From an uncultured Pseudomonadota bacterium (GTDB taxonomy: Bacteria; Myxococcota_A; UBA796; GCA-2862545), in contig CALATR010000217.1 of assembly GCA_937891875.1 (NCBI GenBank), forward strand, positions 1-39,530: a stretch of 39,530 bases of DNA, read 5' to 3'. Numbering within the stretch: position 1 is the first letter of the stretch; the number at the start of each line of letters is the position of its first letter. Below the pieces are notes generated by a model. That model saw only the letters and a list, made by a program, of their open reading frames with translations, was not told the DNA's origin and searched no databases. Of the stretch, positions 1 through 39,530 are shown in pieces. The position numbers were made by a program, and so were the translations under genes.

Positions 1-112
1 GATCCGCGGCGTTCTACCGGCGACTCCGGGAACGACCGGAGGTGAGCGCAGTGGTCTTCGTAGCCATGGGAACCTCCAGTCGTTGGTTGGATGAGAGGGT
101 CTACCCTGCCTT

Positions 113-2050
<1,938 letters not shown>

Positions 2051-2179
2051 GGAGGACCTCGGGGTGGGGTTGGCTTGCGCCGAAGACCCTCCCACGACAA
2101 TTCCTTACAACTCAATGACGGGCATACCTGACGTGCGAGCGAAATTTTTCGGATACCTGGACAGTACGTTGACAACGCA

Positions 2180-3487
2180 TCACGGCGTTCTGCGAGCGAG
2201 AACGTCGAGAACCGCGGCCCGGGTCTTCGGTGGGAGCTCGTCGGCGCGAAGCTCGCCTCGGTGGACCATTCCGGCGAAGGAGCTCACCAGATCGGGGTCG
2301 TCGTGGATGTGTTCGTCGAGCTCGGCAGCGGTCCCGGGGTGGGAGAAGTACGTGCGCCACTCCTCGGAAGAGGGACGGTCCGGGTCGTCTTCGGGCGGTT
2401 CGTCCGCTGGTTCGCGCTCTTCGGCAGCCGCGCGGAAGTCGTCGACGAAGCTCGCCGAGGGGTCCCACTCGCCGGCAGCCAGATCGGAGATCACGCCGTC
2501 CAGGAAGTCGGTCAGCTGCTCGGAGCCCTCGAAGGCGGCGGCGTCCGCGATGACGCCCAGCTCCACGAAGTCGGGCGGCTGATAGAGCGGCGGCTCCTCC
2601 GGTGCGCGCAGGGTCAGGTCGACAGTCTGGCCGGGAGCCGCGCTCACCCGGACCGGCCTGGCGCGGGCAACGATGAGGGGGAACAGGGCGCTACGCCGCT
2701 CGAGCTGGACGGCGCAGGTGGACGCCGCGATGGTGAACGCGCTCGGTGCATCGCGCACGTGGTGCATGACGCCGCAGCCGCGCAAGATGACGACCGCCTC
2801 GGAGAGCTCCAGATCCTCGGGCAAGGGGCTTCCGTCGTGGTCGACCACCGTGATCCGCAGCGTGGCGGTCTCGCTCTCCCACACCCCGTCGCAGCTGGTC
2901 GTGGAGCCAGGCTCGGCGCCGGACCAGCGGACCTGCAGCCAGCGCCCGTCGATGTGTCCCGGTGGGATGTCGTTGCCGGTCTGCTGCAGGAACACGCGGC
3001 TCGATCCTGACGGTTCGGACACGACCACGGTGAGCCGTCCCTTCAGCACGCCGCTGCTCCGGGAGATCAGGTCGACCGTGCCCTCGTCGAGGCCGGCGTC
3101 CCGGTCGACGGTGGCCGACGACGCGATGAGCTCGCCGTCTGGGCCCTCCCAGTACGGGCTGGCATTATCCGGCGTGAACGCGGAGATGTCGCAGGTGACC
3201 ACCGCGCCTCCCGTCCAGTCCGCACGATCGGCGAGGCGGTCGTAGTGGGGACGGATCCCATCGGGGACCGCGGTCAGGTCGGGGACGGGCTGGGGGGAGC
3301 GGGCTGGGGCTCTGGCGCCGGTGGAGAGCTTCTGCACGTCGGTGGCGCCGTAGTCGTGCATCGGTCCGACCTGCAGCGGGGTGGTCGCGGGCAGGGAGAG
3401 GGGCAGGGCGACGAAGCCGAGCAGGATGGCGAGCAACGAGCCGACCACGGCGAAGAGGATCCAGCGGCGGTCCCTGCGCGCGTTCAT
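2180..3487 (-). CDS. Single-pass membrane-anchored protein of unknown function (tandem paralog A)
   Basis: 435-aa ORF. Basic N-terminus MNARRDRRW followed by TM helix ILFAVVGSLLAILLGFVALPL. Collinear with 3622..4911 (LQVRWSGAEPG..CDGVW, PPLYQPPD, C-terminal ELPPKTRAAV). No known family recognised. Confidence 0.75.
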   Translation of the reverse strand: MNARRDRRWILFAVVGSLLAILLGFVALPLSLPATTPLQVGPMHDYGATDVQKLSTGARAPARSPQPVPDLTAVPDGIRPHYDRLADRADWTGGAVVTCDISAFTPDNASPYWEGPDGELIASSATVDRDAGLDEGTVDLISRSSGVLKGRLTVVVSEPSGSSRVFLQQTGNDIPPGHIDGRWLQVRWSGAEPGSTTSCDGVWESETATLRITVVDHDGSPLPEDLELSEAVVILRGCGVMHHVRDAPSAFTIAASTCAVQLERRSALFPLIVARARPVRVSAAPGQTVDLTLRAPEEPPLYQPPDFVELGVIADAAAFEGSEQLTDFLDGVISDLAAGEWDPSASFVDDFRAAAEEREPADEPPEDDPDRPSSEEWRTYFSHPGTAAELDEHIHDDPDLVSSFAGMVHRGELRADELPPKTRAAVLDVLARRTP

Positions 3488-3573
3488 GGGTCCATCTCGT
3501 CGAGGTGCGCGGTGACCGCGGCGCGGGTCTGGGGCGGCAGGTCGTCCAGGCGACGGTTCGTCCTTCGGTCCAT
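3484..3573 (-). pseudogene. 29-codon ORF MDRRTNRRLDDLPPQTRAAVTAHLDEMDP; looks like a collapsed third copy of the flanking paralogs (N-terminal 8 aa joined to the C-terminal motif)
   Basis: Hand translation of the minus strand 3573->3484. The N-terminus resembles MDRRSRLRW of paralog B, and the remainder carries the C-terminal (D/E)LPPxTRAAV motif of both paralogs. Its TGA overlaps the ATG of paralog A (ATGA at 3484..3487). Confidence 0.4.
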
Positions 3574-3621
3574 GAGTCCCCCCGAGTTGCCACGTTGAAG
3601 CTGGCTAACTGGAGCCCGTGC

Positions 3622-4911
3622 TCAGCGCCCGCGCTCCTGCAGCTTCGCCTCCACCGCGGCCCGGGTCTCGGGCGGCAGGTCCTCGAGCTGCGTCTCCCCG
3701 GCCTCCACGGACGTCGCGAAGAAGTCGATCACCTGCTCGTTCTCGACGATCTGCGAGTCCACCTGGGCGGCGACCTCCGGATCGGAGAGATCCCCGCCGC
3801 TGAAGGTCTCCTCCGGGGGCAGCGGTTCCTGCTGGGCCTTCGCCAGCTCCTCGAACATCGCGGGGTCCCAGTCGCCGTTCAGGATGCTCTGCAGCAGCTC
3901 CTCGAAGGCGTCGGCCATGGCGTCGGAGCCGAAGTACGCGGCGACGTCGGCGGCCGTGGAGAGCTCGATGAGGTCGGGGGGCTGGTAGAGCGGGGGCTCG
4001 GGCGGGGCGCGCAGGGTGACGTCGACGTTGCCGCCCGCCGGGACGTCGATGATGACGGCTTCCCCGCGGTTGGCGATGAGGGGGAAGGTGGAGTTGCGGC
4101 GCTCGACCTGCAGGGCGCAGCGTCCGGCGGGAACGGGGAGCTCCGCCTCGTGGGCGGCCGGGCTCATGAGCCCGCACCCGCGGACCACGATCAGGGGGGG
4201 CTGCGTGCCGTCCTCGGAGTCGGGTGGAGAAAACTCCTGCCCCCGCTCGTCGAGCACGGTCAAGGTCAGGGTGCCGGTGTCGCGCTTCCACACGCCGTCG
4301 CAGCCCACCGTGGTGCCGGGCTCTGCGCCGGACCAGCGCACCTGCAGCCAGTCGCCTTCCAACGACCCGGAGGGCGAGGTCGCCATGTCCGGAGCCAACA
4401 CCCGGGAGGAGCCTGACGTCTCGCGCACGGTGAACGTGATCCGCCCGTCGACGACCGGGGTGTAGAACCGCGACACCACGTCGACCGAGCCCTCGAGGTG
4501 CACGCCCTCGTCCATGTCGAGGAAGGCCATCTGGGGCATCACGAAGTCGTCGAAGTCGGGGTCCCCTGGGGCGGGATCCGGCTCCCTCGGGGACATCAGC
4601 GCGCCGATGTCGCAGGTGACGACCGCCCCGTCGATCCAGTCCGCCCGGTCGTGGGCGCGATCCCAGTGCTCGCCGTATTCCACGGGGAGATCCTCGCGCG
4701 TCGGCACGGGCTGCACCGCCGGCGCCGGGATCTCCGGCCGGTCGGGGTTGAAGGTGTGCACGTCGGTGGCGCTGTAGTCGTCCATGACGACCGCGCGGAC
4801 CGGCACCGGCGCGGGCAGGGCCATGGGCAGGGCCACGAAGCCGAGCAGGATCGCCAGGACGGCACCGACCACGGCGAAGAGCACCCAGCGAAGCCGACTC
4901 CGGCGATCCAT
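3622..4911 (-). CDS. Single-pass membrane-anchored protein of unknown function (tandem paralog B)
   Basis: Track ORF 3622..5166 over-extends into xthA on the other strand. ATG 4911 is preceded directly by GGAGGAAGG and yields MDRRSRLRWVLFAVVGAVLAILLGFVALPM, which aligns residue for residue with the N-terminus of paralog A. ATG 4929 is the alternative start. Confidence 0.75.
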   Translation of the reverse strand: MDRRSRLRWVLFAVVGAVLAILLGFVALPMALPAPVPVRAVVMDDYSATDVHTFNPDRPEIPAPAVQPVPTREDLPVEYGEHWDRAHDRADWIDGAVVTCDIGALMSPREPDPAPGDPDFDDFVMPQMAFLDMDEGVHLEGSVDVVSRFYTPVVDGRITFTVRETSGSSRVLAPDMATSPSGSLEGDWLQVRWSGAEPGTTVGCDGVWKRDTGTLTLTVLDERGQEFSPPDSEDGTQPPLIVVRGCGLMSPAAHEAELPVPAGRCALQVERRNSTFPLIANRGEAVIIDVPAGGNVDVTLRAPPEPPLYQPPDLIELSTAADVAAYFGSDAMADAFEELLQSILNGDWDPAMFEELAKAQQEPLPPEETFSGGDLSDPEVAAQVDSQIVENEQVIDFFATSVEAGETQLEDLPPETRAAVEAKLQERGR

Positions 4912-4996
4912 CCTTCCTCCCTCGTCCATCCGTACGTTCGATCGACGCGCGGTTCCCCCCGTCTGACAAGACGTTACGCGGCGGCCTGGAGATTTC

Positions 4997-5767
4997 ATGC
5001 CTGCGATCACCACCTGGAACGTCAATGGCCTGCGTGCGGCCCTGCGAAAGGGGCTGCCCGACTGGCTCGAAGAGAACGCCCCCGACGTGCTCATGCTGCA
5101 GGAGATCCGCTCGCTTCCGGAGCAGCTGCCCGCCGAGTGGCGCGAGCCCGCGGGGTGGCACGTCACCTGGCACCCCGCCGAGAAGAAGGGCTACAGCGGC
5201 GTCGCCACCCTCACCCGGGAGCCCCAGGAGGTCCTGGCCACCGGCCTGCCCGGCGAGGACGACCCCGAAGGCCGCGTGCTGCAGGTCCGCTCCCGCGGCA
5301 TCCGGCTGGTCAACGTCTACCTGCCCTCGGGCAGCTCCGGGGACGAGCGCCAGGCGGTGAAGGAGGCGTGGATGGAGCGCTTCCTGCCGTTCGCGGCGGA
5401 GCTGGCCGCCCTGGACGAGCCCGTGATCCTGGTGGGCGACCTGAACATCGCCCACACCGAGAACGACATCTGGAACCCGACCGGCAACAAGAAGAACTCG
5501 GGCTTCCTGCCCCACGAGCGCGAGTGGTTCACGAGCCTGCTGCAGACGGGCTGGAGCGATGTCTACCGCGACCACTTCGGCGACGTGAAGGGCCCGTACA
5601 GCTGGTGGTCGAACCGCGGCCAGGCTCGGGCGAAGGACCGGGGATGGCGGATCGACTATGCCCTGTGCAACGCGGCCATGGCAGCGCGGGTGCAGGAGGT
5701 GGCGGTGGATCGCCAGGCCGGGATCACGGTCAGCGACCACGCGCCGGTCACGGTGAGGGCGACATGA
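4997..5767 (+). CDS. xthA: Exodeoxyribonuclease III (ExoIII/APE1 EEP-fold AP endonuclease)
   Basis: ITTWNVNGLRA...LMLQEIR at the N-terminus and ITVSDHAPVTV at the C-terminus, ~255 aa, typical of Xth. GGAG 6 nt upstream of the ATG. Confidence 0.9.
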   Translation: MPAITTWNVNGLRAALRKGLPDWLEENAPDVLMLQEIRSLPEQLPAEWREPAGWHVTWHPAEKKGYSGVATLTREPQEVLATGLPGEDDPEGRVLQVRSRGIRLVNVYLPSGSSGDERQAVKEAWMERFLPFAAELAALDEPVILVGDLNIAHTENDIWNPTGNKKNSGFLPHEREWFTSLLQTGWSDVYRDHFGDVKGPYSWWSNRGQARAKDRGWRIDYALCNAAMAARVQEVAVDRQAGITVSDHAPVTVRAT

Positions 5768-6678
5768 GCGGCCAGCGGTCGGACGACGCCGACGACATCG
5801 TTCGCGACGCGGTCGAACGCTTCGCCGGCGACCACCGGGTGCTGTTCGAGGCCTTCGCCGAGGCGGAGCACGTGGCCCTCAACCGGGCCAGCTGGAACCA
5901 GGCGCCCCTGAACCACAACAGCCACAAGGGCGACCAGGCCGAGGCCCTGCGCCGGGGCGAGGATCCGCTCTTCCCCGAGGAGCTGGAGCTGCTCGGCGAT
6001 CTCGACGGCGTCTCGGTCGCCCACCTGCAGTGCAACGCCGGCCAGGACAGCCTGGGACTGGCCCTGCGCGGAGCGGCGGTCACGGGCATCGACCTGTCGG
6101 ACACCGCCATCGAGTTCGCCCGGGAGCTGTCCGGAAAGACGGGGATCCCCGCCACCTTCGTGCGGGATGAGATCCTGTCCTGGACCCACGCCACGGACGA
6201 GCGCTTCGACGTCGCCTTCGCCAGCTACGGGGTGCTGGGCTGGAACCGGGACCTCGGAGCGTGGATGCGCGGGGCCCACCGGGTGCTCAAGCCAGGCGGG
6301 CGCCTCGTAATCATGGAGTTCCATCCCGTGGTCTGGTCGCTCGGACAGACGCTCGCGCTCACCGGCGACGACTACTTCGCGCCCGGGCCGTTCGCGGAGC
6401 CGGTCAGCGACTACGTGGCTGAGACGCTCGACCGGGACCCCCTGCCCAACGAGCACGTGGCCCACGGATTCCAGCACTCGCTGGCCGAGATCGTGCAGGC
6501 GGTGGTGGACGCGGGGCTGCAGCTGCGAACCCTGCGCGAGTACCCGCACAGCAACTACGCGCGCCTGTCTCCGGGCCTGGTCGCCGGTCCGGACCGGACC
6601 TGGGTCTTTCCGCAGGGGAAGGCGAGAATCCCCTTGATGTTCGGCCTCGTGGCGGATCGTCCGACGAACGAGGCGTGA
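5764..6678 (+). CDS. Class I SAM-dependent methyltransferase
   Basis: C-terminal part of track ORF 4498..6678. The ATG at 5764 overlaps the xthA stop (ATGA). Motif I-like VAHLQCNAGQDSLGLALRGAAVTGIDLS and post-I/II FDVAFASYGVL...LKPGGRLVIMEFHP. Confidence 0.8.
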   Translation: MSGQRSDDADDIVRDAVERFAGDHRVLFEAFAEAEHVALNRASWNQAPLNHNSHKGDQAEALRRGEDPLFPEELELLGDLDGVSVAHLQCNAGQDSLGLALRGAAVTGIDLSDTAIEFARELSGKTGIPATFVRDEILSWTHATDERFDVAFASYGVLGWNRDLGAWMRGAHRVLKPGGRLVIMEFHPVVWSLGQTLALTGDDYFAPGPFAEPVSDYVAETLDRDPLPNEHVAHGFQHSLAEIVQAVVDAGLQLRTLREYPHSNYARLSPGLVAGPDRTWVFPQGKARIPLMFGLVADRPTNEA

Positions 6679-6712
6679 GGCGGCGGGGTATGGTCCGTCG
6701 CGAGAGGAACGC

Positions 6713-7327
6713 ATGACCAGACGCCGAAGCGAGACCTGCCGGGTGGCGGTGCTGGACGCCACCGTCGAGATCATGGAAGAGCGCGGCTACCTCGCGCTGA
6801 CGGTCGAGGAGGTCGCCCGCCGCGCCCACGCCGGCAAGCAGACGATCTACCGGCACTGGGGCGGCAAGCAGCGTCTGGCCCTGGACGCCTTCGCCCACAA
6901 GATGGCCAGCCACCTGACTGCCCCCGACCATGGCAACGTGCACGATGACCTGCGGGCCTTCGTCGACGAGCTGGTGGTGGCGGTGCGCGCACCCAACAAG
7001 TCCATGCTGATCGCCGGCCTGCTGGCCGAGGCACACGCCGATCCGGAGTTTGGACGCGCCTTCCGGGACGCGTACATCGCGACCAAGCGCCGCCCGCTGC
7101 TCACGGTCTTTCAGCGGGCGATCGCCCGGGGCGAGCTGACCGCGGAGGCCGACCTCGACGTCATGGTCGACCTCACCTACGGGCCAGTCTGGTACCGGCT
7201 GCTCTTCACCGGTGCGGGCCTGGACGATGCCTTCGTGGACGGGCTCATCGCTGCGGTGATCCGATCGGCGCGACCGCTTCCGTCCCGGCCAGCCGCGGAG
7301 GGTGCTCGCCCGGATCTGGCGCACTGA
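6713..7327 (+). CDS. TetR/AcrR-family transcriptional regulator
   Basis: N-terminal HTH VLDATVEIMEERGYLALTVEEVARRAHAGKQTIYRHWGGKQRL; ~200 aa all-helical. GAGAGGAA upstream of the ATG. Confidence 0.85.
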   Translation: MTRRRSETCRVAVLDATVEIMEERGYLALTVEEVARRAHAGKQTIYRHWGGKQRLALDAFAHKMASHLTAPDHGNVHDDLRAFVDELVVAVRAPNKSMLIAGLLAEAHADPEFGRAFRDAYIATKRRPLLTVFQRAIARGELTAEADLDVMVDLTYGPVWYRLLFTGAGLDDAFVDGLIAAVIRSARPLPSRPAAEGARPDLAH

Positions 7328-8010
7328 TGCGCCTGCTGCCACTGCTGATCGTCGCGGTCCTGCCCTCCGCCGCCCTCGCCGCGGACGAGCCGGTGCTCAG
7401 CCCCGATCGCCCGGGCGTCGGCGAGAGCCCCGGGACCCCCGGGGTCGGTGCCTTCAACGTCGAGAGCGCCGCGACCCTGACCTTCGTCGAGGGCGACGTG
7501 CACCCGGGCCTCCAGGGAACCCGGATCCGGGTCGGAATCGCCGAGAACGTCGAGCTGCGCGCCGTCGTGCCCGACGTGGTGTTCCAGCGTAGCGAGGTCG
7601 TGCTCGGTCCCATCGGTGCGGGAGCCAAGATCGCCGCCCGAGCCAGCGACCGCTTCTCCCTGTCCGTCGTGCCGGAGCTGCTGATCACCTTCGATGGCGA
7701 GGCTGGCTGGCGGGTCTCCGCGAACGGTGGGTTCGAGGAGGGCAAGGTCACCCTGTGGCTGAACGCGACCACGACCGTGTTCGACAGTGACCTGCACGTC
7801 TTTGGCGGCGGTGGCGCCTCGGTGGCCATCGACAGCGGCGGCATCTACATCAACGCCGGTCGGGAGGTGGTCTACCGAGACACCCTGGTCGGTGGCGGCG
7901 GCTGGTGGAGGCTGCGGTCGAACCTGCAGGTCGACGCGGGGATCGACCTGTGGCTGGACGGCCCGGACATCATCGCGGTGCCCCAGATCGGCTGCTCGAT
8001 CGCGTTCTGA
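7327..8010 (+). CDS. Small outer-membrane beta-barrel protein (resembles the MetA-pathway/phenol-degradation-like OMP family)
   Basis: Signal peptide MRLLPLLIVAVLPSAALAADE, then SPDRPGVGESPGTPGVGAFNVES (family-typical DRPG start). Alternating beta pattern, C-terminal ...GCSIAF ending in Phe. The ATG overlaps the TetR stop (TGATG). Confidence 0.5.
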   Translation: MRLLPLLIVAVLPSAALAADEPVLSPDRPGVGESPGTPGVGAFNVESAATLTFVEGDVHPGLQGTRIRVGIAENVELRAVVPDVVFQRSEVVLGPIGAGAKIAARASDRFSLSVVPELLITFDGEAGWRVSANGGFEEGKVTLWLNATTTVFDSDLHVFGGGGASVAIDSGGIYINAGREVVYRDTLVGGGGWWRLRSNLQVDAGIDLWLDGPDIIAVPQIGCSIAF

Positions 8011-8147
8011 CCGGCGGGACCTGAACTTCGGCCGTTCACCCGCGTTCCACGAAGTCACGGCGAGTTGACGAGCGGGCGCGCAGAGCCGTCTACGCTTGCG
8101 ACTCGGGCGGCAGAGTCCCCCCAAAGGCCGCCCCTGGGGAGGTCCTC

Positions 8148-10607
8148 GTGCGCTTGCTGTCCCTCATCGCGCTCTCCATGGCCGTGCAGGCCTGTGGAGG
8201 CGGCGAGTGTCTGGACGTGCCCACCGCGCCCGCCCACGTGGTGTTCGAAGACGCCACGATCGGGGAGCGCGCGCTGCAGGTGCTGCGCCTCGAGAACACC
8301 TGCGAGGCCGAGCTGGCGGTGTCCTCGTCCGAGCTCATCGGCGACGCCCGCTTCGAGCTCAACGACGACGCCGCCGCCATCCCCGGCCTGGGTGACGCGC
8401 CCTTCGCGGTGGCGTTCACGGCCGATGGCTACGGTACTCACGTCGCCGAGCTCGCCGTCACGACTGCGAACGGCACCACCACCGTCGTGGTGTCCGGCAC
8501 CGCCGATCCCGACCAGGACGGGGACGGCGTCGATGCCTACCTGGCCGGCGGCACCGACTGCGACGACACCGATCCGGACGTGGTCGAGGCCCGCGAGGAG
8601 GAGGTCAACGGCCGGGACGACGACTGCGACGGACTCGTGGACGAGGACTTCATCCGCGCCGGCGACATCGTCATCACCGAGGTCATGATCTCGCCGGTCG
8701 CAGCCACCGGTCAGGCCGGCCAGTGGGTCGAGGTGCGCAATGCCGGCAGCCGCCGGGTGGATCTGTCGGGCTGGACCCTCTCCGGACCCAGCGGCCGCTA
8801 CACGGTCGAGCCGGGGCTGCAGCTGTCGGGCGGCGAGTACGCCGTGCTCGGCTTCGAGGCCGACACCAGCCTCAACGGCGGCGTCGAGCTGGACGGGCTG
8901 CTCACCGGTGGCGAGACCGCGCTGCCCACCCAGGGCTGGTTCTTGAGCCTCGCGGTCGAGGGGCGCGCGATCAACGTGCTGTCCGACAAGAAGTGGCCCC
9001 AGGAGAACGGCCACTCGGTGAACCTCGACGCCGAGGTGCTGGACCCCGCCGTCGCGACCCGCGCCGAGAGCTGGTGCGTGGCCAGCACCGTGATGCCCAA
9101 CGGCGACTTCGGCACGCCGGGGGCCCGGAACGACCTGTGCCCGCAGTTCGACCACGACGGCGACGGGCTGTCGGTGCTCGACGGCGACTGTGACGACACC
9201 GACGCGGACGTGAACCCCATCGCCTTCGACGTGTGGGACGGGGTCGACAACAACTGCGACGAGGTCGTGGACCTGGTGGTCGGCGCGGGCGCGGCCCAGG
9301 GGATCATCCAGGGCAGCGGCATCCGGCTGGGCAGTCACGTCCGGGGCACGTCGGACAGCCTGCTCATCGTCGGCACCGCGAACAACTCGACGGCGCTGTA
9401 CGTCGTGCCCTTCGGCAACGCGATCGGCGACGGCATCCAGCCGATCGGTGACGTGCTCTCCGGCTGGTACGAGGAGTCGGGCACCGCGAGGGTGGGGGCC
9501 ATCACCTCCTCCGCACCGCTGCACGACGTCGATGGGGACGGCGACGACGACGTGGTCGTGCTCGGTCGGCCGGCGAACTTCTACCAGGAGACCACCTCCT
9601 ACGACTACCTGTGGGTCTACGACGGGCTCCCCGCGGACACGATGACCGCCAGCGGCAACGACGACGCCTTCCTGGTCGTGCGCGACCCGCTGGACGGCAA
9701 CGGCTCCGACGGGGTCGAGGCCCTGCTGGACCTGGATCTGGACGGCGATGGCACCGCGGACAGCGTGTTCGGCCACGGCTCGTACAAGGGCACCGTGGAG
9801 GGCTTCGATCGCGTGAACAAGGGCCGGGTGTGGGTGCTGGACCTGGCGGGTGCGAGCGGGCGCGTCGACCCCGGCGACCTGATGGTGGCGTCGTGGACCG
9901 GGGAGAACGACTTCACCGGCCTCGGCGACTCGCTGTCCGGCGGTGACGTCGATGATGATGGCTACGACGACATCATCGTCATGGACGTCGACCCGTTTGC
10001 CGCGATGGAGACCGACCGTCGGGTGCAGATCCTGTCCGGCAGCGCGGACTACGCGGCGGACACCACGGTGGAGGCGGCGAGCTCGCTGATGATCACCGGG
10101 CTCGCCCAGCGCAACAGCCAGAACGACCAGGACGTGCAGGCCCCCCTGCTCGCCGATCTCGACGCCGACGGCGACATGGATCTCGCGATCCCTGATCCCT
10201 ACGCCTCCAGCGTGCGGATCTTCCACGACGCGAAGAACCTCTCGGGCGAGGTCGCCGCGGCGGACGCGGATCTCGTGCTCACCGGCACCGGCGGGTTCGG
10301 CACCCACCTCGTGCTCGGCGATCCGGCGGGGGACGGCACCCTGCACCTGCTGGTCGGCGCACCCACCAACGACTTCCGCGACTCGAGCGGGCGGGCCTGG
10401 CTCTTCCCCCAGAGCGCGCTGGGCGGCACCGGAACGGTCGACACGACTGCGGCCACTGCGGCCTTCGGCGACGACAGCAGCGCCTCCTTCGGCGCCTACA
10501 TGGCGCTGATCGACGTGACCGGCGACGGGCGTGACGACGTGGTCGCGCCGGACATCGGCCTGTTCGGCTTCAGCGGCGGCGTCTACCTCTTCGTCGCGCC
10601 GGAGTAG
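8148..10607 (+). CDS. Large lipoprotein with MopE-like Cys-rich metal-binding motifs, a lamin-tail domain (LTD) and FG-GAP/VCBS-type repeats
   Basis: Lipobox LSMAVQAC. DCDDTDPDV...NGRDDDCDGLVDED and DCDDTDADVNP...DNNCDEVVD. LTD-like ITEVMISPVAATGQAGQWVEVRNAGSRRVDLSGWTL. Repeated DVDGDGDDDVVV / DLDADGDMDLA / DVTGDGRDDVVAPD. GGGGAGG precedes the GTG start. Confidence 0.8.
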   Translation: MRLLSLIALSMAVQACGGGECLDVPTAPAHVVFEDATIGERALQVLRLENTCEAELAVSSSELIGDARFELNDDAAAIPGLGDAPFAVAFTADGYGTHVAELAVTTANGTTTVVVSGTADPDQDGDGVDAYLAGGTDCDDTDPDVVEAREEEVNGRDDDCDGLVDEDFIRAGDIVITEVMISPVAATGQAGQWVEVRNAGSRRVDLSGWTLSGPSGRYTVEPGLQLSGGEYAVLGFEADTSLNGGVELDGLLTGGETALPTQGWFLSLAVEGRAINVLSDKKWPQENGHSVNLDAEVLDPAVATRAESWCVASTVMPNGDFGTPGARNDLCPQFDHDGDGLSVLDGDCDDTDADVNPIAFDVWDGVDNNCDEVVDLVVGAGAAQGIIQGSGIRLGSHVRGTSDSLLIVGTANNSTALYVVPFGNAIGDGIQPIGDVLSGWYEESGTARVGAITSSAPLHDVDGDGDDDVVVLGRPANFYQETTSYDYLWVYDGLPADTMTASGNDDAFLVVRDPLDGNGSDGVEALLDLDLDGDGTADSVFGHGSYKGTVEGFDRVNKGRVWVLDLAGASGRVDPGDLMVASWTGENDFTGLGDSLSGGDVDDDGYDDIIVMDVDPFAAMETDRRVQILSGSADYAADTTVEAASSLMITGLAQRNSQNDQDVQAPLLADLDADGDMDLAIPDPYASSVRIFHDAKNLSGEVAAADADLVLTGTGGFGTHLVLGDPAGDGTLHLLVGAPTNDFRDSSGRAWLFPQSALGGTGTVDTTAATAAFGDDSSASFGAYMALIDVTGDGRDDVVAPDIGLFGFSGGVYLFVAPE

Positions 10608-10625
10608 TCGCCGCGCGGATCCTCG

Positions 10626-10655
10626 GAGCCCGGGGGCTGTTCGGCCTCCGGGCTC
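10626..10655 (+). terminator. Stem-loop after the FG-GAP gene: candidate intrinsic terminator without a clear U-tract
   Basis: gagcccgggggc-tgttcg-gcctccgggctc gives a 12-bp stem (one G:U) and 6-nt loop, 19 nt after the stop, followed by tcttg. Confidence 0.4.
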
Positions 10656-10657
10656 TC

Positions 10658-10686
10658 TTGCGCCGGCCGGGCGGCAGATATATAAG
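10658..10686 (+). promoter_or_regulatory. Putative sigma70-like promoter TTGCGC-N17-TATAAG that would start transcription at or next to the ArsR-family ATG (leaderless mRNA)
   Basis: TTGCGC at 10658..10663, a 17-nt spacer, TATAAG at 10681..10686, ATG at 10693. No SD is possible because the upstream sequence is pure A/T. This is the only strongly AT-rich island in the window. Confidence 0.35.
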
Positions 10687-10704
10687 TAAATAATGATAAA
10701 TAAT
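10687..10704 (+). promoter_or_regulatory. Direct repeat TAAATAAT-GA-TAAATAAT (10-bp register) spanning the ArsR start codon; possible operator
   Basis: Read directly: taaataat ga taaataat. Confidence 0.3.
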
Positions 10705-11049
10705 CCGTCAGGTTCGAGCGAGGTCTTTCGCGCGTTGGGCGATCCGGTGCGCCAGGAGATGCTGTCCCGGCTGCGCTCGGGGGAGCACACGGCCGGCGCG
10801 CTCGGGGAGGGCCTCCCGATCAGCCAGCCCGCGGCGAGCCAGCACCTCAAGGTGCTGCGCGAGGCCGGCCTCGTGCGGGTGCGCAAGCAGGGGCGGCGGC
10901 GGCTCTACCGGCTGGCTCCGGAGCGGCTGCGCGAGGCCCACGACTGGCTGGCCCACTACCGCGCCTTCTGGGAGGCTCGACTGGACGAGCTCGAGGAGGC
11001 CCTGGATCACGACGAGAGTCTCGAAGGGGAGGATGGCGATGCGAGGTGA
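10693..11049 (+). CDS. ArsR/SmtB-family transcriptional regulator
   Basis: VFRALGDPVRQEMLSRLRSGEHTAGALGEGLPISQPAASQHLKVLREAGLVRVRKQGRRRLYRL is the canonical winged-HTH of the family. Confidence 0.85.
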   Translation: MINNPSGSSEVFRALGDPVRQEMLSRLRSGEHTAGALGEGLPISQPAASQHLKVLREAGLVRVRKQGRRRLYRLAPERLREAHDWLAHYRAFWEARLDELEEALDHDESLEGEDGDAR

Positions 11050-13174
11050 ACTGGTCATCGAGCGCGAGCTCGCGCACCCGCCGGAGCGGGTCTGGTCTCA
11101 GGTGACGTCGCCGCGGGGTGGGGCGGCGTTCTTCCACGCGCAGGGCTTCCGGGCGGAGGTCGGCCATCGCTTCCGGGCCACGGTCCCGCGCGGGCCTGGG
11201 TTCGACGGCGCCGTGCAGGTCGAGGTCCTGGAGGTCGAGGCGCCCGAGCGTCTGCGCATGTCCTGGCGCGGTGGCCCGGTCGCGGGGGAGGTCCGGCTCA
11301 CGGTCGAGCCCCTGGGCGAGGGTGGCAGCCGCCTCGTGCTGGTGCAGACCGGCTTCGATCGGGCGGAGCAGCAGCTGCTCGCGCCCGCGCTGCTCGCGGC
11401 GTGGCAGGGGCGGGTCGATGGCTTGCCCGCGGTGCTCGCCGGGGTGGGGGGAGGCGTCGGGGGCGCGTCTGCCGGGGTGCTTGGAGCGACCGTGCTGTCG
11501 GCGGTCGTGGGGGTCGCGGCGCTGCTCGCCGCGCTGGTCGGCGTGTGGCTGTGGCTCGGAGGGGCCGCGGTCGCGGGGGAGGGGGCTGGGCCGGAACGGA
11601 CGGCCGGCGCCGGTGGCGAGGTCCATGGACTGGAGTCGGGCGGCGAGGTCGACCCGGCCGACGATGTGGGGGACTCGGTGCCGGGGGGGACCGGGGTACG
11701 CGGGGGCGTGCTCACCGTGTTCGAGGAGGAGATGCCCAGGTTCAACCCGCTCTACCCGCGGGGCATGGTCGATGTTCGCAGCCAGGAGCTGGTGTTCGAC
11801 CGGCTCTTCTACCAGGACGCCGGGACCGGCGAGATGCGCAGCCGCCTGGTACGGAAGTTCCAGGTCCAGGACGGTGGACTGGCGCTCCTGGTGACCCTGC
11901 GCGGTGATGTCCGCTGGCACGACGGCACCCCCCTCACCGCCGCCGACGTGTGCTTCACCGTGGCCGCGCAGGTCCACGTCGACAACCCGATCGTGGGGCG
12001 GATCGACGGTGAGGGGGCCGTCGCGTGCGAAGTCCAGGCGAGCGACGCCGCGCTGCTCCACTTCGCCCGGCCCAGCGCCTACCCGCTCGATGCGGCCAGC
12101 TTCCCTATCCTGCCGGCCCACGTCTTCGGCGGGGACCCGGTGATCCCCAGGGGGCACGACTTCGCCATGCAGCCGGTGGGCACGGGACCGTTCTCGGTCA
12201 GCGTGGGTCGCCGCCGGTCGCACCTGACCCGGTACGTGAACCCACACCACGATGCACTGCTCGACGGCATCGAGATCGTGGAGGCGGGCGATCCCTTTGT
12301 CGCGGTGCGCACCCTGGCGGCCGGCGGCGTGCACGGCATGGTCGCGGTGGAGCCGGTCATGGAGGAGGCGGTCACGGGGCTCGACGTGCACGCGACGCCG
12401 TACGCGACGCAGCGTTGGGTGACCATGACGTTGAATGCGGACAAGCTGGACCTCGACCTGCGCACGGCGGTCGATGCGGCGCTCGATCGCGAAGCGCTGG
12501 TCCAGGTCGGCACCCGAGTGCCGAAGTCGCTGGCCGATCAGCACCAGCTGGCGCAGGGGCCGTTCCTGCCTGGGGATCGCCGCTATCCGGCGTCAGCCAC
12601 GGTCCGCCCCGGCGCCGATCCGGCCGCGGTGGAGCAGGCGATGGAGCGCGCCGGCGCGGTGAGGGAGGCCGGACGCTGGCTGCGTGATGACGAGCCCGTC
12701 ATGCTGCGGGTCGGCGTGCAGTCCGACCTGTCGACGCGGGCGCCGGGGCTGCTGGACGAGGTCCGCAACCAGCTGACCCTGCAGGGCTTCACCGTGCAGA
12801 TCTACAAGGTCTCCCAGTCGGACTGGGCGACGATGACCCCCGCCAAGGCACGGCCGTACCACGTGCTCATCGGCGACCAGCGGGCGCTGACGTCCTCGGA
12901 CGTGCGCGCCTTCCTCCACCGCGACGGGCCCCAGAACCTGTTCGGCCAGTCCGACCCCGAGCTCGACGCTGCCCTCGAGGGCCTGGATGGTCCGGATCGG
13001 GCCGATGCCGCCGCCGCTGCGGTCGAGGTCGTCGACCTGGTCGAGCGTCAGCGCCGGGTGCTCTTCCTCTGGAGCGAGGGTGGGCTCTCCGCCTGGAGCC
13101 CCGCCGTCCGGGGCGCCGTGATCACGCCCTACTACTTCTGGACCGAGGTCGACCGGTGGTGGCTCGAGCCGTGA
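11033..13174 (+). CDS. Fusion protein: N-terminal SRPBCC/AHSA1-like domain, TM helix, then a full-length family-5 (peptide/nickel type) solute-binding protein domain
   Basis: One uninterrupted 713-aa ORF overlapping the arsR stop. Residues 1-130 are AHSA1-like (ELVIERELAHPPERVWSQVTSP...VLEVEAPERLRMSW...GSRLVLVQTGF). TM helix VLSAVVGVAALLAALVGVWLWL. Then SBP_bac_5-like LVRKFQVQDGGLALLVTLRGDVRWHDGTPLTAADVCFT...MQPVGTGPF. Confidence 0.75.
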   Translation: MAMRGELVIERELAHPPERVWSQVTSPRGGAAFFHAQGFRAEVGHRFRATVPRGPGFDGAVQVEVLEVEAPERLRMSWRGGPVAGEVRLTVEPLGEGGSRLVLVQTGFDRAEQQLLAPALLAAWQGRVDGLPAVLAGVGGGVGGASAGVLGATVLSAVVGVAALLAALVGVWLWLGGAAVAGEGAGPERTAGAGGEVHGLESGGEVDPADDVGDSVPGGTGVRGGVLTVFEEEMPRFNPLYPRGMVDVRSQELVFDRLFYQDAGTGEMRSRLVRKFQVQDGGLALLVTLRGDVRWHDGTPLTAADVCFTVAAQVHVDNPIVGRIDGEGAVACEVQASDAALLHFARPSAYPLDAASFPILPAHVFGGDPVIPRGHDFAMQPVGTGPFSVSVGRRRSHLTRYVNPHHDALLDGIEIVEAGDPFVAVRTLAAGGVHGMVAVEPVMEEAVTGLDVHATPYATQRWVTMTLNADKLDLDLRTAVDAALDREALVQVGTRVPKSLADQHQLAQGPFLPGDRRYPASATVRPGADPAAVEQAMERAGAVREAGRWLRDDEPVMLRVGVQSDLSTRAPGLLDEVRNQLTLQGFTVQIYKVSQSDWATMTPAKARPYHVLIGDQRALTSSDVRAFLHRDGPQNLFGQSDPELDAALEGLDGPDRADAAAAAVEVVDLVERQRRVLFLWSEGGLSAWSPAVRGAVITPYYFWTEVDRWWLEP

Positions 13175-13567
13175 TCAGCGCAGGAGCACGGCTGCGCCGT
13201 AGATCCCGAGGCTGACGATGAGGATGGCCAGCTGGATGATGCCACGCAGGGCGGGGCCGGTCGCCCGTGCGGTCAGGGTGTGCACGAAGGCGAGCACGAC
13301 GGCGAGGGCCACGAGGCCGATCTTGAGGTGCAGGCGACCGTAGGCCCAGGGCAGGGGAATGAGCACCACCTGCAGGATGCCGGTGACGATCGCGACGCCC
13401 ATGGCGGTCCAGGAGGCCCAGCCGAACGCCCGGGCGGCGGCGCGCAGGTACTCGCGATCGGCGCCGGCGCGACGCAGGGCGACGACCAGCACGGCGAGCA
13501 CGATGAGTCCACCGGTCCACACGGACGCGGCCAGGAGGTGGACCCAGCGGACGAGGTCCAGCAGCAT
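13175..13567 (-). CDS. Small 4-TM membrane protein, CopD-domain-like
   Basis: LVRWVHLLAASVWTGGLIVL... with four hydrophobic helices. GGAG 6 nt before the ATG. Its stop abuts the convergent stop of 11033..13174 (TGATCA). Confidence 0.5.
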   Translation of the reverse strand: MLLDLVRWVHLLAASVWTGGLIVLAVLVVALRRAGADREYLRAAARAFGWASWTAMGVAIVTGILQVVLIPLPWAYGRLHLKIGLVALAVVLAFVHTLTARATGPALRGIIQLAILIVSLGIYGAAVLLR

Positions 13568-13579
13568 GGGTCACTCCAG

Positions 13580-13990
13580 TCAGCGCTTCTTGAGGTCGCG
13601 CAGGGCGCGGAGCACGGCGGACGGACCACTCTCTTCGGTCTCGTCCTCGGCGGGCTCGCCCTTGACCCGCCGCACCATGGACGTGCTGTGGGCGGGGGGC
13701 GGGGCGCCGCGACCGCGGGCGCTGGACGGCGGGGGAGCGCCGTCGGCGAGCGGATCGTAGCCGCTGGTCGTGCGCCACGCATCGCCGCTGTTGCCGTAGC
13801 CAGCGACCAGATCGTCGATTCCGGCCGACGGGGCGTCCGCGTCCTCGAACTGGGCGGCGACGCCGAAGAGGCTCTTGATGTCGAGCTGGGACTTGCAGGC
13901 GGGGCAGGCCGCGACTCCGCCCGAGGAGTCGATGGCCTCGGGATCGAACTGGGCCCCGCAGGACGGGCAGCGGACGTGGTCGAAGTACAT
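13580..13990 (-). CDS. Zinc-ribbon protein of unknown function
   Basis: MYFDHVRCPSCGAQF...ACPACKSQLD (two CxxC pairs) with a low-complexity tail. GGAG 5 nt before the ATG. Confidence 0.55.
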   Translation of the reverse strand: MYFDHVRCPSCGAQFDPEAIDSSGGVAACPACKSQLDIKSLFGVAAQFEDADAPSAGIDDLVAGYGNSGDAWRTTSGYDPLADGAPPPSSARGRGAPPPAHSTSMVRRVKGEPAEDETEESGPSAVLRALRDLKKR

Positions 13991-14017
13991 GGGTTCTCCG
14001 CGTGAGCCCAGAGCGTA

Positions 14018-15298
14018 TCAAGGGGCGCGCGCGGGCACGCTCACGGTGGCGACGGTCCCGCCGCCAGGGGCGCTGCGGACCTGCAGCTCGCCGCCCAGCG
14101 CCCGGGCGAGCACCCGACTCGCGGCGAGCCCGAGCCCGAGCCCCTCCGCGGAGCGCGCGGCCCCCTCCGAGACCTGCCGCAATGGCGTCAGGGCCAGCTC
14201 GAGCTCGTCCGGCGACATGCCCGGGCCGGTGTCGCGGACCTCCACCCAGGCGTGCTCGTGGTCCCTGCCGGTGCAGACGTCGACGCGGCCTTCTTCGGTG
14301 AAGCGAGTCGCGTTGCTCACGAGGTGCCGGACAATCTGGGTGATGCGGCGGCGATCGGTGACCGTCACCGCGGGGGTCGGCGCCAGGTGCACGGCGACGC
14401 CGCGTTCGGTGGCGGCCGGGCCGAGCTCGTCGACCAGCTGGCGCGCGACCTCGGCGAGGTCGAGAGGGTCCGCGTGCAGGCGGAGAGCTCCCTGCTGGTC
14501 ATCGACGAACACCAGCAGATCCTCGACCAGGGCCTGCAGGCGCCTGCCGCTGATCCGGGCGGCCTCGACCAGGGCGCGGGTGTAGTCGGGCAGCTCCTCG
14601 TCGAGCATCAGCTCGGTGGCGCCCAGGATGCCGTTGAGGGGAGTCCGCAGCTCGTGGTGGGCGGTGAGGAGCAGGCGGTGGCGGATCTCCTCCGCGCGGG
14701 CGGCCTGTTCCTTGGCGGCGGCCTCTGCGACGAGCGAGCGGATCACCTCCTGGCGATCGGCCTCGGCGATCCACTGCAGGCCACCGAGCGCGATGGTCGA
14801 GAGCAGCATCATGACCGCGAGGGGCGAGGCGGCGGTGGGGGTCAGGTCCGGGACCTGGTACACGCACCAGGCGATGCCGGCCAGGGTCGTCACCATGACC
14901 GTTGGCAGGGCCCAGCGGCTGGGGATCAGCGCACCGATCACGAGCGGGAGGAAGGCGAGGGGGATGCCCGCTGCCAGGTCGACCCCGTCCTCGGAGGTGC
15001 CCAGCATCACCCAGGTCAGCGCGGTGCCCGTGGTCGCGAAGACCCACAGGGCGGCCAGTCCCCACCGCGACCGGATGCCGACGTAGAGCAGGACCAGTGC
15101 AGAGATGAACGCACCGGTCACCCACGGATCCCCACGGAACTGCTCCGGGTAGACGAGCAGGACCACGACGACCGTCGGAATGCCCGTGCCGAGGAGCACG
15201 GCCAGGGTGGCGGCGATGACCCGGAGGCGCCGGGCGAGCGAGGCCTCGGCGATGTGCTTCGATGGGCTCGCGATGATCTGGCCGAACCAGCGGATCAC
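14018..15298 (-). CDS. Membrane-bound sensor histidine kinase
   Basis: About 6 N-terminal TM helices. H-box HHELRTPLNGILGATELM. N, G1 and G2 regions RHLVSNATRFT, VRDTGPGMSPDEL, GLGLGLAASR. GTG start preceded by GGGAGGGAGGA. Confidence 0.85.
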   Translation of the reverse strand: MIRWFGQIIASPSKHIAEASLARRLRVIAATLAVLLGTGIPTVVVVLLVYPEQFRGDPWVTGAFISALVLLYVGIRSRWGLAALWVFATTGTALTWVMLGTSEDGVDLAAGIPLAFLPLVIGALIPSRWALPTVMVTTLAGIAWCVYQVPDLTPTAASPLAVMMLLSTIALGGLQWIAEADRQEVIRSLVAEAAAKEQAARAEEIRHRLLLTAHHELRTPLNGILGATELMLDEELPDYTRALVEAARISGRRLQALVEDLLVFVDDQQGALRLHADPLDLAEVARQLVDELGPAATERGVAVHLAPTPAVTVTDRRRITQIVRHLVSNATRFTEEGRVDVCTGRDHEHAWVEVRDTGPGMSPDELELALTPLRQVSEGAARSAEGLGLGLAASRVLARALGGELQVRSAPGGGTVATVSVPARAP

Positions 15299-15319
15299 CT
15301 CGGTCGTCCTCCCTCCCCG

Positions 15320-15964
15320 TCAGCTCCTGCCGAGATCGGCGCACCAGGGTGGCGGGTCTACTGGATCGGTCCGTACACCAGGCCCCTGAAGTCCGACATG
15401 GTGCAGGTGGAAGGCGATCTCTTCCGACAGGGCCGGGCCGCCGCCGTAGAGCTGATCCCCGCGCAGTGCCAGCCCGACGAAGGCGGCGTGGACTCGGATC
15501 TGGTGGGTCACCCCGGTCGTGATCACCGCCTGCCACAGGCGGTCGCCCTGGTGGGTCAGCTCGGTGTGGGCCTCGTACCACTGGCCCCGGTGGGGCGTGT
15601 TGCGGCCACGCTGAACGATCATCCTGGACTTTCGGCGCTTGTCATGCGCGATCGGTCGGTCGACCGCGTGCTCGGACCACGGCACGGTCCGATCGGTCTC
15701 GAAGACGTAGGTCTTGCGCAGGGCGCCGGTCGCGAACAGCTCGCGCATGTGGGCCAGCTCTTCCGGGTCGTCCGCCACCCACAGCGCGCCCGAGGTCGGC
15801 ACGTCCAGGCGATGGGCGATGCCCCCGGCGAACCCGTCGGGCCACGAGATGCTCCGCCGCCAGGGCTCCGCCGCGAGCAGGTCGCGCAGCGCACAAGGAC
15901 CGGATGGGTCTCGATGCGGTGCAAACGTGGGCTTGCCCGCTGCCTTGCACCACGTCGTCGCCAC
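15320..15964 (-). CDS. RluA-family pseudouridine synthase
   Basis: C-terminal part of track ORF 15320..17539. Catalytic HRLDVPTSG and TGVTHQIRVH motifs. Start set at GTG 15964, just before KAAGKPTFAPH (the KPaG motif); no in-frame ATG is available. Confidence 0.8.
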   Translation of the reverse strand: MATTWCKAAGKPTFAPHRDPSGPCALRDLLAAEPWRRSISWPDGFAGGIAHRLDVPTSGALWVADDPEELAHMRELFATGALRKTYVFETDRTVPWSEHAVDRPIAHDKRRKSRMIVQRGRNTPHRGQWYEAHTELTHQGDRLWQAVITTGVTHQIRVHAAFVGLALRGDQLYGGGPALSEEIAFHLHHVGLQGPGVRTDPVDPPPWCADLGRS

Positions 15965-16075
15965 GTGGACCCCTCCCGGAACGGGTACCGGACGTGCCCG
16001 GACACTCCGTTCACACGCCTTGCTGTACCATGTAGTCTCAATCGCGCGCCGTACGGCGTGATCAGGGAGGTCGCT

Positions 16076-16540
16076 GTGAGGTTCGGATTCCTCGTCGTCG
16101 CATCGTTGCTCGTCGCCTGCGGGCCGAGCGCTGCCGAGCAGAAGGCCGCACAGGAGGCCGCAGAGGCCCGCAAGGACTGTGGCCGCACGTACTCCAGCTC
16201 CGAGAAGGTGCTCCAGGACCTGCTCTACAGCCGCGGCGTCGCCGAGGTGAAGTTCGCAGACCGCGGGGCCTACATCGACAAGTGCGTGGAGCTCTCGCTG
16301 TCCGCGGCCGAGCTCAAGTGCACCGACCCCAACCTCGCGCAAGGCCCCGAGTGCCAGGGGATTCCCGAGGAGTCGCGCAAGAAGATCACCGAGCTGCAGA
16401 AGTTCATGACCTCGCCGATGCGCGAAGAGGCCGACGAGAAGAAGGCCGAGGGCGAGAAGGCCGCGGGCGAGGCCGGCGGTGAGGCTGCTGGCGGAGGTGA
16501 GACCCCGCCGGCGGAGGGTGCCGAGGGCGGCGGCGAGTAG
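16076..16540 (+). CDS. Lipoprotein with an acidic, low-complexity C-terminus
   Basis: C-terminal part of track ORF 14252..16540. GTG 16076 is preceded by GGGAGG at a 5-nt spacing. Lipobox LLVAC in VRFGFLVVASLLVACGPS. Confidence 0.6.
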   Translation: MRFGFLVVASLLVACGPSAAEQKAAQEAAEARKDCGRTYSSSEKVLQDLLYSRGVAEVKFADRGAYIDKCVELSLSAAELKCTDPNLAQGPECQGIPEESRKKITELQKFMTSPMREEADEKKAEGEKAAGEAGGEAAGGGETPPAEGAEGGGE

Positions 16541-17293
16541 TTGTCGTCCGCAGAGCGCAGCGCCCCGCGCGTGCTGGTCACCGGCGCGTCCCGGGGCATC
16601 GGACGGGCGATCGCCCGGCGCTTCGGCCGTGACGGCGCGCACGTCCTGGTCGACTACCTGCGCAGCGACCAGGCCGCCGAGGCGGTCTGTGACGAGATCC
16701 GCGAGCTGGGGGGCCAGGCGTCTGCCGTCCAGGCGGACGTGCGCAACCCGGACGCGCTGAAGGAGCTGGTGGGAGCTGTCGAGGAGCGCCTCGGCGGCCT
16801 CGACGTGCTGGTGCACAACGCGGCGATCGGTGCCTTGAAGCCGGCGGATCGGTTGAGGGTCAGCCACTGGGACCTGACGCTCGAGAGCTCCCTGCGCCCG
16901 TTCTGGCTGCTGTCCAAGCTGGCCCTGCCGCTCCTCTCGCCGGGCGGCAGCATCGTCGGGCTGTCCAGCCTGGGCTCGGTGCGCCACACCCCCGGCTACG
17001 CGGCCATGGGGGCAGCGAAGGCCGGGGTGGAGGCGCTGACCCGGCAGCTGGCGGTGGAGCTGGCGCCGGACGTGCGGGTGAACACCGTGCGCGGCGGGCT
17101 CGTGCGCACGGATGCCTTGCACGCCTTCCCGGAGCACGACACGTTCGCCACAGAGGTCGAGGCGGCGACGCCCCTCGGCTCGCTCGCTCGTCCGGAGGAC
17201 CTCGCAGAGGCGGTGGCCTTCCTGGCGAGCCCCGCCGCGGCGGCCATCACCGGGCAGGTGCTGGTGGTGGACGGCGGCTTCTCCGCGAGGTGA
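16541..17293 (+). CDS. fabL: SDR-family oxidoreductase, FabL-like enoyl-ACP reductase
   Basis: LVTGASRGIGRAIA Rossmann motif. SSLGSVRHTPGYAAMGAAKAGVEALTRQLAVELAP has Tyr-x6-Lys (enoyl reductase spacing, not the SDR YxxxK). RTDALHAFP and QVLVVDGG parallel B. subtilis FabL as I recall it. The TTG start is uncertain. Confidence 0.6.
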   Translation: MSSAERSAPRVLVTGASRGIGRAIARRFGRDGAHVLVDYLRSDQAAEAVCDEIRELGGQASAVQADVRNPDALKELVGAVEERLGGLDVLVHNAAIGALKPADRLRVSHWDLTLESSLRPFWLLSKLALPLLSPGGSIVGLSSLGSVRHTPGYAAMGAAKAGVEALTRQLAVELAPDVRVNTVRGGLVRTDALHAFPEHDTFATEVEAATPLGSLARPEDLAEAVAFLASPAAAAITGQVLVVDGGFSAR

Positions 17294-17297
17294 CGAC

Positions 17298-17828
17298 ATG
17301 AGCGAAGGGGACGGTCCGAAGCGCGGTTTCCGCCTGGAGGTGGACCCGGAGCAGGTCGAGGAGACCGTGCGCGAGCTGCGCCGGAGGGTCCAGGAGACCT
17401 TCCGGGCGGGCGCCACCACTCGGGTGCGGCTGTCGTTCAAGGGGCAGCGGATCGGCCCGGACATCCCGCTCGCGGTGTTCCTCGCTGGCGAGGGTGTCGC
17501 GTTCTGGCTGCTGTCCCCGCTGCCGGCGCTGCTCATCAACCTCGGCGCTCGAGCGGTGCTCGACGTCGAGCTCGTCGACGAGGCCGAGGAGCTGGTCTCG
17601 GAAGGTGTGCAGCACTACCTCGACGGGGATCTGGAGCGCGCCGAGCGCTGCTACCGGCGTGCCCTGCGCAAGCGCCCCGAGGATCCGTCGGCGCTCTACA
17701 ACCTGGGCGTGCTGCTCGCGGTCTCGGGCCGAACGGAGGAAGCGCGGGCCATGTACCGGGCGGCCGCCATGGGTCCCGAGGGGCACCCGGACGTGGCCCG
17801 GGCCAGCGAGGCGCTCGGCCGGCTGTAG
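17298..17828 (+). CDS. Membrane-associated TPR-repeat protein
   Basis: Internal ATG of track ORF 17112..17828, 4 nt after the fabL stop, with GAGG upstream. Hydrophobic segment IPLAVFLAGEGVAFWLLSPLPALLINL. TPR-like GDLERAERCYRRALRKRPEDPSALYNLGVLLAVSGRTEEARAMY. Confidence 0.6.
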   Translation: MSEGDGPKRGFRLEVDPEQVEETVRELRRRVQETFRAGATTRVRLSFKGQRIGPDIPLAVFLAGEGVAFWLLSPLPALLINLGARAVLDVELVDEAEELVSEGVQHYLDGDLERAERCYRRALRKRPEDPSALYNLGVLLAVSGRTEEARAMYRAAAMGPEGHPDVARASEALGRL

Positions 17829-17930
17829 TCCGCGGGTGGGCGGTGGCGTTCGAAACGGCATGTAGACTCGGAGGCCAGCGGGGCGCCGTGGCGCGCCTGC
17901 CTGGGTCCCGATACGGCCCGTCGGTGTGAG

Positions 17931-18494
17931 GTGGACGTGCAGACAGCCTGGCTCGGACGTGCAGCCGTCGTGATGCTCGCGGCGTGCTCCTTCGGCGAGT
18001 CGCGGGTGCTGGTGCTCGATGGGCCGGCGAAGGTCAGTACGGACCACCTGGGTCCGGTCGAGGGACCGTCCGCCCTGCTCTCCGACGGCAGCGTGCCCGA
18101 GGGTGTCACCTGGCGGGTGGAGCCCGACCGTATCGCGACCGTGCAGGACGGCGTGGTCAACGCGCTCGCTCCGGGGGAGGCCACGGTCACCGCGGGCTGG
18201 CAGGGCCAGGAGATCCAGTGGACCCTGGTGGTGGACCCGCGGATCAGCCTGCGCCTCGTGCGTCCGCCGGGCCAGCTCGAGGTCGGCAAGCGGCAGCCCC
18301 TGCACCTCGAGGCCCGCATGGGCGAGCAGATCGTCGACCCGGGCAAGGTGGTGTGGACCTCCAGCGCTCCCGAGGTACTCACCGTCACCGAGGCCGGGGA
18401 GGTGAAGGCCGTTGCGCCGGGCACCTCCTACGTCATCGCCACCCGGGGATCGTCGGAAGCCATGGCCGAGATCCAGGTCATCGAGGCGCCGTAG
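17931..18494 (+). CDS. Lipoprotein with two Big_2-like (bacterial Ig-like) domains
   Basis: Lipobox VVMLAAC. Repeated VTWRVEPDRIATVQDGVVNALAPGEATVTA and VVWTSSAPEVLTVTEAGEVKAVAPGTSYVIA. The start may instead be GTG 17937. Confidence 0.65.
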   Translation: MDVQTAWLGRAAVVMLAACSFGESRVLVLDGPAKVSTDHLGPVEGPSALLSDGSVPEGVTWRVEPDRIATVQDGVVNALAPGEATVTAGWQGQEIQWTLVVDPRISLRLVRPPGQLEVGKRQPLHLEARMGEQIVDPGKVVWTSSAPEVLTVTEAGEVKAVAPGTSYVIATRGSSEAMAEIQVIEAP

Positions 18495-18500
18495 AGCACG

Positions 18501-19694
18501 ATGGAGTTGCACACCGCATCGCTGTTGTTCAGGCGGGACCAGGCGTCTGCCTGGCCGGACCAGGTCGTCGTCGATCGCAAGCTCGGGCTGCTGGGCGTGG
18601 CCGATCCTGACGTGCACGACTCCCGCGGTCGGGCGGCGGCGCGCATGGCCCTCGACTCGGTCCGCAACCACGTCAAGCGCCACGATGACGTCATCCGCCG
18701 CTTCAACGCCCGACCCGTGCCCGAGCTGCGCACCGAGGTCCTGGGCGTGCTCCAGGAGGCGGTCCAGCGCGCGGCCCAGGAGACCTTCGCCTTCGTGAGG
18801 CGCGGGGACCCGCTGCACATCACCCTGGACGCGGTGCTCGCCCTCGATCACGAGGCCTTCGTCGCCCACGTCGGCGATGGGCGGGTCTACCTGTGCCGGC
18901 GGGGGCTGGTCCACCAGCTGACCACCGACCATCGGGAAGAGGACACCGGACTGCTCGCTGATCCGGAGGCACCCCCCAAGCGGCGGACCCGGGCGCTCGG
19001 ACCGGTGCCCCGGGTGCGGACCGAGACCCTGTGCATGGAGCTCGCCCCGGCCGACCGCCTGGTGATCCTGGCGGGCCCCGTGCCGCGGGTCGTGCCCGAG
19101 ACCACCCTGCACCGGGCGCTGGTCGAGTCTCCCACCGAGGAGCTCGGCGATGCGATCGCCGGCCTGGCGGGCAGCACCAGCGTCGCCGCGGTCCTGGCCC
19201 AGCTCCCCGGACAGGCGGCCCCGACCCGCCGCGAGGGAGCGGAGCGCCTGGCCCTGCTGGCCCCCATGCCGCTCTTCGCCCACTGCACCGAGCTGGAGCT
19301 GCGTGCGGTCGCCGCGGCCACCGTGCCCCGCCGCTACAAGGCCGGCACGCCGCTCTTCCTGCAGGGCGACCCGGGCACCGAGCTCTTCCTGCTGGTCGCG
19401 GGGGAGGTCGACATCGAGAGCGAGCGCGGCGTGCTCGCAACCCTCGAGCCGGGCACGGCGTTCGGCGAGATGGCGCTGCTCGACGAGCCCGCCCGCTCCG
19501 CCACCGCCCGCGCGAGCACCCACGTCGAGGCCCTGGTCATCCCGCGCGAGGCCTTCTTCAGACTGCTCCGGGGCAACCCGCCGCTCGCCGTGAAGATCCT
19601 CTGGAACATGCTGCTGGTGCTGTCCGGCCGCCTGCGCCGCACCAGTGGCGAGCTCGCAAAGCTCCGGGAGAAGCTGGGACTTCAGAGCGCATAG
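18501..19694 (+). CDS. PP2C-like (apparently degenerate) domain fused to a cyclic-nucleotide-binding domain
   Basis: PP2C-like VAHVGDGRVYLCRRGLVHQLTTDH. C-terminal cNMP domain FLQGDPGTELFLLVAGEV...FGEMALLDEPARSATARA. Confidence 0.75.
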   Translation: MELHTASLLFRRDQASAWPDQVVVDRKLGLLGVADPDVHDSRGRAAARMALDSVRNHVKRHDDVIRRFNARPVPELRTEVLGVLQEAVQRAAQETFAFVRRGDPLHITLDAVLALDHEAFVAHVGDGRVYLCRRGLVHQLTTDHREEDTGLLADPEAPPKRRTRALGPVPRVRTETLCMELAPADRLVILAGPVPRVVPETTLHRALVESPTEELGDAIAGLAGSTSVAAVLAQLPGQAAPTRREGAERLALLAPMPLFAHCTELELRAVAAATVPRRYKAGTPLFLQGDPGTELFLLVAGEVDIESERGVLATLEPGTAFGEMALLDEPARSATARASTHVEALVIPREAFFRLLRGNPPLAVKILWNMLLVLSGRLRRTSGELAKLREKLGLQSA

Positions 19695-19722
19695 ACGCTG
19701 ACCGGCGACGGGCTGGGCTGCC

Positions 19723-20556
19723 CTACTCCGGCTTCGCGTTGGGCTCGATGGTGCCGTACAGCCCCATGCCCATGCGCTCCCAGCGCAGGTCCGTGGTCAG
19801 CGCACCGTTGCAGGAGTCGAAGCTGATCCAGATGAAGTGGGCCTTGCCCATGATCAGCTCCTCATCGACGAAGGTCCAGTCGCCGCTGCGGGAGTCGCCG
19901 GAGTTGTCCCGGTTGTCGCCCATCACGAAGACCTTGCCCTCGGGCACGGTGACCGGCCCCGACCAGGCCAGGCCCGAGGGACTGGCGTCGGTCAGCTTGG
20001 CGTGGGTCATGCGCCCGAGGTCTTCTTCCCACAGGGTGGCGCGCTTGGTGCGGCAGTCGTCCTCGTAGACGTACTCGCCCAGCATGCGGCGCTCCTGGAC
20101 CTCGCCGTTGAGCACGATCTGGTTGTTCTGCACCTCGATCGTGTCCCCCGGCACGGCCACCACGCGCTTGATGTAGTGGGTGGCCTTGTCCTTGGGGTAG
20201 CGGAAGACGATGATGTCGCCCCGCTGGGGATCGGCCCAGTCGAGCAGCTCCCAGCGCTGGTAGTTCAGCGGGTTCGGGAACCACAGGCCGTAGCTGTACT
20301 TGGTGACGATGACGTGGTCGCCGATGAGCAGCGTGGGAACCATCGACGTCGACGGAATCGAGAACGGCTGGAAGACGAACGTGCGGATGATGATGATCGC
20401 GAGGATCGCCGGTCCCCACGTCCGCAGCACCTCGAACAGCCAGCCCCCGAACGTACGGGGAGGCTCGTCACCCTCGCCGTCGCCGTCGGACTCGTGCTCT
20501 TCGACGGCCTCGGAGTCGAGCTCCTCGTCTTCCGTCTCGTCCTCTCGCACCACCAC
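19723..20556 (-). CDS. lepB: Signal peptidase I
   Basis: SIPSTSMVPTLLIGDHV (catalytic Ser box), GDIIVFRYP, YIKRVVAVPGDTIEV (Lys box), VFVMGDNRDNSGDSR. Confidence 0.9.
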   Translation of the reverse strand: MVVREDETEDEELDSEAVEEHESDGDGEGDEPPRTFGGWLFEVLRTWGPAILAIIIIRTFVFQPFSIPSTSMVPTLLIGDHVIVTKYSYGLWFPNPLNYQRWELLDWADPQRGDIIVFRYPKDKATHYIKRVVAVPGDTIEVQNNQIVLNGEVQERRMLGEYVYEDDCRTKRATLWEEDLGRMTHAKLTDASPSGLAWSGPVTVPEGKVFVMGDNRDNSGDSRSGDWTFVDEELIMGKAHFIWISFDSCNGALTTDLRWERMGMGLYGTIEPNAKPE

Positions 20557-20692
20557 CTCGCCCGGTGCTTGCCGGGGTGCTGCACACCGGCCAGGGTCGC
20601 GCGTCGTATCGGATCGCCCTCACGAGGGCCACCCGCCCAGACCGACGTGGACGATCGGGGTCGCGGTACCTACCCGTTTGCTGGAGGCGTCG

Positions 20693-21310
20693 ATGATCGA
20701 CCTGCAGGACATCCGGGCGGCCGTGGCCCGCGCACCGAGTCGCGTGGAGCTGCCCGAGGACGGACGCCGGGCGGCGGTCGCAGCGGTCGTGACGCCAGAC
20801 CTGGAGCTGCTGTTCATGTCCCGCGCGGTGTTCGAGGGGGATCCCTGGAGCGGCCAGGTGAGCTTCCCCGGTGGGCGGGTGGAGCCGGACGAGGGCGTGC
20901 TGGACGCCGCCATCCGCGAGACCCTGGAGGAGCTGGGCCTGCCGCTCGATCGCGACTGCCTGCTGGGGGAGCTGGACGAGCTGCAGACGCGGGGCAACCA
21001 GCCCACGCTCGTCATCCGGCCCTACGTCTTCGCGCCCGCCCGGATCCCGCCCCTGCGCCCGAACGAGGAGGTGGCGCGGGTGCATCGGCTGGGCCTGGAC
21101 GCGCTGCTGGCCGGCGCCGGGCGCGGAACGATGCGTCATCCCTGGCGCGAGCACGAGCTGGTGCTGCCGAAGGTGGACTTCGACGGGGTGCGCCTGTGGG
21201 GCCTGACCCTGCACATGGTCGACGACCTGCTCCACCGCCTGGACGGGCGGGGGCGGGGGCTCGCGCGGAGCGGGACGATGGATGCGCGGACACCCTGGGA
21301 AGGGGCGTAG
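20693..21310 (+). CDS. NUDIX hydrolase (CoA pyrophosphatase-like)
   Basis: Internal ATG of track ORF 20300..21310 with GGAGG upstream. NUDIX box GGRVEPDEGVLDAAIRETLEELGL. Confidence 0.85.
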   Translation: MIDLQDIRAAVARAPSRVELPEDGRRAAVAAVVTPDLELLFMSRAVFEGDPWSGQVSFPGGRVEPDEGVLDAAIRETLEELGLPLDRDCLLGELDELQTRGNQPTLVIRPYVFAPARIPPLRPNEEVARVHRLGLDALLAGAGRGTMRHPWREHELVLPKVDFDGVRLWGLTLHMVDDLLHRLDGRGRGLARSGTMDARTPWEGA

Positions 21311-21325
21311 GGAGCCGTCTCTCGG

Positions 21326-21718
21326 CTAGACGGACTCGTGGGGCGGCTCGGTCCGCTCTTCCCGCAGCATCTCCAGCAGGGCCTGCAGGCGGAACGGCTT
21401 CCACAGCACGGTGGCGCCGAGTCGCTCGGCCTCGCGCTCGACCGCGCCGGTGGCCCGACCGGTCACGAGGACCAGGCGCGCGCCGGTGGCCTGAGCCTCG
21501 GCCAGGACGTGCAGCCCCTGGCGATCCCCGAGGCTCTGGTCCGCCAGCACGAGGGTCAGGCGCTCCCCGTTGGCCTCGATCTCCTGCAGCTCTTCTCGGG
21601 CCTGGAAGCCCGACGACGCCGTCCGCACGTGATGGTCGGGCATGGCCATGCGGATGGCCTCCTCCATGATCTGGAGCAGGTCCGGGACGTCATCAACAAT
21701 CAGCACCACGGGGCGCAT
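21326..21718 (-). CDS. Stand-alone CheY-like response-regulator receiver domain
   Basis: MRPVVLIVDDVPD..., phospho-acceptor LVLADQSL, LVLVTG, WKPF. Start set at ATG 21718 (GGAGG upstream) instead of 21763. Confidence 0.85.
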   Translation of the reverse strand: MRPVVLIVDDVPDLLQIMEEAIRMAMPDHHVRTASSGFQAREELQEIEANGERLTLVLADQSLGDRQGLHVLAEAQATGARLVLVTGRATGAVEREAERLGATVLWKPFRLQALLEMLREERTEPPHESV

Positions 21719-21799
21719 GGAACCTCCGTGCGGATCTGTAGCAGGTCGCAGTCTGCTATCCAATGCCGCGGCACGAAAGCGAAATGATGAGGGCAGGTT

Positions 21800-22243
21800 T
21801 CAGGAGTTCTTACGAAACCGGACCTCGCGCACACGGCCCGCAACCATGTCGACCAGCAGCACCCCATCGACGTCGAAGGCGTGGGTGTACTCCAGCAGCT
21901 GCCGTCGGGTCGCGGGTGCGGTCGGCCGCGCTCCGAGCTCTCCCGACTTGACCTCGGCGACGTAGCGGCGGCGCTTGCGGCGCACGATGAGGTCCGCGCG
22001 GCAGGTCACGTCCACCGGGGCGTCATCGACGAAGAGCCGCCAGGAACCGGTCACCTGCCGCTCGAGGATGCGGTAGCCGTGGCGCTCCAGCAGCCGCTCG
22101 GCCTGCGCCTCCGCGTGCTGACCCTGCCGCACCCGACCGCGCGCCACCCACGACCGCCCGATCCGCGTGAGCGTCACGGTGACGAGCACGGCGAGCAGTG
22201 CTGCGGCGGTGGCGGCGAGCGTGAGGAGGAGGGCGTCGGACAT
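21800..22243 (-). CDS. Small TM-anchored protein with a PD-(D/E)xK (YraN/endonuclease-like) motif arrangement
   Basis: Internal ATG 22243 of track ORF 21800..22456. TM helix LLLTLAATAAALLAVLVTVTL. AERLLERHGYRILERQ ... CRADLIV ... YVAEVKSG gives a D...E-x-K pattern. Confidence 0.45.
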   Translation of the reverse strand: MSDALLLTLAATAAALLAVLVTVTLTRIGRSWVARGRVRQGQHAEAQAERLLERHGYRILERQVTGSWRLFVDDAPVDVTCRADLIVRRKRRRYVAEVKSGELGARPTAPATRRQLLEYTHAFDVDGVLLVDMVAGRVREVRFRKNS

Positions 22244-22289
22244 CGGAGAGGAGTAGCGCTGGTGGCGGTCAGGATGTGTCCGGCGGGGC

Positions 22290-22310
22290 GAGTTGCGAGT
22301 TTCGAGTTGC
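22290..22310. repeat. Complementary heptanucleotide array x3 (gagttgc gagtttc gagttgc)
   Basis: Read directly; it is the reverse complement of the GAAACTC-type unit in the right arm. Confidence 0.85.
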
Positions 22311-22645
22311 GAGCCCGGGGGATGGTCCCAGCCTCCGCGGCCGTGGAGCGCGGCGGGTCCAGGCGGTCTGACGGGAGTGGAGGGGCGGTCTCTGGTCGCT
22401 GGTCTCTGGGGCCCTCTGCGATCAGGGGCCCAAGACGTGGTGTCAGGGGTGTCCACAGCCCCCGTTCCGCGGCTCCGTGCACGGATGCTGGGTGCTTGCG
22501 CGGATCACACGACTCTCCGCCCGACACGCCCCCGCTTGGATCAGGCCCCAGAGACCAGAGACCAGGGACCGCCCCGCCACTCCCCTGCCCGCAGCAACGC
22601 CATTCCCCGCCGGACCAACTCGACCCGCCGAAGTCCACGGCCGCG

Positions 22646-22708
22646 GAGACTCGAAACTCGAAACTCGAAACTCGAAACTCGAAACGCGAAACTCGAAACT
22701 CGAGACTC
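22646..22708. repeat. Tandem heptanucleotide array (GAAACTC-type) x9
   Basis: gagactc gaaactc x4 gaaacgc gaaactc x2 gagactc. It starts 15 nt downstream of the stop of CDS 22723..23295 on the minus strand. Confidence 0.95.
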
Positions 22709-22722
22709 GACCTTCTCCGCCG

Positions 22723-23295
22723 CTACTTCTCTTCCTCCCCCTCTCCCGGCGCCCGCCGGCCTGCTCGCCCGCTGCCAGAGATCGCCTCCGCCCAGCGGCT
22801 CGCCTTCTCCGCGAGGTCCGGGTTGTCCATGACCACCTTGCCCACCACGCGGGCCGAGCGGACTGCGGACGAGGCGACACGGCCGGCGCGCTGGAGGGTG
22901 GCGCGGGCCTGACGGGCGCGCTCCTCGACCTGCTCGCGGCCCGTGCGCCAGCGGTCCTGCAGGGCGTCCGCGTCGATCCACGTGTGCATCGGGCCCAGCC
23001 GATCTTCGAGGTCGTCCCAGGACAAGTCGGCGATCTGTCCGCTGGCCTGCAGCCAGGCTTCCTGCACCGCCGTGCCCAGCGCCATGCCCGCGAAGCCGGC
23101 TGCGCTGCGCAGCTCCTCGCGGACCGCGCGCCGGGCCTGGTCCTTCTCCAGGATGAAGGCGTCCATCTGGGTGGTGTCGGCGCTGACGTGGCCGCCGGTC
23201 AGCGAGCGCAGCGGCACGTCCCCGGGGGGGATGGTGACGTCGTCGGGCACCTGCCAGAAGTGTTCCCGGTCGCCGTCGAACCAGACCCGGCTCAC
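22723..23295 (-). CDS. Hypothetical protein, mostly helical and charged
   Basis: 190-aa ORF. Its GTG start overlaps the aminotransferase stop (GTGA at 23292..23295), implying co-translation. No family recognised. Confidence 0.55.
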   Translation of the reverse strand: MSRVWFDGDREHFWQVPDDVTIPPGDVPLRSLTGGHVSADTTQMDAFILEKDQARRAVREELRSAAGFAGMALGTAVQEAWLQASGQIADLSWDDLEDRLGPMHTWIDADALQDRWRTGREQVEERARQARATLQRAGRVASSAVRSARVVGKVVMDNPDLAEKASRWAEAISGSGRAGRRAPGEGEEEK

Positions 23296-24605
23296 GACGA
23301 GCCGCCCTGGCGGAGCAGCGCCTCGATCCGGTCGAGCGCCGCCTCGATGTCCGCGTCGGTGACGGCGCCGATCGAGAAGCGCATCCAGCCGGTGCCCTCA
23401 GGGTAGCCGAAGCTGGTGAACGGCACGACCGCGGTGTGCGCCTGGTGGAGCAGGACGCTGCGGATGTCCTCGTCGGTCTCGACGGTGCGGTCGCCGAAGG
23501 TGCGGCCGTGCAGCGGGAAGCGGGCGGTGACGTACAGCGCGCCCTCGGGCTGCACCGGCTCGACCGGCAGGCCGGCGGCGGACAGGGCAGACAGACGCTC
23601 GTAGATGCGGGTCTGGCGACCGGACACCTTGGTCCGGTAGGCCTCCATCCACGGCCGCATGATGTCGGGCTCGTCCAGGGTGGCGGCGGTCGCGAGCTGG
23701 GGGGCACGGCCGGCCCAGGCGCCCATGTGGCCGACCAGCGCCTTCATCGGAGCCATCAGCCAGGGCGGCGCCACCGCCCAGCCGACCCGCACGCCCGTCG
23801 CCGCCCAGCTCTTGCTGATCGCGTCGACCATGATGGTGTAGCGGGCCATCTCGGGCACACAGCCCACCGGCGTGACGTGCTCGACGTCGTCGAGGGTGAG
23901 CTGCCAGTAGACCATGTCGTACAGCAGGAAGAGCGGGCGCTGACCGGTCTCGTCCCGGCGGCGGTTCTCCGCGACGATCGCCTCGCAGATCTCGGTCATG
24001 GCCTCGCGGGAGATCGCCGTGCCCGACGGGTTCTGCGGGCTGTTGATGATCAGCAGCCGGGCTTCCTGCATGTGCGGCGCGAGGTCGTCTGCGGTGAGCA
24101 TGAAGCCGTGCTCGGGCTTCGCGACCAGCTCGATGCCGTGCGCGAAGTTGAGCGCGATGTAGTACGAGGTGTTCCAGCTGGGCACCTGGTACAGCACCTT
24201 GTCACCGGGGCTGACCAGGCAGGCGAAGGCCGCGTAGATCAAGGGACGAGCGCCACTTCCGACCTGCACCGTGCCCTCGGGGTAGGACAGGCCGAGGTCG
24301 CGGACGTAGTGGCGGCGGATGGCGGCGCGCAGCTGGGGCATGCCCACGGCAGGGGGGTAGTTGTTCTCGCCCGCGTCCTGCAGGCGCTGCTCGTGCTCGA
24401 GGAAGCGGCGCGGGACCGGGAACTCGGACGGGGCGAAGTCGCCGATGGTGAAGTTCGCGATGGGCTCGCCGGCCGCCTGGAGCCCGCGGACCTCATCAGC
24501 GATGGCGAGGATGTGCGACGGCTCCATCTGCATCGCCAGCTGGCTCCGCGTGCGCTCGGGCAGCGTGCCCGGGTCTGCGAACCAGGGATCCAGCGTCGTC
24601 GTCAT
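23292..24605 (-). CDS. Class I/II PLP-dependent aminotransferase
   Basis: Track ORF 23292..24809 trimmed to ATG 24605 (GGAGGG upstream). NYPPAVGMPQLR, VPSWNTSYY, INSPQNPSG, and the PLP-Lys region DAISKSWAATGVRVGW. Confidence 0.85.
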   Translation of the reverse strand: MTTTLDPWFADPGTLPERTRSQLAMQMEPSHILAIADEVRGLQAAGEPIANFTIGDFAPSEFPVPRRFLEHEQRLQDAGENNYPPAVGMPQLRAAIRRHYVRDLGLSYPEGTVQVGSGARPLIYAAFACLVSPGDKVLYQVPSWNTSYYIALNFAHGIELVAKPEHGFMLTADDLAPHMQEARLLIINSPQNPSGTAISREAMTEICEAIVAENRRRDETGQRPLFLLYDMVYWQLTLDDVEHVTPVGCVPEMARYTIMVDAISKSWAATGVRVGWAVAPPWLMAPMKALVGHMGAWAGRAPQLATAATLDEPDIMRPWMEAYRTKVSGRQTRIYERLSALSAAGLPVEPVQPEGALYVTARFPLHGRTFGDRTVETDEDIRSVLLHQAHTAVVPFTSFGYPEGTGWMRFSIGAVTDADIEAALDRIEALLRQGGSS

Positions 24606-24807
24606 CTGCCCTCCAGAAGGCGGCCGGTGTTGTAATCCGCTGGCCTCGCCCCGGCGGGGCCACCTTGTGACATCCCGAAACGAACCGGGTGAACGCGCGA
24701 GGTACGAGGAACACCACCGAGCCTCCGACTTTCGACACCACGTGCCGTAAGGTCGCGCCGCCTCCTCCGTTGGACCTCCCGGAGTTCTCCTGCTGCTGCT
24801 CCTCGCC

Positions 24808-27800
24808 ATGCTGATCCCGTCCGTTGCCCAGCCGATCCCCGATGGCTGGGTGACCGTGGACGGGAGCGTCTACCGCGCCCTCATCGCCGAGGACGAGCCC
24901 GAGGTGGACCCTCGTCAGACCCTGGTCGTCTCCGATCGCGACGTGCGCCTGCGCTGGGACGGCAAGGCGCTTCAGATCCGCTCCGTGTGGCGGCTCGTGC
25001 CCAAGGAACGCACCTGGCTCGACCTGCCGATCGCTGGTCCCCAGGTGCGGGTCGATCGGGTCCTGCTGGGTGGCGTGCTGGCCAAGCTCCGCGTGGAAGG
25101 CGGCTATACGCGCATCACGGCCCAGATCGACCGGCCGGTGGAGCTGGTGCTCGAGGGGGCCGTCGAGGGCGATCCGACCCGCGGCCCCCTGTCGATCCCG
25201 CTCGCCGGAGCGGTGCGGGGACAGGTCGAGATCGCCGTGCCCCAGGGCCTCGAAGGCCGCTTGATCGGCTCCACGGCGGGCGTGCCCGTGCGCGGCACCT
25301 GGCTCACCACCTCCGACCAGCTGTCCCTGCAGGTCGGACCTCCCCAGCGCAAGGCCCGGGACCGGAGCACCCTGGCGGTCGCGAGCGTCGGCATGGGCCT
25401 GACCGTGGGCGACGGCGCCGTGGACGGACGGGCCCAGGTGCGCTGGGCCCTGCGCCAGGGCCGGATGGAGCAGGTCGTGCTCCGCGTCGACGGCGTCGGA
25501 AACGACCTCGAGGTGACCGGCGGCAACGTCGGCCGCGTGGAGCGGCAGGGCAGCCGCGTGGTCGTCACCCTGCGCGAGCCGTCGGAGACCGTGGTCGATC
25601 TGGAGGTGCGCTGGAGCGTGCCCGTGCCCACCGGCGAGAGCGGCCAGGTCGCGGTGCCGCGCATCACCCCTGAAGGCGCCTTCCGCACCGAGGCCTCGCT
25701 CCAGCTCGCCCGCGACGGCACCCTGGAAGTGCTGCCCGAGGTCCCCGGCTGGCAGGCGATCTCCGCGTCGGAGCTCCCCGACTGGGGTGACGATCTGGTC
25801 GCTGGAACGCCGACTGCGGCCTACCGCTCCGCCACCGCGGGCAAGGGCGGCACCCTGGGACTGCTCCGCTTCGTCCCGGCGAGCGGACCGGCGGTCGTGG
25901 TCGACGTCGCCAGCCTCACCATCGCCACCAGCTACGAGGGCCGGACCCTGACCCGGGCCCTCTACACCGTGCGCAACGAGCGCGGTGCCCACCTCGCCGT
26001 GACCCCGCCCGCGGGCTCCACCATCGTCGGTGTGCGCGTCAACGACGGCCCAGTCACCCCGGTCGCCGACGGAGGGCGCTGGCTGGTGCCGCTCCCGCGG
26101 TCGCTCGAGACCGTCGACGGGCTGGTCTCCTTCCCGGTCGAGGTGGTGCTCCTGGGCGACGGCACCCCCTGGATCCGCAAGGAAGGGCGGGAGATCCCGA
26201 TGCCGGTGGTGGACGCGCCGATCGCGGTGAACCGGGTCACCCTGCACCTGCCGCCCACCTACGAGAACGACCTGGACGAGGGCGCCGCCGGCCAGGTCGA
26301 CGAGTTCACCGAGGGCGAGGGCATCGCGTATGGCTTCGGCCTGGGCGACGAGGACGAGGCCCAGGCGGACCAGCTCTGGCAGGACGCCCAGGCGGCGTGG
26401 ATGCGCAACGACTTCGACGAGGCGGACGAGCTGCTCGACGAGCTCGAGGTCATGGGCGCGAGCAACGAGAACCTCGGAAAGCTCCGCTCGAACCTGGATG
26501 TCGTACAGGGGCGTGACGCGACCAAGGCGAAGACCATCCAGGCCCGCCGGGTCCGCGAGCAGGCGAAGAGCCGGGGGCTCGAGGACTACCGCAAGCAGGA
26601 GGAGCTGCTGCGCCAGGCCGAGGAGGAGCTGTCGTCGGGTCAGTACGGCAGCGCCCAGGCCACCTATGAAGAGGTGGCGGAGCTGGCGCAGAAGCTCGAC
26701 AAGCTCGAGCAGGAGGAGTCCTTCGAGCAGAAGGCCACGGTCGACCTCGCCATGCGCAACTCCTCCGCGGCGTCCCAGGGGCAGGTCCGCATGGCCGAGC
26801 TGTCCGGCAAGGACGAGAAGAAGAAGGCGGTCGAGAAGAAGGAGCGCGACCGGGTGCTGGACCGGCTGGCCGAGCAGGCGGATCGGTCCGGCTGGGTCAC
26901 GACGGCGGCGGACTCGGGCAACGTGGCCGACGGCAACGGGATCGTGACCGAGGCGGCCAACGGTCGGCTCGATGGTGACCCGTCCTTCATCCCAGTCGAG
27001 GGTCAGAAGGGCGAGATCACCGAGATCGCCGACGAGATCGAGGCGGAGATCGAGGCCGAGCGCAGGCTCACCAAGGAGTTCCTGGAGCGAGTCCCGTCGG
27101 GTCGGTCCTACCAGGGGGCCCTGGGCGGCGTGGCCGGGGGCGTGGTCGGCGGGGAGGTCGGCGGTGCGGACGGGCTCGCCGGACTCGGCACCACGGGAGT
27201 CGGTCGGGGCGGCGGCGGGAGTGCGGAGACCGTCACCATCTCCAAGGACGAGATCCAGCACATGCCGGAGCCCAGCCCGGACGTCGTCGAGGAGGCGTCG
27301 GTCGACTTCGCCACGAGTCGGCGGACGATCAAGACCCTGCAGCGCCGCAGCGGGCCCCGCGGGGTCGACCTCGGCGGAATCGGCACCGGACGCCGCAAGA
27401 AGCCCAAGGCCCCCAAGGGGTCCGGCGCTCGGGACATGGACCAGGGCAGCTACGACGTCGACATCGCCGACGAGGAAGAGCCCGTGATCCAGTTCGGACG
27501 GGACATGCCGCTCGACGATGACGGCGAGCTCTCCGAGATCGTCGTCGACGCGCCCCCCGCGGCTCCCACGACCGGCTCCTTCTCCTCGGCCGACATGGAC
27601 TTCGAGGACGCCCCCATCGAGGGCAACCTCGCCACCCCCGACGCGTACAAGCTGGAGGCACTGGAAGTGACCTCCACCCGCATGTCGGTCGTCATTCCCG
27701 TCCAGGGAGAGACCCTTCGCTACGAGCACCTCCTCCTGCCCGCTGGCGCCGAGCACGCGGTGCGGATCGAGGCCCGCTCCACCCATCGAGACATCCCAAG

Positions 27801-27813
27801 GAGGCTTCCGTGA
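24808..27813 (+). CDS. Large protein of unknown family (P1): beta-rich N-terminal ~470 aa, then an acidic/coiled-coil and Gly-rich region and a conserved C-terminal module
   Basis: 1001-aa ORF, collinear with the downstream P2 in its N-terminal half and at the extreme C-terminus. The start is uncertain (see findings). Confidence 0.7.
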   Translation: MLIPSVAQPIPDGWVTVDGSVYRALIAEDEPEVDPRQTLVVSDRDVRLRWDGKALQIRSVWRLVPKERTWLDLPIAGPQVRVDRVLLGGVLAKLRVEGGYTRITAQIDRPVELVLEGAVEGDPTRGPLSIPLAGAVRGQVEIAVPQGLEGRLIGSTAGVPVRGTWLTTSDQLSLQVGPPQRKARDRSTLAVASVGMGLTVGDGAVDGRAQVRWALRQGRMEQVVLRVDGVGNDLEVTGGNVGRVERQGSRVVVTLREPSETVVDLEVRWSVPVPTGESGQVAVPRITPEGAFRTEASLQLARDGTLEVLPEVPGWQAISASELPDWGDDLVAGTPTAAYRSATAGKGGTLGLLRFVPASGPAVVVDVASLTIATSYEGRTLTRALYTVRNERGAHLAVTPPAGSTIVGVRVNDGPVTPVADGGRWLVPLPRSLETVDGLVSFPVEVVLLGDGTPWIRKEGREIPMPVVDAPIAVNRVTLHLPPTYENDLDEGAAGQVDEFTEGEGIAYGFGLGDEDEAQADQLWQDAQAAWMRNDFDEADELLDELEVMGASNENLGKLRSNLDVVQGRDATKAKTIQARRVREQAKSRGLEDYRKQEELLRQAEEELSSGQYGSAQATYEEVAELAQKLDKLEQEESFEQKATVDLAMRNSSAASQGQVRMAELSGKDEKKKAVEKKERDRVLDRLAEQADRSGWVTTAADSGNVADGNGIVTEAANGRLDGDPSFIPVEGQKGEITEIADEIEAEIEAERRLTKEFLERVPSGRSYQGALGGVAGGVVGGEVGGADGLAGLGTTGVGRGGGGSAETVTISKDEIQHMPEPSPDVVEEASVDFATSRRTIKTLQRRSGPRGVDLGGIGTGRRKKPKAPKGSGARDMDQGSYDVDIADEEEPVIQFGRDMPLDDDGELSEIVVDAPPAAPTTGSFSSADMDFEDAPIEGNLATPDAYKLEALEVTSTRMSVVIPVQGETLRYEHLLLPAGAEHAVRIEARSTHRDIPRRLP

Positions 27814-29675
27814 AGCTGCATGTGCCCATGATCCTCACGGTGGCACTCGCCGCCGGCGCGCTCGCTCCGATGGCCCACGCGGCCGAGGCCGAGCAGGTGA
27901 CCCTGTCCCTGCGCGAGTTCCTGCAGCTCTACGAGAAGAGCCGCGACCGCAAGAAGGACCCCGAGCAGGCGCCCCGCGACTTCTCCCTGTCGTCGGCGAA
28001 CTACGTCGGTGAGGTCATCGTCGACGAGGGCGAGCCCACGTCCGCGGTGTTCACCGCCCGCATGCAGGTCCAGGTCCACAAGTCCGAGGGCTGGATCAAG
28101 GTCCCGCTGCTCTCCCGCACGGTCGCCCTGCAGAACGCGACCGTGAACGGGCGTCCGGCGCCGGTGGTGCTCGAGGGCGGCACCTACACCCTGGTCACCG
28201 ACCAGAAGGGCAGCCTGGACGTCCGCCTGGAGTTCGCGACCAACGTCAACAACTCGCTGGGTACCTCCAGCTTCGCCTTCGACCTGGTGCCGTCCGGCGC
28301 GACCGAGGTGGAGCTGACCGTTCCGGTCGACGACGACCTCGACTTCGCCATCGCCAACGCTCGCCGGGTCTCGGAGAAGAAGGAGCGCGGCCGCCGCATC
28401 GTCACCGCCACCCTGCCGCCCCAGGGCTCGCTGAACGTGCGCTGGCAGCGCGAGGTGCCCACCGTCGCCGACGACGGCACCGAGGTGAAGAAGGACGAGG
28501 CGAAGATCTACAGCGAGGTCTACACGCTCGCGTCGGTCGGCGACGGCCTGCTCCGCGCCCAGGCGACCGTGGACAACACGATCCTGTTCGCCGGCGTCGA
28601 CAGCTTCGAGCTGAAGATCCCCGACGGCATGACCCTGCTCGACGTGAAGGGCGCCGGTCTGCGCGACTGGGCGCTGGGCGAGGACAACACGCTCAAGGTC
28701 GAGCTCAACTACGCCGCCGAGAACCGCTACAGCCTGACGCTGGACATGGAGAAGGTCATCGGCGAGGGCAGCACCAGCGTGGACGCCCCGCTGGTCACCC
28801 CGCTGGGCGTCGAGCGGAGCAAGGGCTGGGTCGGCGTCGAGGCGCGTGGCAACCTGGAGATCGGCGCCGGCGACGTGGTCGGCGCGACCGCGGTCGACGT
28901 GCGCACCCTGCCCGGCCAGATCCTCGGGCGGACCAGCCAGCCGGTGCTGCTCGGCTACAAGTACCTCGTGACCAACGCCAAGGTCCCGCTGGTCATCAGC
29001 GCCCACGATGACGTGGACGTCCTGGTCACCCTGCTCGACCAGGCCGAGGCCACGACGATGTTCACCCCGGACGGTCGGCGCCTCACGAGCGTCAAGTACG
29101 AGGTGCGGAACAACCGTCGGCAGTTCCTCCGGTTGAAGCTCCCGGATGGTGCAGAGCTGTGGTCGGCGGCGGTCGCCGGTCGCGCGGTGCAGCCGGCCAC
29201 GTCGAGCGGGGCCATCCTGGTGCCGCTGATCCGGTCGCAGAGCCAGGGCGGCGGTCTGGCGAGCTTCGCGGTCGAGGTCGTCTACGTCGAGTCTGGCGAG
29301 CCCACCGCCGACAATGGCAAGGGCCGCTTCCAGGCGGTGCTGCCCAAGCCCGACGTGCCCACCACCTACGTCGGCTGGACGGTCTACGCGCCGGACGAGG
29401 CCAAGGTGAAGGCGGACAAGGCCGAGGGCACCCTGCGCTACGTGCCGCGGCTCTCCCGCCCGCTCGGCGCGGTGGCGGCCCTCGAGGTGCAGGCCCAGGC
29501 GCCCCAGCAGCAGCGCTCGGCGAACATCCAGGCCGACGCCGGCGCGCTCGGCGATGGGGCGGCCCCGGTCCGGGTCCGGCTCCCGCTGGAGGGCACGCCG
29601 TACTTCTTCGAGAAGCTGCTCGCGCTGGACGAGGACCTCGAGGTGGCCTTCGACTACAAGGGCCTCAAGGACTGA
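27810..29675 (+). CDS. Secreted protein of unknown family (P2), paralogous in architecture to P1
   Basis: AAGGAGG 5 nt before the GTG, which overlaps the P1 stop (GTGA). Signal peptide MKLHVPMILTVALAAGALAPMAHA. Shared block YEVRNNRRQFLRLKLPDGAEL...ILVPLIRS...SFAVEVVYVE. Confidence 0.75.
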   Translation: MKLHVPMILTVALAAGALAPMAHAAEAEQVTLSLREFLQLYEKSRDRKKDPEQAPRDFSLSSANYVGEVIVDEGEPTSAVFTARMQVQVHKSEGWIKVPLLSRTVALQNATVNGRPAPVVLEGGTYTLVTDQKGSLDVRLEFATNVNNSLGTSSFAFDLVPSGATEVELTVPVDDDLDFAIANARRVSEKKERGRRIVTATLPPQGSLNVRWQREVPTVADDGTEVKKDEAKIYSEVYTLASVGDGLLRAQATVDNTILFAGVDSFELKIPDGMTLLDVKGAGLRDWALGEDNTLKVELNYAAENRYSLTLDMEKVIGEGSTSVDAPLVTPLGVERSKGWVGVEARGNLEIGAGDVVGATAVDVRTLPGQILGRTSQPVLLGYKYLVTNAKVPLVISAHDDVDVLVTLLDQAEATTMFTPDGRRLTSVKYEVRNNRRQFLRLKLPDGAELWSAAVAGRAVQPATSSGAILVPLIRSQSQGGGLASFAVEVVYVESGEPTADNGKGRFQAVLPKPDVPTTYVGWTVYAPDEAKVKADKAEGTLRYVPRLSRPLGAVAALEVQAQAPQQQRSANIQADAGALGDGAAPVRVRLPLEGTPYFFEKLLALDEDLEVAFDYKGLKD

Positions 29676-30858
29676 TCGGCTCCGGGTAGAGGAGCGCGGT
29701 CACTTCGGCGAGTGCGTCGTCGGCAGCGCGGTGGTCGCTGCCGGCTTGAGCGCAGGGGCCGAGGCCGGGTTCGATCGGGTAGGGCAGGGGATCGCCGTAG
29801 CGATTGGCGCGGTAGAGCGCGCCGCCACGGCCGGAGAAGTGCACGTCGTCGGCGGGGTCCAGGTAGGGGTCCAGCAGGCGGCGGGCATCGTCGAGTTCAT
29901 CGGTTTGGAGGCTGAACACGATGTCCTGCGCCTGAGGCCAGAGCCGCGACTCCCAGCGGACGCCAAGCTGCTGGTCTCCTGGCCAGGGCTTGCCTTGCTG
30001 CTCCCGCGCGTGGCGGAGCCCGATCGCCACGGTAGCGAGCGCCTCGAGCGGCTTGTTCGAGGCGCGCATCCTGCCGGTCAGCGCCGCGTAGCTGAGGACG
30101 GCGGGCTCGCCGCGTGGCCCGTGTTGGCGGGGGTCGCACGCGCGGGCGTCCGGGGACCTGAACGGCGAGGATGGCCGGGCGTCGTCGAGGGAGGACAGGA
30201 TCCGCTGGCGCGCCACTTCCGCGCGGTACTGGTTGTAGCCGGCCTGGGCGGCGTCCAGCAGGCCGACGGGCGTGTCGACGTGGGGGGCATAGCCGGAGTC
30301 GCGGTGTCGTCGGTAGAGCTCGCCGCGCGCGCCGGTCGGGTACAGCTCGACCCCGGGGTGGCGGAGGTCCCCCAGCGCCCCACGCACGTCGTCGACCTCG
30401 TCCAGGCCCATGTCTTCCAGGGTGTCGGCGGCGAGCTCGAGGTAGGCCTGCTCGTAGATGGAGCCGAGCACGCGGAGCTTGCCGGCAGGGTCCCGCTCCA
30501 GGGCGCGAGCGGCGTGCGCTCCGTCGAACGCGGCGAGCACGGCACCGGCGCGGGCCCCGTGGTCGACGAGCTGCTCGACGACCCGCTGGTGTGCCACCAT
30601 CGCCCGGGGTGCGGCGGGATCGCCACCGAGGGTCGTGCAGCGGAGCGCCCCCCGAACGCCGTCGATGACGGCCTGGTTGTAGCCTTCGCCGAGGAGCGCG
30701 CGGTCGTGTTCGGCGACCTTGCCCAGCTCCGGTGCGAAGGCACAGTCCCGGGCCTCCAGGCCGTGCGGGGGCACCAGGCGGACGCGATCGTGGATCTCGG
30801 GGTCAGGGCCGCCGCAGGCGGAGAGCGCGGCGACGAGGGCGATGGAGGACACGCGCAT
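29665..30858 (-). CDS. Lipoprotein of unknown function (paralog of 30861..31568)
   Basis: Lipobox VAALSACGG. Shares ALRC(T/S)(T/S)LG and LYRRHRDSG(Y/F) with the upstream gene. Its 3' end overlaps the P2 3' end by 11 nt (convergent). Confidence 0.65.
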   Translation of the reverse strand: MRVSSIALVAALSACGGPDPEIHDRVRLVPPHGLEARDCAFAPELGKVAEHDRALLGEGYNQAVIDGVRGALRCTTLGGDPAAPRAMVAHQRVVEQLVDHGARAGAVLAAFDGAHAARALERDPAGKLRVLGSIYEQAYLELAADTLEDMGLDEVDDVRGALGDLRHPGVELYPTGARGELYRRHRDSGYAPHVDTPVGLLDAAQAGYNQYRAEVARQRILSSLDDARPSSPFRSPDARACDPRQHGPRGEPAVLSYAALTGRMRASNKPLEALATVAIGLRHAREQQGKPWPGDQQLGVRWESRLWPQAQDIVFSLQTDELDDARRLLDPYLDPADDVHFSGRGGALYRANRYGDPLPYPIEPGLGPCAQAGSDHRAADDALAEVTALLYPEPISP

Positions 30859-30860
30859 GA

Positions 30861-31568
30861 TCAGTTCCCGTTGGCAGCGGTGGGTTCATCGCGGGCGAGC
30901 TCCGCCAGGATCTGCAGCCGCGCCTGATCGGCGCGGAACTGGTGCTCGCCGGCGAAGGCGTAGATCTTCAGCGCCTCGGGGATCCGGGGGCTGGGGAGGA
31001 AGCCGGAGTCGCGGTGGCGCCGATACAGGCCGGTCTCATCGCCGCTGAAGTCGAGGTCGTAGCCGCGCGTTCGAAGGGACTGGGCGACGGTCCGAATGGC
31101 CTCACGGCGGGGCTCCGGCACCTTCGGGAGGAGCCTTGCCGCCCGCTCCAGGTTCAAGCGCTCCCATGCCACCGCGATGACGCGGACCACTTCCGGGTCG
31201 GCCGCCGCGTGAGGACGGGCGACGAGCGCACCGTCGATGGCCGTGAGCACGGCGTCCTCGTACCTGCCGTCGTTCTCGTAGCGCGCGGCCAGGTCGAACA
31301 TCTGCCCGGCGACGTCCCACCCGGTCCCGTCGCCGAGCGAGGAGCAACGCAGCGCCTCGTTCACGACCGCGCGGGCCGCGTCGCACTGCGCCTCCGTCGC
31401 GCTGTCGGGATCGAAGCCGTCGAGGGCGTCCAGCTCCGCACTCATGCGGCAGGAGCGCCCGGCCAGATGCTCGGGCACACGCAGGCTCGCGTCGTCGGGA
31501 TCGGGGCTGCAGCCGGCCAGGGCGAGCAGGAACACGGGAACAAGGCGTACAAGTCGGACCACGAGCAC
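30861..31568 (-). CDS. Lipoprotein of unknown function (paralog of 29665..30858)
   Basis: Lipobox LLALAGCSP. Motifs EALRCSSLGDG and GLYRRHRDSGF. Only 2 nt separate its stop from the next start. Confidence 0.65.
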   Translation of the reverse strand: MLVVRLVRLVPVFLLALAGCSPDPDDASLRVPEHLAGRSCRMSAELDALDGFDPDSATEAQCDAARAVVNEALRCSSLGDGTGWDVAGQMFDLAARYENDGRYEDAVLTAIDGALVARPHAAADPEVVRVIAVAWERLNLERAARLLPKVPEPRREAIRTVAQSLRTRGYDLDFSGDETGLYRRHRDSGFLPSPRIPEALKIYAFAGEHQFRADQARLQILAELARDEPTAANGN

Positions 31569-31692
31569 CTCCGCCAGAGCGGAAGTGCAACGGGCGTGCC
31601 GGACCCTCCTACGGGATCATCGCGGTCGCCCGGGACACTTCGTCACTGCAGCCCGGGCCGGTGCGTCGATCCGTCGACAGGCGGTCAGCGAC

Positions 31693-32169
31693 CTACAGGC
31701 TCTCGATCAGCGACGGCGCGAGGCTGCAGGACAGGCCGAAGCCGTCGGGCTCCACCTGGAGCGCGGTGACGACGCCGTCCTCGACGATCATCGCGTAGCG
31801 CTTGGAGCGGGTGCCGCCGAGGGCCTTGGCGTTGACGTCGAGTCCGACGGCCTTGGTGAACTCGGCGTTGGGGTCGGCGAGCATGCGGACCTTGCCGGCG
31901 GCGTCGTGGGCCTTGCCCCAGGCGTCCATCACGAAGACGTCGTTGACCGCGACGCAGGCGATGCTGTCGACGCCCTTGTCCTTGATCTGCTGGAAGTCGG
32001 CGATGTAGCCGGGAAGGTGCGTCTTGTCACAGCCGGGGGTGAAGGCGCCGGGCACGGCGAAGACGACGTGCTTGCCGGACCCGAAGGCCTGGGCGGGATC
32101 GACCTGGTTGCCGGGGTTGCCCTCCTGCAGGGAGGCGGAGGGCAGCTTCTGACCGACTTCGATGGACAT
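31693..32169 (-). CDS. Prx5-type (atypical 2-Cys) peroxiredoxin
   Basis: KHVVFAVPGAFTPGCDKTHLPGY (peroxidatic Cys context), ACVAVNDVFVMDAWG, RYAMIVEDGVV. GGAGC precedes the ATG. Confidence 0.9.
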   Translation of the reverse strand: MSIEVGQKLPSASLQEGNPGNQVDPAQAFGSGKHVVFAVPGAFTPGCDKTHLPGYIADFQQIKDKGVDSIACVAVNDVFVMDAWGKAHDAAGKVRMLADPNAEFTKAVGLDVNAKALGGTRSKRYAMIVEDGVVTALQVEPDGFGLSCSLAPSLIESL

Positions 32170-32523
32170 GGTGAGCTCCGGGAGTGGTGGCGGAGAGCCT
32201 ATGCGCTCGGGACCCGCCGTGAAGGGTGGTCCGTCGATGTTGCCGCGACGACGTGAGGTGGGGCACCGGGGGCGGGATGGGTGCGTGCCACCCGGTGGCG
32301 CGTGGGGCGATCAGGGAGGATCTTCGCCCAGCAAGGCGGCGACCGCGATGTGGGAGGCGCAGTCGGGCAGGGGCACGCGCGCGTCGACCTCCAAGGTGCG
32401 CTGCTCCCGCCAGGAGCCCACAGGGCGGACATTCGAGCCTTCCGGGCACTCCGGTACACAGCATGACCCGGCGCGGAAGAGGGTGCATTCGGTTGGATCT
32501 CGAATCAACGCCGATTTTCGACC

Positions 32524-32545
32524 GGTGGTGCGATTCTGCACCACC
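32524..32545. other. Perfect 8-bp stem / 6-nt loop (ggtggtgc gattct gcaccacc) in the long gap upstream of the ABC exporter
   Basis: Read directly; function unknown (operator or 5' UTR hairpin). Confidence 0.25.
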
Positions 32546-32625
32546 CCGTCCCGGATCGCTCGTCTTGTCCGGCGGGGTGTGGGTGACCACACTGGCTCCT
32601 GACCGACCTGCCCTGGAGAACCCCG

Positions 32626-34500
32626 ATGTCCGACGTGCGCGCCGATCGCCACGCCCAGGATGCGCTCGCCGAGAGTGACGCGCACCCGGTCACCCTGTGG
32701 CGGATCCTGCGCCTGGCGGTGCCGCAGCTCCCGACGCTCGCCGTCGCGACCCTCGCGCTGCTGATCGCGTCGGGGGTCCAGCTGGTCTACCCACAGGCCA
32801 TCGCGCTGATGACCGACATGGTCGTGGGCTCCGACGCGGCCGCCACCGCGGGCGCCCTGTCCGCGCTCCCGCCGGCTGCGACCGAGTGGATCCAGGGCTT
32901 CTTCGGCGGGCTCGACGCGGGGGCGCGGATCGACCGCCTGGCGCTGGTCCTGGTCGGGCTGTTCCTGGTGCAGGGCGTGTTCGCGATGCTCCGCGCGTGG
33001 CTCTACACCGTCGCCGGCGAGCGCGTCGTGACCGACCTGCGCGCCCAGCTCTACCAGGCCATCCTCCGCCAGGACATCGGCTTCTTCGACACGAGCCGCA
33101 CCGGGGAGCTCACCAACCGCCTGGCCGCCGACACGACCGTGCTGCAGAACACGGTGACGGTGAACATCAGCATGGCCCTGCGCATGGGCCTGGTCGCGAT
33201 CGGCAGCCTGGTGATGATGCTGCTGACCTCGCCCGCACTCACCGGGGTGGCGATGGCGGTCGTGCCGGTCGTCGCCATCGGCGCGGCGGTGTACGGGCGC
33301 ATCGTGCGTCGCCTGTCCAAGCGGGTGCAGGACGCCCTGGCCGAGTCGACCCAGGTGGCGGAGGAGACCATCGCCGGCGTGCGTACGGTTCGCGCGTTTG
33401 CCCGGGAAGATCAGGAGGTCGGGCGCTACCGCTCCGCCGTCGAGCGCTCCTACCGGCTCGCCGCCTGGCGCGCCCTGGCGTCGGGCGCCTTCCAGGCCAT
33501 CGCCGGCTTCGGTGGCTTCGGCGCCATCGCGCTCGTGGTGTGGTTCGGCGGCCACCTGGTGCTCGACGGAGATCTCACCGCCGGCGCCCTCACCGCCTTC
33601 CTGCTCTACACCCTGACCGTGGCCTTCAGCCTGGGTGGCCTGTCCTCCCTGTACGGCGACTTCATGAAGGCGATCGGCGCGTCCAAGCGGGTCTTCCACC
33701 TGCTCGACCTGCCTGCGCCCCTGGAGGATCGGCAGGGCGCCCGGGTCGAGCACGTCGAGGGGGACGTGCGCTTCGAGGGCGTGGGCTTCCGCTACCCGGC
33801 CCGCCCCGACGAGCCCGTGCTCATCGACTTCGATCTGCACCTCTCCCCCGGCCAGGTGGTCGCCCTGGTCGGCGCGTCCGGCTCGGGCAAGTCGACGGTC
33901 GCCCGGCTGATGACCCGCTTCTACGATCCGACCGAGGGGCGCATCCTCATCGACGGGCGCGACGTCGCGGGTCTCGATCCCCGCTCCCTCCGGGAGTTCA
34001 TCGGGCTGGTGTCCCAGGAGCCCATCCTGTTTGCCAGCTCGATCGCCGATAACATCCGCTATGGCCGCCCCGACGCGACCATGGAGGAGGTGCTCGCCGC
34101 TGCCGAGGCCGCCAACGCCCGCACCTTCGTCGAGCGCTTCGAGGAGGGCTTTGCCACAGAGGTGGGCGAGCGGGGCGTGCGCCTGTCCGGCGGCCAGAAG
34201 CAGCGCATCGCGATCGCCCGGGCGATCCTCAAGGATCCGAAGATCCTGGTGCTCGACGAGGCGACCAGCGCGCTCGACACCGAGTCCGAGAAGCTCGTGC
34301 AGGAGGCGCTCGATCGGCTCATGGAGGGCCGCACCACCCTCGTCATCGCCCACCGCCTGTCCACGATCCGCGACGCCGATCGCGTCGTGGTCATGGAGCA
34401 CGGCGAGGTCATCGAGCAGGGCACCCACGAGCAGCTGATGGCCCGCCTCGACGGCCGCTACCGCGCCCTGGTGGAGCGGCAATTCGAGGGCGCGGCCTGA
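32626..34500 (+). CDS. ABC exporter, fused permease/ATPase half-transporter (ABCB/MsbA-like)
   Basis: Six-TM domain followed by Walker A GASGSGKST, signature LSGGQKQRIAIARA, Walker B ILVLDEATSALD and H-loop IAHRLST. Confidence 0.9.
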   Translation: MSDVRADRHAQDALAESDAHPVTLWRILRLAVPQLPTLAVATLALLIASGVQLVYPQAIALMTDMVVGSDAAATAGALSALPPAATEWIQGFFGGLDAGARIDRLALVLVGLFLVQGVFAMLRAWLYTVAGERVVTDLRAQLYQAILRQDIGFFDTSRTGELTNRLAADTTVLQNTVTVNISMALRMGLVAIGSLVMMLLTSPALTGVAMAVVPVVAIGAAVYGRIVRRLSKRVQDALAESTQVAEETIAGVRTVRAFAREDQEVGRYRSAVERSYRLAAWRALASGAFQAIAGFGGFGAIALVVWFGGHLVLDGDLTAGALTAFLLYTLTVAFSLGGLSSLYGDFMKAIGASKRVFHLLDLPAPLEDRQGARVEHVEGDVRFEGVGFRYPARPDEPVLIDFDLHLSPGQVVALVGASGSGKSTVARLMTRFYDPTEGRILIDGRDVAGLDPRSLREFIGLVSQEPILFASSIADNIRYGRPDATMEEVLAAAEAANARTFVERFEEGFATEVGERGVRLSGGQKQRIAIARAILKDPKILVLDEATSALDTESEKLVQEALDRLMEGRTTLVIAHRLSTIRDADRVVVMEHGEVIEQGTHEQLMARLDGRYRALVERQFEGAA

Positions 34501-34533
34501 CGGGCCCGATCAGCCGGATGGGCGCCGCCTGAC

Positions 34534-36120
34534 CTACCTGCAGGTCCCGGCGTCCACGTACTCGACCTCGACCTTGGCGCCGTCCGGGAAGTCCGGCTGG
34601 AGCGACAGCGTCCGCCCCAGCTCGCCGCCGAGGATCCACGACTCGGTCGCGATGCCGCTCACCGACACCCGCACCGACTCCGGCACCGGCTTGGCCAGCA
34701 GCTGGTGACTCCAGGTCTCCCGCCGCATGTCGGCCGTGTTCAGGGCCAGGCTGGCCCAGTGGCCGTCCCAGCTGGAGGCGCACAGGTCCAGGGTCTGGCC
34801 CTCGGTGCTGGTCGCCGCCTCGTCCAGGCGTGACGTGGTCGGTCCGCAGCCCGACCGCGGCGTGATGGTCGAGATGTGCACCTCGACGCCCTCGCTGCGC
34901 ATCTGGCTGACCCAGGTGCCCGGCGTCCGCCCGGACACGTCGTCCCGGGCGGAGATGACCACGACGTGCACCGGGTCCGAGCCCGAGAGCCAGCCTCCAA
35001 AGCACGAGTTGCGCCCGCGGCTCACGGAGTCGGCGGTCAGGGCCAGGGGCTTGCGCGCCCACTCGGTCCCCGGGTCGAACAGCGTGTCGACGAGCTGGTC
35101 GGCCTCGGCCATGTCGGCCGGCGGCGCGGCAAACGTGTAGGGGCAGACCGACTCGGTGGACGCGGCCGCCACCCGGTAGTCGACGCCCTCGGTGGCGAGG
35201 CTCTCGAGCAGGTTGCCGACCCCGGCGCGGATCTTCGCCCGGTGGCCGGCCACGTCGGACGCTTCGTCGTCGTGTACCAGCAGCATGTGTGCGCCGCTGC
35301 CGTCCGAGGTCTGCCAGGTCTCCACCGCGTGGTCGTTCACCCGGCCCTCGCCCAGGAGCAGCACGCTGACCGGCTCCGGCAAGCCGGTGCTGATCGACAG
35401 GGTGCAGCTGTGCCGCCCCGCCCAACGCGGCTGGAAGTCTACGGGCAACCGGGCGAAGTCGCTCGCGGCGATCGGTGCGGACTTCAGGGCCTGCACCGCG
35501 TCGTCCTGGAGGCGGAACCCCTCGCACCCGGGCTCCGCGCCCAGGGTGACATCGTAGACGGGCATCTCGTCGGGGCCGGCGTTCTCGATGAGCACGCTGG
35601 CTTCGTTCGTGCAGTACGCCCTGGTCGCCTCGACGATCTCGGTCGACAGCGTGGGGGTCGGGCCCGATGCGTCGGCGACCACCCGCACCGTCAGGTCGCG
35701 CTCGGCGGAGTCGGTCAGGGGGATGCTGGCCTCGAAGTGTCCGCCGTGGGGGGGATCGAAGGTCACGGGCAGGGTCCGGGTCTCGCCGGCGGGTACGACC
35801 ATGAAGAGCAGGTCGGGAGGCAGGCGGAACGCGTCTCGCCGGTCGCCGGACTGCGCGTTCTCCAGGCGCAGGTCCCGAACGATCATGTCCTCATCGGTGT
35901 TGTTGATGAGCTGGATGACCTTGTCGACCGGGGTCTCGCTGGCCGCGATGTCGAACACCAGGGTCGTGGGCGTGACCTGCACCCCGCCCTCGACCGAGTC
36001 CGTGTCCAGCGGTCCGACCACGAACGGGTTGTCCGTGTCGGCGATGAACGGGCGCAGCTCGTCGCAGCCGGCGGCGAGCCACGGCAGCAGCAACAGGGTG
36101 ACGGCAAGGGGTCGATTCAC
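34534..36120 (-). CDS. Large lipoprotein with Ig/PapD-like beta-sandwich domains and a degenerate vWA-like domain
   Basis: Lipobox WLAAGC. VQVTPTTLVFDIAASETPVDKVIQLINNTDEDMIVRDLRL (ASH/PapD-like). HMLLVHDDEASDVAGHRAKIRAGVGNLLESLATEGVDYRVAAASTE resembles the vWA-like lipoprotein domain common in myxobacteria. GTG start. Confidence 0.7.
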   Translation of the reverse strand: MNRPLAVTLLLLPWLAAGCDELRPFIADTDNPFVVGPLDTDSVEGGVQVTPTTLVFDIAASETPVDKVIQLINNTDEDMIVRDLRLENAQSGDRRDAFRLPPDLLFMVVPAGETRTLPVTFDPPHGGHFEASIPLTDSAERDLTVRVVADASGPTPTLSTEIVEATRAYCTNEASVLIENAGPDEMPVYDVTLGAEPGCEGFRLQDDAVQALKSAPIAASDFARLPVDFQPRWAGRHSCTLSISTGLPEPVSVLLLGEGRVNDHAVETWQTSDGSGAHMLLVHDDEASDVAGHRAKIRAGVGNLLESLATEGVDYRVAAASTESVCPYTFAAPPADMAEADQLVDTLFDPGTEWARKPLALTADSVSRGRNSCFGGWLSGSDPVHVVVISARDDVSGRTPGTWVSQMRSEGVEVHISTITPRSGCGPTTSRLDEAATSTEGQTLDLCASSWDGHWASLALNTADMRRETWSHQLLAKPVPESVRVSVSGIATESWILGGELGRTLSLQPDFPDGAKVEVEYVDAGTCR

Positions 36121-36205
36121 GCCAGCAATCTATCGGCTGGCACGACGATCCGCGCGTATGCGATCCACCCGCCTGGGTCCGGTACTCTCGCGAGTCCGCC
36201 GCGAC

Positions 36206-37888
36206 CTAGAACGCGACGCCGACCGACAGGCCCTGCGCCACGCCCAGCTGGGTCGGCGTGCCGGGGCCCATGAGGGGCACCGCCCGCACGTCGTAGCGGA
36301 GCTGGGCGGAGACGTCGCCCTTGCCGACCGGGAGCATCCACTCGGCGCGCAGGCCGGGCATCACCGTGTACCAGAGCTCCTTGCGCTCCTGGCACTGGAA
36401 GGCGTCGTCGACGCAGGTGCCCTGGCGGAACATCACGCCCGCCTCGAGCTCCGGGCCGATCAGCAGGTCATCGCGCAGCTGGTAGGCGACCGAGACACCG
36501 GCGCTGGGCATGACGCCAACGAGGTCGTACTGGTCGATGTCGCTCCAGCGAGCCGCGAGGTCCCGCGTGGTGGCGCCGTAGCTGGAACGCAGGTGGAAAC
36601 CGGGCTTCCACTCGCCTGCCCACTTGGGGCGCACGCCGAGCTCCAGCTCGCCGGCCCCGATGGGCAGCGACTCGGCGTTGAGCGTCGCGACCGCGCCGAC
36701 GTGCAGCGAGACCGTGGTCTCGAGTGGCTGCAGATCCTCGATCTGCAGGTGGTCGCCGGCCTTGAGGCGGACGTTCTCCGCATAGACCGTGCGCCCGTCG
36801 GTGGTCAGGATCTCGAGCCGGTGCTTGCCGGGCTCGATGGCCACGACGCTGGGCAGGCTGCCCCGCGCCTGACCGTCAACCAGCAGCCGGGCGGTGACGA
36901 GGATGTCGTCGTACCCGGAGATGAGCGCGCGCTCGGCACGCGTCCGCTGGCCAGGGTCCCCCGCCAGGTAGATCGCTTCCCGCCCGCTGACCCGGTACTC
37001 CGCCCGGGGCACCTGCAGGCCGCCAGTGTGGCGGACGGTGCGGTCCTGGGCGTAGTCGTGGGCCTCGGTCACATCGACCAGGCCGTTGCCGTCGAGGTCG
37101 GCGGTGCGGCGGTCGGAGCCGAGGGCCTCGAGCAGGTAGTGGGTGTACACGCCGTTCTGGAGGCTCTTGTCCTCCATCGCGGGCTGGTAGTACTGGGCGG
37201 CGTAGAGCCGGGCCTCGGACTCGGTCACTTCGGAGACCGGGTTGGGGGCGGGCGGCTCGCCGCGCAGGCTGGACAGGCGATCCCGGGTGGTGCTGTTCAC
37301 CACCGCGCGGCTGCCGTCGGCCCGGCCGTTGTGGCAGGTGTCCATGATCAGCACCCGGCGGCGGGGCACCAGCTCGGTGAGGGTCTCCTCGAGCCAGGCG
37401 ACCTCGAGACCGCGGTCCTCCGGCGTCGCCAGCTTGGCGTCGCTGGGCAGGAACCACAGGCGGGTGCCGTCGATCGGGTCGAGCGTCAGGGTGCCGTGGC
37501 CGGACAGGTAGAGCAGGAAGGTGTCGTCCCGCTGCAGGCCCGCGGTGATCTCCTTCAGCTTCTTCACGATGGCGTCGCGGCTGGTTGCGTCCTTGCCGGT
37601 CAGCACGTGCACTTCGTCGTAGTCGCCGGTGACCGGATCGCGCAGGGCGGCGGCCACGTCGCGGGCGTCCTTGCCAGCGAAGCGCAGGGTCTCGAGCTCG
37701 GGATCGGCGTAGGTGTCCACGCCGATGAGCAGGGCGACGCGCTTGGCGCCGTACACCTGATCGGCGCTGCCGGTGTCCTTGACGGTCACCGTGCCGGCGA
37801 GGGCGGGCACCGCGCACAGGGCGAGGCCCGCGACCAGTCCGGCAGCGAGGGTCTTGTGGGTTGCAAGCAGGGTCAACAGCGGCTTCAT
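36206..37888 (-). CDS. Caspase-fold (peptidase C14, orthocaspase-like) protein with a PEGA-like domain and a C-terminal beta-barrel-like region
   Basis: Track ORF 36206..38416 trimmed to ATG 37888, which overlaps the upstream stop (ATGA). Signal peptide MKPLLTLLATHKTLAAGLVAGLALCAVPALA. RVALLIGVDTY, catalytic His LYLSGHG and Cys LIMDTCHNG. DLDGNGLVDVTE. PEGA-like LLVDGQARGSLPSVVAIEPGKHRLEI. The protein ends ...GLSVGVAF. Confidence 0.85.
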   Translation of the reverse strand: MKPLLTLLATHKTLAAGLVAGLALCAVPALAGTVTVKDTGSADQVYGAKRVALLIGVDTYADPELETLRFAGKDARDVAAALRDPVTGDYDEVHVLTGKDATSRDAIVKKLKEITAGLQRDDTFLLYLSGHGTLTLDPIDGTRLWFLPSDAKLATPEDRGLEVAWLEETLTELVPRRRVLIMDTCHNGRADGSRAVVNSTTRDRLSSLRGEPPAPNPVSEVTESEARLYAAQYYQPAMEDKSLQNGVYTHYLLEALGSDRRTADLDGNGLVDVTEAHDYAQDRTVRHTGGLQVPRAEYRVSGREAIYLAGDPGQRTRAERALISGYDDILVTARLLVDGQARGSLPSVVAIEPGKHRLEILTTDGRTVYAENVRLKAGDHLQIEDLQPLETTVSLHVGAVATLNAESLPIGAGELELGVRPKWAGEWKPGFHLRSSYGATTRDLAARWSDIDQYDLVGVMPSAGVSVAYQLRDDLLIGPELEAGVMFRQGTCVDDAFQCQERKELWYTVMPGLRAEWMLPVGKGDVSAQLRYDVRAVPLMGPGTPTQLGVAQGLSVGVAF

Positions 37889-38643
37889 CGCACGGCCTCC
37901 ACCTGCTCTGCAGCGCAACGTCCGCCCAGCTCCCAGGCCGCCGCGCACACTGCCTCGGCCGTGGGCTCGACGGCGAGACCGTCGGCCACGTCGGTGGCGG
38001 TCAGCGGGGCATCGGTGCGGATGACGGCGAACACGGCGGACTCCTCTCCAGCTTCCAAGGCATACCCGACCAGATCGGCACCTGTCTTGAGATCCGCGGT
38101 GCCGGCCGTCACTTCCTGTGTGTGCAGGAGCTGGGCGCGGTCGCCGTCCACCCGGACGAGGGAGACGTGACCGTCGGCGTAGGCGTCGATCCGGAAGAGC
38201 AGGGTGTCCCCCGGCTCGTAGGTGCGACCGCGCTGGAAGCGGTCGGTGCCGGCGGTGGTCTGCACCGCCATGGACAGGTCTACCCCGGGGCCGACTCCGA
38301 CGTCCCCGCGGGGGGTGAAGTCCTCGGGGTTGCCGATGCCGTCGTCCGCGGGCACGACCATGAATGCGACCAGCACGGCGGCGGCGATGGCGACCAGCGG
38401 GCCAGCGACGATCCACCAGCGACCGGGCTTGTTGGCGGGCGCGGGCACGGGCTCCGGGGCAGCCTCGACACTCGGAAGTGCCGGGACATCCTCGATGGAC
38501 GGCGGATCCTGGGGCGTGCTCGCGATGAGCGCCAGGATGGAGGCGTCCAGGTCGGGCGGGTCCAGGGGTGGCAGCTCACCGAGCAGGCGGTCGAGCTCGT
38601 CCTCGGAGATCATCGGGCCGGTGCCGACAGTGTCGTCGCTCAT
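37885..38643 (-). CDS. Single-pass membrane protein in the anti-sigma position, with a DUF4384-like periplasmic domain
   Basis: Internal ATG 38643 of track ORF 37885..39258, overlapping the sigma stop (ATGA). TM helix WWIVAGPLVAIAAAVLVAFMVV. Periplasmic YEPGDTLLFRIDAYADGHVSLVRVDGDRAQLL. No HxxxCxxC zinc motif. Confidence 0.55.
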   Translation of the reverse strand: MSDDTVGTGPMISEDELDRLLGELPPLDPPDLDASILALIASTPQDPPSIEDVPALPSVEAAPEPVPAPANKPGRWWIVAGPLVAIAAAVLVAFMVVPADDGIGNPEDFTPRGDVGVGPGVDLSMAVQTTAGTDRFQRGRTYEPGDTLLFRIDAYADGHVSLVRVDGDRAQLLHTQEVTAGTADLKTGADLVGYALEAGEESAVFAVIRTDAPLTATDVADGLAVEPTAEAVCAAAWELGGRCAAEQVEAVR

Positions 38644-39224
38644 GACGCCACCCCCCGCTCGGCCAGGATCTCGCGGAGGCGGGCGCGGGCCCGGGACACC
38701 CGGCGGCGCGCATTGGCCGGGGTGATGTCCAGCGCTTCGGCGAGCTCGTTGTGGTCCAGGCCCTCGACCGCACCCAGCAGGAAGGCCTCCCGCAGGGTCT
38801 CGGGGAGCTCCTGGATGGCGCGCTCGAGGTCGACGCCGGAGAGCGGGTCGCCGCTGGCGCGGGTCGCGGTGCCCTCGGGCCGCCAGAAGGTCTCGCCGCC
38901 CAGCTGCTCGTCCAGCTCGATGGTGTCGATGCGGCGGCGCTCCTTGCGGAAGCGGTCCCGGGCGACATTGGCGGCGATGCGGAAGAGCCACGGCTTGACC
39001 GGCTGGCCTTCCTTGTAGGTGTGGGCGCTGCGCCACACGCGGAGGAACGCTTCCTGGTACAGCTCGGCAGACAGCTCCCGGTCGCCCGTCCGTCGCGCCA
39101 GCCACGACCACACCGGGCCGCGGTAGCGAGCGAACAGGGCGCCGAATGCGTCCTGGTTGCCGGCTTGCACCATGATCATCAGGTCCTCGTCGGACGGCGA
39201 GTCGATTGTGCGCCCTCCAGCCAC
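38640..39224 (-). CDS. ECF-type (group 4) sigma-70 family RNA polymerase sigma factor
   Basis: DEDLMIMVQAGNQDAFGALFARYRGPVWSWL (region 2.1), PWLFRIAANVARDRFRKERR (2.4), LPETLREAFLLGAVEGLDHNELAEALDITPANARRRVSRARARLREIL (region 4). GTG start with AGGGAG upstream. Confidence 0.9.
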   Translation of the reverse strand: MAGGRTIDSPSDEDLMIMVQAGNQDAFGALFARYRGPVWSWLARRTGDRELSAELYQEAFLRVWRSAHTYKEGQPVKPWLFRIAANVARDRFRKERRRIDTIELDEQLGGETFWRPEGTATRASGDPLSGVDLERAIQELPETLREAFLLGAVEGLDHNELAEALDITPANARRRVSRARARLREILAERGVAS

Positions 39225-39278
39225 CCCATACGCTCCCTGGGTCCGCCGTGTGACACACGGACCCGTGTCAATGACCTG

Positions 39279-39530
39279 TCAAGGCCGGAAAAGCAGGCTC
39301 ACTTTCAGAAACACGCTTCGATCCTGCGTCTTCGGCGCACCCTCCAGGCCGGTGCGCTCGATCCAGCCCAGGTGGACCGCGGTGCCCGGGTTCTCGAGCC
39401 AGGTCAGCAGCACGGTCGTCACCAGGCGATCATCGCGCTCGTTGCCCGCGGACCACTCGATCATGCTCCGCAGGCCCAGCTCCTTGGTGAATTGCCAGGC
39501 GGTCCAGTGCCGGATCAGACCCGCCCGGGC
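39279..39530 (-). CDS. 3' end of a gene running off the window (product unknown)
   Basis: The frame of track ORF 39279..39464 stays open to the window edge (...ARAGLIRHWTAWQFTKELGLRSMIEWSAG...). No family recognised. Confidence 0.35.
   Translation of the reverse strand, partial: ARAGLIRHWTAWQFTKELGLRSMIEWSAGNERDDRLVTTVLLTWLENPGTAVHLGWIERTGLEGAPKTQDRSVFLKVSLLFRP

Follow-up and report, generated by a model that had tools for sequence, protein, structure and literature searches.

We asked what kind of DNA fills the 479 bp gap (22244–22722) between two minus-strand ORFs in a 39,530-nucleotide stretch, hereafter the window. In the ORF list the upstream gene (22723–23295, minus strand) encodes 190 aa with a GC3 of 0.87, and the downstream gene (21800–22243, minus strand) encodes 147 aa; a response-regulator gene also lies downstream, besides the 147-aa gene. 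Family scans found no Pfam or NCBIfam family for the 190-aa gene and no known family for the product of the 147-aa gene. The 190-aa protein had ten homologues, the best-named of which is in a Myxococcota MAG. The host organism, uncultured and marine, has a GC content of 71% and probably belongs to Myxococcota. The genes on either side of the gap are probably co-transcribed, which would place the DNA between them within an operon. A first-pass annotation of the sequence had proposed that an imperfect foldback of ~435 bp fills the gap, and had named three candidates for it: a mobile remnant of the MITE (miniature inverted-repeat transposable element) or foldback type, a large terminator or insulator, or a structured RNA.

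The foldback proved real. Positions 22278–22712 form a long imperfect palindrome of 435 bp, and an inverted-repeat comparison recovered all of the block pairings that had been listed before. Thus, 22373–22429 pairs with 22528–22584 (57 nt, 82% complementary), 22330–22375 with 22606–22651 (46 nt, 80%), and 22289–22313 with an array at 22650–22702 (25 nt, 88–92%), while GTCCGGCGGGG at 22278–22288 pairs with 22605–22615 at 11/11 positions. The arms had been called mosaic, and aligning the left one, with gaps allowed, to the reverse complement of the right agreed with this: 145/169 aligned positions matched (86%), with several indels. Heptamer arrays were present at both outer ends as claimed, but TRF found four arrays in total, two outer and two inner, and the inner pair (22387–22409 and 22548–22570) had been missed. 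As also foreseen, a minus-strand transcript would form a very long hairpin after the stop codon: its predicted energy was −287.8 kcal/mol versus −224.2 ± 7.8 for dinucleotide shuffles (z = −8.1). The plus-strand fold reached −282.3 kcal/mol (z = −8.9), and on each strand 0/100 shuffles folded as stably, so that the folding lies far beyond the chance level. The independent ENA contig L001 contains the entire element and differs only in the outer array (10 vs 9 copies, one base), and two further contigs (L002, L003) that end inside the element agree over the parts they cover. We concluded that the structure is not an assembly artefact.

Sequencing depth revealed that the element is far from unique. 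Word-depth in Logan contigs rose from ~16 in the flanks to 1,500–10,000 over 22373–22428 and 22544–22610, with 7,600–10,000 over 22380–22415 and 2,400–4,800 over 22560–22607. Depth ratios of repeat to flanks were 300–630, and 358–418 contigs mapped to the stretch. The family thus numbers roughly a few hundred copies per genome, a figure taken from metagenome depth that related strains of similar abundance could inflate. The inner 230 bp is a dispersed high-copy repeat, whereas the outer spacer is single-copy at ≥80% likeness. A scan of metagenome contigs with a 23-nt pattern yielded 14 further loci from one assembly, the organism being the same as the window’s (70–72% GC, flank depth again about 15–16). 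These loci contain at least 20 more complete elements with identical module order; together with the window they hold 68 matches to a unit model. The window element can be aligned end to end with the elements in loci L019 and L021, at 74% column identity. Because of the repeat copies, metagenome assemblies of the host break at family sites.

All elements follow one plan. An arm consists of 1–5 units of ~50 nt (GGATCCGCTCGCGGGGAGTCGCGTTGCTGCGGGCAGGGGAGTGGCGGGGC) and then an array of three to five heptamers, GGTCNCT (type A) or AGTCNCC (type B); next comes a centre of 125–200 nt with its own polarity, and then the arm modules inverted. Copies are 250–500 bp long without a credible ORF, and their left and right arms are unequal (1–5 units and 2–5 heptamers per arm). 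In every element the arms are inverted copies of identical modules, and the outermost ends are ragged, not sharp; units to the left of a centre all lie on one strand and units to the right all on the other. Unit starts read (A/C/G)GTCGCG, with CGTC in a minority only and the consensus ggaGTCgCG. The unit consensus is not palindromic: folded as DNA, it gave z = 0.16 for the G-rich strand and −1.16 for the C-rich strand against shuffles. Among 87 anchor-sampled heptamers position 5 varied 22 times, and positions 2, 3, 4 and 6 varied 0, 3, 0 and 3 times (p = 4e-11). In type B copies the centre has three heptamers on its CTTCGG side and four on its GTAGGA side, an asymmetry that follows centre orientation in most copies, and the centres of two family copies separated by 4.9 kb share 94% identity. 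The 16 elements with both flanks resolved comprised 8 in convergent, 8 in tandem and 0 in divergent positions (p = 0.01 for no divergent). Every resolved copy adjoins at least one gene 3′ end, and several begin 0–30 nt past a stop codon. A host-selected function would also be consistent with the position-specific heptamer conservation and the lack of copies between divergent genes.

The window copy is a type A element wrapped in an extra palindromic shell that bears (CGAGTTT)n arrays. Its core, like the shell, has no strand assignment of its own. The core begins with a left remnant of the family unit (22373–22386, GGGAGTGGAGGGGC), the last 14 nt only of a ~50-nt unit and a weak partial match to the unit model; 19–22 contigs per run part from the window sequence exactly at 22373. 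The left inner array, type A, follows at 22387–22409 (GGTCTCT GGTCGCT GGTCTCT GG; TRF GGTCTCT x3.3) at a depth of ~10,000 vs 16 in the flanks, and such an array also follows the unit in 29 other arms. The type A centre (22410–22547, 138 nt) has ends, GGGGCCCTCTGCGATCAGGGG and CCCCCGCTTGGATCAGGCCCC, that pair together, and it is 75% identical to the centre at 9649–9789 of L019 and 68% identical to that of L021 (inverted). Beyond it lie the right inner array at 22548–22570 (CC AGAGACC AGAGACC AGGGACC; TRF CCAGAGA x3.3) and a full-length right unit at 22571–22610, the reverse complement of GCGGGGAATGGCGTTGCTGCGGGCAGGGGAGTGGCGGGGC, with a depth of 2,400–4,800 and nhmmer unit-model matches at 22573–22610 (E = 2.8e-8 and 7.6e-11). 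The G at 22566 in the right inner array is A in most other family copies.

The shell begins on the left with an outer heptamer array at 22288–22313, (GCGAGTT) x3.7 by TRF, which is 88–92% complementary to the outer right array. It continues with the outer left spacer (22314–22372), which contains CTCCGCGGCCGTGGAG and GGCGGGTC, pairs with 22606–22651 and has a depth of about 16–45. This spacer is single-copy at ≥80% likeness; the unit model gave no match in it, and no second copy was found in the other loci examined. By eye it could pass for a degenerate unit, an idea we dropped because the unit model did not support it. On the right, the outer spacer at 22611–22648 pairs with 22330–22372, and depth drops to ~18 past 22632; the outer right array at 22649–22710, (ACTCGAA) x8.9 with a TRF score of 110, differs in length among metagenomes (9 copies in the window, 10 in L001). 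The outer-array heptamer also flanks two other family copies (L025 3496–3523 and L026 13436). The window flanks 22247–22270 and 22709–22732 are 75% complementary.

Comparison with four relatives (L028–L031) showed that the block was inserted. Their flanking protein was 82, 68, 55 and 54% identical and gene order was kept over at least 10 genes, yet the gap at the orthologous site was only 39, 10, 41 and 86 bp, respectively, vs 479 bp in the window. Alignment with L028, L030 and L031 identified 22244–22284 (minus strand; CCGGACACATCCTGACC...GCTACTCCTCTCCG before the ATG) as retained ancestral spacer, homologous to the whole spacer of the relatives, where it directly follows the stop codon. Because four relatives have only 10–86 bp there, the block at 22285–22716 (boundaries ± ~10 nt) is an insertion that immediately follows the 190-aa gene, whose stop codon (22723–22725) lies ~6–12 nt from the block. 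No family unit and no heptamer array occurred anywhere in the 15–20 kb of each relative. The empty site of L028 is itself a small palindrome around GGTCGAC.

Mobility is inferred from this between-species absence and from copy number, rather than observed, since no within-population empty-site allele was found at the window locus or at two copies in L025; the window element was fixed in all metagenomes containing the locus. The first-pass annotation had seen neither a target-site duplication nor a transposase, and our searches gave the same result. No direct repeat or target-site duplication was seen at the ends of 13 copies, whose boundaries are not base-exact, or at the window junctions reconstructed from relatives, where boundaries are uncertain by ~10 nt. 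In ~185 kb of the organism, a centre search and family scans found no autonomous partner, transposase or RAYT gene; centres used as queries matched only known elements and no autonomous copy. No gene flanked by inward-facing arms was found in the window or the family loci. Blastn of the whole gap against PLSDB plasmids, a protein database search with the translated unit array and a search of viral contigs with the unit pattern (0 matches) were all negative. Ten single matches of a 19-base core among GTDB representatives (Streptomyces, Microbacterium, others) were set aside as chance because the unit model rejects them, the Microbacterium match being an unrelated 165-bp tandem repeat. We likewise dropped a wider GTCTC system: (GTCTCYR)n occurred in 15 viral loci, but two scrambled heptamer controls gave 13 and 24, so the count is not specific to GTCTC. 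Insertion into pre-existing palindromes was also rejected, as the flanks of other copies were no more complementary than mismatched pairs (p = 0.10).

The transcribed strand is predicted to fold very stably and the element lies between co-oriented genes, which could point to a structured RNA specific to this locus (a riboregulator, sRNA or attenuator) that controls the 147-aa and response-regulator genes. This explanation is largely refuted and we give it very little credence: hundreds of related copies lie elsewhere in both orientations, and the element is missing at 4/4 orthologous loci. Rfam 15 gave no window match at the gathering score and no family at gathering or E-value thresholds; six family loci searched at E ≤ 1 gave tRNA only. 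RNAalifold of seven type B centres returned a covariation term of +0.8 with double change in 7/42 pairs, and we rejected a conserved RNA in the type B centre on account of this weak covariation. Left-right unit complementarity was 0.77 within elements vs 0.81 between elements (p = 0.98); the arms of a copy do not co-evolve, and there is no compensatory evolution. The suggestion of a large terminator or insulator was not supported either, because the element is missing from orthologous loci and a promoter and terminator scan of 21700–23400 gave no match, with 0 terminator-like sites on either strand.

Recruitment by the host as a structural or regulatory element, REP/BIME-like, is unlikely in our judgment. 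The elements would then act as 3′-end hairpins (mRNA stabilisers, U-tract-independent terminators or RNase III sites) or as protein-binding heptamer arrays with a role in nucleoid organisation, and expression of the 147-aa gene would be uncoupled from that of the 190-aa gene by the window copy; all of this is compatible with a mobile origin. The placement of all resolved copies against gene 3′ ends, several of them 0–30 nt past a stop codon and none between divergent genes, agrees with such a role, as do a heptamer conserved at six of seven positions and the fixation of the window element. Arms also occur in metatranscriptome contigs, and one 323-nt RNA contig covers arm-centre-arm of another copy at a depth similar to gene contigs, but these RNA data are sparse, and some of them may stem from DNA carry-over. 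Moreover, close relatives manage with a 10–86-bp spacer and without such repeats, the arm pairing lacks compensatory change while position-5 heptamer variants give mismatches, and the terminator scan found no site. The four tandem type B cases showed no relation between how the centre is oriented and which way transcription runs, and avoidance of promoters is equally expected from purifying selection on a selfish element. We consider it possible, if doubtful, that the shell alone is of local origin. The family element (22373–22610) would have been inserted or already present, and the palindrome at 22285–22372 and 22611–22716 would have grown around it by template switching or inverted duplication plus slippage, instead of arriving with the element. 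Local growth is suggested by an outer spacer that is single-copy and not a unit, by the recurrence in the shell of the relatives’ spacer motifs CGGCGG, GGTCGA and CCCCGCC, by the palindromic empty site of L028, by outer arrays that are very unequal (3.7 vs 8.9 copies) and variable between samples, and by the 75% complementarity of the window flanks. However, other copies lack palindromic flanks (p = 0.1), and (TTTCGAG)n can be argued to be a family module because it is also the outermost module of the copies in L025 and L026.

We favor, with a probability of about 0.7, the reading that the foldback is one member of a high-copy repeat family that is non-coding, modular, palindromic and lineage-specific. 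The inner 230 bp at high copy and the absence of the block in four relatives support the early suggestion of a MITE or foldback-type remnant, and the window block most likely represents a small DNA element that is or once was mobile, not a gene-specific regulator. It is best read as a non-autonomous foldback element resembling a MITE or REPIN, of an architecture that is apparently undescribed. Part of the palindrome could still be of local origin, because the outer shell is single-copy and not recognised by the unit model. The type B 3/4 heptamer asymmetry that tracks the centre, along with the 94%-identical centres 4.9 kb apart, suggests that master elements may be copied by a trans-acting candidate enzyme, with MITE-, REPIN- or foldback-transposon-like behaviour. 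Heptamers and units would be putative recognition sites of this mobilising enzyme or of a host protein. After insertion the arms would decay independently and array lengths would change by slippage. The long RNA hairpin would be a by-product, one that may still alter downstream expression through RNase III cleavage, 3′-end protection or partial termination. For annotation, the intergenic region 22244–22722 should be treated as repeat DNA and not as a gene-specific regulator; the window copy also offers a natural case of a hairpin of ~−288 kcal/mol (predicted) within a probable operon.

Much is known about REP, REPIN and MITE palindromes in a few members of the Proteobacteria and Firmicutes; our literature search found no description of such small palindromic repeats for Myxococcota. 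With the REPINs and REP/BIME of Pseudomonas and E. coli (PMC3116915, PMC2817692, PMC3733652) the family shares hundreds of extragenic, lineage-specific copies, a hairpin from two inverted short repeats, no visible target-site duplication, and location at gene 3′ ends and within operons. A REP unit, however, is a 20–40-nt imperfect palindrome, whereas the ~50-nt unit of the family is not palindromic; and BIMEs are regularly spaced REPs of alternating orientation (PMC2817692), whereas units within a family arm are direct repeats. REPs carry a conserved GTAG or CGTC tetranucleotide at one unit end (PMC3733652); the family has no GTAG tag and its CGTC tag is inconsistent. Family copies are also larger (250–500 bp vs ~70–110 bp for REPINs), and they add heptamer arrays and a 125–200-nt centre with its own polarity. 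REPs and REPINs have an associated RAYT gene (REP-associated tyrosine transposase, TnpA-REP) that the repeats flank, and none was found in ~185 kb here.

MITEs (about 50–600 bp, non-coding, many copies) match the family in size, copy number, inverted repeats and empty sites. They are also marked by a flanking target-site duplication, none of which was seen at 13 family copies, and by an autonomous IS whose ends match theirs elsewhere in the genome, none of which was found in ~185 kb. Among modular MITEs, BOX (boxA-boxB(n)-boxC, Streptococcus pneumoniae), BrickBuilt (Porphyromonas gingivalis, PMC4596501) and Chunjie (Geobacter, PMC10969869) are similarly non-coding, intergenic and multi-copy, with variable internal tandem subunits and strong predicted secondary structure. 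Clusters of BOX, RUP and SPRITE, in which elements insert into one another, are a further likeness, as is the insertion of Chunjie into an operon, shared with the window copy. BOX, BrickBuilt and Chunjie have their tandem subunit in the middle, flanked by short terminal inverted repeats, whereas the repeated modules of the family are its mirrored arms. The family bears no sequence resemblance to them, and we found in it neither the conserved terminal inverted repeats nor the direct repeats that Chunjie has. Family copy number is ~10x that of BrickBuilt (19) or Chunjie (about 38–95).

The STRR heptamers of cyanobacteria were reportedly described by Mazel et al. in 1990. Like the TAACTGA repeats of Beggiatoaceae and cyanobacteria (PMC4679880), they are tandem heptanucleotides, 2–6 per set, and both resemble the family in having about 100 or more sets per genome, nearly all intergenic, with one heptamer favoured over near variants. 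Those repeats differ in sequence, stand alone as direct repeats and lie for the most part immediately upstream of start codons, whereas the family arrays occur in complementary pairs around a centre, are joined to a 50-nt unit and lie beside gene 3′ ends. Intrinsic (Rho-independent) terminators combine a GC-rich hairpin with a T/U run, and none lies in 21700–23400. We could not find the full combination described in bacteria, that is, very high copy with mirrored arms of tandem 50-nt units and heptamer arrays with one degenerate position, and it is apparently new there.

A further architectural likeness is to the eukaryotic elements Foldback (FB) and Galileo (PMC3573991, PMC4079207), which share with the family very long inverted arms of variable-number tandem sub-repeats, unequal arms, a non-repetitive centre and great structural variation among copies. 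The likeness is of architecture only. FB and Galileo are kilobase-scale, and for them both transposase-bearing autonomous copies and target-site duplications are known, neither of which was found in the family. A search for a protein that reads the repeats can use two handles, the unit core GGGGAGTGGCGGGGC and the heptamer GGTCNCT. On present evidence it is a speculative and rather improbable idea, but the family may correspond, in bacteria, to the foldback transposons of eukaryotes, with arms that are arrays of putative protein-recognition modules (GGTCNC heptamer and ~50-nt unit) read by a dedicated protein. That protein might be a new mobilising enzyme, or a host factor that uses several hundred gene-3′-end sites for 3′-end formation or chromosome organisation in a Myxococcota lineage.

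The gap between the two minus-strand ORFs, which encode proteins of 190 aa (22723–23295) and 147 aa (21800–22243), spanned 479 bp (22244–22722) in a window of 71% GC. A repeat finder recovered each of the arm pairings reported in the first-pass annotation. Positions 22373–22429 were 82% complementary to 22528–22584 over 57 nt, positions 22330–22375 were 80% complementary to 22606–22651 over 46 nt, and 22289–22313 showed 88–92% complementarity to the array at 22650–22702; the 11-mer GTCCGGCGGGG at 22278–22288 paired with 22605–22615. A gapped alignment of one arm with the reverse complement of the other matched at 145 of 169 positions and contained several indels, in agreement with the earlier description of the arms as mosaic. 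The minus-strand RNA of the element folded at −287.8 kcal/mol (shuffles −224.2 ± 7.8; z = −8.1) and the plus strand at −282.3 kcal/mol (z = −8.9), so that the foldback is far beyond chance. Heptamer arrays had been noted at both outer ends, where Tandem Repeats Finder indeed placed them (22288–22313 and 22649–22710), together with inner arrays of GGTCTCT (22387–22409) and CCAGAGA (22548–22570), for a total of four rather than two. At 429–466 the window also held a perfect (CCG)x12.7 trinucleotide array, within a minus-strand ORF (113–2104) that weakly matched models of M4 zinc metalloproteases.

We estimated copy number from depth, by aligning contigs of public DNA runs having the locus on positions 21000–24000. 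Depth was ~16 in both flanks of the element, ~3,000 over 22313–22413 and ~1,500 over 22515–22615. On a finer scale it was 7,600–10,000 over 22380–22415 and 2,400–4,800 over 22560–22607, fell to zero in mid-centre at ≥80% likeness, and was ~18 past 22632. For many contigs, agreement with the window broke off exactly at 22373 and at 22600. Some connected 22429 directly to 22547, indicating copies with a shorter centre, and others returned from 22600 or 22610 to 22570 with 11–28 other letters between, indicating tandem units; in some, (GACTGGA)n replaced the window's (GACCAGA)n. The ratios of element to flank depth (300–630) and ~3 units per element correspond to about a few hundred elements per genome, with the caveat that the metagenome may contain several related strains. 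The element is therefore a high-copy repeat and not unique.

Independent contigs supported the locus itself. The 147-aa protein was encoded on 23 read contigs, and the sources listed for them included marine metagenome assemblies. A 73-kb ENA contig (L001) contained the whole element, and two other contigs of the locus (L002 and L003) started within it, as is usual where a repeat interrupts an assembly. Across the element, L001 and L002 equaled the window except in the outer (ACTCGAA)n array (22649–22710), which had nine copies in the window, including one ACGCGAA, and ten uniform copies in L001 (2527–2596), while L002 (1–60) began within it. The outer array varies in length within the population. 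Separately, run X5, from a project labelled as a named organism rather than a metagenome, held the source bacterium at low depth, including a 180-nt contig identical to the element's centre (aligned on 22392–22571); since the project contains the source bacterium, the latter may live associated with that organism.

A 23-base pattern scan of metagenome contigs yielded 14 loci (L014–L027), all from one assembly and of 70–72% GC, that contained at least 20 complete elements. The one locus among them that was checked by read depth (L025) had a flank depth of ~15–16 in the same runs as the window locus. On either strand, the elements ran 5' to 3' from units through heptamers, centre and complementary heptamers to inverted units. 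Each arm comprised between one and five ~50-nt units (GGATCCGCTCGCGGGGAGTCGCGTTGCTGCGGGCAGGGGAGTGGCGGGGC; core of ~39 nt conserved, period 45–53), each array two to five heptamers, and centres measured 125–200 nt. An nhmmer model of the unit gave 68 matches, always on the plus strand left of the centre and on the minus strand right of it. Two types were distinguished: type A, with (GGTCTCT)n and a centre beginning GGGGCCC.C.GCGAGCGGGGG, and type B, with (AGTCTCC)n and a centre of ~142 nt from CTTCGGCCGGCC to GGATCCGCTGCCGTAGGA. The window element was of type A; its inner part (22373–22610) aligned at full length with two family-bearing contigs, L019 and L021 (74% column identity), and its centre was 75% identical to that of L019. 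Its left unit was cut to 14 nt and its right unit was complete.

Other copies varied on this plan. Heptamers of both types were mixed, or a type A array lay outside a type B element, at L018 10971–10993, L019 230–266 and L025 8195–8267, which suggests nesting or recombination between types. The right arm of a type B copy at L025 3800–3960 had ~5 tandem ~37-nt repeats (GGCGAGACGACTGCCCGAACCACCGCGACGTT) instead of units and terminated in two ACTCGAA heptamers. At L019 269–400, a type A array and one unit were followed by three or four copies of a distinct ~33-nt repeat (CTGCCCGCAGCAACGGCC.C.ACG.CAGCGGCA) that stopped ~20 nt before a start codon. Some candidates were discarded. Matches to a 19-base core in the genome collection were single and chance-like and were rejected by the unit model, and the core pattern also caught, by chance, an unrelated tandem repeat of 165 bp (2.8 copies with 90% matches) that contained GGGTCTCGAT...ATCGAGACC palindromes in Microbacterium sp. 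NPDC057407 (L012 992–1457). No copies occurred in plasmid and viral collections. Arrays of (GTCTCYR)n were present in 15 viral contigs, and scrambled controls were equally frequent, so the idea of a wider GTCTC system was dropped. Perfect arrays of at least four heptamers of any sequence were fairly common in IMG/VR viral contigs (15, 13, 24 and 3 loci for four patterns), several contigs having two or three arrays of one heptamer.

The window element carried an additional palindromic layer with (CGAGTTT)n arrays, at 22285–22372 and 22611–22716. Its spacer was single-copy by contig depth at ≥80% likeness, had no second copy in the family-bearing loci, and was not recognized by the unit model. 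Two other members of the family also ended in the outer heptamer array as their outermost module (L025 3496–3523, where the far end bore two copies, and L026 13436), and therefore this shell may be an optional family module; alternatively, it may have grown partly in place. All three heptamers have a core GT(C/T)TC in common and differ in the dinucleotide between core repeats.

Relatives provided empty sites. Among named homologues of the 190-aa protein, the closest (54% identity) came from a Myxococcota MAG whose contig had the same gene order, and the source organism is therefore probably a member of Myxococcota. Homologues at 82, 68, 55 and 54% identity lay on contigs sharing the order of at least ten genes: two large unknown proteins, an aminotransferase, the 190-aa and 147-aa proteins, a response regulator, NUDIX, an S26 peptidase and a cNMP-binding protein. 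The flanking genes of these four relatives were separated by 39, 10, 41 and 86 bp, and their loci (15–20 kb each) had neither units nor heptamer arrays. Window positions 22244–22284 aligned with the relatives' entire spacer, which lies directly 3' of the stop codon; the block ~22285–22716 is thus an insertion, located ~6–12 nt or less past the 190-aa gene's stop codon in a probable operon. The spacer before the 147-aa gene kept the motif CGGACA..(T/C)CTGACC ... TACTC (window 22244–22284; L030 8596–8636; L031 10550–10590) at a constant distance to the ATG in relatives of only 54–55% protein identity; the motif is possibly a conserved signal in regulation or translation. In the closest relative, the 39-bp empty site (L028 10579–10618) was itself a small palindrome, TAGTCGGCGG..GGTCGAC..CCGCCTCGGCTA.

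We then weighed what the hairpin might do. If the hairpin were selected, arms within one element should match better than arms of different elements; complementarity was 0.77 within and 0.81 between elements (Mann-Whitney p = 0.98), and arm co-evolution was absent. The proposal of a structured RNA fared no better in the covariation check: RNAalifold on seven type B centres predicted 42 pairs, only seven with a double change (covariation term +0.8), and Rfam gave no match. Nor did a large terminator hold up, terminator-like and promoter-like sites both being absent. The unit alone was no palindrome (z = 0.16 and −1.16). Heptamers were sampled by anchoring on the unit end, so that the sample was unbiased by heptamer pattern. 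In the 87 heptamers of types A and B so obtained, position 5 varied 22 times, against 0, 3, 0 and 3 times for positions 2, 3, 4 and 6 (p = 4e-11), and the position-5 variants were not matched across the two arms. Such a profile speaks for recognition of a specific sequence (GGTCNC), or for a mutational hot spot, and not for base pairing. Where codon-position GC resolved both flanks (16 elements), eight flanking pairs were convergent, eight co-oriented and none divergent (p = 0.01 for zero divergent cases; p = 0.027 for the convergent excess), and several elements started 0–30 nt past a stop codon. Such 3'-end placement and the heptamer conservation are compatible with a host-recruited role of the REP/BIME kind, which we consider unlikely and which would itself be compatible with a mobile origin. 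Small metatranscriptomes contained arms of other copies, including a 684-nt RNA contig in which a coding 3' end leads into an arm and a 323-nt contig of arm, centre and arm. Arm-bearing contigs had depths of 6–8, similar to gene contigs (2–5), which fits co-transcription, though the data are thin and DNA carry-over is possible.

A lineage-specific family of non-autonomous foldback repeats is the best-supported reading; its copy number, common architecture, empty orthologous sites, lack of arm co-evolution and 3'-end placement are shown by the data. The earlier suggestion of a MITE or foldback-type mobile remnant agrees with the dispersed high-copy family and the empty sites, mobility itself being putative. 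The family would have multiplied in this organism after its split from the sampled relatives, one copy landing behind a stop codon within an operon. Copying would be done by a trans-acting enzyme that recognizes the heptamers and units, and the RNA hairpin may affect the downstream genes. In most type B copies the CTTCGG side bore three heptamers and the GTAGGA side four, in either centre orientation. Two type B copies 4.9 kb apart in opposite orientation (L024 554–748 and 5443–5644) had centres 94% identical and the variant unit GGGGATGCCTCTGCCC in common; they appear to have arisen by recent duplication, and the genes lying between them could be inverted through the pair. This asymmetry, together with the L024 pair, is a master-copy signature. 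As the first-pass annotation had stated, no target-site duplication and no transposase was visible. No autonomous or coding copy was found in ~185 kb of this organism; general palindromy of the flanks and an empty allele within the population were not seen either.

Intergenic heptamer arrays are known from cyanobacteria as STRR. They have been described in Beggiatoaceae as well as cyanobacteria (PMC4679880), where, unlike here, they are free-standing direct repeats upstream of genes. For Myxococcota, we found no description of repeats like the present family in the literature searched. In its workings the element is closest to REPINs and MITEs. The REP definition did not fit, the unit being non-palindromic; in REP/BIME sequences the units alternate and a GTAG or CGTC tag is present, whereas here the units are direct and there is no clear tag (PMC3733652, PMC2817692, PMC3116915). 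The element had the descriptive features of a MITE apart from a target-site duplication, none being seen at the ragged element boundaries, and an autonomous partner, none being found in the ~185 kb of sequence analysed. Modular MITEs with tandem subunits include BOX, BrickBuilt (PMC4596501) and Chunjie (PMC10969869), in which the tandem part lies between short terminal repeats, whereas in the present family it is the mirrored arms that consist of tandem modules. Mirrored arms of tandem modules, as in our element, are found in the eukaryotic Foldback and Galileo elements (PMC3573991).

Follow-up and report, generated by a model that had tools for sequence, protein, structure and literature searches.

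A conserved four-gene ECF sigma factor operon of uncultured Myxococcota encodes a caspase-fold protease with a predicted outer-membrane barrel

What is a caspase-fold protease doing in the same coupled gene run as an ECF sigma factor and its presumptive anti-sigma factor? The question was raised by an earlier note on a 39,530-nt stretch of DNA from an uncultured bacterium of the Myxococcota_A lineage (the window), which described four head-to-tail genes for a sigma factor, a single-pass membrane protein in the anti-sigma position, a peptidase C14 protein and a lipoprotein. The open reading frames bear out this layout, and both 4-nt ATGA overlaps and the 85-nt gap ahead of the lipoprotein gene could be read directly in the sequence (Table 1). 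The identities proposed for the sigma factor, the caspase and the lipoprotein also held, on the evidence given for each below. Beyond these points, our analysis added a predicted barrel on the caspase, a probable autoregulatory promoter, a candidate cleavage motif and a linkage to lnt.

Table 1. Features of the operon, with positions in the window
Feature	Position	Strand	Basis or remark
Sigma gene	38640..39224	minus	ORF
Anti-sigma gene	37885..38643	minus	ORF
Caspase gene	36206..37888	minus	ORF
Lipoprotein gene	34534..36120	minus	ORF
ECF-type promoter TGTCACA-N16-CGTA	39229..39255; -35 39249..39255, -10 39229..39232	minus	motif match
Sigma/anti-sigma ATGA stop/start overlap, 4 nt	38640..38643	minus	the two ATGA junctions read ...cgATGAag... 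and ...tcATGAgc...
Anti-sigma/caspase ATGA stop/start overlap, 4 nt	37885..37888	minus	sequence read
Caspase-lipoprotein gap, 85 nt	36121..36205	minus	without promoter, terminator or significant RNA structure (z-score 0.38)
Anti-sigma transmembrane helix WIVAGPLVAIAAAVLVAFM	38359..38415	minus	AF2 model, alignment
Arg112-Gly113, anti-sigma juxtamembrane periplasmic linker, candidate site-1 site	38305..38310	minus	alignment
Anti-sigma periplasmic sensor domain, beta-sandwich and two helices	37888..38283	minus	AF2, pLDDT ~96
Caspase (C14) catalytic domain	36989..37756	minus	Pfam, alignment
His131 (SGHG), catalytic	37496..37498	minus	invariant in 40 homologues
Cys185 (DTCHNG), catalytic	37334..37336	minus	invariant in 40 homologues
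Arg209-Gly210, p20/p10 linker of caspase	37259..37264	minus	conserved as [R/K]209-G210
C-terminal eight-stranded outer-membrane beta-barrel, ends ...VGVAF	36209..36715	minus	AF2, Foldseek
Lipobox LAAG-Cys19	36064..36066	minus	sequence read

The earlier note had suggested searching other genomes for sigma/anti-sigma/C14 synteny. We ran this search and found the order sigma, anti-sigma, caspase in all 30 GTDB species loci with upstream DNA and in all 27 informative metagenome loci. The lipoprotein gene comes next after the caspase gene in 24 of 33 GTDB species loci. Stop and start codons can overlap by 4 nt between the anti-sigma and caspase genes in 29 of 31 related loci; between the sigma and anti-sigma genes, the same overlap is possible in at least 25 of 30 related loci and in 27 of 41 metagenome loci. 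None of the flanking genes that we compared among the loci is kept in all of them, and a search within the operon found no internal promoter or terminator. We conclude that the four-gene arrangement is a conserved operon in uncultured Myxococcota and not the product of chance. In most relatives, lnt lies directly upstream of the operon; the window neighbors that we scanned against Pfam either encode an ABC exporter or a peroxiredoxin or have no match there.

Within the window, the promoter motif TGTCACA-N16-CGTA matches at a single place, where chance alone would give 0.01 matches. In 30/30 genome loci and 24/27 metagenome loci it is present one time and lies immediately 5' of the sigma gene; the spacer measures 16 nt in 29 of 31 loci. 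Because each of the 30 genomes has one predicted ECF promoter at this locus, the four-gene operon is probably autoregulated. Its placement also bears on the sigma start codon. Since GTG 39224 lies only 4 nt 3' of the -10 element, and since ATG 39179 is preceded by GAGGA (39188..39184), the ATG is more likely to be the true start.

The sigma protein matches Pfam Sigma70_r2 (4.6e-17, residues 30-98), Sigma70_r4_2 (2.4e-14, residues 132-183) and TIGR02937 (84.9 bits; cut-off 42.9). It contains only the sigma-2 and sigma-4 regions, is 179-194 aa long and ends directly after region 4, and its nearest solved relatives are RpoE, SigH, SigE and CnrH. On this domain content, the product of the first gene is an ECF (group 4) sigma-70 factor. 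All NCBIfam equivalog models stayed under their cut-offs, the best being PRK12513 with 117 bits against 206, and caspases are not mentioned in the main text of the ECF classification paper. A -35 of TGTCACA, a 16-nt spacer and a CGT-type -10 are shared with ECF41 (PMC3426412), and this promoter motif is the only common feature. Whereas ECF41 sigma factors carry a C-terminal regulatory extension of ~100 aa, work without anti-sigma factors and control COE genes, the sigma factor here has no SnoaL-like C-terminal extension, has an anti-sigma gene next to it and has no COE gene; we therefore rejected ECF41 as its identity.

The anti-sigma gene lies directly 3' of the sigma gene. Its product (252 aa; AF2 model, pLDDT 81.8) starts with a short cytoplasmic N-terminus, crosses the membrane in one helix and continues through a disordered linker into a periplasmic beta-sandwich, in agreement with the single-pass protein of the earlier note. 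Because the helix is flanked by basic residues on its N-terminal side and by acidic ones on its C-terminal side, we assign an N-in, C-out topology. We base the anti-sigma identity on gene position, the single helix and the ZAS-like N-termini of distant orthologues; NCBIfam antisigma NF052375 matches weakly (21.4 bits, cut-off 100; E 2e-4). The N-terminus of the window protein is truncated to two short helices and lacks a Cys or His motif. Two orthologues, L023 and L032, carry an N-terminal 'HDC.H...CPDC' (His plus CxxC), which argues for descent from a zinc-type (ZAS) domain.

Two cysteines, Cys233 and Cys243, are conserved in the anti-sigma sensor domain, which matches no PDB fold below E 1e-3. 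Its family is small, at 223 clusters in a set of 1.84 billion representatives, and almost every one is 160-320 aa long; we found no caspase fusions among these relatives. At 11.9 bits (cut-off 27), the window protein was rejected as a DUF4384 (PF14326) member. Among eight members of the anti-sigma family, four gave weak, sub-threshold DUF4384 matches (best E 0.029), a likeness that we treat as a lead only.

The third product, of 560 aa, has a signal peptide (1-32), a C14 domain (~45-300), a helix (312-332), a small beta domain (334-375) and a barrel (392-559). The C14 assignment is secure by Pfam PF00656 (46.8 bits against a cut-off of 21.4; 3.8e-12, residues 49-295), while CHAT (PF12770; 16.9 bits, cut-off 24) and the NCBIfam 'caspase, EACC1-associated type' (95.7 bits, cut-off 140) were rejected. 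The C14 fold, a His in SGHG and a Cys in D-x-C-H-x-G are common to this protein and to orthocaspases and metacaspases such as Yca1, MaOC1 and GSU0716. In profile alignments its KDA corresponds to 'NDA' of yeast Yca1 and its DTCHNG to 'DSCHSG' of GSU0716, and a Foldseek search gave MALT1 caspase-Ig3 at 1e-8, the best fold matches being Arg-specific MALT1 and metacaspases. Asp74 and Asp183 occupy S1-pocket positions and do not vary among 40 homologues. An acidic S1 pocket in metacaspases predicts cleavage after Arg or Lys (PMC6426788). Because the two aspartates align with these acidic positions, the protein should be an Arg/Lys-specific, metacaspase-type protease, and it is predicted to be active.

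The model of the whole protein has a pLDDT of 79.7, rising to near 90 in the barrel, which Foldseek matched to OmpX, Ail and OmpA (5e-7 to 1e-5, TM up to 0.71). No Pfam family matched the barrel region, and its likeness to these proteins is at the fold level only. The barrel ends in a C-terminal Phe, and, given a periplasmic N-terminus, its predicted outward loops are longer than its periplasmic turns. Because a signal peptide, a C14 domain and an OmpX-like barrel occur in one protein, the caspase domain should, on this model, hang in the periplasm from the outer membrane. L082, a distant caspase-barrel homologue, has no sigma gene nearby, showing that the caspase-barrel family is not limited to a role in ECF operons.

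A possible target for such a protease lies in the anti-sigma linker. R112 and G113 are invariant in 21 anti-sigma sequences, and the position reads RG or KG in 29/29 genome loci (26 RG counted by script; the 3 KG were identified by eye in its output). Of 41 metagenome loci, 39 have an [R/K]-G after the transmembrane helix, and among these are all nine from a distant subfamily whose anti-sigma factors are barely alignable elsewhere yet keep the dipeptide. A like dipeptide, [R/K]209-G210, is conserved in the inter-subunit linker of the caspase itself, which we count in favor of the candidate site. Arg112-Gly113 sits 12-16 residues outside the membrane in a disordered part of the linker (pLDDT ~57-59). 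The dipeptide could instead be a structural or binding motif and not a scissile bond. The protease is predicted to sit on the outer membrane and the candidate site lies within ~5 nm of the inner membrane, so that the enzyme might not reach it across the periplasm.

By sequence, the product of the fourth gene (528 aa) is a bacterial lipoprotein with lipobox LAAGC. Cys19 is invariant across 14 orthologues, and most loci have short lipoboxes. Two HYDIN/ASH-type Ig-like domains are followed by a Cys-rich C-terminal half; Pfam and NCBIfam gave weak matches to choice-of-anchor D and Cep192, the family profile matched HYDIN/CFAP65 Ig domains at 2.7e-40 (positions 30-240), and seven cysteines are invariant in the family. 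This Ig-like lipoprotein is the fourth gene product in one subfamily; beta-helix or FG-GAP proteins take its place in the other. The lipoprotein is the likeliest candidate for a sensor or modulator that gates the protease. As a weak guess, the signal may concern lipoprotein or outer-membrane biogenesis, because the operon directly follows lnt in most relatives.

We tentatively propose, at somewhat less than an even chance, that the locus is a self-contained, autoregulated four-gene envelope-signaling operon whose caspase acts as the site-1 protease of the anti-sigma factor. The first part of this scheme has direct support in the sequence. Transcription would start at the cognate ECF promoter; sigma factor, anti-sigma factor and caspase would be made by coupled translation, with the lipoprotein gene on the same transcript. 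The anti-sigma factor would cross the inner membrane once, its short cytoplasmic N-terminus presumably holding the sigma factor and its beta-sandwich sensor domain placed in the periplasm. The exported caspase would insert its C-terminal barrel into the outer membrane, leaving the His-Cys protease periplasmic. In the steps that we infer from there, a signal would lead the caspase to cut the anti-sigma factor at Arg112-Gly113, and loss of the bulky periplasmic domain would let an RseP-type site-2 protease, whose gene lies elsewhere, and proteases of the cytoplasm free the sigma factor, which would then re-induce the operon and perhaps further genes.

The earlier note had offered two roles for the protease, as the regulated output of the circuit or as the enzyme that cleaves the anti-sigma factor. 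Although we still only infer cleavage, it fits better than output with the invariant [R/K]-G, the acidic S1 pocket and the translational coupling. Several points count against a site-1 role. A caspase within the operon that it would activate amounts to positive feedback and needs a brake, and the truncated N-terminus of the window anti-sigma factor, the sub-threshold DUF4384 match together with the absence of caspase fusions, and the existence of L082 without a sigma gene all weigh on the same side.

It is conceivable, if rather doubtful, that generic envelope proteases or another signal control the sigma pair and that caspase and lipoprotein are its regulated products, an induced protease system of the periplasm serving envelope remodeling, quality control or cell death. 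Both genes lie 3' of the sole ECF promoter of each locus and are hence taken as sigma-induced, the variation of the fourth gene between subfamilies would suit cargo or substrates, and L082 again does without a sigma gene. What such a scheme leaves unexplained is the 4-nt coupling of caspase and anti-sigma factor across nearly all loci, as well as an invariant basic-Gly linker dipeptide that matches the predicted specificity of the protease. Output and site-1 cleavage can, however, both hold.

Coupled translation suggests a stoichiometric complex of anti-sigma factor and caspase, and the periplasmic domain of the former might bind the protease uncut, either holding it inactive or being shielded by it as RseA is by RseB, until a signal breaks the contact across the periplasm. 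The compact, well-defined beta-sandwich with its two conserved cysteines suits this arrangement, as does the occurrence of DUF4384-like domains with caspases in other proteins (PMC7475262). We nevertheless consider it improbable: strict conservation of the catalytic dyad and S1 pocket implies that proteolysis matters, and the conserved motif belongs to the disordered linker, outside the folded domain. Least probable of all, and by a long way from being expected, is a defense or abortive-infection module in which the ECF pair would switch on the caspase as a cell-death effector after phage attack. The analogy is with DdvS/DdvA and type III-E systems, both caspase-fold/ECF precedents being defense-linked (PMC11506125; bioRxiv 10.1101/2022.08.17.504292), and the generic PADLOC 'caspase' model does match at 4e-14. 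However, the other three proteins have no PADLOC match, the scanned neighbors are housekeeping proteins or lack a Pfam match, the usual place behind the housekeeping gene lnt is a stable chromosomal position unlike a mobile defense island, and the predicted location of the protease is periplasmic, not cytoplasmic.

The closest comparison for the proposed site-1 cleavage comes from Myxococcus xanthus. The anti-sigma factor DdvA carries, fused to it in the periplasm, a TPR-CHAT domain of caspase fold that has been put forward as its site-1 protease (PMC6061681, PMC11506125), cutting a flexible juxtamembrane linker before RseP acts (PMC11506125). DdvS-DdvA and our operon have in common their occurrence in Myxococcota, an ECF sigma factor and a single-pass anti-sigma factor, here probably derived from the zinc type as well, and a caspase-fold protease that in our case is predicted to be periplasmic. 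In contrast to the DdvA fusion, the protease here is a separate C14 gene product without TPR, with a barrel as its predicted outer-membrane anchor and with a complete dyad, unlike the DdvA active site, which has been described as incomplete. DdvS controls a CBASS/CRISPR island, whereas the only recognized target here is the operon itself. We rejected a DdvS/DdvA-type system, since the 252-aa anti-sigma factor has a beta-sandwich only and no fused TPR-CHAT.

In type III-E systems, the TPR-CHAT protein Csx29 has as its substrate Csx30, a binding partner of an ECF-type RpoE; the C-terminal domain of Csx30 is in some cases a DUF4384, described as 'often fused to protease domains' (bioRxiv 10.1101/2022.08.17.504292). 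Craspase (Cas7-11/Csx29 with Csx30-Csx31-RpoE) thus offers a caspase-fold protease that cuts a sigma-binding, anti-sigma-like protein once, in a flexible linker. Our sensor domain resembles DUF4384 weakly, below threshold. Craspase is cytoplasmic, RNA-guided, built on TPR-CHAT and cas-linked, and none of this was seen in the four proteins and few neighbors scanned. Among the four proteins, PADLOC matched only with its generic caspase model, and for these proteins and the scanned neighbors a type III-E module (Cas7-11, Csx29, Csx30, Csx31) was rejected.

When RpoE is activated, a first (site-1) cut severs the anti-sigma factor on its periplasmic side, and intramembrane proteolysis comes next (PMC11506125). 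The Escherichia coli RpoE-RseA-RseB operon is autoregulated, as ours probably is, and combines an ECF sigma factor with its anti-sigma factor and an accessory protein of the periplasm. DegS, a PDZ-domain serine protease of family S1 in the inner membrane, is encoded elsewhere and triggered by porin C-termini; the candidate site-1 protease here is instead a cysteine protease, encoded in the operon and predicted to sit on the outer membrane. FecI-FecR-FecA likewise relays over three compartments, from an outer-membrane protein through an inner-membrane anti-sigma factor to an ECF sigma factor, and anti-sigma factors of the FecR type undergo cleavage at a dipeptide conserved in their periplasmic part (reference 81 of PMC6061681). 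There, a 22-strand TonB-dependent transducer serves as the outer-membrane partner and cleavage, at Gly-Thr, is self-catalyzed, whereas here an eight-strand anchor bears a protease and a basic-Gly dipeptide is conserved.

The earlier note knew of no described ECF group with a coupled caspase-fold protease. That claim does not stand in general, as the linkage of a caspase-fold protease with an ECF pair already has precedents in DdvA and in Csx29/Csx30-RpoE. Its narrower part survives: the literature yielded no separate C14 protease on an outer-membrane barrel as the third coupled gene of an ECF pair, and no orthocaspase or metacaspase with a signal peptide and C-terminal outer-membrane barrel, or within an ECF operon. 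To our knowledge, the physiological substrates of bacterial C14 members are mostly not known. If the proposed cleavage of the anti-sigma factor is true, a bacterial caspase would gain a defined target.

An earlier note had read this cluster as a caspase-fold protease translationally coupled to an ECF sigma/anti-sigma pair, and its description of the locus is confirmed. All four open reading frames, the ATGA overlaps at the sigma/anti-sigma and anti-sigma/caspase junctions and the 85-nt gap between the caspase and lipoprotein genes lie where it had placed them. Domain searches agree with its gene labels. The sigma protein contains Sigma70_r2 and r4_2 and scores above the cut-off of the ECF superfamily model, the third gene encodes a Peptidase_C14 domain (46.8 bits against a cut-off of 21.4), and the fourth has a lipobox (LAAG-C19) and weak Ig-like matches. 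The second gene matches no Pfam family, and its match to the NCBIfam 'antisigma' model is weak.

Coordinates of the four genes and of regions predicted in two of their products
Feature	Position	Strand	Basis
ECF sigma gene	38640..39224	-	ORF as placed by the earlier note; likely true start 39179
Anti-sigma-like gene	37885..38643	-	ORF as placed by the earlier note
Caspase gene	36206..37888	-	ORF as placed by the earlier note
Lipoprotein gene	34534..36120	-	ORF as placed by the earlier note
Two short cytoplasmic helices	anti-sigma residues 14-22 and 30-41		AF2 model
Transmembrane helix	anti-sigma residues 77-95		AF2 model
Low-confidence linker	anti-sigma residues 96-120		AF2 model
Beta-sandwich and two helices, pLDDT about 96	anti-sigma residues 121-248		AF2 model
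Signal peptide	caspase residues 1-32		AF2 model
Caspase domain	caspase residues about 45-300		AF2 model
Helix	caspase residues 312-332		AF2 model
Small beta domain	caspase residues 334-375		AF2 model
Confident eight-strand barrel	caspase residues 392-559		AF2 model

The earlier note had named conservation of the sigma/anti-sigma/C14 order as a check on its proposal. A scan of one genome for each GTDB species gave 36 loci; in 33 of these the encoded caspase is 43-65% identical to the query, and all 33 lie in uncultured Myxococcota-type genomes. The sigma and then the anti-sigma gene lie 5' of the caspase gene in every genome locus with DNA upstream of it (30/30), and the lipoprotein gene comes next in 24. 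Start and stop codons can overlap by 4 nt between the anti-sigma and caspase genes in 29 of 31 loci, and between the sigma and anti-sigma genes in at least 25 of 30. Because a neighbourhood comparison found no window gene beyond these four common to all loci, we take the four to be the conserved unit. The cassette is also present on JACKEV010000006.1 (1.95 Mb) and CALOBC010000017.1 (1.0 Mb).

A further 53 loci came from a metagenome scan, and a sigma gene is present in all 27 that combine a caspase at least 44% identical with enough upstream DNA. A distant metagenomic subfamily (caspases 38-42% identical) retains the sigma, anti-sigma, caspase order but lacks both the TGTCACA promoter described below and the Ig-like lipoprotein; in L071, the single locus of this subfamily that was scanned, beta-helix and FG-GAP repeat proteins are encoded downstream. 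At L034, whose caspase is 35% identical, a sigma gene, a 4-nt overlap and a membrane protein gene precede a caspase of the same architecture. Every carrier found is an uncultured Myxococcota genome. Testing will therefore need heterologous reconstitution, which is the main limit on this system.

Elsewhere in the window, long plus-strand ORFs without a Pfam match include 19837..21669, 21881..22912, 24808..27813 and 27810..29675; the last two overlap by 4 nt and recur only in L025 and L033, the closest relatives. Two adjacent minus-strand ORFs (29665..30858 and 30861..31568), neither with a Pfam match, have lipobox-like signals (..LSAC.. and ..LAGC..) and a common LYRRHRDSG[YF] motif, and may represent a tandem pair of paralogues from a lipoprotein family not yet described.

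An alignment of the sequences 5' of all sigma genes yielded a common motif, TGTCACA(CC)-N16-CGTA (in longer form, TGTCACACC-N14-CGTA). The putative promoter thus defined, TGTCACA-N16-CGTA, has the classic ECF layout. The motif matches the window once, at 39229..39255, where 0.01 matches are expected by chance, and it occurs exactly once, 5' of sigma, in each of the 30 genome loci containing the sigma gene; 29 of 31 loci have a 16-nt spacer. Within the cluster we found neither a sigma-70-type promoter nor a terminator nor a further ECF motif, and in the 85-nt gap no promoter, terminator or significant RNA structure. Given this conserved promoter and the lack of internal promoters or terminators, the operon is most likely a single autoregulated transcript. 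The -35 element is identical to that of group ECF41 (PMC3426412). We rejected membership in that group: the promoter motif is shared, but the C-terminal extension is absent and an anti-sigma factor is present. In the window only, the -35 element sits in a perfect 7-bp inverted repeat, CCGTGTG-T-CACACGG (39241..39255), which is probably incidental since related loci do not extend the repeat.

The promoter also bears on where the sigma gene begins. The -10 element ends only 4 nt upstream of the annotated GTG at 39224, so translation more likely begins at a conserved ATG at 39179, which has GAGGA in front of it at 39188..39184. This start would yield a 179-aa sigma factor. At L022, a related locus, the conserved ATG is the only start codon able to lie 3' of the promoter.

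The caspase appears equipped for catalysis at basic residues. His131 (SGHG), Cys185 (DTCHNG), Asp74 and Asp183 are invariant in 40 homologues, and in the family profile alignment Asp74 falls on the Asp of 'NDA' in the yeast metacaspase Yca1, and DTCHNG on 'DSCHSG' of GSU0716. We take Asp74 and Asp183 to be the acidic residues by which the S1 pocket, as in metacaspases and paracaspases, selects a P1 Arg or Lys, and so infer a specificity for these basic residues. In Foldseek searches, the AF2 model (pLDDT 79.7) matched MALT1 caspase-Ig3 at 1e-8, and its barrel matched OmpX, Ail and OmpA with TM scores up to 0.71. The protein ends in Phe and, with a periplasmic N-terminus, its predicted outward barrel loops are longer than its periplasmic turns. 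On both counts, the caspase domain should be suspended from the outer membrane into the periplasm, and a caspase domain on an eight-strand outer-membrane barrel is an architecture unusual in itself. The linker between the subunits, modelled with low confidence, contains a conserved [R/K]209-G210, a plausible self-processing site. Assignment to the CHAT or EACC1-type caspases was rejected, as both models score below cut-off.

For the anti-sigma factor (AF2 model, pLDDT 81.8), a fold search found no solved-fold match to the periplasmic domain below E 1e-3. A profile of this domain, searched against 1.84 billion representatives, recovered just 223 clusters. Almost all are small proteins that carry the domain at their C-terminal end; no caspase fusions appeared among these representatives, and the long matches were repetitive Ig-like proteins. 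DUF4384 forms the C-terminus of some Csx30 proteins and is 'often fused to protease domains' (bioRxiv 10.1101/2022.08.17.504292); it is a recurrent accessory domain of orthocaspases (PMC7475262). We discarded a 'Rosetta stone' link through this Pfam family, as the similarity of the periplasmic domain to it stays below threshold and the expected caspase fusions are missing from the profile search. Some orthologues have a longer N-terminus, 'LRAWLLDGEPLP...', and those of L023 and L032, two related loci, contain 'HDC.H...CPDC', a His and CxxC pattern reminiscent of zinc anti-sigma domains. These N-termini argue that the family descends from class I anti-sigma factors and that the window copy was trimmed.

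The linker that follows the membrane helix contains the most suggestive feature of this protein. Arg-Gly, or Lys-Gly in a few cases, occupies the aligned position in 29 of 29 genome loci, 12-16 residues past the helix. In 39 of 41 metagenome loci, [R/K]-G follows the helix at a distance of 8-23 residues. These include the distant subfamily, in which little else of the anti-sigma factors can be aligned. A conserved basic-Gly in a disordered juxtamembrane linker, encoded beside a protease predicted to cut after basic residues, would look like a site-1 cleavage site.

The remaining member of the operon and its surroundings bear on what might be sensed. Lipoprotein orthologues retain a short lipobox and seven invariant Cys residues; a profile identified two HYDIN/ASH-type Ig-like domains (residues 30-240, 2.7e-40) and no match for the C-terminal half. 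We tentatively treat a sensor or modulator as its likeliest role. Of 55 promoter-bearing loci, 45, including L002, L004-L020 and most other relatives, have lnt, the apolipoprotein N-acyltransferase gene (Pfam LNT_N and CN_hydrolase; for example L012 3270..4850 and L004 1511..4693), directly 5' of the cassette. In about 40 loci the stop codon (TAG or TAA) of a long ORF, which is lnt where checked, overlaps the -10 CGTA. The ECF promoter thus falls within the last ~27 nt of lnt, with the -35 element encoding Val-Thr-Pro in its frame. The window's own subclade (window, L001, L025, L033 and L075) has no lnt match upstream; there the -10 context is CGTAG in L001 and CGTAT in the others. This frequent placement directly behind lnt is a hint that the operon may monitor how lipoproteins or the outer membrane are built.

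Precedents exist for ECF signalling through regulated proteolysis in which a protease of the caspase fold takes part, and the cassette is less unprecedented than the earlier note had claimed. The closest system is M. xanthus DdvS/DdvA, whose anti-sigma factor carries a fused TPR-CHAT domain of caspase fold in the periplasm; this domain has been proposed, not shown, to cut the linker in trans ahead of RseP (PMC6061681; PMC11506125). In type III-E CRISPR, the TPR-CHAT protease Csx29 cleaves Csx30, which binds the ECF-type RpoE (bioRxiv 10.1101/2022.08.17.504292). Unlike both, the cassette encodes a separate C14 protease with a complete dyad, anchored by an outer-membrane barrel; its anti-sigma sensor domain is a small family of its own, it includes a dedicated lipoprotein, and it shows no link to defence genes among its own proteins and the neighbours scanned. 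Our literature search, which did not extend to the supplements of the ECF classification paper, found no paper on this cassette. The interpretation in the earlier note is supported in part, by the conserved coupled module and the candidate cleavage motif; its novelty was overstated, and the cleavage step is one that we infer.

The account we favour, at somewhat less than an even chance, is that the outer-membrane-tethered caspase would make the site-1 cut in the anti-sigma factor at R112-G113, a site-2 protease would then free the sigma factor, and the freed sigma would re-induce the operon. More broadly, and tentatively, an ECF anti-sigma factor could have an outer-membrane-anchored orthocaspase as its dedicated site-1 protease, with a conserved Arg/Lys-Gly bond as the cut site, in a relay that reports outer-membrane or lipoprotein-sorting state. 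The main difficulties for site-1 cleavage are the gap that a protease tethered to the outer membrane would have to bridge to reach a site close to the inner membrane, the positive feedback, and a homologue at L082 that has an AhpC-like gene and a 379-aa ORF of no known identity upstream and no sigma gene. That the caspase and lipoprotein are only induced products of the sigma factor is rather unlikely, and would be compatible with site-1 cleavage. We regard a docking or inhibitory relationship between protease and anti-sigma factor, in which nothing is cut, as improbable. A role in defence or abortive infection is very improbable: the PADLOC match is to a generic caspase model only, the scanned neighbours are housekeeping genes or unknowns, and the operon holds a stable position behind lnt in most relatives.

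To our knowledge, the site-1 protease and signal have not been identified for most ECF anti-sigma factors, and almost no natural substrates are known for bacterial caspase homologues. The cassette makes both questions experimental, as it pairs a protease with an intact active site with a named substrate and a predicted scissile bond, and also supplies a reporter promoter and a candidate sensor, the lipoprotein. If site-1 cleavage by the caspase is true, the anti-sigma factor would become the first physiological substrate to be defined for any bacterial homologue of the C14 caspases, and the cassette would constitute a new protease relay that carries outer-membrane or lipoprotein-sorting state across the periplasm to transcription.

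Follow-up and report, generated by a model that had tools for sequence, protein, structure and literature searches.

A caspase-family protease with a predicted outer-membrane β-barrel, encoded in a conserved ECF sigma/anti-sigma operon

The window, by which we mean the whole stretch of 39,530 nucleotides that was analysed (GCA_937891875.1 CALATR010000217.1, from an uncultured Pseudomonadota bacterium), contains a minus-strand operon that encodes, in order, an ECF sigma factor, a single-pass anti-sigma, a caspase-barrel protein and a lipoprotein. The promoter and the four genes are given here in the direction of transcription.

39229..39254, minus strand: ECF-type promoter GTCACAC-N16-CGTA, directly upstream of the sigma gene
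38640..39224, minus strand: ECF sigma-70 family sigma factor, 194 aa, with a putative GTG start at 39224
37885..38643, minus strand: single-pass anti-sigma-like membrane protein, 252 aa (started by the gene caller at M11, position 38613)
36206..37888, minus strand (37888..36206): caspase-barrel gene, the third gene; the open reading frame fills the interval and encodes 560 aa plus the stop
34534..36120, minus strand: 528-aa lipoprotein (lipobox LAAGC), 85 nt downstream of the caspase gene

The open reading frame at 36206-37888 had been called correctly in the initial annotation, which did not give its strand. Nor did that annotation hold the operon context, and it is the sigma/anti-sigma operon that is most informative on function. 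The anti-sigma gene overlaps its neighbours at both ends through ATGA, its start with the sigma stop codon and its stop with the start of the caspase gene; searches of the operon gave neither an internal sigma-70-type promoter nor a terminator, and the lipoprotein gene is apparently co-transcribed with the caspase gene. The first gene product matches Pfam Sigma70_r2 and Sigma70_r4_2 (regions 2 and 4) and scores 84.9 bits with NCBIfam TIGR02937 (sigma70-ECF), for which the cut-off is 42.9. The second has a weak match, below the cut-off, to NCBIfam 'antisigma' (E 2e-4), and one of its relatives weakly matches zf-HC2. Judged by sequence, the two genes have the form of an ECF sigma and class I anti-sigma pair: a sigma factor that has both regions and, after it, a single-pass protein from the same transcript. 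The lipoprotein comprises Ig-like domains and a Cys-rich C-terminal domain; it has no PDB sequence match, and its only family matches, to Ig-like and choice-of-anchor D families, are weak. A 2012 paper had remarked on myxobacterial operons in which a metacaspase accompanies a sigma factor (PMC3501461).

Conservation of the operon is established by computation. The relatives of the caspase-barrel protein all come from uncultured MAGs, with 79 loci drawn from species-representative genomes. The order ECF sigma, anti-sigma, caspase-barrel is present in about 60 of the 81 related loci (Myxococcota and Oligoflexia MAGs), usually with the large lipoprotein next; by tblastn, about 45 of the 81 carry a homologue of the lipoprotein immediately after the caspase gene. 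Loci in which the order is absent mostly lie at cut contigs or belong to one paralogue group. The members of that group encode the caspase-barrel protein with the large lipoprotein directly downstream, without sigma or anti-sigma, which requires one or more further substrates or roles for the protease. The order persists in distant subfamilies, including those of Oligoflexus and Pseudobacteriovorax, at 29-32% identity; one Oligoflexus locus (L079) retains the sigma/anti-sigma/caspase triad without the downstream lipoprotein.

How is the operon controlled? The bipartite motif GTCACA-N16-CGTA has a single match in the whole window, and its −10 element stops 5 nt before the putative GTG start of the sigma gene. 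The same motif precedes the sigma gene in every one of the unique upstream regions collected from related loci (56/56), where each locus has one copy on the coding strand, always just 5' of the sigma gene. Two extra matches were seen within related loci, both on the opposite strand. The motif resembles the ECF41 promoter, TGTCACA-N16-CGTC (PMC3426412). The best reading is that the operon is autoregulated by its own sigma factor from this one promoter.

The domain architecture of the caspase-barrel protein is likewise established by computation: a signal peptide, a Peptidase C14 domain, an EF-hand-type loop, a PEGA domain and a C-terminal 8-stranded barrel.

37796..37888, minus strand: Sec-type signal peptide, residues 1-31, predicted cleavage ALA↓G, with A31/G32 invariant
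37004..37744, minus strand: Peptidase C14 domain (caspase/metacaspase fold), residues 49-295, from Pfam, alignment and Foldseek
37496-37498, minus strand: codon of H131, the catalytic dyad His, in LYLSGHG
37334-37336, minus strand: codon of C185, the catalytic dyad Cys, in IMDTCHNG
37259..37264, minus strand: R209-G210 in the p20-p10 linker, a candidate autoprocessing site, invariant in the family alignment
37064..37099, minus strand: EF-hand-type loop DLDGNGLVDVTE, residues 264-275, helix-flanked, from sequence and AlphaFold
36743..36892, minus strand: PEGA-type small β-sandwich, residues 333-382, from AlphaFold, phmmer and Pfam searches of the matched proteins
36209..36715, minus strand: eight-stranded outer-membrane-type β-barrel, residues 392-560, from AlphaFold, Foldseek and alignment

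The signal peptide begins MKPLL, carries K2 and K12, and continues through a hydrophobic core to A-L-A↓G. These features, together with the invariance of A31 and G32 across 49 relatives, agree with the Sec signal peptide proposed in the initial annotation. Lipoprotein anchoring through C25 (GLALC) was considered and rejected, as the residue at −1 is Leu and the Cys varies among the relatives. The initial annotation had also described an intact C14 domain with its His/Cys dyad in context, and this proved correct. Residues 49-295 match PF00656 at 46.8 bits (cut-off 21.4); all 49 relatives match it too, and H131 and C185 are invariant among them. In profile alignments the dyad motifs line up with HYSGHGG of the yeast metacaspase Yca1 (4f6o) and with DSCHSG of GSU0716 (3bij). 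The caspase core is modelled by AlphaFold at pLDDT ~90, and the Foldseek neighbours of the N-terminal half include MALT1 (E 2e-9) and the Arabidopsis metacaspases MC4 and MC9. The nearest NCBIfam subfamily, caspase_w_EACC1, is matched at 95.7 bits, below its cut-off of 140.

With metacaspases, orthocaspases and MALT1 (MEROPS C14, clan CD) the protein shares the caspase/hemoglobinase fold, a His-Cys dyad set in GHG and DxCH(S/N)G with an Asp two residues before the Cys, and a disordered p20-p10 linker bearing a conserved Arg. In the present protein the Asp is D183 (D183-x-C185). Within clan CD, an Asp at this position is a trait of metacaspases and MALT1, the Arg/Lys-specific members. A preference for Arg or Lys at P1 is therefore suggested by D183-x-C185, together with two conserved acidic residues, E239 and D240. 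The segment that directly follows R209-G210, residues 211-233, is modelled at pLDDT <50, and R209-G210 is a candidate for autoprocessing. Unlike the characterised C14 members, which are cytoplasmic, the caspase-barrel protein is exported by a signal peptide; it lacks a type I prodomain, death domains and Ig domains, and it adds an EF-hand-type loop, a PEGA domain and a membrane barrel. We also considered a caspase of anti-phage defence or abortive infection and rejected it: PADLOC returned a generic caspase match only, and nothing for the three neighbouring genes. Nor would a death effector that acts in the cytoplasm be expected to carry a signal peptide.

Between protease and barrel lie two smaller elements. 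The loop DLDGNGLVDVTE fits the 12-residue EF-hand pattern DxDxNGxVDxxE, which is found in 48 of the 49 relatives, and agrees with the canonical DxDxDGxIDxxE except at the position after the final Glu. The top PDB sequence match of this segment is an EF-hand protein, at a non-significant E of 0.87, and Pfam EF-hand models give weak matches only, in a few relatives. Of the calcium-binding-like loop in the initial annotation, the EF-hand pattern stands; calcium binding itself is suggested by that pattern. The PEGA-like β-sandwich noted at the same time is now backed by homology, reached indirectly. There is no direct Pfam call for PEGA (PF08308) in the caspase-barrel protein, and among the relatives one of 49 is matched, at E 0.0023. 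However, a phmmer query with residues 326-560 reaches multi-repeat proteins through residues 333-382, and these proteins carry 11-15 PEGA repeats by Pfam, at E 1e-169 and below. The PEGA homology is confirmed because residues 333-382 match proteins that are themselves scored as PEGA repeats.

What is the C-terminal region? The C-terminal half has no Pfam or NCBIfam match and no PDB sequence match in a single-sequence search, and no existing outer-membrane-protein HMM scores above threshold on the barrel. Because direct HMM searches gave nothing, the assignment of this half rests on structure prediction and phmmer. AlphaFold, which the initial annotation had named as the check on this region, predicts an 8-stranded membrane-type barrel (pLDDT >90), with eight long strands across residues 392-559 at pLDDT ~90-98. 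Foldseek aligns it with OmpX (TM 0.75, rmsd 3.8 Å, 170 columns) and Ail (TM 0.73), followed by the OmpA transmembrane domain, NspA and OprF-N. In these computed models the barrel fold of residues 392-559 is established. A soluble C-terminal β-barrel or sandwich, for example of a lipocalin-like kind, would make the protein a free periplasmic or secreted protease, and the lack of an outer-membrane-protein family in Pfam or NCBIfam and the variation of the terminal aromatic across the family would both suit it. We regard it as very improbable. Every significant structural neighbour of residues 392-559 is an integral outer-membrane barrel, and the strands, 12-19 residues long, have aromatic-rich columns close to their ends. 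Hydrophobicity has a period of two in all eight strands, with alternate positions differing by 1.4-3.0 Kyte-Doolittle units in the mean over 49 sequences. The conserved charged residues E414/E416, R488, R531 and D533 fall on one face, opposite the hydrophobic positions, as in the interiors of OmpA and OmpX.

Insertion of the protein into the outer membrane by BAM, through its own barrel, is what these features suggest. The initial annotation had read the terminal aromatic as a BAM β-signal. The aromatic is present in the protein itself (..GLSVGVAF) but is not a family trait: Phe occurs among the final four residues in only about 22 of the 49 relatives, and the Oligoflexia relatives finish ..WYW and ..WHW. 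The C-terminal consensus of the family is H-G-h-x-h-G-h-x-[F/T]-R, with G557 invariant. Both the variable terminal aromatic and the absence of any existing outer-membrane-protein HMM above threshold count against an outer-membrane barrel. With OmpX, Ail, the N-terminal domain of OmpA/OprF and NspA the barrel shares eight antiparallel amphipathic strands, a charged interior, short periplasmic turns and long variable outer loops. Unlike these small barrels, to which no sequence relationship was detected, its β-signal often lacks the terminal aromatic and it stands C-terminal behind a large enzyme; this order is the reverse of that in OmpA, and OmpX and Ail consist of the barrel only.

On which side of the membrane would the protease lie? 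Connectors 2, 4 and 6 are short and hardly change across the 49 relatives (6-8, 1-4 and 3-6 residues). Differences in length are found in connectors 3, 5 and 7 (4-21, 2-15 and 6-13 residues); connector 1 stays within 5-7 residues. The even strand count, the variable odd and short even connectors and the amphipathicity of the strands together place both barrel termini, and hence the protease, probably on the periplasmic side. The earlier proposal of a caspase domain tethered to the outer membrane, on either the periplasmic or the surface side, is thus supported and narrowed to the periplasm. Of the two results that the initial annotation had named as refuting it, a soluble C-terminal region and a His/Cys pair out of line with the catalytic dyad, neither was obtained. 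Display at the surface in the manner of an autotransporter, with caspase and PEGA outside and acting on prey, competitors or matrix, is a quite improbable alternative, to which several observations nevertheless lend something. Type Va autotransporters share this order of an N-terminal passenger and a C-terminal barrel; the Pfam Autotransporter β-domain is weakly matched in two of the 49 relatives (E 0.0032); PEGA domains, EF-hand loops and an Ig-like 'choice-of-anchor D' lipoprotein are common in surface proteins; and many of these lineages are predatory or social. Against it, the barrel has 8 strands in ~170 residues, as opposed to 12 in ~270, and the AlphaFold model contains no helical segment plugging a pore. 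An 8-stranded barrel is too small for the export of a passenger domain. The closest structures, OmpX, Ail and OmpA, have a filled lumen, the even strand number and connector pattern put the N-terminus at the short turns, that is, in the periplasm, and the domain of the partner anti-sigma is periplasmic. A type Va autotransporter proper (12 strands, 250-300 residues, pore helix) was rejected on the same grounds of strand number and length, and on the lack of a linker helix. Extracytoplasmic caspase-fold proteases on the outer membrane are known in Porphyromonas: the gingipains (C25, clan CD) are Arg- or Lys-specific, are exported by type IX secretion and are attached to the outer face via A-LPS. 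Unlike the caspase-barrel protein, they belong to a different family and have neither a barrel nor a link to a sigma factor.

All full-length matches of the PEGA-plus-barrel phmmer query are members or truncated fragments of the caspase-barrel family, and occurrence of the barrel on other enzymes or as a free-standing protein was rejected on this basis. Our literature search found no paper describing the domain combination, and public records name these proteins just "caspase family protein", with PF00656 as the sole precomputed Pfam domain; both are consistent with the initial impression that the combination had not been described. Whatever the mechanism, an enzyme N-terminal to an OmpX-sized barrel is an unusual outer-membrane architecture, one that current annotation misses entirely.

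The second gene offers a candidate substrate, and its features are the following.

38359..38415, minus strand: transmembrane helix of the anti-sigma (WIVAGPLVAIAAAVLVAFM), from AlphaFold and sequence
38305..38310, minus strand: R112-G113 in the membrane-adjacent linker, candidate cleavage site DFTPR↓GD, from conservation
37894..38283, minus strand: Ig-like β-sandwich of the anti-sigma, periplasmic, with a conserved C-terminal Cys pair (C233/C243), from AlphaFold and alignment

The AlphaFold model has a transmembrane helix (77-95), a flexible linker (96-120) and a β-sandwich (121-250) at pLDDT ≥96. The PDB neighbours of the periplasmic domain are generic Ig-like folds only, at E 0.02 or worse. 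DUF4384 is the only recurrent Pfam signal in this domain, through weak, sub-threshold matches in 5 of 21 and 2 of 8 anti-sigma relatives. R112 and G113 are invariant in the anti-sigma alignment and stand 17 residues past the transmembrane helix and 8 before the folded domain, in a segment of pLDDT 57-67. Across 44 anti-sigma sequences from related loci the motif is [LM]-[VT]-[AP]-[RK]-G, where the basic position is Arg in 38 and Lys in six and the Gly is present in every sequence (44/44); distant subfamilies have [RK]-[GSA] at the equivalent position. The position and conservation of the [RK]-G motif are established by computation. In the form [LM]-V-[AP]-R↓G it is similar to LVSR and LVPR, which are optimal substrates of MALT1 (PMC6207715).

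We propose, with a probability of roughly 0.45, that the third gene encodes an outer-membrane-anchored periplasmic C14 protease which, within an autoregulated four-gene operon, makes the first cut in the anti-sigma. BAM would insert the barrel, leaving the catalytic domain to hang into the periplasm on PEGA and a flexible linker of ~40 residues. A cue from the envelope or surface would then lead the Arg/Lys-specific protease to cut the anti-sigma at the linker [RK]-G; the enzyme may be activated by Ca2+ bound to its EF-hand loop and by autoprocessing at R209-G210. A cut at [RK]-G would fill the role of site-1 cleavage, and the short stub that remained could pass to RseP-type intramembrane proteolysis. 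The sigma factor would thereby be freed, and the operon transcribed from GTCACA-N16-CGTA. In this scheme cleavage of the anti-sigma by the caspase-barrel protein is suggested by the motif and by the predicted P1 preference, and both the dependence on Ca2+ and the nature of the signal are conjectural.

Several points weigh against the proposal. The site lies ~17 residues from the inner membrane and the protease on the outer membrane, so that linker and PEGA must bridge most of the periplasm and the peptidoglycan layer. The [RK]-G just ahead of a folded domain could be structural. Co-transcription with the sigma gene fits an output of the regulon equally well, and a periplasmic thiol protease must remain reduced in an oxidising compartment. 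The main rival keeps the same architecture and the same periplasmic site and makes the protease an output of the sigma factor, not its activator. The anti-sigma would sense the cue through its Ig-like domain and be cut by housekeeping proteases of the DegS/Prc/RseP type; the caspase-barrel protein and lipoprotein might process or degrade envelope proteins, mature the lipoprotein or remodel the stressed envelope. One sigma-dependent promoter apparently driving four genes is typical of ECF regulons, the paralogous pairs of caspase-barrel protein and lipoprotein do without sigma or anti-sigma, and the distance of an outer-membrane tether from an inner-membrane-proximal site speaks against direct cleavage. 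We nonetheless judge this output role somewhat less likely than the proposal. It leaves the triad at Oligoflexus L079, kept where the lipoprotein is missing, without a ready place, and likewise the basic-Gly motif of the anti-sigma, which matches the expected P1 preference and is conserved over deep divergence. The sub-threshold signal of DUF4384, a family often fused to C14 domains, also runs counter to it.

Taking cleavage by the caspase-barrel protein as the preferred reading, we tentatively extend it to a new class of trans-envelope signalling, an extension that we hold with less assurance than the proposal itself. The ECF anti-sigma would then have a site-1 protease dedicated to it, the outer-membrane caspase of the same operon, which would cut an LV[AP]R↓G-type site much as MALT1 does, in limited signalling proteolysis and not in cell death; the input would come from the condition of the outer membrane or from the variable loops on the barrel's outer side. 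If so, a protease fixed in one membrane would set off proteolysis of an anti-sigma in the other, and bacteria would put a caspase to a signalling type of use parallel to that of the paracaspase. Little is known of what bacterial caspase homologues do in the cell or which proteins they cut. For one family the present analysis provides a predicted address, the periplasmic face of the outer membrane, and a candidate substrate, the product of the adjacent anti-sigma gene, in which R112-G113 may be the scissile bond.

Two known systems invite comparison. Like FecA/FecR/FecI, the operon combines an outer-membrane barrel that has an N-terminal periplasmic domain with a single-pass anti-sigma and an autoregulated ECF sigma factor. 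FecIRA-type systems, which involve Prc and RseP, are activated by sequential proteolysis of the anti-sigma (PMC10392083, PMC11637429). The likeness is in layout only, since the barrel of the caspase-barrel protein is 8-stranded and not a 22-stranded TonB-dependent transducer, and its periplasmic domain is a protease instead of a signalling domain. Unlike in the Fec systems, the site-1 protease would be encoded in the operon and would not be a housekeeping enzyme. The second is the M. xanthus anti-sigma DdvA, which has a periplasmic caspase-fold CHAT domain that its authors propose to make the first cut before RseP (PMC11506125). Like the present operon, this myxobacterial system couples a periplasmic caspase-fold His-Cys module to an ECF sigma/anti-sigma pair (DdvA/DdvS). 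In DdvA, however, TPR-CHAT is part of the anti-sigma itself and would cut it in trans, one partner of a dimer acting on the other, whereas the C14 domain of the caspase-barrel protein is on a separate protein, anchored in the other membrane from the anti-sigma. Finally, the DdvS regulon is a CBASS/CRISPR defence island, whereas the known target of the sigma factor described here is its own operon only, and the GTCACA-N16-CGTA promoter provides a read-out for the system.

What kind of protein does the caspase gene encode? Positions 36206-37888, the coordinates given in the initial annotation, hold a single open reading frame of 560 codons plus stop, which lies on the minus strand; G+C is ~71% and uniform along the window. 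The protein's N-terminus reads MKPLLTLLATHKTLAAGLVAGLALCAVPALA up to the predicted cleavage point and Gly beyond it; basic residues, a core of hydrophobic residues and an A-x-A site are all present, and the flanking residues Ala31 and Gly32 are invariant in an alignment of 49 relatives (A1), which upholds the proposed Sec signal peptide. A lipobox at Cys25 was ruled out, as the context is wrong and the Cys is not conserved. Residues 49-295 score 46.8 bits against Pfam Peptidase_C14 (cut-off 21.4); the nearest NCBIfam model, caspase_w_EACC1, scores under its own cut-off for this protein. His131 (LYLSGHG), and Cys185 and Asp183 (IMDTCHNG), are invariant in A1, and the A1 profile pairs these motifs with HYSGHGG of the yeast metacaspase Yca1 and DSCHSG of GSU0716, so the His/Cys dyad is correctly aligned and the C14 domain is intact, as first read; the check on the dyad that the initial annotation named as a possible refutation does not refute the reading. 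A Foldseek search of the PDB with the N-terminal half returned MALT1 and Arabidopsis metacaspases 4 and 9. All tests run place the protein in family C14. C14-class proteases with a D-x-C motif cleave after Arg or Lys.

A search of 5.8 billion proteins yielded 248 relatives. The best 120 of these are nearly all 520-565 aa long with alignments spanning the entire query; public records call them simply 'caspase family protein' or 'uncharacterized caspase-like protein', and their sole precomputed Pfam domain is PF00656, save for one CHAT hit in one protein. The suspicion that the domain combination was undescribed is consistent with these generic names and with the literature searched, in which we found no account of C14 fused to a barrel. 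The combination is conserved among uncultured aquatic Myxococcota and Oligoflexia, in ~80 genomes at species level.

What lies between the caspase and the C-terminus? In an AlphaFold2 model built on A1 (mean pLDDT 80), the caspase core is modelled confidently, the p20-p10 linker (residues 187-233, including the invariant Arg209-Gly210) is disordered, a helix-loop-helix surrounds DLDGNGLVDVTE, residues 296-330 are flexible, and residues 334-375 form a small four-stranded sandwich. The Ca-binding-like loop suggested earlier stands as a pattern, present in 48/49 relatives, but its best PDB sequence match, an EF-hand protein, is not significant. Similarly, the PEGA-like sandwich receives no direct Pfam call in this protein but does show homology to PEGA repeats: in a phmmer search of 1.84 billion representatives with residues 326-560, residues 333-382 matched proteins scored by Pfam as containing 11-15 PEGA repeats. 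In the same search the barrel part matched only members or fragments of this caspase family.

The initial annotation had inferred an outer-membrane beta-barrel, and structure prediction agrees. Eight long strands span residues 392-559 (pLDDT ~90-98), and the C-terminal part matches OmpX in the PDB (Foldseek TM 0.75, rmsd 3.8 Å over 170 columns), followed by Ail, the OmpA transmembrane domain, NspA, OprF-N, OpcA and OprG. The significant matches include no soluble barrel, and a soluble C-terminal barrel is very improbable. In the 49 sequences, hydrophobicity has a period of 2 in each of the strands, columns rich in aromatic residues are found close to the strand ends, and conserved charged residues (Glu414, Glu416, Arg488, Arg531 and Asp533) occupy the face opposite the hydrophobic one, much as the interiors of OmpA and OmpX likewise hold charged residues. 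The terminal aromatic of the proposed beta-signal is present in this protein but is not a family feature: Phe falls within the last four residues in only ~22/49 relatives, and the usual tail is H-G-h-x-h-G-h-x-[F/T]-R, with Gly557 invariant. Judged by predicted fold and sequence pattern, the protein would behave as a small OmpX/OmpA-type outer-membrane protein; it is not an autotransporter, and its sequence fits none of the described outer-membrane-protein families.

On which side of the membrane is the protease? Connectors 2, 4 and 6 are short and of fixed length, and the length of connectors 3, 5 and 7 ranges between 2 and 21 residues (49 sequences). Because the strand number is even and the connector lengths follow this pattern, both barrel ends should lie on the short-turn, periplasmic side, and the caspase and PEGA domains would therefore be periplasmic; display of the caspase domain on the cell surface is improbable. 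An N-terminal periplasmic domain preceding a barrel is the usual outer-membrane protein layout, as in BamA, LptD and the FecA signalling domain. We consider it highly probable that the architecture is C14 plus PEGA plus an eight-stranded membrane barrel, with the protease in the periplasm. Outer loop 3, the longest variable connector, carries a Cys pair (GTC-VDDAFQ-C, residues 492-499, window 36413-36436) that may be disulfide-bonded in a loop exposed at the surface; Cys residues occur in this loop in only some of the closest relatives.

The gene belongs to a unit of four genes, closed by a convergent ABC transporter gene.

Four-gene unit and its promoter
39254..39229, minus strand: promoter GTCACA-N16-CGTA, the sole match in the window
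39224..38640, minus strand: ECF sigma factor, gene 1 of 4, head to tail
38643..37885, minus strand: putative anti-sigma, 252 aa, gene 2, with ATGA overlaps with the sigma stop and the caspase start
37888..36206, minus strand: caspase-barrel protein, gene 3 of 4
36120..34534, minus strand: lipoprotein, 528 aa, gene 4, 85 nt beyond the caspase, with a LAAGC lipobox

A scan of one genome per species gave 79 loci, all from MAGs labelled mostly Myxococcota or 'Deltaproteobacteria'. By tblastn, ~60/81 loci show the order sigma, anti-sigma, caspase, and a lipoprotein homologue lies directly downstream of the caspase in ~45 of 81; loci lacking the sigma gene are mostly cut contigs or one paralogue group, in which a large lipoprotein is still found downstream. 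Sigma and anti-sigma genes also precede the caspase in distant subfamilies (e.g., Oligoflexus and Pseudobacteriovorax, 29-32% identity to the window's caspase-barrel protein), which retain the caspase-PEGA-beta-rich C-terminus and end in ..WYW or ..WHW. GTCACA-N16-CGTA is present in 56/56 unique regions 5' of the sigma gene, on the coding strand once per locus and always just 5' of that gene; the only two other matches are on the opposite strand. The motif resembles the experimentally defined ECF41 promoter, TGTCACA-N16-CGTC (PMC3426412). Since this single ECF-type promoter lies upstream, and no sigma-70-type promoter or intrinsic terminator was found inside the unit, the operon is very probably autoregulated, as judged from its sequence.

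CGTA, the -10 element of this promoter, ends only 5 nt before GTG 39224, the listed sigma start (window 39224-39254, minus strand); elsewhere, 27-48 nt separate the end of the motif from the codon aligned with sigma residue 11. The sigma mRNA would therefore be leaderless or nearly so, or a later codon, such as the ATG of residue 16, is the true start. In the lipoprotein's N-terminus (LAAGC-DE, 36052-36066) the lipidated Cys is followed by Asp at +2, which in E. coli would be an inner-membrane retention signal; myxobacterial sorting rules differ.

What might the protease cut? The anti-sigma model (21-sequence alignment, mean pLDDT 82) starts with short helices in the cytoplasm, followed by a TM helix (residues 77-95), a linker of low confidence (96-120) and an Ig-like sandwich (121-250, pLDDT at least 96), whose PDB neighbours are generic and whose only recurrent Pfam signal, DUF4384, is below threshold. 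Among 44 sequences from the loci, the linker carries the motif [LM]-[VT]-[AP]-[RK]-G, in which the basic position is Arg in 38/44 and Lys in 6/44 and the Gly is present in 44/44. In the window's anti-sigma the candidate site, Arg112-Gly113, lies 17 residues past the TM helix and 8 ahead of the folded domain; distant subfamilies carry VLTRGG, TRFRGG, TRLRGG, PRSRGV, LAARGA, TYKSG or TAKSGG in the same place. For comparison, LVSR and LVPR are optimal MALT1 substrates (PMC6207715). We propose that the caspase-barrel protein would be an outer-membrane-anchored, periplasmic, Arg/Lys-specific protease making the first cut in the co-encoded anti-sigma, that an intramembrane protease would then clear the remaining stub, and that the freed sigma factor would amplify the operon. 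This is the best-supported reading, to which we give a probability of roughly one third to one half. Against it, a protease tethered to the outer membrane has to reach a site near the inner membrane, and paralogues without a sigma gene exist. Moreover, co-transcription with the sigma gene fits equally well if the caspase-barrel protein is a product of the sigma regulon and not its activator, a somewhat less likely alternative. Related arrangements are known: in M. xanthus, the periplasmic part of the anti-sigma DdvA contains a caspase-fold CHAT domain, and its authors propose self-cutting before RseP acts (PMC11506125), and myxobacterial sigma-metacaspase operons have been noted with no mechanism given (PMC3501461). 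The operon shares the layout of cell-surface signalling systems but lacks their defining TonB-dependent transducer, and the literature searched describes no caspase that is encoded together with an anti-sigma yet made as an outer-membrane protein in its own right.

Some anti-sigma relatives have an N-terminal zinc-finger anti-sigma motif of the H-x3-C-x2-C type (a weak Pfam zf-HC2 match at locus L066; a similar Cys-rich N-terminus at L028); in the window anti-sigma and many others the motif is lost and the cytoplasmic part is much shorter. The downstream lipoprotein matches Ig-like families weakly and has a C-terminal domain rich in Cys. Five related loci (L073, L074, L076, L077 and L078) encode a paralogous caspase-PEGA-barrel subfamily, ~41% identical to the window protein and with an intact dyad, that has neither sigma nor anti-sigma and shares MAGs with the sigma-linked copy; CAZFLE01, for example, contains both L019 and L074. 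At L074 (4911-6455 and 6482-8194) and L076 the paralogue is followed by a ~570-aa lipoprotein. For several operon-bearing MAGs (L015, L027, L040, L045, L053 and many 'Enterobacterales' loci) the record titles give implausible sources, namely Klebsiella pneumoniae, Bifidobacterium breve, Cognaticolwellia or Enterobacterales; the taxonomy labels appear to be placeholders or errors.

Elsewhere in the window, four large ORFs whose composition is of coding type match no Pfam family at E <=1e-4.

Large ORFs without a Pfam match
24808-27813, plus strand: 1001 aa
27810-29675, plus strand: 621 aa, signal-peptide-like N-terminus
29665-30858, minus strand: 397 aa, lipobox-like N-terminus
30861-31568, minus strand: 235 aa, lipobox-like N-terminus

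Two further secreted-protein genes, at 113-2095 (minus strand) and 8148-10607 (plus strand), encode, respectively, an M4 metallopeptidase of the thermolysin type that has an FTP propeptide, and a lipoprotein-like protein of 819 aa containing MopE-type metal-binding, lamin-tail and FG-GAP motifs.
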